From: Raillietiella orientalis
Taxonomy: Eukaryota
Reading direction: 5' to 3'
Assembly (NCBI GenBank): GCA_036172245.1
Contig: JAYWIR010000018.1
Coordinates: 248,001-312,000 of the forward strand
Length of the DNA stretch: 64,000 nucleotides
The position numbers were made by a program, and so were the translations under genes. Each line of letters begins with the position of its first letter. The first letter of the stretch is position 1. Positions 1 to 64,000 of this stretch are shown piece after piece. The notes beneath the pieces are model-generated. The model searched no databases and was not told where the DNA came from. It saw nothing but the letters and a program-made list of their open reading frames with translations.

Positions 1-219
1 ACAATTACAAGAAAACAATACGTCTTATTCTTATTTCAAATGACTAGATAACAATGAAAGACTATCATATTTGAATTCATCTTTTGTTATAATGATATAA
101 TTCCATAATATAATTTCTCCTGCTTCACAATATGACAAATGTATCTACATAAAAATGACAATTTTGTTAATGAATGCAAATAAATTACAATTACAATAAT
201 ACCCATGACATGTTTGCTT

Positions 220-1230
220 CCAAACACGAATGCATTGCAAAAAAATGTTCATGTTACAGGCAAAAATACGCAAATTCTTTAACCAGCTATTATACAAGAA
301 ACAAGGATTATTTATTTTAAGGAACACCTTGACTGCATAAAAATCCGATTAAACTGTATGCTGATGCTAATAAAGGTAAGAGTACATGCAAGGATATTAT
401 ATCAATCTTGCTTTTAAGCACACTTAATTATGTGAATGCAAGCAAGAAGCATCACCTTGCTATAACATATATAAAGAGCAAATCGATTCATTCACACAAT
501 TTTTCAACAACCCCTATTATACGGAAACATTGTATTAATAATGACATAAAAACCATATTCTGCGGGCGTTCATTTTATCCTAACATACAATGCCTTTCTT
601 TAAGCTTCTTGAAAAGTCAACATGATAGAGAACACTGTCTTCCTTTTAGCGCCTCGCTTATGAGGCATTAGTATTCGCTAGCAACGTTCCTAAAAATGAC
701 TACCTTAATGTAGTTTATGTCGATTATTTCCATTGTAAAAATTTACCCCAAGCAGATAGAAAAATTATTAAATTATATCGTAGTATTCTAACGCCAATCT
801 GCTTCTACGTCTTCACTCTGAACCACAATGGAATAAAAAAACACGAATTACCCCAAAACTTGTCACTCGTTACTACATTTGCAAGCACTACGGGATCTAG
901 GGAAACAGTTCATGTATTTCTTCAAATTTCCATGGCAATCATCAGCTAGATTTAAAGTTCATACATCACATATGCATGCCATTAAACTACAAGTTTGCTA
1001 CAATCGTCTAACCAAAATACAACTTGCAACGTCTTTTTCTGAACAATTGAAAACACTCAACATGATCAAAATTATTATCGTACACACAGTCCACGCAGCC
1101 TACATATGTGCTTGCAACCCACCACTAGAAGCACACTTACATGCAATGTTCAAGAAGCAACTGATACAGACACGAACATCACATGCACTTTAACAGAAAA
1201 GCAAATACTGCTGCATATGCACTTAGCCGT
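220..1230 (+). mobile_element. Highly decayed Ty3/gypsy-like pol (RT/RNase H) remnant
   Basis: Frameshifted peptides occur in the expected order: TPICFYVFTLNH..TNYPKT (cf. RPIAFxSRxLNxAExNYSTT), FKVHTSHM (cf. FTVYTDHK), NRLTKIQL, and NRKANTAAYALSRA (cf. GKANxVADALSR). Motif resemblance judged by eye only. Confidence 0.35.
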
Positions 1231-4200
1231 GCATTAATCGAACTGCACGGATTTCCACCTATCCAACCCATTCCCGCACACTGCCACTCCATAACCAAAC
1301 TTTTGCAAAATGAGTTCTACCCTACAGCCCACCCTCTTGATAAGTTTAACGTAAATCTACACAGTACAATACTTATTGTAACTACTTTTTTTGTCACAAA
1401 ACATATTTTTACTTAAAGTTACATGATTACTACACGTCATATGATCTTCAACTGCTTTACATTTATTACACAAGCATACTACAACTACAGAGATCTTCGA
1501 CGTCAAGAAATTTTTTTTTTCAGGTTCGACTTTCAAAACTTTGTGGGGATTCTCCAATTATGTTTCAACCCGATGAAAAACAAAAAAACGCATTTACCGA
1601 ACGAATCCTACACTTCCTCTTCAAAACTTAGATGGGAGAACAGAAGTACCACAACCATCAGAATCTACCATAAACATCGAAATTTCGTGTTATAGAAAAT
1701 TCCCCAAAATAAAAATAATACAATAGCAAACAAGGAAAACAAAGGGCAAAAAGCTCAGTCACATAAACAAATACTTATCGTGAAAACTTCAAAAGTTAAA
1801 ATGTGGTATCTGTTATTTCTCGATATTCTTCACATTATGTAATCAGTAATATCAAAGCAATATTTTGATTTCTCAAAGAACACAATTCTACCTTCAAGGA
1901 GAGTGAAAATTGTGTTTCGTAACAGTGAATCACAACATGCTGAAAGAACAGCTTTAAGGAAAGAGTATTTTAATGGAAAAAATAACCTTCAACTTTTCAA
2001 AACTCTCGCGAAGGAAATTCTTTATGTTAATGAACTACCAGATTTTAGTAACATGGAGAAACTAAAGTCTCTTTTGTTTTTTTGATGAAAAATAGCGCTA
2101 AAAGCTCATACAGTTTCGTGCCAAATATACCCATAGTTCGTCATTAATTATGCTAGTAACGAATTGAAATTTCAGGATCAATTTCGGTTCATTTTTTCTA
2201 AATCACTGTGCTTGTTTTTTAAATTAAAAACTCTTCAAATGAATGCACAATCATCGAATTCACATACATTACCAAGACTGAATTTGAATTGAGCGATATC
2301 ACTGTTTTCTTCATCACAATTTTCATTTTAATGTTATCACCATCGAAACGACCGCTTTCTGCAAAGGTAATGAAACCAGAAGATATCTACCTATGTAATG
2401 CTAATTTCCTATGACAAGACCAAACATAATGGCGATTATTTCGTGTCTCCCGAAGAGTAAGGCTCTTGACTGATAAAAATTAAATATTATCGAGAAAGGT
2501 TAATCACCTCAATCATAAATAAAACCATAATCATCGTCTTTTTATTTGTAAATTATGATCCGTCAACACGATGGCTACATCTTGATTGACTTTAAAGAAA
2601 AATAATTTGATTACAATTCATGCAACGAATTTTTTTGTATTTCGATAAAATTGATCTTTGTATACTCTCCAATTACCTTTCGCTTTGTGTTTATAAATTC
2701 ACAGCAACTCTTATTTTGCCTAACAGAATAATTTTGATATAAAACATAGAAGAAAAGTTTCTTAGAACAAAGAGTCAAAACAAGAAAACGATCTGACATC
2801 GATAAATTATCTAGAGGTTACATTTTTCTTTTTTTTTTAATCTTGAAAATGCCTTTTTCTCTAAAGAAATGCACATTAAACCCCATAGTTTCGTGCATTA
2901 ATAAGGATGCCATTTCCAATCTTCAATGGCTCCTAATAAAAAAGGTAAAGACTGAATCGTTGTGGAACATCAGCCCTAAAAATTTTGTACTCAGTTTTCA
3001 TTTTTCTTGATGGAAAATCTGATAATAATGTTTTTTTTAAAAAATATTCTATTGGTATAATAGTACCATTTGTAGTTTTAGTTTTTTACTTTACCTTCAG
3101 ATACCAGATCACTTTTTAGCTTAATAGGATTTGAATATTTAATGATATATTAATTTGTATCACGATTTATAAATGTTATGCCTTTCTAAGGGAACTTCGA
3201 AAGAAAGTCTCAATAAAATATCACCCTGCCCAAACTGAGAATCACCTTTGCCAAGAAAAAAATAAATTCAAGAGTTCATTCATATGAAAAAAGATCCGCT
3301 AATTATTGATACCATCACTAAATTTCCATTTCCATCACAGAGAAAAAAAGGCGGTGTTTAACTCACAGTGGAGCAAACGTTTTAATAAAAACATCTAAAA
3401 GAAGCAAATCTGTTGGCAGACTGTTGAAGAATGTCAACATGAAAGACAGGGACATTTTCTCTCTAAATACAGCTGAGATTCGTGAAAACAATTCATGAGT
3501 TTGCATGTTTTGTAATCTGTTTCAGATCTACAAAGGGAACAAAATGTTCAAGATGCACAATACCTTTCACTAATTCATAGAAGATAATTAATGTGATGTA
3601 ACTAGAAGTTGCAATCTCACAATATGCTGGAATCGGAAAAGTTATTCTAATTAATAAGCAATATCTTAATAATAGTTTCCTGCAAAACAAAGTTCATTTT
3701 AGATTGAACCATGGAATGCATTTAAATACTAAACATGGAAAATGGATTATTAAATTAAGCGAAAAAATATTGCAAAAATGGAGTTTTGATTCGGAGTTGT
3801 GTGACTGGGAAGCAAGGCCTAAGTAGTAACTGTGAATGCTCATATTTCGTTTAGATTTCTTGAGATAAGACCACACTCCGCTTAAATTTCTTATTGTTTA
3901 GAGTGGTGATGCTATTAATCCATTATTTTGGTCCTTGCATTCATTTGTAAAAGTATTCCATCTAAAATATGCACACTCTCAATCTTTTCTGCACTGAATC
4001 TTTTGTTTGATTTGGGTACACACAACCGTCAGTGAGCATATTAGTGGCACTCTCTACTTTGCATCAAAAAAGAATAGTGAGGAACTAGATACAAAATTTT
4101 CTAATCAGCACTCGAAGTCGTCTATGCAACTATGGATTTCATCCTTCGTCACATGTTCGTCGTCTTTTAAATAAATGCTTTTTATTGAATGCTTTGTAAG

Positions 4201-5075
4201 CTGTGTGGAAATCTCTAAGGATTTAATCCGAATCCTAGGGTAAGATCAATATACCTCATTTTTACGTCCTTTTCATGAGTATGATTCCTACAGTATTATG
4301 GTATTCTCCAAATTTGTTTGGATATTCTCCAAAGGCAGAAAGTGTTCTTCCTTGTGGGCACTGAATCAGAACAGTAATCTTGTTCATTTTTCTTTGTTTT
4401 AGTCCTTTCTCCGCATAAATGAAAATTTTGAGATGTGTGAGCAGAACTAAGCAATAGAAATCACAATTTAGGAACATATTTGTTTCTTTTTTCGTTGTCG
4501 ATAATTGTGGCTGAATTGTGTCACAAGCATTTCTTCAAAATTTTTTTACAGATTTGAATGAGTAGCAATTTAGTTGAGCAGTTTCGTTTTCCGAAGTAAA
4601 TAACATTGTTTACATTGTTTGATATTTGTATGGAGGAATAGTATGAAAGTTTTGAAGTAAACTTTATTAAAGTGACGCAGTTGCTGTATATTTTGAAAAT
4701 AAGTAAAAACAAGTAGCTACTTGTGGCAATCGTTGGTGTGATGTGGTGTGGATGCTGTCTGAGGATCCGAAGGTTGCCCAAGTGCTTTTTCGTGAGCGTG
4801 CTCTCTCCATACTAAGTGGAAAAGTTAGTCCCTGTATGGGTTCATTTGATTCCAGGATAAAACCGTGTAATAATATGTACTTTTCTTTAGGAATGTAAAA
4901 TAGTCATCCTTTGCTTTGGTGCGAACTTGAAATTGATGTGTGGGTACGTTTAAAACGTGCCTATTTCCGTTGTGTTCACTGTTTTGAGCCCAGATCCTCT
5001 GATCGTATCTTATATAGCTTTTGATTACTCGAGTTCGTACCTTGTTTTTTTTGTGTGAGCAAAGTGTGAAAACAA

Positions 5076-6079
5076 ATGGCGTATTCTCATGAGTATTTTG
5101 GTGTGGGCAGTGTTGTAAAATGCAAATCCTTTTACAAGGAATACGAAGGCGAAGTTTTAGCATTTGATCCCCGCAGTAAAATGCTAATGCTTAGTATCCT
5201 TTAGATATGTTATCTGTAGTGCACAACATTTCGATATTGCCGTGCATCTGCACACATTAAGGTTTGTTTGTTTTACTTTAATATTATTGAAAATTCCACA
5301 CTAAGATTACATTTCAAATTTAAATTCTAAATTTGAAGTGGCTTAAAATGGATATTTTTCATGGTAAAATTCCTTGTCTACTAATGTGAGTTAATGCGTT
5401 AGATAGACCTTGTAAATCTGTGTTCTTTTCTGTTTTATGCACCAATTATGTAATTAAGATCCTGAATTTGTTTGCTCCTTAATATGTAGAATCATGTCCT
5501 TTCAACAAAAAGGATGGCTATGCTAATGTATATTTTGTTAATCTGAATATGGTTAGTGATGTACAAGTCAAAAAAGAATGCAAAGTCAATCCACCTTCCC
5601 TGCCGAACATAAACACCCAAAGAGTGAGGAACATTATGAGCTATTTTCATTAACTGTTTGAGTGTCTTGTGTGCTTGTAGCTTAATCAACGTATAGCCAA
5701 AAATGTAGCAGAAAAATTGCAATGGATTCGTTCACTCGCAGCTGGAGCAACAGTTGAGGGTCGAGCAATTTTTCAAACCATCACAAAAACGTAGCTAGCC
5801 AAATGTAGCCATTTAAAACACCGTGATGCTTCCTCTGTTTTTTACTTCTTAGGTTGGAGGAGGTTTCCTGGCAAGGAGCCAACATAGTCGTTATGAAAAA
5901 GGTAACCATCAGTCCACCTTATCATCCAGAAGATGCTGTCAGCTCATCTGATCCCCAAGCTCAAGCACATGTCAGAAAAATTGTATGAAATGAGTGATAG
6001 TTTTGGTCTCATGCTAAAATCTATATAGATTGAGAAATATTTCAAGGAACAAGCAAGTTCGGCAGTGCCTACAACATGA
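5076..6079 (+). CDS. LSM12: Protein LSM12 homolog (Lsm domain + anticodon-binding AD domain), 5 exons, 180 aa
   Basis: Exons 5076-5193, 5490-5623, 5681-5790, 5853-5982 and 6029-6079 join in frame: MAYSHEYFGVGSVVKCKSFYKEYEGEVLAFDPRSKMLMLK...VYFVNLNMVSDVQVKKE...EGRAIFQTITKTLEEVSWQGANIVVMKKVTISPPY...HVRKIIEKYF. Missed by the ORF track because the exons are short. Confidence 0.9.
5194..5489 (+). other. U12-type (minor spliceosome) GT-AG intron in LSM12
   Basis: 5' splice site GTATCCTTT at 5194; branch-point-like TCCTTAAT at 5476-5483, a few nt before the AG at 5488-5489; no polypyrimidine tract between them. Removal restores the LSM12 frame. Confidence 0.88.
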
Positions 6080-8899
6080 TGTATGCTTATGTTAAAGTAT
6101 CCTGATGTTTGACCATAAGTAGGAGCGGAAAATCAGTTGCCTACATCACTCTGTCACCTGAAGGGTTGAAAAAGATTTCATTGTCCAAGCAAGGCCTTCC
6201 CAGAATCTTTTGTTCGATCATGTTCTAGCCACAATGAAATAAATTTGTGGTGGATGAGTATGATTCATCCAAAAAATTTCCAATGACTGGTTTATTTCAT
6301 TGCTCATCTTCAGCAAGTAATTTCTCAGAATTCTGGTTGCTTTCAACCAAACATCCTGAATGGCAACTTGTGCTTTTTAACCAAGGAAAATAGATCTTTA
6401 GTTCACAAGTAATTTTCATTCTTTTTGTTTGGTTCAGAAGCAATTTAGATTTGTTTGCATAAATGGCATATAAATAGGTAATTTAGTGTAGCAGACTAAA
6501 TCATAGAGGATATTGGTTTATTAAGACACTGATTTTTTTACATATAACTGCAGGTATTTGTTAGACAGTTTCCAGGAACTTGCAAGTGGTAATGTGATTT
6601 CATTGGGTTATGGTAATAAATTTAGTTGGAAGATTTTGTTTCTTGTTTTTTCCTTTTAAAGGGCAGCATGCCATCGTTTACCGCAAGATATTTTTCCATG
6701 CATATATCTCTGCTTGACGAAGTGAACTTCAGGAATACAAGTTATTGCTCAGAAAAGTGGTACCTGTTTTATGTGTTTCTTTGGTTCGGTCGGTGTTTCG
6801 TGAGATGTGCTATGTGGTCCACATCGAAAGTTGTAAAATTCGTGCCGTTTGGAATAAAAGCAAATTGTTACTGTAAACATTCACAACACGGAGAACTATC
6901 GCCAGGATGTGAAGAAAATACAAATGCAGTGCCGCCTGGAAGTAAAGTGTGTTTGCGCGTCCTTACTTTTTCCGTTTTGCAGTGACCGGGGAATTCACTT
7001 GTGTCGAGATGCCTCACGAGTGCAGGTCCCTGCGAACCGGCTGCATGCATCTCCTGCTTCAAAGGAAATGGAAACCCGTATCGTACTTGGATTTCACACA
7101 TAGGCGGGAATTATTTTGCGAATAGCAAATATGCAGTCAACGGAAGATTATAAAAAGTGTAAGGTTTATGCAAGTTATCATGTTCGTGGAAAATTACCGG
7201 CTTAATGGCACACCAGGAGCTATCGGGAATGCACTGTGACACTTGACCATGGGCAGCTCCCTGCTAACTAAACACGTATCACGATGTTCTACCACTACCC
7301 AATTCCGGTTTTCATCTGTGGCAGCATCGCATTTTGGGGGGGTCAAGAGAAACACTGTACTTTCCAAATTTATATTACTGGAATGCATTAACTTGCAAAC
7401 ATTGTTTGCAGGTGAGCCGTAGCAACGATTGCAGTTTTCCTTTGCAGAGTTTCGAGCTCTGGTGCTGCCAACTGGCAATTAGTGTTCCTTTGCACACTTT
7501 TCCTGCCCAGCAGCCTTCTCTCATCAAGGCCGTTTACTCTTGCTGGAAACTCATTTCAGGTGTTCCGCGGGATGCTACTGTCGTTTCAGAAGACTTGTGC
7601 CATCACTTAACCACGCCGGCCATCATGAGTTGCGCAAACTTCAGACCATCGTCATCCGTTGCTTTGCCATGTCTTTTCGTTTCATCGTTTTCAGCTGCCC
7701 GTAATGGGCATGCCTCAATAAAAATCTGTCGCGCCAACTACTCAGACCATCGAGTCCTCTGCATCCCAAACACACACTATTTTTACTACAACGTAGTCCT
7801 GCATCTGCACAACTTCAGCATTATCGTTTCCACAAACCAAGTCTGCGATGAAGCTTCCTTCTCAGGACCCACATGCGAGTAACTCCGAAAAAGTGGAAAG
7901 ACAAGTCAAAACTCGATCGATACACGTTAAGTAACCCAGAATTTCACTCAGAGCTAACATACGCTTCTTGATCCCACAAGGAATGTTGTGATTCGTTTAA
8001 AAAAAAGAAAAAAAAAAAATTGGCAACCGTGATCAAAAGATGTTTTAGTTTTCCAGCACTCAGCTGCATCCGATTTGCCATATCGATGCACGATCGAAGC
8101 GAAGGGATCGGTTAAGATTTTTTAAGGTCTGGATCTTTCGAATCCCTTAGGCTTTGAAACATCGCCTCTGGGGAAGGAATTGCAGTGACATTGGTGATGA
8201 TGAACAATTTTCTTCCATTCGAAGGACAAGGTGATGTGCACAAAATGCAGTGATGGTGAATGCACATTTTGATTCGTCGTCAGAAACTTCGGGACAAGGA
8301 GTTCCGTGAGCCTGTGGCAGGAAAGGTTAGAGGCAGGAGAAGGAATTCACGCAAAGTCAGGGCATGACACAACAAGGAGAAACCACTTCCTTCTTCTCTT
8401 CAAAGTGCACTCGGGTTACAAATCGCCAAACGATAGCTCTGCATTCTTCAGTCGGATACGCCGTGGTTCAGGAAACTTATCACTGCACGAGCGAGTAACG
8501 CTGCGAAAGTGAAACAACATAGGTGTGGGGCTACGAAGCTTCGGTCCTCCATCGAATATCCCCTTTCGTATCACAGCCTATGCCCACGAACATAGCCGAC
8601 CAGTTTTCGCGAAGAATCCATAACTACTGGAAAGGAAGTAGTTCATCTCCTTGGGCTTCAAAGAGACGGACACGAGATTTAAAAACCCGGAGACAGGAAA
8701 ACAAAAGCGCATCTTTATTGTCGTCCTCCTTCATTATAAGAAAAGAAAGGAAGTTGGAATTCTACAAAACAACTTCCGAACAGACAGCGAGAGATGCCGG
8801 AACGCAGGAATGACCAATCACGCAACGATGAGGACCAATCACCAACTGCCAAACACTTATCAGCTACGGTATCCAGAAGGATTGCTTCAGACGGTTCCG

Positions 8900-9720
8900 A
8901 AAACTAGTATACATCAAGTGACTGACCAGGACAAAGAATCGAAAGAGAACGAATAGTAGGAGAGGCAGGAGACGAGCATCACAGGTCTTCTCCAACACAC
9001 TTCCTCAGATTCGCCGTGAATCCCTCTCCCCCGTTCCAAATTGGTTTTCGATGCTTTTCGGCACCAGCGAAGATCAGCAGCAGGATGAAGTAACCCTTCA
9101 CCCGCTCCCCTTTTAGTCCAGATGTGGGCTTCCCCAAAGGGGGCTTCGTGCGGGGTGCACGGGCCAAACAGCGTCAAGAGCACACATCGAGAGCGGCAAT
9201 TGGTGCTTGGCATAACAACTGCTTCAAAGCGACACTCCCAGGACGACGACCTAGGTTCGCAGGGCGGCTAAATGACGAACATCGCCATGAGCCCCCATCT
9301 TGCTCGAACACGGTAGCCGCCTTACCTAGATACTCGCCTCGTTATGCAATCGGCAGCAAAGTTATGTGATCAGCATTCGACTCTCCTAACAGTTGCCTCT
9401 GCCATACTGAGATCTCCAAACTTCGACGCCCCAAGGCTGCCGCCGCGAAAAACGCATTAGGAGATACCCAAGCGCCTAAACAATCAGGACTACATGAAAA
9501 CATGGGATCTTGAGATCGATAAGGAACATCCGCTTCTGAAGCTCCCAACAGAAAGGCAGCAGCCGGCGTGGAAACCTACAGAAAGTCCAAGACAAGCTGC
9601 TCTAAGTTGACGCGTTCGTCAATTAAGCAGAAATGCCGAAAAACGAACGTCCGTAGGCGGAAATTCCCACCTCTCAAATGCTGTTTACAATGTCGGCAAT
9701 GAGCACACGGAATCGCACCA
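8900..9720 (-). mobile_element. Decayed DIRS-like retroelement RT remnant just downstream of GLDC
   Basis: LIDLKIPCFHVVL at 9523-9485 (cf. SIDLKDAYFHVPI), preceded by QLVLDF (cf. RPVLDL) and followed by YLLMRF (cf. KYLRF). Multiple stops and frameshifts; boundaries approximate. Confidence 0.45.
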
Positions 9721-10053
9721 AAGCCCAAAGAGAGCCAACACTGGAACTACGAAGAATGCAATTCCTCAACCCCGGAAGACTTCCCCGAGGCGTCGGCAAC
9801 CAGAAGACGCGGGTAAAAGTGGCAAAGAAAGGCGCGTTTGATGCCGGAAGCAAGCAGCGCACGCGCTGCTCACCAAGCGCCACGGGGCGGCCGACCACCC
9901 AAGCCCACTCAGTGCTTTCCGCAAAACACCACCACTCCTTGTATTCTCCTGGAGTTCTCCGCGCGCGCTCAAAGCGCACCACCGGCTGCGCCCCTCCCGG
10001 GCGGCACCGGTCAGTCGCCGCGCGGCGCACCTCAGCGACGCCCACTCCTCCAT

Positions 10054-24596
<14,543 letters not shown>

Positions 24597-27021
24597 TTCG
24601 AGACGAGAGCTCAACAGTTAACAAATGCAAAAGTACCAAGTGTAAGTTCATTCTTTCTAAATAAAATGATTGCCCACAGAACCACGTTCATCAGAAAATC
24701 ATAATAAAACAAATCACAAATTAATCAATTGTTAGGGTGATAATACGGAAATATTTTTTTTACTAGGAGTTTCATGAAATAAAAACAAAACAATTTTTCT
24801 GAATTAGGGAATTTTAGTTAGACCTTATTTTAAAAAAGGTGTATTTCTTGATGACCTTTTTTTTTAAAAGGTATCAAATCAAAATAAACAAACACATCAA
24901 TCATCGGATGAGCAGAATGATTATACATACATTCGGAATGATGAATATCAGAATATCCTGCATAATTAAGGAAAACTGCTGATGCACATAGAAGTACTGA
25001 AATGCAATCATATTCCATTTTTCTAAAACAACCACTTGAAGTGTTGTTTTATTCAAGGATTTTATCTTCCTGATTACATTATTTCTAATACGAAATGCTC
25101 TAGATAAATAAATAATAATGAATCAGTGTCTCCAAATTCAGATAGAAAAAAATAACAGTACGTGGCGATGCCAAACATTGTAAATGCTTAAATTGTTTGA
25201 CAATATCTGCAGCATAAAATAGAAATATCTGTAAAATAACTGAAACCTTATATCTGCATGCCATGTATCGCTTCATGACAATCGTTTCTCTTTTTTTTTT
25301 TATTTCATGGTGTACATTATTTTCTTACATTTTGAGTGATGTGAGCTAACATGACTCGATAATTATTGAAATCAAGGAAGTGTATTAAGTAATTTTTTGG
25401 TAAAACTGTGCAAAGTGGTTAATCTTGAATCGAAGGTATTTTCTTGTCACACGTGTATATTGTGTGAGATGACACCAGTTAAGATTCGCCGGGTCTTCGT
25501 TTAAGATTGGACTTTCAGTGCTGAAAAAATGAATTAAAACATAGATTGAGATATAATTTCTTAAAGTTCTTGTTAACTCTTTTCAATTTTTGTATACTAA
25601 CGATGATTTCAACGTCCAAGGAGATGCAATTCTCCTTCCTATGACTTATATTATTTTTGCATGCAAAGACTATTGGAACGGCTCGATTTTCATGGCATGT
25701 GTGAGCAGCCGCGTCAAGGAAATGCATAGATAATCTTAAACTACAAAAGAAGCATTATTTTGTAGCACCGTGCTTTTATAACTCTTTCATTAACAATAAA
25801 AGTTCCTTTTCATTCCCGTTTTTCTAATTCTCATGATGTTCATGAAATTTCAGTACTCAACTTTTAGTTTGTATCATTCTAGGAAGAATAGGAGAATCGA
25901 CTTGAGGTGTGCTTTTATTTATGAATATCATAAATGTAGTGTGTATTGACGAATGTATAATACCTGTAATATAGTAACACTCCTATTTGAAATGAAATAA
26001 AACTGTTATTTTTTAAGATTATTAAAAAAATTAAGTAAAAAGTTAGCACTGATTTGATTTTCTAGCCTTGAATGGTTACACCTTAATTAATGAAAAACAC
26101 AAATCATAAAATTTGAAATAAAAGTTTTAAGAACCTTCGCAGAATTGGCTGAAAGTTACTCTACTCTAGTGATTCGACCGTTGGTATTTGTCTTTTGTTT
26201 TTTTTTCACAAAACACCAAAGATTGGCCTGGTTAGTTGCTGTAACAGAATATTGTAACAAAAACTACTAAAAACTTCTTAGCATTGTTTCTGTACGGCTT
26301 AGACCATTGTTTAATGCCGCAAGGAATCATAATCACAAAATTGGAGATATATTTGTATTACGGTATATATTTTAATAAATTAACATTTTTTCCACAAACA
26401 CATAAAGAAAGAGCTTCCTAAATTTTTAGAATCTTATGAGCTCAATTTTCTGAACTAAGTGATGTTTAGGTGATGTGATTGCATTGAGAGTTATTCTTTG
26501 AATTTTTTTAAAACATTTGTCTTCCTTTTAAATGAAATTATATAAATATTCGTTGCTACCGTGTCAGTGAATGATTTGTGGTACTATAGTTAGTGTTTCA
26601 AGGAAAACTGACTGGAGTTTAATTTTCGTATTTTGGATAACTATAAAAAACATAGTTCTAATATACATTTTTTAATTTATATCAAGATAATATATATCCG
26701 TTTTTTCTGTTTTTGGACATACTGTTATTTATGCCATTTTCAGAACAATTAAAAACTTCAGCATTTTAAGTATTTAATGTTGTTATATTCTAAACGATTC
26801 TGTGTATTCAAAATCCTTCATTATAGAAATGATTATTTTTAGAGTGATTAATTCTATTTATATTGGATTTAATGATTGGTTTTTCACTTCTCTCAAATAT
26901 ATTAAGGGCAAGTTTCATATCTTGCACAAAGCGTGGAAAAACCAAGTCATGACCTAGGCATTCTGATTTTAAAATGGTTCGAATTTAAGTAGGAAGGATA
27001 AGTGCGAAAGTAGTGTGTATC

Positions 27022-30000
27022 ATGTCTGGATCTGGAAATCTGCAAGGTGAATATTTGGTTTGTTTTATTTGCTTCATTGACATATCAAATGATGTAATTC
27101 AGTTAGTATTGTTAAAATGTAAGCAAGGTTTAATAGATGTTGGGAGTAATGCATTGTGTTGAGACAACGCAAAGATGCCATTAATAGAAATCTGAAACCT
27201 CAGAGAAAGCAAACATTGGGCTATCCAAGTTATAATACAGCCGCGTTTAAGTACTGCGGCGTGTACATTTGTTTTCAGCTTCCCATATTAGCCAAAAAAT
27301 TGAGCTTATGAGTTCTTCATGTCATAATGGTTTTTACTATACAACGTTATCCAAACGGGTCTATTAGAATATTGTTCTTCTAGTTAATATTCCTTCTGAT
27401 GCAAGGCTCTCCAGTGTGAAACTTTAATTGTTAATGATCCTTAGCTGTTACGGTCGCGATTTAACTCGTTAAATGTATATTTATAAATGTATGTGCAACT
27501 AGTTTAAAAATGTCGGTGTAACTTGCAGTTCCTGTATCAGTCAGGAGTAAGCTGGTTTCATGGTCCGATTTGTGCGTACATTGACGCCTATTATTTAAAT
27601 ACGAAATATGTATCAGAAGAAAGTATATGCTTGTCTAAGTGTTTATTTTATATGCGATTAGATGTTGCCTATTCAATAAATAAAGGAATTTTTTAAACAA
27701 GAAAGTAGAAAATTTGTTACTTGAGATATTGCGTTATTATGATTATGCTCATATCTACAACAAACATAATTATTGAATATCATAAAATTCCCGATGTCAT
27801 TTTATTCAGAATCTGTAACCTAGTGCATATGTAAAGAGTATTATGAGAAAAGTCAAAATCTTTATGCACAAAACTCGGAAAGTTCAAAGCAGCTAGCTGT
27901 CTGAATGCAAAAGGTGGCAATGTTTGTCTTAATTGTGTATCTGCATCTCTTGCTTTTGATGTTTGAAATCAGTGGGGATGTAGCACTGTTGTCATGTTAG
28001 TTTTAATTTAAAGCCAATTCTTTTACATTTTGCAATTCACCATTCAAAGGATGAAGATAATTGTATGAATTAAGATAATATAACATGATTTTGATGCTAC
28101 ATTGCAGTTATATGAAGAATGCGTATACTATGTATAAGTACTTGTACAAATGATCTATACATCCAGCACTTCATATAATGGAGTGCATATAAAATCGTCA
28201 TTGTAGTTAAGAATGTGAAACCTGACCTTACTATTTCAGCGTAATGTTTAAGTATAATATGTTTAAGTATTGGATTTACTTTATCTTCACTTTAGAATGT
28301 AGCAAAGATAAAAAAAGAGATATCAGGATCATTTTCATTTTAGAAATCGCATGATTCCTATTTTAAGGTTTTTTAAATTAATTGTACTAGCATGGAAGAC
28401 TGAGAATTCTGTATATCTAGGTTTAAATTTAACTTATATATATTTTAAAAGCATTTTTCATAATTTTGTTTCTTAATTAATTATTTTGATTAGATGTGCT
28501 GTATTATCAAGTAATGTAATAGGATTGTTTAAATAAGTGTGTAATCATTGGATTAATTAGGATTAATGTTGCAAAACTAGCCACCAAGTCTACTTTGCAA
28601 AGCCCAGCATAATCAGTGCACCTCATTGATGCACTGTTTCTAATTTGAGTATTGAAGAAACATTTTATAAAAATACTATTCGAGCCTATTCGATCTTTTA
28701 TAATTTTGGGGAAAAGCTCTGATTCAATCTTGTATATAGAAATGCAAAATACATGTCAATCATATTGTGAATATGATAACACATAATCAAGTTTTTTTTA
28801 GCTTAGTTGAATCAACATTGATTATGTTTGAATCCGCTTTCAATCATTTTATGGACCTTTGATAATTATTTGCATTGTAGGTGGTGGCTTCAATTTTGTA
28901 CCTTCCACAACCATTACAGCATTCACATTTGGAGCTACCTCCCCAACAACAAGTGGAGCCGGATTTGGTGCATTGGGGTCTTTCAAAGTTACTGCTACAT
29001 CTTCAGCTAGTATTACAAATACTTCTGCATCCACTACAGGCTTTGGTGGTTTCAAAAACTGGAATGCATCAAGTCCGTTACAGCAACCAACTGCTACATT
29101 TGGTTCCCCTCAACAAATAACTCCAGCATTTGGTGCTCCCCAACAAGAGACCTCTTCCTATAGTACCCCTCAAAAAGGAACTAATGCATTTGGCACTCCT
29201 CAGCAAGGAACCCCCTTTGGTACTCCCCAACAGGGAACAACATTTAACACGACCCCTCAAGGAACACCATTTGGTACTCTTCAACAAGGAAGTACAATTA
29301 ATACTACCCAGCAAACACCTAAACTTGGTACAACATTTCAAGGAACAATGTTTGGCACTCCCCAACAAGGAACTCCTACATTCAGTGGAGCTCAGCAGAC
29401 AACTGTTTCATTTGGCTCTACACCACAAGGAACACCAACATTTAGCAATTTACAGTCAGCTCAACCAGCTTCTACTCATTCTCAAGATGGAATGCCTATC
29501 TTTGGTGTATCAAATGCAGGCAGTGCTGTTGCAACTTCAGGATTCATGTTTTCTCCTTCAGTTTCAACTACTTCCTCTATTGCATCTAGTTTAAACAACA
29601 ACACTCCCTTCCAGACTACTAGTGGAGTGGCTAGTTTATCGCAAAATTTTGCCACACCAGTTACATCATTTGGAATCTCTTCAGGCTTGGTCACTTCTGC
29701 CCCTGTTCCAACTGGTACATTTTTTGGTGGATTTAGCCCTTCAGTATCCACAGTCACTAATGTGCCCATGGCCTCCACAAAAAGCGCATACCACTTTGGT
29801 GGGTCTGCTCCAACATTTTCTACAGCTACCAACCTGAATGCAGCTACAACCACTACTGTTATGTCATCCGCATCACCACTAACATCTGTTCCCACATCTG
29901 GATTCACTGCTCCTGTGATCTCTAACAGTGCTCCTCTTCAACCCATGTTTACCATCTCTACTTCCTACTCTGCTACCACCTCTGTTACTTCAGTAGCCCC

Positions 30001-31146
30001 CTTAATTAGTACGAGCACTCAAGCCCCTATAAGTGCCTGGGCAAGTGGTGTATCAATTACACCAGTCACAATTGCTTCATGTGTACCATCCATTGGTATT
30101 CCTGTTGTTGCCAGTTCTGGGATTGCATTGTCTGCCTTCACTACTGCAGCAACTACATCTGTCACAACTGTGACTTTGAGCAATTTGTCAAGTACAGGTG
30201 CTGGTGTAACTATCACACCTTTATCTGTTGGTATTCATTAAGTCATAGAAATTCTCATTATTAAAAATTGTTTTTATAGCAGCAAGCACCTCTGGTGGGG
30301 TAGGAATTTGCCATACAGTGCCAATCTCTTTCACTTCATCTACTAGTACAACTAGCAGTGCAACTTCGTAAGTGAAACCATGACATTATGAGAAATTAGC
30401 TTGTTCCAGTACCACTGCTTCATCTTATTTGGGTGGTTCTATTCATTTTCGTCAGTTGGAAGAGCTTATTAACAAATGGACTTTGGAACTAGAAGAGCAA
30501 GAAAAAGTATTTCTAAACCAAGCCACATTAATCAATGCATGGGATCGCATGCTAATTCAGAATGGTGAAAAAGTAAGTGACTTTCATATTCACGATTCCA
30601 TCATTATTGCAGATCACTATACTTAATGATGCAGTTGAGAGAGTCAAATTGGATCAGGAAAGAATGGATCATGAATTAGATTTCATTGTAGCACAGCAAA
30701 GAGAACTTGAAGACATCTTGGTGCCACTAGAGAAAAGTGTAGAAGCACTGCCATGCATATCACTGAACCAGCATGTGGATTTGGAGCGAGAACATATGTA
30801 AGAACACTTTAAATAGATGCTTACCAATGTCACTAGGTATCAACTAGCTGAAAACGTTGATGGCCAGTTGAAACACATGACAGCAGATCTTAAGGAAATC
30901 ATAGAGCAACTGAATTCTGCTAATAGTGAAACAGAAACAAATGACAACCAGGTGAGTTGATAACAGTTGTTAAAAGAGATGTGCTGGTAGACATCACAGA
31001 TTGCTCGCATTCTGAATGCTCACATGGATAGTTTACAATGGATTGAGCAGAATACAACATTATTGCAGCGTCAGTTGGACAGAGTCAGCAAGCTATATGA
31101 GCAACAGAAGCATGAACATGAGAAATCTTTGAGACTCATTGAATAG
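27022..31146 (+). CDS. NUP62: Nuclear pore glycoprotein p62 (FG-repeat N-terminus, Nsp1-like coiled coil), 7 exons, about 693 aa
   Basis: Exons 27022-27046 (MSGSGNLQG, phase-compatible but least certain), 28881-30230, 30280-30367, 30410-30572, 30613-30797, 30837-30951, 30991-31146. FG/T/S-rich region followed by QLEELINKWTLELEEQEKVFLNQATLINAWDRMLIQNGEKI...QIARILNAHMDSLQWIEQN. Confidence 0.93.
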
Positions 31147-34100
31147 TTGAGAAGCTTGGATCATTCAGCTGACTTTGTAAATTTTGAATGGAGTGTACAC
31201 TTGTGCATTACATCCATTGTTATCAAACGTTGTTGTTTCTTTAGAAATCTTTCTTTAGATATTATTATCTTTTGCTATGCTCATCATCAGGTCAAGACAA
31301 CTGTGCAAAATCAATGTTTCAGTTATTATTGGCGTGCACATATTGTTATTCCCATGCAAATACTTGCAATTATCCTTTAAGATGGAAGCACGGAGTGAAA
31401 TTTTGTTCCTGCATGAAGTCTTGGTCTTTTCTTTTTTCCATAATCCTATCATCAGACATCAGTGATTTCAAATAAGCAAGGACCCATGCAGTGGTAACAA
31501 AAAATTCTGATCACAATATACCCCCTTATAAGTAAAAACAAATGCTTGGACATCAGTTTTTTGAAATAAGTGTTTGCAATATTCCACATTTTGTAATATA
31601 CATGGAAGGTGAAGTTGAAAGATCAGTGTCTTCAAATTATTGCCTTTGATATGTGTATACATCCAGGGAGAACGATCGTGTGTTTCTAATGATTTTATTG
31701 ATTATATAGAACTCGACTTTCATTAAAATTATTATAAGTAGTCAATATTAGTTTTGTCATTGGGGGGGGGAGTATTTTTCTTGGAAATTTTCCTTTTTCG
31801 CCCATCATCAACGAAAAGCATTTAGGTACCGAAAAAGCAGTCCCGATGCATGTGACTAGTGTGCCAAACACATTGCATTGTAAAATAGATCGTTTGGGTG
31901 TAGGATGTGATAGTAAGCACTTTTTTTTAAAAAAAAAAAAGTCGCTGCTCTAGCGCATTCTGTGTATACACACATTTTAAGAAAGTCTGGAAGCTATTTG
32001 TTTTGTTGGCTCTCACAGGTTTCATCGCATTTGGCGAAGTCTAGCGGTAAATAAATCTACGTGAGCAGTTTCCTGGCTGTAAAATTCACTTCATTCTCGT
32101 AAGCAACAAGGTTGCGAAAACTTGAATCAAAGGAATGCATTCAAACGTTAGAATCTCAAAAGACCTAGGTTGGCTGCACAGCTGCTGTAGTCCTGTGCTA
32201 GCATTTTAATATACGTACAGGCTAAGAACGAGCAGAGACGAATTAGGTCCGGGTTTAGTAAACAGCCGAACACCATCATAGTTGAGATTCCCATGTATAC
32301 AATCGCAAGGTGATCAACAACCCATTTCTCGTACATTCCCACCTTGCCTGGGTAAACAAATGCTTGAATTAGCTGAACAGCATGCACGCAATTTGTAAAA
32401 AGCCTTGCATGAGGCATTGAACTCGAGCATTCGAATTGTTTATTCTACGTAAACTTTATGCTAACAGAAAATGAGTAAGCACCTGCATCTTTTACTTGGG
32501 GGTGGGGGGACCCAAGCAGTGATATCACCCTCCAAGGATCATTCTCAGAATACAGAGAGCATTTGATTGTAGTAAGCAGGAGATAAAAGGAGAAAACGAC
32601 AGTGAATCAGATTTTGAAGATCGAGGAGTGCAAATAACCATTCTATTGAGATGCTATTGCTGAATTTTACCCCTATTCGAATGTAGCGCATATTGGGGCA
32701 TAGTGACAGATACAAGGCACCATGGTAATTACAAGAACATCTTTCCTCGAGAAATACTTATAGGGTGATATGAAATTAGATTGGAAAATTATGTGGCATC
32801 CTAATCTGCCCAATTTCAATCACTTCATTCTTCGAAAAGAATGCTTGAATTCCTCGGATAACAGGAAAATAGTACAAACAGCTGCAGATCATCGTTAGCG
32901 TTTGCTGGTGGACTTACAATTATCATCCACGTGGGATTGATATACTGAAAAATCATTTTGAAGGTCCAGGAACGAATAATGCCAATAAAAACAAAAATCA
33001 CTTTCTTGCTGACATTCACTTTCATTCATTTGGCTTAACCTCATCCCCTCCTTCCTTAATCCATCTTTTCGGGATTACAATTATCAATAAATCTGTGAAG
33101 CAATTTATAGTTTCACTTGCTATATGGTTTCTCATTCCTTACGCTGATTTATTGCTCGCTAGGCACTACCCAATTGCCAAAGTACCGAAATTGAGTAAAC
33201 CTTCGTTCCATAAACCATAAGCAGTGTCTTATAGGATTTCGAACTTTGTTCAGGTCATGATGTATCATCGTTGTGAAAGAGTGCTTGCATTTTTTATAGC
33301 AAAATGCCAATATAAAATCGTGTTGAGATTCATCTGTTTCATTTCGGAACATCAGCCTGACGCACTCCTTTGAAAAAGGGTTAATTATAATATGAATTCA
33401 TGAACCAAACGAAAAGATATCCAGAAAAGAGAAACCCTTATATTTAAATCTAGATCCAAATTATTAGCAAGTGTCTTCTTTGTTAGTTAAACGTTTATTA
33501 TCCTTTGCAAAAAATATGAACCAGTTGAACGAAAGACACGAAAGTTTACAAATAAAGTAGCATAGATTCACGTTCTAATTGTGATACCATATTTTCCTAA
33601 ATCATCGAACTATAGGGTATTTCCCTGAAAGAGAGATCACATAAATGTTCAGAAAGGAATCCGTAGAATTGTGAAGCAACCTGACCAATCTTGTAGCATC
33701 TTCAAATTTTGCTTGTTGTCCGAGCGTGTTTAATGAGATACGAACTTCCAGATGTTTGTTTCTATAGGAAAAGGAGTTCGTAAGCAAAAAGTGATATATT
33801 TCATTTGTTTCATATTGTGATTCGAAATTTTATTTCTTTTTGCTTTTCTATTTTCTCTATGTTTCAATGTCATTCTTGTGATATACATCTTTTAGTCTCA
33901 GATAGCCTTAGATATACATTCGCAGCAACTTTCCCGTTCATTCTGTCTGCACCCTAAAGCTTTTCAAAACTACTATTTGCTCGTATTCTTTGCAATCATT
34001 TCGTCGTCCGCCTGTCTTCTCCTATCCTAGCTCCGAAATTCAACCTCGGACTTGCATCTCTCTGTGCCCTCGAATTTGTAAACCTACTTTTTCTGAAGAC

Positions 34101-35068
34101 TACAATTACCTAGTGAAAAATGAATATTTATGGATTGTAATTATAAATATCTTTTAACTGATCATTTTGCAAACAGGGTTTTATGCGATAGTTATTGGCT
34201 AAGTAACACATATGTCCTTCATATATATCTGGAATTACTTCAAAACGAACGTATGGCATTAGATTGTTCAACTGTTCATTATTTATTTTAATCCATTTGA
34301 TGACAAGGACTGTATACGCACAGTATTTCAATAAACTCTATAAAGATACAAAAAGACAAAGAAAATATGTGCTCTTAGGTGAAAAAAATGCATATGTATT
34401 TGTATTTCCATATATCTTCCCCAGTTATCATCGATATTTCCATAATAAAGAGCAATTTTGTGCATTTGAAAAATTTTCTCATTACACTATTTATTCACTA
34501 ACTGTATGATCAAGTATTCCAATTATTAATTATATAATGATTTAAAACATTGTGTTCCAGCTTACTTGATTCAGTAGAAATAATGAAATTTTGGCATTTT
34601 TGTTGAGTACTGATAAATCTCTAGGCAGTGTTCAATCGAAATGAGTATTTATTTTTTTGGTATTTGCGAGTGCTATGTCGCAGGTCTCCATCATACAACA
34701 TTCACATCTTATTTAATCTTATTTAATATTATAGCCCTTGTCGAAAATATATGGTCTTTTTTGACAATACTTTGGCGCTCCATTAGCGGAAGCGGCTGGT
34801 TGAAATCGGGACTAGAGTATATAATGTGCTTTCACCTAGATTGTCTTGAGCGAATGAAAGCATATCTAGGAATTTTAAATTGATTGTAATTATAGGCAAC
34901 AGCATTTTTGGGGTTGTTTTTAGTTTCAAGGTCTATCTGCTCATAGTTACTTTGGACATATGCAGCAAGAAAAGTAAATGTGGCTCTTATATCTGAAAGA
35001 TTAAGAGCAAAAGTTTTGTTGAAGTTTGTTGAGAAAAGAGAACAGAGCATCATTTAATCGCTCTAGTC

Positions 35069-38000
35069 ATGCAGATGAAATCAACAGAAGCAACCTTGCT
35101 CACTTCCCATCAAATAATTGAAAGTGGAACTAATCTGGATACCAATTCGTTAGAAAATTGTGATTTTCATGCTGTGGGCGACTCGTCTATTGTGAAGTTA
35201 GAAAGCAAACTTGGGTGTGAAGTACCATACATCAAACATCGAAGTTTTGAATATAAGCGTGTGCGATGCAAAAGTGAATCAGAAACACTCAATTTCAGTA
35301 AAGTGGTAAAACGATTCAGAGAGTTCTCTCCATTACAAAAGGAAGATTGTTTTTCCAGTAATTCTCAATCCGGTTCCCTCAGTTCAAAAAATATTGAATC
35401 TCAAAGGCAAGTATCACTAGATTCGGAATATTTATCAAAGAAAGCATCATATAAGTGTACAAAAGATCTCACCCACAGTGAAACCATGGATAGTGTGAAT
35501 GAGGTAATTTTTTCAACAATAACTTATTTCTCAAAGCATTCGCATTCAACCTTTAAATGTTCTTATGCCCTTTCACTAATTTCTTGTTTCACTTCTTAGG
35601 ACTATAAAGAATCAAAGAATGTTGATACTGTTGAGTCTTGTGTTTGTGAAATTTATGATCAAAAATTGAAACTAAATGGAAGTGAACACAACACATCTGA
35701 AATGGGTTCTGATTTTGAATTGGAGAGGTTGGTGAATATTTTCTAACTATTTCTGTTTCTTATCGAGTGAATACGGTTTATTGATTTTTATTTATTTTAT
35801 TTGGGTGTTATTTGGATTGAATCAAAGTCGCATTGATTGCGTTTTTTTTTTTTTATATCTAATTTTTGCATCTCTGAACATGTATTGTTTTCCCTTGGTA
35901 TACATAGTTCCCTGGAGGAGGATGGAGAAAGTTCGAGAACAGATTCATCAGATGTAATTAGCACTGATGAAGGTAATGTATATTCGCAGCAAGTGTGTGT
36001 GGATTTGTGTTATGTGGATTATGGAATGTATTTGATATATTTTAATTGTTTGGTACAAAAGGGTTCTGTTCAACCCCTGTAATTGAAGATGAATACAATG
36101 CTACACCATTAGTGGAGAATTCAGAGACTGAGGGTTTTCATTCTTCCAAACAGATGACTGTTGAACCACAGCTGAGAATCCCAAGTAAATTCATGTATAC
36201 AAGAAATATGTATCAAATGTGATTTCTTTATTATAGAAGTGCAGGTGCCTCTTTGGCTAAGTCATTTTTCTTATGTGCCACCTCATCTCCGTTTTCAGTA
36301 TTTGGGTGAAGGTATGATTTTTGTTAACAATTATAAGCTATGCTTTCTGTGTAGAAGCCAACTTTGTTCCTTTTCCCAGTGAGATTAGGCATATGCTACG
36401 ATGGAGACTGAGCACTATCACACCAGTGTTAGTGCGGGAAAGGCTAACTGCAGTTGGTTTTCGTTTAAGCAAAAGTAAATGGAATTTGCTATTGGTAATT
36501 CTTATAGTGATGATTGATTAGAAACAGAGCAGTGGCTTGGAACTTGGGGAAAGCATATGCAGGCAGCTGTTTTTCGTTCTCTTACATCAGTCCAGAAAAT
36601 GAACCATATTCCAGGATCATTTCAAATTGGTCGCAAAGATCGTTTATGGAAGAATTATCAAAAGCTGCAATCCAGATTTGGTTCCAAGAAGTAAGCAGCC
36701 AGAAATTTCTTTTGAATTGCAAAAAATTTTATAGTTTTAATTATCTTCCTGTGACATATGTGCTTCCTCGTGATATGAGGCTTTTGAAAAAGCAATGGAA
36801 CAAATTAGATAATCAGCCAAAGTGGATTGTTAAACCAGTGAGTTATGAGGGTTGGATTTTTACTTGATGTTGAACAGCCAGCATCTGCACGTGGACAAGG
36901 TATTCAAGTCATAAGTAAATGGAGTCAGTTACCCCAGCAAAAAGGCATGTTGGTTCAGAGGTACATTGCTCGTCCTCTGCTCATCAATGGTACCAAGTTT
37001 GATTTGCGCCTGTATGTCTTGGTGACTTCTGTGCATCCATTACGAGTGTATCTGTATTCTGATGGTTTAGTTCGTTTTGCCTCTGCTGAGTACTCACTTG
37101 CTCCAGCTACTTTATCTGATACTTATCGTCATCTTACTAATTACAGTATTAATAAGACCAGTGCTACTTTTAAAGAGAACAACAATGCATCTGCATGTAA
37201 TGGACATAAGTGGAGTCTTCGTACATTATGGAAATATTTGGCTTTGCAAGGTGTGAATACACAATTACTGTATCGGCAGATGCAAGATATTGTGATCAAA
37301 ACTCTGGTATCTGGAGAGACTGCTTTGGTATCCCTTACCCAGACTAATGTTTCTTCACGTTACTGTTGCTATGAGCTGTTCGGTTTTGATATCTTATTGG
37401 ATTCACATTTAAAGCCATGGCTTTTGGAAGTTAATATATCTCCATCTTTACGTGCAACTTCACAGTTGGATTCAGACGTAAAAGGACCATTAGTGCAAGA
37501 TGTTCTTAATTTGGCCATGTTCCATCTTCCTGGAAGCCGTGTAGGACACCAACAAGAGGTGAAGCTGTTGTGCATGTTGTTATTTCTTTTTTTTCCTCCC
37601 CCCTCTTGACCACCTTTCAGGTCCAGCTGATCCACAATCTAGGATTACCAGAAAATATTGGTACCCTGTTTCATGATAAGCGACTTTATGCCACTTCATT
37701 GAGTCCATCTGCTTCTGCCAAGCATGAGTTCTTCACAAGCTCATCCATCAGTCGAACTAGTTATTTGAGTGCTATTTTGAATGATCTGACATCAGATGAT
37801 GTTCGTGTGCTGATCCGTCATGAAGATGAATTATCACGTTGTGGCAGGTAAAATTAAAAGTGAATAAATTTATTTCCATTATGTCTCACTTTGTATGTAG
37901 ATTCCAGTGCATTTTCCCCACAAAAACGACCTATCGGTATCATCGATTTTTAGAATCAGCACGCTATTATAATTTTCTTTTGGATGCCTGGGAGCAGTTT

Positions 38001-38285
38001 TATGGGGATAAAAGAGCTGAAGGTATGTCTTTATCTGTGAAATCTATTTAAGTTTTTTCCATAGGTATAAGTTATTTGGAACAACTTTGTCAAAAGCAGT
38101 ATCATTTGTTGGATGATTCTCAAACATCTGTGTCTTTTAACAAATCTGCAAATACTAGTTTGCTCCCATCTCAAAGTATGCCCCCAAATTCCAATGTTTC
38201 ATCTCCCATCAGTGCTGATGAATCAGAGAGGTATGTCACCACTCCCATATACCACACATTAGCTGGTGTGCCAGTTGCCACATAG
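35069..38285 (+). CDS. TTLL4: Tubulin monoglutamylase TTLL4-like, 12 exons, about 822 aa
   Basis: Exons 35069-35503, 35600-35727, 35908-35972, 36062-36184, 36237-36311, 36355-36474, 36522-36690, 36735-36837, 36878-37558, 37621-37847, 37901-38022 and 38065-38285 join in frame. Motifs WLGTWGKHM, NHIPGSFQIGRKDRLW, WIVKPPASARGQGI, KFDLRLYV, YELFGFDILLD, WLLEVNISPS. Confidence 0.9.
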
Positions 38286-39737
38286 TTTCTAGTTTCTTAC
38301 CTATCACATTTTGAGCAAATTGCTTGCAAACCACAAACTCAAAGAAAGTTTAAAATTAAATCTTATTTTTCAAGCAGTGTTGTTTTCCCATGGAACTATA
38401 TCTTCAAAAAACTTCAAAGAACATTTCTCAATGAATATGCAGCTATTCAACATTGTGTGTGCATGTGCACATGTATGTATATTCATATATGTATCTATAT
38501 ATTGCAGTGCTAACAATGCTCAGAGTGACTGCAAATGACTTAGAATCGGTTATGATTGATACTTGTATTAGCAAATTTCTTTGAATAGAAAATTAAAATG
38601 TTTTAAGGATGTTGATGACTAAAGTATGTTTTTTGATGTGGAAGGTAAGGCTATTTTTTGCTTAAAGAGCGTTCCAAAGAAAGTTGCATTCCTAAAAGTC
38701 GATTTGTTTCTTAGTTAAAGCAGCCAGAGATTCCTGAATAGTTTGTAGCTTTTTATCCACACTGAAATAAGCAATGTTCTTCAATTTCTGTATTTGAACT
38801 AGTGGCATTCAGAGTTTAAGAAAAGTACCATATTGCATAAATTCTTTATTCACGTTAATCCCTTTCATCCTAAATATATTTGTTGAAGTGGACTTATGCA
38901 AAAATTTAGTTTTCCATACAATGAACATCTGTCTGTTCAGCTTCATAACAGGAAGACAAAGGGCTTTAAAAAGAAATGACAGCATGCACATTAGTAAAAA
39001 AAAAAAAAAAAAGAAAAAAAAAAAAAAAAGTGAATTGTGTGTTAATATTTATGTTCCAATCTTCTTGAAAATTCAAGAAATAATGTCAAATGATTTGTGA
39101 AACTAGTGAAAAACGTAGAAATTTGAGGAGTAATGTCATTTGGAGATGTGTTGGCACTCCAAATACATGTACATTGTACAAGTGGGTTTAAAGGGTTTCT
39201 TATTTGCAATTGAATTTTGAACCTGCATTTTAGAAGGAATGTACTACTTATGAAGTGATTTGAGTACTTATCCTTAAAGCATTAAAAAAAGTCACAGGTT
39301 ATAAGCCATTATATTTTAATGTTAGCATCTATATTATATTCCAATGTAAGTGTGACATTTGGTTTTTGGTTTTTTGGACAAAAATTATCTCGTCATATTA
39401 AAATAAACAAGTTGGAATTAAGGTTTCAAGCATGCAAGTATTTTTGAGAACACTAAAAATTCAAGCTGAATTGGCACAGGAATTCAACTGTTTTATTGTT
39501 TGAGGAGGCTTGTATAACAGTTCAATTAGGAGTACATCTCTTAGATTTTACAGCATAATTCACTGGTGATATTTCACATTCACTGGTGTATTGTAAACTC
39601 ATATGCTTTATTGCTATACTAACTTTTGTGGCATAATGAATGACTTTCATGATACTCATCACCAGGCATTATAAAAAAAAATATATAAAAATGTAAAGGA
39701 CAATGAAAACATCTTCATGATGCGAATGTCTTTCAAA

Positions 39738-40944
39738 CTATACTGATGCCATAGACATTTTGACCATGGTTTTCACCAATCCTTGAAGATTTGTGTTTTG
39801 CTCATGGGATGTCAAATTCAATTGTGCCTTATTATTTTTGACTGTTTTGGTGTGCCAGACTAGAATACGTGTGCATTGGTTTGCTTTAGGTTCCAGATCG
39901 TGCAGCTGCAGATCCAAACTACGCAAGAAATAATCTTCTTCATAGCCAGCATGATAAGGCATTGTTGCATTTGGTTTACTCTGAAGTAATTCTAATCGAA
40001 CTGCAAATCCTGCCATGTCTATTTGAAACTTTCGGCCAGCTTTCCAGCTGTCAAAAAAACCTTTCACTGTGTCCTGTAAAACACAGTTGTTGTTGGTACA
40101 TATAAATACAGTCATGCCTTTAATGAGCTTACATTTATCACAACTGGTGAACTAACACCTAGTTTGCCTATTAATCCAACTGGGAACACTGAAACGACTT
40201 TTGTTGAACGTATCTCTTGAAAAAGCTCTACAGTAAACATGTTATCATCATCAGCGAAGTAAACGATTCCAACATTAAAATGTCTCTGTACCCATTCCAA
40301 TCCTGCCCGTCTTCCGGATACCCCACGTGGAAGAAGGTGATGCTTTTTGTATCCTTCTGGAGTAGGGCTAACTAAATGACTATAGGAAAGGTTTGAATAT
40401 GCTAATGTTTCTTCCACTATAGAGCCACACTGGTCATTATCTTCACTTACAATCCAGTGAAGATTTGGCACAAATTTCAGGACATAACTAAGCTTAATCA
40501 ATTCAGGTACTTGCTCAGGTCTACTGTATGTAGGCGTAATGACAAAAATCGGAGGCCATGGTTCAGAGCTGAAATTCTATCAGAAGAAGAAAAGAAATGC
40601 AGAACAATTTATTTGTATTCAAAATCATCATTTCCATTTAATATGTCATAGCAGTGAAAGTTGTAACTCTTACATTAGTTCTCATATTTGTTAATTTTTT
40701 CGTGATTGCGGATATCAGACAGACATCTTACCTTTGTATATGTATTGCATTCAGAACGAAATTCTCGAAATGAGATTTTTTGGTTAATTTTCGTAGCTGC
40801 ATTCTTTTGTCTTGTAGTATTTAAGTATTGCTGTCTTTCCACACACACTAATACAACAACTATTAATGTAAATACAGTTAAAACTATAAAATAACGAAAA
40901 TATATATTATTTATGATTCTTTGCATTGAATTGTGCATAGCCAT
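39738..40944 (-). CDS. Galactosylgalactosylxylosylprotein 3-beta-glucuronosyltransferase (GT43, GlcAT-P/S-like), paralog 1, 330 aa
   Basis: Exons 40944-40732 (N-terminal TM), 40576-40133, 40073-39738. Motifs IFVITPTYSRPEQ, LHWIVSED, YFADDDN, FQIDMAGFAV, LEPKANQCTRILVWHTKT. Confidence 0.92.
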
Positions 40945-42375
40945 TACCACTGCACCTTTCTAATCCTCTAAGGGAATTTTATATTACTCTCATTCACCAC
41001 TGAATTCAGTCTGTATTTAAAGTTGGATGCTGTGCACAATTATATATTTAATCGTGATGTGCATTATTATTCACGAGTTATCCAGTGTGCAATTATACGG
41101 TACCGTACTTTCTGGACGTTGTAGAGATAACTTGAAACTTGAAAAACTAATTGTTTTGGTTCCAGTAGAAGCCATTGGGATCATGGTGATAAAGCTGATG
41201 TTGTAACATATGACGGGAAAAAAAAAATACTGTATGATGTGGTAAAAATGCAAATTTCCCAGGTGCGGTACACAATAATAAGTCGAATACATTATGCATA
41301 CGAATCGTCATAATTCATGTGCAATTCGTATGCAACCTGTTTTTATGCTTTGGATAATTCCCTGCAACGAAGAATTTTACCATCCACAAATATTTTGTTT
41401 GGAAAAATCGATCTTGCTTTCAAAATCCGATGACACGCTAAGCAGCCCTCAGGCAACGGCGTTTCGAAAGTGCAGCCCGGGCTGGTGGTTGCCTCTGTGT
41501 GCTTTGCATGGCCGTTAACACGGAGGGTGCAGTGAAAGAAAAGGTGGACTTTTATCAGTCTTTCATTATGATCTCTGCCTGGATGCATCCATGTTTCCGA
41601 AACGTACCGACCCGTCTGAGGAAAAAAGAAGCGTCCCAACTGTAGCTGCAAGAATCTCGAGGGAAAAAGACGTCAGCGAGTCAGAAAGCTGCTCAGTCAA
41701 AAGAGCACTGCCGAAAGTACAGATTTTCATTTTTCTTTTCTTTTTTTTCACATTCACCTTAGCATTGCATTCTCCACTGACTTATGGCGATCATCCTGGC
41801 ATGTAACAAGAGCCAACGAAATCTTCCAGTAAAGCAGACTCCGTGGACTCGCCGCTGAGGACCAAGCACCAGATTCCAGCTTGAAGGAAGAATGTTCACG
41901 CCGTTGATGGTTCTAATGTGTAAATTATGGAAGGGGAGGAGGGAAAAGAAAATTAGCGTTAAAAAATATCCGTTGATTCGACAGGTAATCGGTATTTTGA
42001 CATGCACGTCATGTCCGTCAATTTCAGCTCTGAAGGGTCAAGCATCACTCTGAGAGCATTTTCCCTTTTTTCAGTGAATTTTCTACCTATCGGGTGCCGT
42101 ACACTATCGCTGTAGCAAGCAATTTACGGTGAACCTTCGGTAGTTCCACATCCATGTACACGGGGAAATCCTGATGCTCTTTCAAACAGGACAACGGAAG
42201 CCATTGAACACAGGAAATGGTGCACTCGATTTGGAAAATTTTATTGGACTGATTTATTTGATGGTATGCAAAATACTGAAATCTCGACAACAGCTTCCCT
42301 CCATCTCTTTCTGGCTCTGCCACATGACTTCTCTCGCTGCTGAAATGAACTTGGTAGCAAAATTACGATAATTTT

Positions 42376-44171
42376 TCAAGAGGTGGCCATTGACATAGCT
42401 TTCATATTCATCAGCAATCTGTGCATGTTCGTGGCATTACTGTATCTTACAGTCTTCACATCTAGAGCGTCTACGTGAATGTTTTTGGTGTGCCACACTA
42501 ATATCCGAGTGCAGTTGTCGGCTTTCGGTTCCAGGTCATTTAGCTCAATTCCGAGACTTCTAAGAAAGCCATCTTCTTCATAACCAGGTATGTAAGGCAT
42601 ACGGGCATTTGGGCATGATCTCAAGAATTGCAGGTCAACTGCAAACCCAGCCATGTCTAAGGCAAACTTGCGATTGCCTAACCAGCTGTCGAAGAAGCCT
42701 ACCACGGTTCCCTGCAGAACACAAAATGTGGTCAGCAGTTGAAAATCAATGGATTAGAAATCATCAAGAGTGTGACATAGTAGGACTCTTATAGAATCAA
42801 GGTCATGCTTTTGCAAGATTTTATGACTATACACAACAAAAGTATCGGAAAAGGCTTTCTCACGTTTTGGACTATTGGAGAACTAATGGCAAATCGGCCA
42901 ACTAATCCAACAGGAAATACCGACACTACTTTCGTAGAATTTATCTCTTGGAAAAGTTCTGTGGTGTACACGTTGTCATCGTCTGCAAAGTAGATAACCC
43001 CTCTGTCGAAATGGTTGAGAGCCCATCTCATTCCAGCTTCTCTTCCAGAAACTCCTCGTGGTTGCACCTGCATCTTTCGAAAGTGAGCAGGCATCGACGC
43101 GACCAGATGAGAGTACGATAAATGCGAGGATTTCAACATTTCCGTGAGCTGCGGGTTGCAGGATGGGCTGTCTTCGATCAAGATCCAGTGTATGGATGGA
43201 ATGGTTTGGAAAAGGTAACGAAGCGTCACCAGCCCAGCCATCTGTGTTGGTCTCGCGTAAGTTGGTGTTATGACGACGAGGGGCCGCTCCAGATCCTGAA
43301 ATGGTGCCTCATATAAACGAACAGCCCCTACCCTTGCGCTTATTAGAACGCATAAGTTTCTCTGCATCCACCGGCCTTTCTTTCCGTAAAAGGAAACGGT
43401 GGTGTGAAAGGATTTTCTGTAAAAAGATCCATTGCAAAATTTTGCGGTATGGGAAGAAAGTTGCCCACTTCAGGATTCTCGACAGCCACTCGGAAGGCAA
43501 AGGATCCGCTTCGGAGAAGCATCCAGCAAACGCCAGCTCAAACGCGGGAGCTCCCGGAAGCTTCGTGGGCATCGAATCGGGCGGTTGCGCAGCGATATAG
43601 CAGCATGCGGAAGTCGACCCCAGTCCAAGGTCAACGGGAGCTGAATGTGTCGAGAGATTGAGGGCACAGAAAAAGGCCTGTTTTCTCAACTCGATTGCAG
43701 CTCTTTATCTTACTTTGCGGACACCTTATCTTACTCAGCAACCCTTCGAACTTGCCGATTCTTTGCATTGCTCATGAGCGCCCAACGCGGCAGTGATGAC
43801 CGAAAACCAGAGCGCCTATCTCCGATGAAAGCGCGCATATTTGCCAACCCGCATCCACGGCAACGCCATCCTGCAGAGCGACTCATCCGTCCCAGGTCCC
43901 GAGAGGCGACCGGCACCTTACTGGCCGCAAAGAAGTGGCCGCATTGGTCGCCTTCCGTCGACGTCTGCCAGGGCGGCTCTGACTCCGCTCTCTCCTGCCC
44001 GGTTCCTGCTGCGTCTAGTTGCTTCCAAGTGGAGCTCTCTGTCTTGCTAGCACTGATCGTCATCAGCCATATCCACAACGTCAACAACAAATACACCAAC
44101 AACCAGAACCAGTAGATGGTGGTGCTGCTCTTCAGACGGCACGCGAAACCGTTCACTCGTTGAGAGTACAT
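42376..44171 (-). CDS. GT43 glucuronosyltransferase (GlcAT-P/S-like), paralog 2, 340 aa
   Basis: Exons 44171-43917 (TM IYWFWLLVYLLLTLWIWLM), 43295-42864, 42711-42376. Motifs VITPTYARPTQ, YFADDDN, FALDMAGFAV, LEPKADNCTRILVWHTK. Same intron phases and same last-exon length as paralog 1. Confidence 0.9.
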
Positions 44172-44592
44172 GGGTGCTGACTTTCGGGTGGGGAATAGAG
44201 GTAGGCAGCTGCCGCATGAGCAAGATAAACACTAGCACATTGATAACAAAATCAACAAAACCTCTCCATTTCACAAGGGGATTTGGGGATCCTTTACGTA
44301 TCCGCTGCCTTCGGAGGGCCAACGATCTTTTGCAATTGGCAAACTCAGCAATCGAACTCCAGAGAGAAGCAGTGCCACCGAGTCCCGGTTCCGCCTCCGG
44401 CGGCTCCCGGAAGTGTTCCGAAAACGCGAGAGTAGGCACGGCAGAGTGAGGATCTCGGGCACCAGCAAGGAATCCGCAACAGATGTCCGTGATTCACTAT
44501 CAGAGCGCAAGCGGATGCCTACGAAGCCGCCCTCGTGTCAACAACTGCTGACGCACGAGGCCTCGCGAGGGGGGCTCTGGAAGGTTGGCATT

Positions 44593-46700
44593 AGAGGAGT
44601 AGCCCATCGCCTGGACGGCACGCACGGGGGCAGACGGTCGCGGGATGCAGGAAGATTCTTGCGATCCCGCGAGCGGAGCCTGAAGGGGAAGGGAGAGACG
44701 AAGGGCCGAGTGCGGGAGGTTGGATTCTCTGCGGGCAGCAAGAGTTTCTGGAAATCGGCGGGCAGAGGGCGGCCGCAAGGAGGCGCGCGCGGTGCCAGCA
44801 CTAGCGTTCCATCCGGCGAGCGTCGTTTGCTTGCAGTTGATGGGAGCCTCCGGGTTGAGGCGCAGCAGCCAGGTGGCGATCCTCAACGCCAACTACATGA
44901 GCCAGCGGCTGAAGGAGGCCTACGACATGCTGTTTATGGACGGGAACGGGCGCGTGGGCCACGAGTTCGTCATGGACGTCAAGCGGTTCAGGAAAAGCGC
45001 CGGCATCGAACCCATCGACATTGCGAAACGGCTTCAGGATTTCGGTAGGTTGCCCGCGGTTGGCGCCGCCGCTGCGCTCGGGCTGCATCGCGGGCTTCCC
45101 GCGGGTGCCTGGTGCGGTGTCGCCTCGGTTTTCGGTTCGGGGGGTGGGGAGGGGTCGAGCTATTCTTCGTGGCCGGAGACCGTCAGGCTGAGGCAACCGG
45201 GACCTGAAAGGAAGGGGGGGGGGTCGTAGGGTCACCGAAAAGGCAGTCGCAGGCGTGTCACGAGCGGGCTGCGGGGGCGTGCGCGCCGAACGAGGAGCGT
45301 GGGATGGAACGGGTGGGCTCGTTACCACGGTTACGGTTGCGGTGACTTGCACTGCATGCGAGCGGAGTGACCGACGCGTGATCTCTCCCCTGGCGCCCTG
45401 GGTGGCGACTCTGAGCACGTGGACTCTGTTGGGAAGTCCGGCGTGCTCCTCGCGCGTGCGCGCACTGCCCACGCGCTCAGGGGATGTTTGGCTGGCGGAG
45501 AGGGGCGCGCGCAGGATCGCAAGAGGAGGAGGAGGGTGTGGAGTGCATCCAGAGGGTTCGCCGGCTTCTCCGCGAGGGAGAGTGCGTGGGGAGCGCGCAA
45601 CTGGCCGGATGTCCCGGCATCCGGTAGTGGGGAGCGACTGTGGCGTGGAGGACGGAGGTGGGAACGGATGAGAGGCGTCGGTGAGTCTTCCCGGAGGCGC
45701 CTTCCCTGTCGTGCGAGGGGATTCGGCACTTGCCGCTTCGAGGTCAGCGACCGGAGGCGACTCCTTCCTTCCTTGCGTCCTGCCTTCGTTTTTTCCCGTT
45801 GTTTCGCTGCTTCACCTGCGTGCCGGACGGGTGCATGCATGCTGGTTCCTGGGGCGTGGAGAGAGAGAGTGAATGGGGGTGGGTGGGTGCGGAGTAGAAA
45901 GTCAGCGGTGTTGCTGCGAGGTCGGCCCGCGCATCGACAGGCGAAGGAGACCGGGGAGGGAGGGGTTTTTTTGTTGCAACGCTGGGGCGGTGCGGGGACA
46001 CCTGTTCACCGTGCTTGTCTCCAGGGTTCCACTCCCCTACGATGTCTTGGCCGGCGGTGGGCGCCCTGATGGTGGAACCCACCGAATCGGAGAGTCTGGA
46101 AGAGATCGACCGCTTCTGCAACGCGCTGCTCGGTAGGGTATGGCGCGGCGCGCGGCGGTCTGAGCTTGCGGCCTGTGTGCAGCGATCCGTGAGGAGATCC
46201 GCGCCATCGAGGAAGGACGGATGGACGCGGCCAACAACCCGCTGAAGAGGGCGCCGCACTGCCAGCACACGGCGCTGCAGGACGCCTGGGACCGGCCTTA
46301 CAGCAGGCTCCGCGCCGTGTACCCGGCGGTAGGAGCTCGCGCGGTCGCTCGTCGGAAGGCTGTCGTGCGCATTCCAGGACTTCGTGGTTCCCGGCAGCAA
46401 GGTGTGGCCGACGGTCGGACGGGCCGACGACGTGCAGGGAGACAAACATCTGGTGTGTTCGTGCCCGCAGTAAATGGAGGAGTGGGCGTCGCTGAGGTGC
46501 GCCGCGCGGCGACTGACCGGTGCCGCCCGGGAGGGGCGCAGCCGGTGGTGCGCTTTGAGCGCGCGCGGAGAACTCCAGGAGAATACAAGGAGTGGTGGTG
46601 TTTTGCGGAAAGCACTGAGTGGGCTTGGGTGGTCGGCCGCCCCGTGGCGCTTGGTGAGCAGCGCGTGCGCTGCTTGCTTCCGGCATCAAACGCGCCTTTC
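44593..46700. repeat. Right arm of 2108-bp inverted repeat
   Basis: Reverse complement of 9827-11934. Exact match starts at AGAGGAGTAGCCC (44593) and ends at CGCGCCTTTC (46700). Confidence 0.97.
44837..46473 (+). pseudogene. GLDC: Orphan, undamaged copy of GLDC exons 17-20 (no 5' exons upstream in this orientation)
   Basis: Exons 44837-45044, 46025-46132, 46183-46328 and 46378-46473 have intact splice sites, frame and stop (LMGASGLRRSSQVAILNANY...HLVCSCPQ*). Lacks the PLP-lysine exon. Confidence 0.9.
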
Positions 46701-47019
46701 CCCGCTGCTTCTACGCGCATCTTCCGGTTGCCGACGCCGTTCCCTTTTTTCGGGTTCGGATGTGGGAGAACGCCTGAAGGCTCTTCATATTGGTCTGGGG
46801 AAGAGACCCTTAGCAAGGAGGGCGGCGGCTGGCGGTTTCTGATAGTCGGCTAGGCGAAGATCGTTGTCAGACGACAGCTCAGGGCGCAGACCTTTCAGCA
46901 CTCAAACCGGAGCCTATGTCCGAGGTTAACAATCGCTGCACTCCCTGGCTATCGGGTGATCGCTTCGGGGCCTATAGAGGTACCCAACGGCTCTTCTGTA
47001 CTTCGGTGCTCCGCAGGAA

Positions 47020-50000
47020 AGATGGGATCCGCTGTTGGACGCAAGCTGACATTCTTCAGAGGTCCAACTGGGAACTTAGCTTTCCTGGAATATAGACTTC
47101 CCCGCTCTTCGGGTCCAATTTTGTCTTCGTGTGAGTGATGCTGCGGGGGGTGAGCATCCCCTAAAGAAGGAATTGATGTTGTCCCACTTTGAGAGGCAGG
47201 ACTCCGGAAGGCAGCTTGGGAGACCTCCATTTTTTCACGGTTCTCTTGATCGTGTTGATCGTGAAGGGTAAGGGTTGGTAGGGTAGGATCAGCTAGGAGC
47301 TGAGTCCGGATCGACGCGCTGCCCCGTCCGGGCAGCGTTGCAGGTGTTCTTGTGAAAAGACATCCATCCTTCCGCTTCTTTCTTCTGTTAGTGGCCCGAG
47401 GAAGGCTTGGCATTTGAAAACGCAGACGTCACCATTCAGAGTTCCTCTTTGAACGTAGGGTGGTTGGCGTGATCGCTAAGGGAACGACGCCGATTCTGAG
47501 CCTTCTATTCCCTCAGAAGCGGCGAAGGGTTTCCTATTCGAGCGGGAAGCGGACGAAAAGTCACTTTCGCAGTACCACTGGGTATTTTGGGGGCTTTTGG
47601 CACCCGAGTGCGGAGCCAGATGCCAAGGGCGGGCCCCAAAATCTGAGCACGGATTCCGAGCCGAGCAAGGGACGCGCGTTGCCGGTTGCCAGGAGACCTT
47701 GGGCCTTGGATTGACTTGGGATCCGCGCCTGCTTGCTGGAGCGGGCGGGTATGCGTTGCGCGCGAGCGTCTTCTCTGAAGCGACAACGCGCTGGTCCACC
47801 AGCAGAATGGTGCCAAATCCCCAGCAACCGACTAGCACTGCCCACGGGCTAGAAGTGGACGGCACTCCATGGTGCATGATGTTTGGCAGCTGCCATCGGG
47901 GTCAGACTGTCTCGGGGATCCGTTCTTCCCCGTCGTTTCCCCTCCTTTGTAACCCACCGGGAGAATAAACCCGGTGACGCCATTATCGGGACACCGATGG
48001 CTCGTAACTACAAGGTTCCTCGGCGCAAGAGTTTTTTTCACCGTCGTTCGGGTTCACAGCGGAGCGACAGCCCCGGGGAGACTCCTCCGATGTGTCCCCC
48101 TGGAGCTCTCGGACTCGGAAAGGACCTTCCGGGCTCTCGCGGAATTCTGCACACTCTCGGGGGCCTAGGATGACGTTTTGCTTTGTCGACTGCACAGAGT
48201 GAAACCTCCTGAACTGCGGGCATAGCTGAGAGTGCACCGCCGTCTGTCACCTGCTGGAGCTCACTGGGTCCGTCCAAGAATCATCCCAAGTGGTCCCCTG
48301 GGTCTTCCCAAGGGTCTTGATCTCGGAGGAGAGCGCGCGCTTGCTCAAATGTGACTCGATGACTACCAGCTAGGAAGCCATTAGGATCTCCCATCTCTTT
48401 CTGCGTCGCAGACTGCAAGAACAACTTGGATGGCTCCACGTGCTCCAACCAACTCGTTCTGCAACCCGGCTTGAACTTCGCTTCTGTACTCCGCCGTGCT
48501 CCACCTCTCTTGAGGTTCAGCATCCCTCTCTTGAAGTTGGACCAATAGCTTTCACCGGACAGACGCTTCCCGTCGCTTCCATTTTCTTCTGCTTTGGCTC
48601 GACCTTTTTTTTCCCACGACCGATCGGATGACCTGAGGACGCGGCGGGTGTTTCTCAGTTCGCATGAGCGTCTCACGCCCACTCGGAAGCCAGGCGCGCA
48701 TCGCGGTTTTGTGCGGTGCTCACGGGATCAGCGCCGCCCTGAGTCGCAGGGATGCCGTTGTGCCTCCGCTGACCCAGGCCATGGAGCTGCTACGTGCGAA
48801 AATGTGGGCAACCCCACCAAGAGAGCTGTTTTTTCTCCACTGATCACTTGACCAGCAAGAGCACCCGTTTAGCACTACTTCGATTGGACCATGAAATGTG
48901 GATGATATCCCTACTGGATGACCACCGGTTGGTTCCCTCTGTTTCACATTGGCCGCTGGGGTGACCTAGGGGGCTCAAAAAGTTATCAAGCGGAGGCGGA
49001 AGGAAGGGAGACCGCATCTTTCTCATTCGAGCGTTCGGGATTCGAAGACGTGTGTGTGCTACCGACAATCTCCGCTTCCGTGGGGAGGGGGAGTGGGCCT
49101 AGTGCTCCGGGCGCACCCGAGTTGTCCCGCCCGGGCTGATCCGGGGAGGAATTCGACACTCGCATGCTCCTCAGGAAATGAAATGATCGGACTCTCTGGT
49201 TCGGGAGAGCTCGTTCTCTGTGAGCGCATGGCGATGAGAGTGCGCGAGTGCCTGAGACGCTATCCTTCGAGAGACAGGTCACGACAGAGTTCAAGACCGC
49301 GGCACTTTCTCTGACACCTGCATCTTATCTGAAAAGCGTTTGCGATCATTGCCTTGCTTGAGTACGGGCTGACTTCCCAGTGGGGTGACTCCCTAGTCTT
49401 CCTGGTCTAAAGCATCTCCTTCCGTTGATTCCTGAGAGATGATACGGAAGAGCAGGCTGTAAATAGAAAGATCAGCTGTCGTGAGCCCTCTTGGGGGAAG
49501 GCTCCTCTTCTCTTCAAGGGAGGATCTTCTCAATATTGGGGAAATTCTCATCGTCCACATACCTTAGCATCGGATTCTGTGAGTCACATCTGCAGCAAGA
49601 TGCATCCAGACGCTAGATCAGTCGTGAGTCTCTGAATAGGACGCTGATAGGATAGGACGATGGATGGGCAAACGTTACCATTATCTTTGCGAAGCAGAAA
49701 GATCAAGGGAAGGGAGGAGGGTGCGCTCCATCAATTGCTAGCCCTCCAGCTGAATCCTGAGTACCTTGCTGGCGAAAGTTATGGAGATGCTCGTGCTATC
49801 CTGCGCTGGATTTTAGAAGCAACCTTCCCTTGCAAATCTTGGACTGAAATTGCGGCTTAAACTCCTGGATCACTCACCAACTCGGGAGTCTGAGAAGCGC
49901 TCGAAGAGACAAGAACTACTTTCTGTTACCCTGGTGTGGTATGTGGTATGTGCCCCAGCTTACGCCTCCTGTTCTTTAAGGCTGAGGAAGATGCTTGAGA

Positions 50001-50450
50001 AAGTGTTCTGTTTGCTGTTCGAAGAGCTGACTCCTTTGAAGCTCTCAGAAGCCACACTGAGGTCACAAAAGCATCTCCCTTGGTGAGGATGCATATTATC
50101 AGAGCAATTTTGGAGCTTGTGTTTCAATCCTTCTACCTATCTTCTTGTTGGGTCGATTCTGCAGTTGCACGGCATCTCACCACGTGCCCTTTCCGAAGTT
50201 CTCGAGGGAAAGCAAGGACACTTTTCTCTTAGCTCTCTGCTTCATCGTCCCTGCAGACCTTTGCCAGCCTCTCCATACAAGCTGAGATCCAACTGTATGG
50301 ACTTTTAGGGAAGCCGTCTCTAAAGCAGTTAGCACGACATATGTTGAATGCTCGTCTTCTGACTCCGATCAACATGAGACTGAAGCAACCAACAGTGACC
50401 GCTAGCCTTGTTATAGACACCACAACACACATTTTTACAGCTTTGCAAAT
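47020..50450 (+). mobile_element. Decayed DIRS-like (tyrosine-recombinase retrotransposon) element
   Basis: In order: VGRKLTFF (cf. VGGRLxxF), EYRLP..GPILS (cf. GYRIPFxxxPPLS), KEGIDVVP, FSRF..LIVKGKGW (cf. FYSRLFLVPKKxGGWRP), PIRAGSGRKVTFAV (cf. PIHPSSRKYLRF), HRVKPPELRA (cf. HINxLELRA), then TPLKLSEATL resembling the YR N-terminal region. Many stops; by-eye only. Confidence 0.5.
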
Positions 50451-53400
50451 TTATTCCCGTACCTAGCTTTTGTCATAAGTCACTTTCGAGAAAGATGCCT
50501 GCCCCCTGCCTGCAATTAGCAGCTCTCAGATTATGCAGCTTATGCAGTGAAGCTGCAGCATCCTTGCATCGCTCTGTGCTGAGCGAGTCCCTGCTCTGTG
50601 TTTGTGTGTGGCTACTGCTACCATGCGTTTGGCAGTCAACTGAAAACACCACCGAGAAAACTTGCTGCACACCATGCCGCGTGCAGCCTCTCGTCGGTTT
50701 CATGGAGGAACAGGTAAGTAAAAGAAAGTGAGGAAAAAATGGAACGCCAATGAGATTTGTATGCAGGCAGGCAAAAACCTGATGACAGAAATTCGGGACT
50801 CAAACCTTACAACTGCCTGTTGCTTTGATTTCTTCGAAACCTGTGCGCATGCCTCGAGACTGCTACGTTGAATAAGCCTATATTGCTTCACGTGATACCA
50901 AGTGCACTGGCAAAAGGTAATTCCGATATTTTTCTTGAATGCATCTGGGTATATATCTAATTCTTGCATCAGGGGAATTTAGAACTGAAAAGGAAGGTTT
51001 TAAAAGCAATTGAACTACGCTTAGCCACATGCTGCAACTTTTCACCCAGATAAACACGCCTATGTAGAATGTACTTTATGTATTCCACCGAGAAATGTTT
51101 CCAGTGATGACTTCCTTTGAGAACTCTGAAATTCTGATCATACGCGAGTGATGTTCTATATTCATGAGCATAGGTTTGAAAATAACGGAATCTGAAATGT
51201 GGACTTTTTGGTTCTCATATCGAAAGGAAAACGATGCATGTAAATTTCAGATCGTTCACCATGTTCGTATTCACGCTACAGATTAACGGCAATCAAGCAT
51301 GGAGTCTTACGCATTCGAAAGGCTCGCGTGTCAAAGATGAGTCGAAATTTTGCAATATGGGAATTTGCTCCCAAGCCTGAAAGTCTCTCAAGATCGCCCT
51401 TTGCTTGATGGGTTACCTCAGAGAGAGAACTGTACCACCTGCTCGAGACAAGATGAATCACAGATACTGTAAGCACGCGTGCCATAAGAAACGAAAATTA
51501 GTTTCAATTCTTCAATGCAGCATTCGTTTGCAGAGAAGTGAATGGCATTTTCGATTCCTTCCTGCTATAATGCTCATAAAATAGTTCCAACCATTCGTGG
51601 ATAGCAAATGTAAAGATCAGGTAGAAATAAAAACGGAAATGAAGTACCAGAATTACTTGAGTACCAGATATTACCGTACGCCTTTTGGTTATTCAAAAGT
51701 TTCCGAATTGCCGTTGATATCATGCAGCCATTATTGTTAGTAGGAAACTCACTTCTAGTTATTTCTTTGCACAGAAACCTTTGGCACTTGACCAGAAAAT
51801 AAAGGTTTTAAAGGTCCTTTACACAAGTGCCATAGTCTTACAGAAGGTGAAATGCATCTAGTTGGTTAATGTGACTTTCATATTTTTGCGGTAAAGGTAC
51901 TAAAAGTTAAAACAACGATACATAATGAAAGAAGAAAAAAGGCGTTTTCACTTCACAGCCCTGTGATACCAGTTTGATGAATGGCTGGTGCTGTATTTGG
52001 GTGAATTCACCAATGTGACTGGGCAACTGATCAGCTTTTTATGCACTTCACTGTTTCACTAGGGTTACTGGAAGCAACAGCTTGAGCAACATGCTTTGCT
52101 TCTTCTAGAGTTTGACTTTGAGTAGCAGTGGAGGTGGAACTTGGAGTAAGAGGATTGAAGTCAAACAAGTGATTTGACACTGGAGAGCCTAAAGTTTGCT
52201 TTTCCACCTCTCCTTGCTCAGTTTGTGAGAAGTGAGTAACAGTCACAGGCTGGCTTGGTTCAAGAACAGGAGTAGGATCAGATGGATCATCATTCAAGTA
52301 GTTCACAAGTGGCCATGATTAGACCCCAACTGCAACGTCAATACATCCCTTCCCTACATTCTACATTGGAGAAAAAAATAGCGCACTATCATACATATAA
52401 CAGCTAGAAAGATGGATGCAGCATTTGAATTGCATATTAGGACCATTTAAGGCACAACATTCTTCTCAGAATCAGTTGCAATGTTTCTCTCCATTTCCTC
52501 CTCAACTTTGACTACAGAATTTGATCCATGTTGACTGCATTCCCATTAGTTATGTGCCAGCTTTCGAAAATACTGCACTTCATCCTATCTGGAATGGACT
52601 TTGGAACATTGCCACATGCTGACAGCCAAATTTAGTTGTTGGGGACACAACTGTACGAGACATTTTGGATTTCTCTGATTTGGAGTTTCTGGTATTTTCA
52701 ATTCCAGGTTTTACAGGTAAAAGAGACAAGGCACTCAGCAGTAGGGCTTGCTTTGGCACTCCCACATAACTTCTCAATGCAAGAATCTCTGTAGGTATCA
52801 AATCAAACTATCAAGACATTCTTCTGCCGAAAAACCTAATGTAGCTAATCATCAATGCAAATCGTGTTTTAATGAGCTGACTGACTGACCTGATTTGGTG
52901 ATCAGGTTATTGACCATTTTTCCTCATGCCACACCTACCACACTATGCAAGGAAGAAGAACTAGTGTCCGTTTCTAAGGAAAGTCTGGAAGCATATTTTC
53001 CTTAGAAAGTAAGGAACTTTTTCATTAAAAGCAACCAGCATGCTGGGGGCACCGTTTTCCATAAGGATTAGTGAGTGTGTTTTCTCTATAAGTCATTCTG
53101 ATAGCATCTAACTCTCACAAACAAATCTCAGGCTTGGATGTCTTTCAAATTGCAGTTTGAGTTTGATGCATAAAGCAACCTTTGCTAAAAAATACCATAC
53201 CTTTGCTAAAAAGGTACATGTAAGTCAAGAGACCAAATTTTAATCATTTGTAACAGAACTAGGAGCCCATTCCGAAAAAGGTTTGCCTTTGCCTTACTGT
53301 TAGCACTCTCATATGTGATTGCAATAAATGCATGGTTTTCCATAACCCCTTTCCAAAGATGCTTTCTGGCCTTAGTCTTTCCATGCCAAACTTTAACAGA

Positions 53401-56400
53401 CAGAAGGATTACTATGAAATACAAAGTACGTTCGTGCTTCCTAAGCGTATTCTCTCTACAACACAATGCAGTTTGTTTAAAACTCAAGTGGCTAACTTAG
53501 TCTGGAGAACTAGGCTTGAAATAAGTTTATCGTGAATTCATCAAATCAACAGAGAAGCAATCCAATTTTCTGCTGTTTTTCAAAAACCTACAATGTTTCA
53601 AACCCCAAAGAGGTGTCACCATCTTTCCCCTTACTAGTACAGCGCACACATCAACTCCACGCATCATTTTAATGTACTGAAACGCTACATCTCAGCTTCA
53701 CTGCTGACCTCTACTGGTGTCTGACCTAATAAGAAACTGCACAACCTTGATCTTTAGGTTCCTGACAATCAGCATTTTTTTTAACTGCTCCAGAATATCT
53801 ACTTCCAGCTGCTCAGTTTGATCAGGATTCCAATGAAATTCAAATGCTAATGCTGTTAAATGCACACTTTCTTCATGCTTACCCTGTTCTGCTGCGAAAA
53901 TTCGAATTGGAAAAAGAGCTTTCGGGATAATTTGCCTCACATTGCAACGCAAGAGCTGCCAATTCCATTGAGCATTCTGTTTGAGTTGTAAGAAGTGGCA
54001 CCTGCAAAAATAGTTTTACTAGCTAAAAGGCCAACATTCTTGTTTTTGCTGGGTGAAGACTGCGATGCATATACAAACAAGAAATACGAAGGTCTCATTC
54101 CACTAGTGGATATAAGTCAGAATAGACATATAATTCGCAGAAAAAAGAAAAAAAAAAAATCTTTCAGGCTGCTACTGAACACGAAGCTTGGGACCTTACT
54201 GTATTATTTTCAGCACTTGGATTCTATACATTTTGATAAGAGCGTTTTAACACTATTCCAACATGCTGTAATCTCCCTTACTATGCTGCTTCAGACATGA
54301 AGCTCTTTTCGAAACAAGTAAACGGAATTTGTCCAAATATGTTTTTATGATACTGTACTCATCTGATCAATATCTTCCTGATACACTTCGGTCCTGAAGG
54401 ATAAAATTTCACTCAGTTTGAAAGTATATGGTGGACTAAGTAAAATGGCATTATTTCGAATAAACACTGCTTAACATCTAGGAAGACAAAACAGCAAATA
54501 AGGATATTGATAGTTATAGGTGTTTATTTAGGAGGAAATATATATTTGTAAGCGCACAGTATCTCTGTTGAATTGATGTAACAGATAGAAATAGTAAAGT
54601 AGCAGTTACAAACAGGATGTTATATCTACATCCATGTCCATTTTCCATTTCAGTTATTTGATGTATTAAAAAAAAGTGTAGAAATGTATAACAAAATTAT
54701 GCTTACTCGCTAACAGTGTTTATTTATTTTGGAGTTGGCCAGTGCAACAAAGAACCTAACTTTATTAAGTTAGGGTCCTTTTGCGGCACTTCATTCTGCA
54801 GTGAGTGTGTTTCAGTGCACGAAATAAAAAGATTGAGTCAAAAAAGATTGACATCCGTGAAGCTTGATGAAATCGAAGACATATAATATTTTGTGCCTTG
54901 GGTTGAGCTTAGAATAAATCTTTGGAGCTTCTATTTTATGCCTTGCTTTGATTTACCTTGATTCCTAACTATCACTTTTTACGTCTGAGATGACATGGTA
55001 ACACTAGCTGGATTTGCTCATGAATTCCCCCGACTGTTTTTGTTCAGAAATTTTTCCTTCTTCGTTAAGGATTGTAGTTCTTTCCGGTAGAGTGATTGAA
55101 ATAACTTATTCATTGTTGCGTAATTGATCCTTAACATGAAAACCAGCGCAATTAAGTTTCCAAAGCTTCATTTGCGGTATCCCAATTTTGTACATAATAT
55201 CGATGATGGTTTTGTTTCCTAATATGTACATTTATACATGAATTGATGCTTACAGATGACCGATTCGGTGTCCGAGAAGCCGAGCATCCTGCGCTGCGGC
55301 CTGCTGGGGGTAAAGAGGGGTAAGCAGCCGGTAGCCATCGTTAGCCCACCGTGGATGGAAGGAAAAAGTTACGTAGAAGCATGAGAACTCCTCTGCCTTT
55401 GTTTTAAAACGAAAAGAATGCTGGAGACAGGAAAATGTGTTCCGTTTGGACATGGGAACAGAAATTCACAAATGCCTTCCTTCCTACTCATGCCGGCAGA
55501 TGGAGAGGAGTGAGTGGGAGAATGCTTTTCCCACGTAACAACTCTGGCATCATCAGCCGGATAGACCCTCAAGCGATTCGGCTCGTTTGCTCAGCTGCCA
55601 TTGCAAGGAACCCTTCGGTCTTGCATTTGAGTCGCTGCCAACGAGCTCCAGCGAACTGCTGTGGTCCTGTGTGGGTGCCGTGCGATAGCCAGCGACAGCA
55701 TGCGTGGGCGGAATCGAGCGCGGCTGCGCTCTTCCCTATTGCACTACGTGTACTTGCGTGTCTGTCCTCCCCTTCTCTTCTCCCCAGATAGTCCCTGCCT
55801 ACGCGATGCATAGAATCGGATTTCCGGAAATCCGCAGCCAGGGACGAGGACGTGTGGAGAGGGCCCATGAAGTATGAGTGCCCTCAGCCAGATCAATGGA
55901 CCAACAGTATCGTTCAGGATGCCTTTGGAGAAATTGAAAAGCTGCGAGAGCATAGCACATGAAGACGGTAGAGGAGATCGAAAGGAGAAGGGCTACGTAG
56001 GGTAACAGATGTGTAACAGATGGACTGGGAGCCGTCGTCCCAGAAAAAAGAAGAGGAAGAATGAGACACAGAAGGCCGTGAGGCACAATGGAGACAGACC
56101 AGGGAAACTCTGGTTGAAAACGATGCAAATGCAAACCAAGGTGAGAAAGCAAATGACGCCACGAGAACAAGTTTTAAAGACAGAGATCGATGCCAGAGGC
56201 AACAACAAATGAAGCGACTCATCGGTCGCAAGTTCGTTTCGAAAATGGTGGTTGCTAACGCAACAATGCATTCAGGAATGGTCCCGGTTTCAGGAACAAC
56301 ATTCAGGAGGTTCACCTTCGTGGACGCAGGGGAGTTTTGTTTCGCTGAATTCACCGCTGCCATCCATCCCAGTCCGGCGTGAACGGAAATGGTCATTCCA

Positions 56401-56699
56401 GAAAAAAGCCAGAAAATTTCCAGGTACCTTGGGAGGAGCAAGCTGTGAGCGAAGGAGGGGTCGGCTTCTTCTCCTTTTAGGCGATCCTTGGCAGTGGCTC
56501 GTCCCCGTTCCGCCACGCAGTCGACTGTCGGCACTCCTCAGGGTTGCCGACTCTTCTCGAAGAATTCTAGGGACTGCTCTCGTCCTCTTCGGAAGAAAAA
56601 ACGACGCTGGAGAACAGGAAGTTCTATAGGATGCTGCACTCAAAGCAGGGAAGCATCGCTTCAGGGGGACTCGAGAAAGAGTCCCCCTCCGCCCTCCTT

Positions 56700-57450
56700 C
56701 TCAAGCTGGCCTCTGTCGGAAGCTTAGGACTATCCCTTGTAAACTGAGAAAAATTCAAGCAGAGGATCTTCAGCAGACCATCCTCTACCACGTCCCCTCA
56801 GCTCACCTTTCCTTTTCCCCTTCGGCAGGGATCCTCCTGACGAACGTTTCCTCACGGGAACACGAGCTGACGACCCTATCCCTCGTCCTGGACTATCCCG
56901 ATTCCGAACCCGATCCATGATCGTCCGGTCGAGATGGCAGCAGCCTCCTCTCTGAGGGATCTCACGCCCTTCCTTGCTGTTGCCCGTAATTCATGACCTA
57001 GGTCATTGCACTATTGCATTCCCGTAACGGTTCGCCTCCATCTGCTCCAATGGACAGCTCCTGGTTCGTCACTGTGCGTCTCCTTGAGGTGATCGGTTGG
57101 ACCGCCCTACGAAAAGGGTTAGGGGAGATACAGATGAAAAGAGAAACTTGGTGGACAGCGGGCAAAGCGGAGGGAGTGCAGTGGGCCATTCCTCAGGACT
57201 CGCCCACTGCACCAGAGCACTTTTTTAGTGCGAATTCCGATGGACTTCCGCGTCCTGCCTCATTTTTTTCCCGACTTCCACGTTCCTCTGGAGGGTGTAG
57301 GGTGGCCAGCCCACCGCTTCTGCCAGCAACCGCTCGTCCTGGGACTTTTTCCGAAGTCCTGGGACCCTCCGCCGATCCCTAGAGATTTTGACTGATGCTT
57401 CCAAGATCTCACAAGCTTCCCAGAGTTCTACAAAGACCTGGGGTAGGGAC
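56700..57450 (+). mobile_element. Decayed DIRS-like RT/RNase H remnant
   Basis: FMT*VIALLHSRNG..PMDSSWFV..LLEVIGW (cf. RPVVAxLRxxGI..YLDDWLI..LLxxLGW) near 56990-57100, and ILTDASK...WG at 57385 (RNase H TDAS motif). Probably extends further on both sides. Confidence 0.45.
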
Positions 57451-58859
57451 CTGAGGTTTCGGTAGGAAAGGGAAGGAGAGGGGAGGTTCGAGCTCGTCAC
57501 CCTTTCCGGGACTTCCTTAGGGCATTTCCAGGTTCCTGCCTTCAAACAGACAGGGCTCCCATCTTCTTTTGCTCCCCTCTTCTGTCCCATGCCATGTTTC
57601 CGCCCTCGCCTCCAGGTGCTCCAGACAAACAGGGTCCATCAGTTGACTAGAGTGGGACCACCCAACCACCAGCCCTCCTGCTCCTTTTCTTAGTGCGAAA
57701 TCCGAAGGTGCGCCGGGAGGCGGTGTCTCTCCTAGTAGCCGAGGTGACTCTACGCCCGGGAAGTCTCTGCCTTCACCCTTGTCACGCGCATCTGGCCTCC
57801 AGGGAAGTGGACAGAGTTGTGGATGTTTGCTGTGACTGTCTTTGAAGAGGCAATTGGGCACCTCGTTCGCGCGACGCTCCCAGGTACTCCCTTGCTCCGC
57901 TTGAGGGGAGAAGAAGGGGCAAATATGTTCAACGGGTAGAGTGAGCGTGTTTGGGGATGGAGACGGAGGCGGGACGAGGGGGAGGTTCACTGGTGCCCTA
58001 TCCCCTTCCTTTCTTGCTGCCTGGGGAGGTCGAACGCGACGCTGTGCGCTGAGGCAGCAGAGGGGGGAGGGAGCAAATGCGGGATGAAGTGCAGGGAACT
58101 TTGCCCGGATGACGATGGCGGATGAACGTGATCCCCCTCGTGCCCCCTCACGGGACGGGAGTTCCTCCTTCCCCTCCCTGCTCTCCTCCTCCCCTATCTC
58201 CACTGTCCGGGCCGATCGCGTGCTCTCGCGAGCGTACGCGACCTTCCCACGAGCCGACTGACGGGAAAAAAGCACGGAGCGCTCGGGTTCCTCGTGGTGC
58301 CCGCAGGCACTGCCGGATGAGCCTCTCAGTTCCGCCCCAATCGGGGAGTCGGGAGGGAACCCTCATTCCCTCGCTCCTCTCCCCACGCTTGGGGGGAGAA
58401 CAAGCGAGAAGATCTTGCCTGCCCGCTACTGCCGAGGTGATCCCGAGGCCCCGGGCACACGTGGAAGCGGAGCAGCGGCGGCGACGGTGGCGCTCCTACC
58501 CCCAGCCACCCTTGCGACACTTCCTGGCGGAGTGGCGTTCGCCGTTTCCCAGGCAACGACGAGCACTCCCCTTGCCGAGAGTGGACGAGTTTCGTCCCAA
58601 GGTCTCCTCCTCCTCCCGCCATCGGGCGCCTCACGCGCTCACTTTAGGGCGCGCGTCGCGACAGTTCCATCCCAAAGGGAGAGGGCAGAAAAATCCCACC
58701 CTCCCCCTCGCACTATGCGAGTAGTGACGGCACTCCGCTCCCAGGCCTCTGCGGCGCTCCTCGTGGGGGCGTTGCGGGACGGGCACCGAGGAAACGGGTA
58801 GAGCTGAGCGCTCGCCTGCACCGCGATGTCCTTGGAAAGGTAACCATGACAACAAGGGT

Positions 58860-59540
58860 GACAGCGGAGGTAGTAGGAACAGAAATAATAAAAGTAGTGA
58901 TGCTGGTAAGAGTAATGATAACCTTGGAAGGGAATAATGGTATCGAAGGTAGTGGAAGTAACGATCGTGATGTAATAGTAACAGCAATCTTAACAATAAT
59001 AAGAGTAGTGTGGTACGAGCGACGCTAAAAGCAACCCTAGTGCATATCAGAATTACTGGTACTGCAGCAGCAGTCGTAATAGACAGTACAGGTAGTAGGA
59101 TAATAGTCAAGCAAGCAGTAATAAATAATAGGATAATAGTAATCATAGCAGTAATAACAAGAACAAAAGTAATAACCACAAAAATAGAGGCTATAAGAGA
59201 AATACCGATGCCGTAGGTAGTAGTAATAATAACGACAATAGAAGTGGCAGTAATAATAGTAATGCTAATAGTGATAGCAGCAGCGATAATGGTAATAGCG
59301 TAATAGTAATAACCATAGTAGTAACAGTGAGAACGATGATAAACAGCGACGACAACAGTATTGATAGAAATAATAATAGTAGTAGTAGTAGCGAAAATAA
59401 CAGCAGCCATTGTAACTGTAATGGCACCAATAATAACGGAATTCGCAGTAACAATAACAGCAGCGATAATAAGAGAAATGGATATGGTTGCAACGAGTGA
59501 TAACAGAATCATGATAAAGAATTCAGGCAGTGGTGGCAAT
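58860..59540. repeat. Degenerate trinucleotide low-complexity tract (ATA/GTA/GCA/ACA units)
   Basis: Runs such as GTAATAATAGTAATGCTAATAGTGATAGCAGCAGCG; purine-rich on the + strand. Confidence 0.85.
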
Positions 59541-60778
59541 GGAGACGGCGGGTAGTGACCATGGCAACGACAACGGCTGCGGAGGAGAAGGCGTCTGTCG
59601 CCACGGCCGCTTGCGCGCACGCGAGCGAGCGTGGAACGCTGACCAGTACACTCCCGTCGCCCCCGCGTTCCGCTCCCACTGCTGCTGCTGCTGCTGCTGC
59701 TGACCACCGCCTCCTCTCATCTTCCTCCTCCTCCCCCCCCTCTCCCGTACGAGAAGCGCGCGGTGGCGAGTTTGCAACGCCTCTTTTCCGAGCCCCCCCC
59801 CCCTCCCCCGTGATGGGAGACCCTTGCGCTCGGGAACGGCCATCCGGCCAAGGGGGGTAAACGAACGGGCACGCCAACGTCACGCCGTGGGAGTGAACTG
59901 CCGTGGAGGGCGCGCTTCGGGCCTCCTCGACACGTGCAAAGTCCGAGCGTACCTTTGCGTTCTCCCGAGCGGAGGCGTGCAGTTTCCGTACGGCAATCCG
60001 TCGAGGCCTGCCTGCGTACCATTGCTGCAGGCGTAGCCTCTTCCCAGTGAGACGGGGAGAGGGGAGAGAGGGAGGGAGAGGGAAAAGAGAAAGAAGGAGG
60101 GAAGAAAAGAGAACACCACCACCGCATAAATCGATTTAGCCAGAAAACACTGCAGTCAGCGAGTTTCAACGCGGTGTGCCGCGCGCTTCGATTTCCGTTC
60201 GCCCAGATGGCGAAATCCTGGACTCGGCGTGACGGTTTGTCCCAACGAAAAACAAAACCCGGGAGGACTGCCGAGGGAAAAGGAAAAGAAAAAAATTCGC
60301 ATTCCTCGACAGCCACCTGTAAATGCGTGCCCCCCCCCCCCCAAAAAAAAAAAGAGAGAGGGGAGGAGGAGGGGGAGGAGGGGGGAGGAAAGAAAAAGAA
60401 AGAAAGAAAGAAGAAGAGGAAACATATGCAAAAAGAAGGCGTTTACTTGGTCCCCCCCCCCCATCTCTTGTCTTGAAATTTCGTTTCCCGCCGAATGTTC
60501 GCCTTTCCACCTCGCAGCGTTTCGCAAGCCGCCAACCCTCCCTTCGCGCGCGTCCTCCGCAAGTTTTTCACTTCGCCCTTCCCGAAGTGGATCGTGCAAC
60601 CCATGATCCCGTAATTCGTTTCTCTGCCTCTTTTCTCTTCCTATACAGGAATTTCGTACTGCTCCAGCAGAACGAAGCCGGCAAGCAAGCAGTCACGCAA
60701 TGCCGATAGCTGCTTGATTTTTTTTTTTTTTTTTTCCCCCTCCTGATTCGGAAACAGCAAAGAGTCCCTGTGCTCACG

Positions 60779-60800
60779 TGTGTGTGTGTGTGTGTGTGTG
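60779..60800. repeat. (TG)n microsatellite
   Basis: About 11 consecutive TG units. Confidence 0.9.
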
Positions 60801-61357
60801 TTGAATCCTCCGGCTCCAACGCCGTCGCTTCTTCACTCCCTGCTTCCACGACTTTTGTCTTAAGATCCGACATCCAAACCAGTGGTGTTTCGTTCGAAGG
60901 ATTCAAAATGGACGCCTTGCGGGGGAGGGAAAGCCGACGAGGTTTCCGTGCGAAATCAGAAGCACACGGAAGAGCACACATCTGCTGGATGCTTGCGTTT
61001 GCACGTGGCAAACACATCACTTGTTTAACTGATAAAAACGAAAATTTCAGGTTTCTTGCAACTCCATCAGCCGCTCGCGCCGCTTCAAGGTATTGTGTTT
61101 GTTAGCCTCGCTAGCCTCGCTAGCCCCGAGGAGAGGGAAAGAAAAAAAAAAAAAAATAAGCTGCTGCTGCTGGTTGGAGAGTTTCCGTCACGTGATGCTT
61201 GGCAACTCGCCAGAAATGTTCACCTTCGTTGCCATACCCACGTCAGTAGTGTAGCATATAGTACCGCTCGCTGTGTGTGTATACGTTGCGAAACGTGCGA
61301 TTGTACCAACTCGCTTTTTATTTCACGTTGTGGATTTGAACGTGTTGAACATGGAAT

Positions 61358-62719
61358 ATGCAATACTGCGAAGTTATTCGCGTACAGGAACGTAATGTGT
61401 GTCCGACACCAATGGAGGAGTGTGAAGAAAATATCTCATCCGAAGTGGAGCCACGTAAAATCGGAATCAGTTCCTTGTATCCGGAAATCTTGTCACATAT
61501 CTTTAGTTACCTGGAAGTGTACGAGAAGGGAAGGGTTGCTCAAGTATGCCACAAGTGGAAGGAAGCGGTGTATTCCCGGTCGGTATGGCGAGGTGTCGAG
61601 GCGAAGATGCACCTCCGCAAGATAAACAGATTCCTGTTCCCGAGCCTCGCGCGCCGGGGCATCCGGCGTGTTCAGATCCTGAGTGTTCGCAAAGGGCGCA
61701 GTGAGCTGTCCAGCCTGCGCACGGTTTTCGACAAGCTGCCCACCTTGGAATCCTTGAACCTGAGCGGGTGTTACAATCTGACCGACCACGAGCTGAGCGA
61801 CGACTTCGTGAAGCTCCAGCTGCCGTCTCTGACCACCCTGAACCTGAGTCTGTGCAAGCAGCTGAGGGATTGCTCCCTGGGGTGGATCTCGCTGTCCTGC
61901 TGCAACCTGGAAGTGCTCGAGCTCGGCGGTTGCACCAACGTCACCGACAACGGCCTGCAGTTCTTGGCCACCAGCCTGTCCAAGCTGCGGTCGCTGAATC
62001 TGCGGTCCTGCAGGGCGGTCTCGGACCAGGGCATCGCTTATCTCACGGGGCGCTCCTTCCGAAGCTCCGGCGGCAACGCCCAGCTGAAGCAGCTCAGCCT
62101 GCAGGACTGCCAGAAAATAACGGACGAAGCGTTGAGACACATTGCCGACGGCCTCGCCGTGCTGCACGCCATCAATCTCAGCTTCTGCGGCAACATAACC
62201 GACGCAGGTATGAAGTTCATAGCCCGCATCCCCAGTCTTCAGGACCTGAATTTGCGTTCGTGCGATAATATATCCAACGTCGGTATAGCGTATCTCGTGG
62301 AGGGTGGGTCGAGTGTCTCCTCCCTCGATCTATCCTTCTGCGATAAAATTAGTGATGAGGCCTTGGCACATATTGCTCGGAATGGATCATTACCTTTGCG
62401 CTCCTTATCACTCAACGCTTGCCCCGTGTCGGATGATGGCATATGTCGTCTGTGTCACGGGGCCCCGCTGCTGGAAACCCTCAACATCGGCCAGTGCACG
62501 AAGATCACGGATACCGGATTGCATCTCATAGGCGAGAGGATGCTGTGCCTGCGATGTCTGGATTTGTACGGTTGCACCAAGATCACCACGATCGGCTTGG
62601 AACGCATCATGCAACTCCCTCGGCTTAGCGTACTTAATCTCGGCCTGTGGCAAAAGTTCTCTCCGCAAGGGTGGTCCTCCCCACCAGTTTCCACCTACAG
62701 TGGCCCCATTACTACTTAA
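61358..62719 (+). CDS. FBXL14: F-box/LRR-repeat protein 14 (Partner of paired, Ppa ortholog), single coding exon, 453 aa
   Basis: F-box ISSLYPEILSHIFSYLEVYEKGRVAQVCHKWKEAVYSRSVWRGVEAKMHLR, then LFPSLARRGIRRVQILS, Cys-containing LRRs, and C-terminal IDLYGC-like LDLYGCTKITTIGLERIMQLPRLSVLNLGLW. Confidence 0.95.
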   Translation: MQYCEVIRVQERNVCPTPMEECEENISSEVEPRKIGISSLYPEILSHIFSYLEVYEKGRVAQVCHKWKEAVYSRSVWRGVEAKMHLRKINRFLFPSLARRGIRRVQILSVRKGRSELSSLRTVFDKLPTLESLNLSGCYNLTDHELSDDFVKLQLPSLTTLNLSLCKQLRDCSLGWISLSCCNLEVLELGGCTNVTDNGLQFLATSLSKLRSLNLRSCRAVSDQGIAYLTGRSFRSSGGNAQLKQLSLQDCQKITDEALRHIADGLAVLHAINLSFCGNITDAGMKFIARIPSLQDLNLRSCDNISNVGIAYLVEGGSSVSSLDLSFCDKISDEALAHIARNGSLPLRSLSLNACPVSDDGICRLCHGAPLLETLNIGQCTKITDTGLHLIGERMLCLRCLDLYGCTKITTIGLERIMQLPRLSVLNLGLWQKFSPQGWSSPPVSTYSGPITT

Positions 62720-64000
62720 TTGAGTTCTCTTCATTACATATCGAGAGTTGAGCTTATGATTCCCGGAATGCTGTGATATCCAACATTTGGTGCTCGTCCT
62801 CAACACTAGAGAAAAAGTGATGCTGCGCTGCTAAGTTTCTGCGAACGGTCCCCCTCCGTATCCATGGCGATGCATTCCTCCTGTTCGACATGTGTTCTTG
62901 ACGCGGTGTCGGAATTCAGCGGCGTTTCTGCTGGAGTGCTTTGTACAATCAAGAAAATGACAGAAGTGATGCGAAAATTATTATGACTAATCTCTTACCT
63001 AACGTTGTATTTTTTTTCCTGGAATATTTTAGCATCCAGAGATGTTCAGTGCTATTGTTTGAGAAAAATAAAGATCATTTATTGGCAGGATCATAGATTG
63101 GTCCAAATCAGTCGTTCGGAATCGGTTTGGGCGGGAAAAAAAAAAAAAAAACGACTCAGCAAAAACAAAAGAAGGAAAAGCGAGGAGCTCGTCATCGACC
63201 GTTTTTCCCGACTCCCTATTTACCTCGCACGTCAACCCACTTGGAATGCGGGGAGTTGGAAGCAGCAGCAATACAGCGAAGGAAGCCGTCGTAAGAATGT
63301 GGGGGTTGAAAACAAAGCGGGAGGGAAGGGGAACGGGGCGGATGGTTCCTTCTTGGTGTGCTTCCCGACGCGCGCTGAGAAGAATGGATTTTTCGGATCT
63401 GCTGGTATCGTCTTCCCTGGCCACGTTTTTGTGCCTCCGTCGCGTGACGGGGTAGACGGGAGCGCTTTCCGTGCCGCTGCCGTGCGTCCAGCGTGCCCCA
63501 CGCGAAGCCCTCACTTTCCTGCGGAGGGCCCGGCCCACGCGTGGGCGAGCGGGAGAGAGCATTGGGCCGCGGCGGAGGTTGGGAGAGCGAGGCAGGCTGC
63601 TCCTCCGGGACGTGCGGGAACGAGGATGGGAGCGGCCAGCGCGGTGTTCTAGGTGGGGCGAGGACCGACGCGAGATGACGACGACTTTGCCTGCGGAGTG
63701 CAGGGAGAGGCAAGCAAGGAAACCAGGGTCGTCGCTAACGACTGTTCCGTCCACCAGCGAGCTCCCCTCCGACGACTTCGCCACGTACGGGGGGAAGCGG
63801 AGGTCCATCCGCGCTGAGTGCGTCTGCTTTGGTGGTGACCCGTTCTTCGCAGGGCAGATACAAGGATGGGAAACTGGAGCGGCGCTGCTCTCGATGCAGC
63901 CTAGAACGGAGGAAAGGGGGGGTGGGAAGACCACGTTCGCTAGGGGAGCGGCGGCTCAGTCTAATGGGGCCCGGCAGGGCGGATCGTCTCCTCCTGTTCC

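What the first reader, a model, noticed from the sequence alone, without database searches (positions are those of the whole stretch)
46701..46738. Diverged shoulders around an identical core: signature of ongoing gene conversion
Seen: homology continues past the exact match but is abruptly degraded. The outer shoulder 46701-46738 vs 9826-9789 is CCCGCTGCTTCTACGCGCATCTTCCGGTTGCCGACGCC vs TTTGCCACTTTTACCCGCGTCTTCTGGTTGCCGACGCC (9 mismatches in 38, gap-free, 8 of them transitions). The inner shoulder is AAGGTTGGCATT (44581-44592) vs AAGGTCGGCGTC. Further inward, short shared words persist (TCAGAGCGCAA, GAAGCCGC, CCGGAAGTG) in 44400-44540 and GLDC intron 16, though not perfectly collinear. Inference: the duplication is old and was once larger, while the core, including a 980-nt intron that should drift freely, is being homogenised. 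A fresh duplication or simple assembly copy would end cleanly.
Basis: partly seen in the sequence, partly recalled or inferred. Interest (0 to 1): 0.72.

Follow-up and report, generated by a model that had tools for sequence, protein, structure and literature searches.

The report
Old inverted GLDC-tail duplicate, recently homogenised
The last four exons of a glycine-cleavage gene (GLDC) are present twice, in opposite orientation 33 kb apart, letter-identical over 2.1 kb but diverged at both edges, which likely marks an old duplicate kept alike by copy-to-copy repair, a known pattern that recurs at other duplicates in this genome.

Summary
Observation confirmed to the base. The inverted arms (9789-11946, 44581-46738) share an exact 2108-nt core, including a 980-nt intron. 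The outer shoulder matches 29/38 with 8 of 9 transitions; 0 of 1500 simulated clean junctions reach that. The inner shoulder (9/12) and four shared words are weaker support. No homology was found beyond 46738, so 'once larger' holds only weakly and only inward. The shoulder is therefore older than the core's identity, and assembly error is unlikely to create such a step. 'Ongoing' is not shown: no reads were listed and no relatives are held, and one recent long overwrite fits too. The pattern is common here: in 1.01 Mb sampled, 9 of 13 near-identical local pairs have edge-clustered differences. The scan noted the same pattern before at other loci of this genome. It matches the published edge-degeneration model of converting duplicates (Drosophila). 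Both arms sit on broad GC peaks, but a GC bias of conversion could not be shown. A crossover in the core would flip 32.6 kb and leave GLDC intact. Verdict: real, new member of a known kind, modest interest.

The parts
46701..46738 (+). Outer shoulder of arm B, 29/38 to 9826-9789; the 19 nt next to the core match 11/19, the distal 19 nt match 18/19
44593..46700 (+). Identical core, arm B: 244 nt of intron, last four GLDC exons, introns of 980, 50 and 49 nt, stop codon, about 230 nt downstream; 67% GC; orphan copy without upstream GLDC exons
44581..44592 (+). Inner shoulder of arm B, 9/12, three transitions
44407..44530 (+). Four words of 8-11 nt shared with the GLDC intron at 12116-12011; possible decayed homology
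9789..9826 (-). Outer shoulder of arm A
9827..11934 (-). Identical core, arm A: the 3' end of the intact GLDC gene (exons 11690-11483, 10502-10395, 10344-10199, 10149-10053)
11935..11946 (-). Inner shoulder of arm A, inside the 427-nt GLDC intron 12117-11691
10053..19899 (-). GLDC (glycine dehydrogenase P protein): 18 modelled exons, open for 893 codons to the stop; further 5' exons probably near 22.3 and 24.4 kb
11947..44580 (.). 32,634-nt spacer that a crossover between the arms would invert; holds the 5' part of GLDC, a TTL-family gene and two family-43 glycosyltransferase genes
   Evidence: inversion itself is inferred

Best explanation
The two arms are an inverted partial duplication of the GLDC 3' end that is likely old, and whose 2108-nt middle is likely kept identical by repeated arm-to-arm gene conversion while the edges escape it and drift. 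Inferred mechanism: a break in one arm is repaired from the other arm 33 kb away on the same chromosome; repair tracts cover the middle often and the edges rarely, so differences pile up at the edges and the recognisable repeat shrinks. The second arm would be a passenger without upstream exons. A rare crossover would invert the 32.6-kb spacer without changing the GLDC coding sequence. Shown: identity, shoulders, gene anatomy, recurrence of the pattern in this genome. Inferred: age, conversion, its repetition, any inversion.
For: Step from below 0.14% divergence in the core to 24% in the shoulder, in register and without gaps. 11 of 12 differences are transitions. Clean junctions never gave the outer shoulder (0 of 1500). 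The identity covers a 980-nt intron and all synonymous sites of a copy that lacks the gene's front, so selection on protein does not explain it. In 1,014,000 nt sampled, 13 local pairs of at least 250 nt and 90% identity were found; ignoring 12 columns at each end, 160 differences fall in the outer 30% and 94 in the inner 70%, and 9 of 13 pairs are individually edge-clustered at p<0.05, among them 4 of the 6 other pairs with no third copy in the sample. Some pairs keep isolated inner differences, so the assembly does not erase them wholesale. GC falls away from the arms on all four flanks (rho -0.84 to -0.91) and GLDC GC3 rises 0.55, 0.77, 0.86 towards the core, as long-term recombination at these sites would give. 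The same edge pattern is described for converting duplicates in Drosophila (PMC2588116, passages).
Against: No outgroup or population data, so direction, rate and repetition are untested. Divergence does not rise smoothly outward: it is highest next to the core (8 of 19) and lowest at the far end (1 of 19; Fisher p 0.019, post hoc). No relic beyond 46738 and none of upstream exons at arm B. Local alignment and the 90% cut-off favour pairs with a clean middle and ragged ends, and 6 of the 13 pairs belong to multi-copy families, at least one with reverse-transcriptase-like sequence. The GC peak is not general: only 2 of 13 pairs stand clearly above random windows, and the third-copy test of GC bias was mixed (47:49, 157:161, 133:113, 367:325, 65:44, 306:226, with double counting). 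GC is also high over flanks that are not homologous, which arm-to-arm conversion alone cannot explain.
Confidence: 0.58

Rival explanations
1. One recent event: short old homology at both ends seeded a single long overwrite or template switch that copied 2.1 kb from A into B (repeat expansion or gap filling), possibly together with inversion of the spacer. The shoulders are old, the identical core is young, and nothing is being maintained.
For: The boundary is abrupt, with three mismatches directly at the core edge. Conversion tracts averaging at least 2068 bp were inferred in a human palindrome (PMC3723533, passages). Inversions with inverted duplications up to about 1.9 kb are common in Drosophila (PMC1885836, passages). 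GC profiles pair best as outer A with inner B (mean difference 4.6 points) and GLDC side with outer B (8.0), against 15.8 and 7.3 in the present arrangement, as if the spacer had been flipped; 4% of high-GC windows are as asymmetric as arm A. This is one locus with three possible pairings.
Against: It still needs earlier shared ancestry, since no other site in 1.01 Mb matches the shoulder above 24/38. One tract would have to cover 98% of the recognisable homology. Other pairs in the sample show stepped divergence over hundreds of bases, which suggests repeated events.
Confidence: 0.29
2. Assembly artefact: consensus or polishing removed real differences between the arms, or an amplification chimera created arm B.
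For: No reads could be examined. Zero differences in 2108 nt. Inverted chimeras are the commonest type after whole-genome amplification (PMC9984789, passages); whether this genome was amplified is unknown.
Against: By inference, collapsing can hide only a few percent of difference, not a step to 24%. Other pairs retain isolated inner differences, and both orientations occur. Reported chimeras mostly join sites under 10 kb apart over about 5-8 nt of overlap; here two switches 33 kb away would be needed.
Confidence: 0.08
3. Fresh duplication with clean ends; the shoulders are chance or a shared promoter-like motif.
For: The distal 19-mer occurs once more in the genome and a 15-mer of it 4 times against 0 for the control; it contains CTTCCGG, which is 2.6-fold enriched (351 vs 134; ETS-like label recalled).
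Against: Without the distal 19 nt, the proximal 19 nt still match 11/19 with one transversion (permutation p 0.007 and 0.0005), in exact register with the core. The third site shares nothing beyond the 19-mer.
Confidence: 0.05

Closest known systems
Duplicated blocks with edge degeneration under interlocus gene conversion in Drosophila melanogaster (Osada and Innan 2008, PMC2588116; passages seen; authors' names recalled)
   Same: High identity in the middle, raised paralog divergence at the edges, local same-chromosome pairs of about 1-2 kb, shrinkage of the identifiable block.
   Different: There, conversion was proven with orthologs of both copies in sister species; here no relative is held. 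Here the copy is a partial gene and the shoulder is only 38 nt and abrupt.
Saccharomyces chromosome XIV flip/flop region (PMC9731477; passages)
   Same: Two near-identical kilobase inverted repeats (4.2 kb, 24 kb apart; here 2.2 kb, 33 kb apart) homogenised across non-coding DNA, with the spacer invertible as a by-product of conversion.
   Different: [quoted passage not shown]
Human Y palindrome P6 (PMC3723533; passages)
   Same: Arm-to-arm identity; tract length of about 2 kb equals this core; conversions far outnumber inversions.
   Different: Arms are far larger; GC bias was measured there and is inconclusive here.
Inverted duplications at inversion breakpoints by staggered breaks (PMC1885836; passages)
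   Same: Inverted copy of part of a single-copy gene at both ends of a segment, similar size limit.
   Different: That model gives no reason for older homology at the ends, and its duplicates were on average 88% identical, not identical in the middle.

Membership tests
Converting duplicates with edge degeneration (PMC2588116) | Divergence raised at the edges, high identity in the middle | tested here: met
   0 of 2108 in the core, 12 of 50 at the edges
Converting duplicates with edge degeneration (PMC2588116) | Local pair on one chromosome | tested here: met
   Only two DNA and two protein matches in the genome, both on contig C18 (counts are lower bounds)
Converting duplicates with edge degeneration (PMC2588116) | Pattern not explained by selection on coding DNA | tested here: inconclusive
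   The 980-nt intron is identical and arm B lacks upstream exons, but no orthologous divergence profile could be made
Converting duplicates with edge degeneration (PMC2588116) | Both copies predate speciation yet cluster by species | not testable with these tools
   No relatives held; best hits of a window protein are about 60% identical
Flip/flop inverted-repeat region (PMC9731477) | Near-identical kilobase inverted repeats around tens of kb | tested here: met
Flip/flop inverted-repeat region (PMC9731477) | Both orientations present in the population | not testable with these tools
   No reads; only an indirect hint from flank GC
Flip/flop inverted-repeat region (PMC9731477) | Arms carry complete genes | tested here: not met
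   Arms carry only the last four GLDC exons; no Pfam match for three long alternative frames of the core; no Rfam match in the window
Large mammalian sex-chromosome palindromes | Arms over 10 kb (definition from the start of the abstract of 10.1101/800185) | tested here: not met
   2158 nt
Large mammalian sex-chromosome palindromes | GC-biased conversion | tested here: inconclusive
   GC3 gradient and GC peak at this locus; third-copy counts mixed; shoulder differences cannot be polarised
Staggered-break inversion duplications (PMC1885836) | Ends joined without prior homology, one age along the copy | tested here: not met
   Two ages in one alignment
Staggered-break inversion duplications (PMC1885836) | Spacer inverted relative to an outgroup | not testable with these tools
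   No outgroup genome

The most novel reading that the evidence does not exclude
This arthropod-like genome converts local duplicates at unusual density: 9 pairs of at least 97% identity in 1.01 Mb, 3 of them in the 550 kb away from this contig, which would mean on the order of a thousand genome-wide. Stable break hotspots at such arms would both homogenise them and build the broad GC peaks, and this pair would be a coding-neutral hinge on which 32.6 kb flips in the population.
Probability: 0.2. Interest if true: 0.6.

Novelty: new member of a known kind. Interest (0 to 1): 0.3.

Why it matters
As one locus it is a clean example of a published pattern. It matters mainly as a marker: if the density of homogenised local pairs holds genome-wide, this animal would be a good system to measure tract length, edge decay, GC bias and recurrent inversion outside mammals, flies and yeast, and a warning that duplicates dated by identity look far too young.

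Tried and rejected
Sequencing runs: none was listed, so no reads were laid; this is no evidence either way. Relatives: none held. Hidden homology or exon relics between flanks: none. RNA family in the window: 0 Rfam matches. Genes in the outer flanks: no match above Pfam's cut-off among the 42 frames tested, chosen from the longer of 83 frames listed; short exons could be missed. Shoulder as a dispersed repeat: rejected, one extra 19-mer only. A shared end motif (GTYGGC lies 3 nt inside both ends, and the inner shoulder's 12-mer recurs in another pair's shoulder): 4 of 13 pairs, p 0.07; the 12-mer has 36 genomic hits against 11 for the control; not accepted. GC bias from third copies: mixed. 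CpG decay as the source of the transitions: 54 of 148 pooled in a CpG-capable context against a 0.28 background, p 0.015 with a crude null; not relied on. Three-copy mosaic test: one partner is interrupted, so inconclusive. Two inverted pairs below the cut-offs (88 nt at 94%; 284 nt at 86%) were left out of the 13. Literature searches for dense genome-wide converted repeats in arthropods listed none that describes this, but the organism was not identified, so this is weak.

Full report
Observation. The window is G000:C18:248001-312000 of a 210-Mb, 491-contig assembly. A conserved window protein has best hits of about 60% identity, mostly arthropods, so I call the organism arthropod-like. One long inverted repeat is present, 9789-11946 and 44581-46738, 32,634 nt apart. 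The core 44593-46700 is identical over 2108 nt; the outer shoulder has 9 differences in 38 (8 transitions) and the inner 3 in 12 (all transitions).

Chance. Outer shoulder: 0 of 20000 shuffles, 0 of 1500 simulated clean junctions, and no other site above 24/38 in 1.01 Mb. Inner shoulder: 8 of 20000 and 5 of 1500. The four inner words are matched by 31 of 12643 and 13 of 12644 real GC-matched controls, but a gapped alignment is marginal (19 of 500) and one word is out of order. Beyond 46738 nothing aligns, and no pair of flanks shares convincing DNA or protein similarity. The shoulder is uneven: 11/19 next to the core, 18/19 at the far end. The far 19-mer occurs once more in the genome without further similarity, so it may be a constrained motif, but the near half is significant without it.

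Anatomy. Homologs identify the gene as GLDC. Eighteen exons from 19899 to 10053 on the minus strand give one open frame of 893 codons. The core begins in the 427-nt intron and holds the last four exons, the 980-nt intron and about 230 nt past the stop, including a variant polyadenylation hexamer (function inferred). Arm B has no upstream GLDC exons; a frame that likely starts a family-43 glycosyltransferase gene begins about 400 nt inside it on the other strand (link inferred). Only two copies were found in the genome. A crossover in the core would therefore invert the spacer and leave the GLDC coding sequence unchanged (inference).

Two ages. The core is below 0.14% diverged at 95% confidence; the shoulder is 24% diverged (11-40%). 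Shared ancestry older than the core's identity is thus well supported. How often the core was overwritten is not known.

Context. I sampled 1,014,000 nt: 464 kb around the window and 550 kb from five other contigs. There are 13 local pairs of at least 250 nt and 90% identity, 9 on this contig, 6 inverted and 7 direct; 7 have no third copy in the sample. With 12 columns ignored at each end, 160 differences lie in the outer 30% and 94 in the inner 70%; 9 of 13 pairs are individually edge-clustered, including 4 of the 6 other two-copy pairs; the other 4 pairs are not, three having a single event. Selection of pairs by local alignment inflates this pattern, and 6 pairs belong to multi-copy families. 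Earlier notes of this scan report the same pattern at other loci of this genome; these are unchecked and not independent evidence.

Base composition. Both arms are GC peaks, 13-14 points above their 3-kb flanks (1.9% of random windows reach this; only 2 of 13 pairs are this clear). GC declines on all four flanks; this holds for 3 of 12 high-GC windows that overlap an arm, all three at this pair, and 3 of 105 others. GC3 in GLDC is 0.55 far from the core, 0.77 near it and 0.86 in it. This fits long-term recombination at these sites but not arm-to-arm conversion alone, since the flanks are not homologous. Third-copy counts gave no clear GC bias. Flank profiles pair better in the flipped arrangement, a weak hint of a past inversion.

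Mechanism and rivals. Best: old partial duplication, repeated arm-to-arm conversion, edges escaping (0.58). Rivals: one recent long overwrite seeded by old end homology, perhaps with inversion (0.29); assembly artefact (0.08); fresh copy with chance or motif shoulders (0.05). The first two agree that the homology is old and differ only on 'ongoing'.

Known systems. Raised divergence at the edges of converting duplicates is described in Drosophila (PMC2588116; passages). The geometry resembles the yeast flip/flop region (PMC9731477; passages); tract length and rarity of inversion are known from a human palindrome (PMC3723533; passages); inverted breakpoint duplications from PMC1885836 (passages); amplification chimeras from PMC9984789 (passages). 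Template switching between diverged repeats (PMC4215184) was seen only as a listing with the start of its abstract. The repeat-expansion model was taken from an earlier scan note; I did not read its source (one search lists plastid papers that mention it). No supplements were read; Figure S2 of PMC2588116 bears on how sharp the published edges are.

Verdict. Real and correctly described; interpretation partly supported. New member of a known kind; interest 0.3. The possible genome-wide density is the more interesting lead.

Noticed in passing
G000:C18 86044-92887, 193327-196381, 382597-384760, 468460-471508; C1 2049917-2053790: Five more inverted pairs of 450-1370 nt at 97-99.8% identity, GC 58-71%, spacers 1.1-5.7 kb, differences mostly at the ends.
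   Followed up: partly
G000:C18 140605-177812; C33 1043431-1071694; C5 1535119-1546782: Direct pairs of 1.2-1.8 kb, 9-34 kb apart, with near-identical cores and one strongly diverged shoulder.
   Followed up: partly
window 10053-10060 and 46467-46490: GLDC stops one residue after the conserved C-x-C-P motif, while four aligned homologs continue 4-13 residues further; the codons after the stop read M-E-E-W, like a remnant of the tail. Identical in both arms.
   Followed up: no
window 17180-17237: GLDC intron with a GC-AG boundary, needed to keep the frame open.
   Followed up: no
window 39738-40576 and 42376-44172: Two tandem family-43 glycosyltransferase genes, about 71% alike in DNA, GC3 0.27 and 0.45-0.55, higher in the copy nearer arm B.
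   Followed up: partly
window 1-64000: GC swings between 27% and 67% per kb; CpG is scarce at 28-31, 36-40 and 52-55 kb, as gene-body methylation would give (interpretation from recall).
   Followed up: no
G000:C18 153-174 kb and 49 kb: Cluster of related copies with reverse-transcriptase-like sequence; the copy at 164 kb is 98-99% like the 172-kb copy in one half and 91-100% like the 49-kb copy in the other.
   Followed up: partly
G000:C33:1026241-1026259: Exact 19-mer of arm B's distal shoulder with no similarity around it.
   Followed up: yes
window 28832-30241 and 61349-62719: Long frame rich in FG and Thr/Ser, nucleoporin-like by recall and without Pfam match; single-exon FBXL14-like gene.
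   Followed up: no
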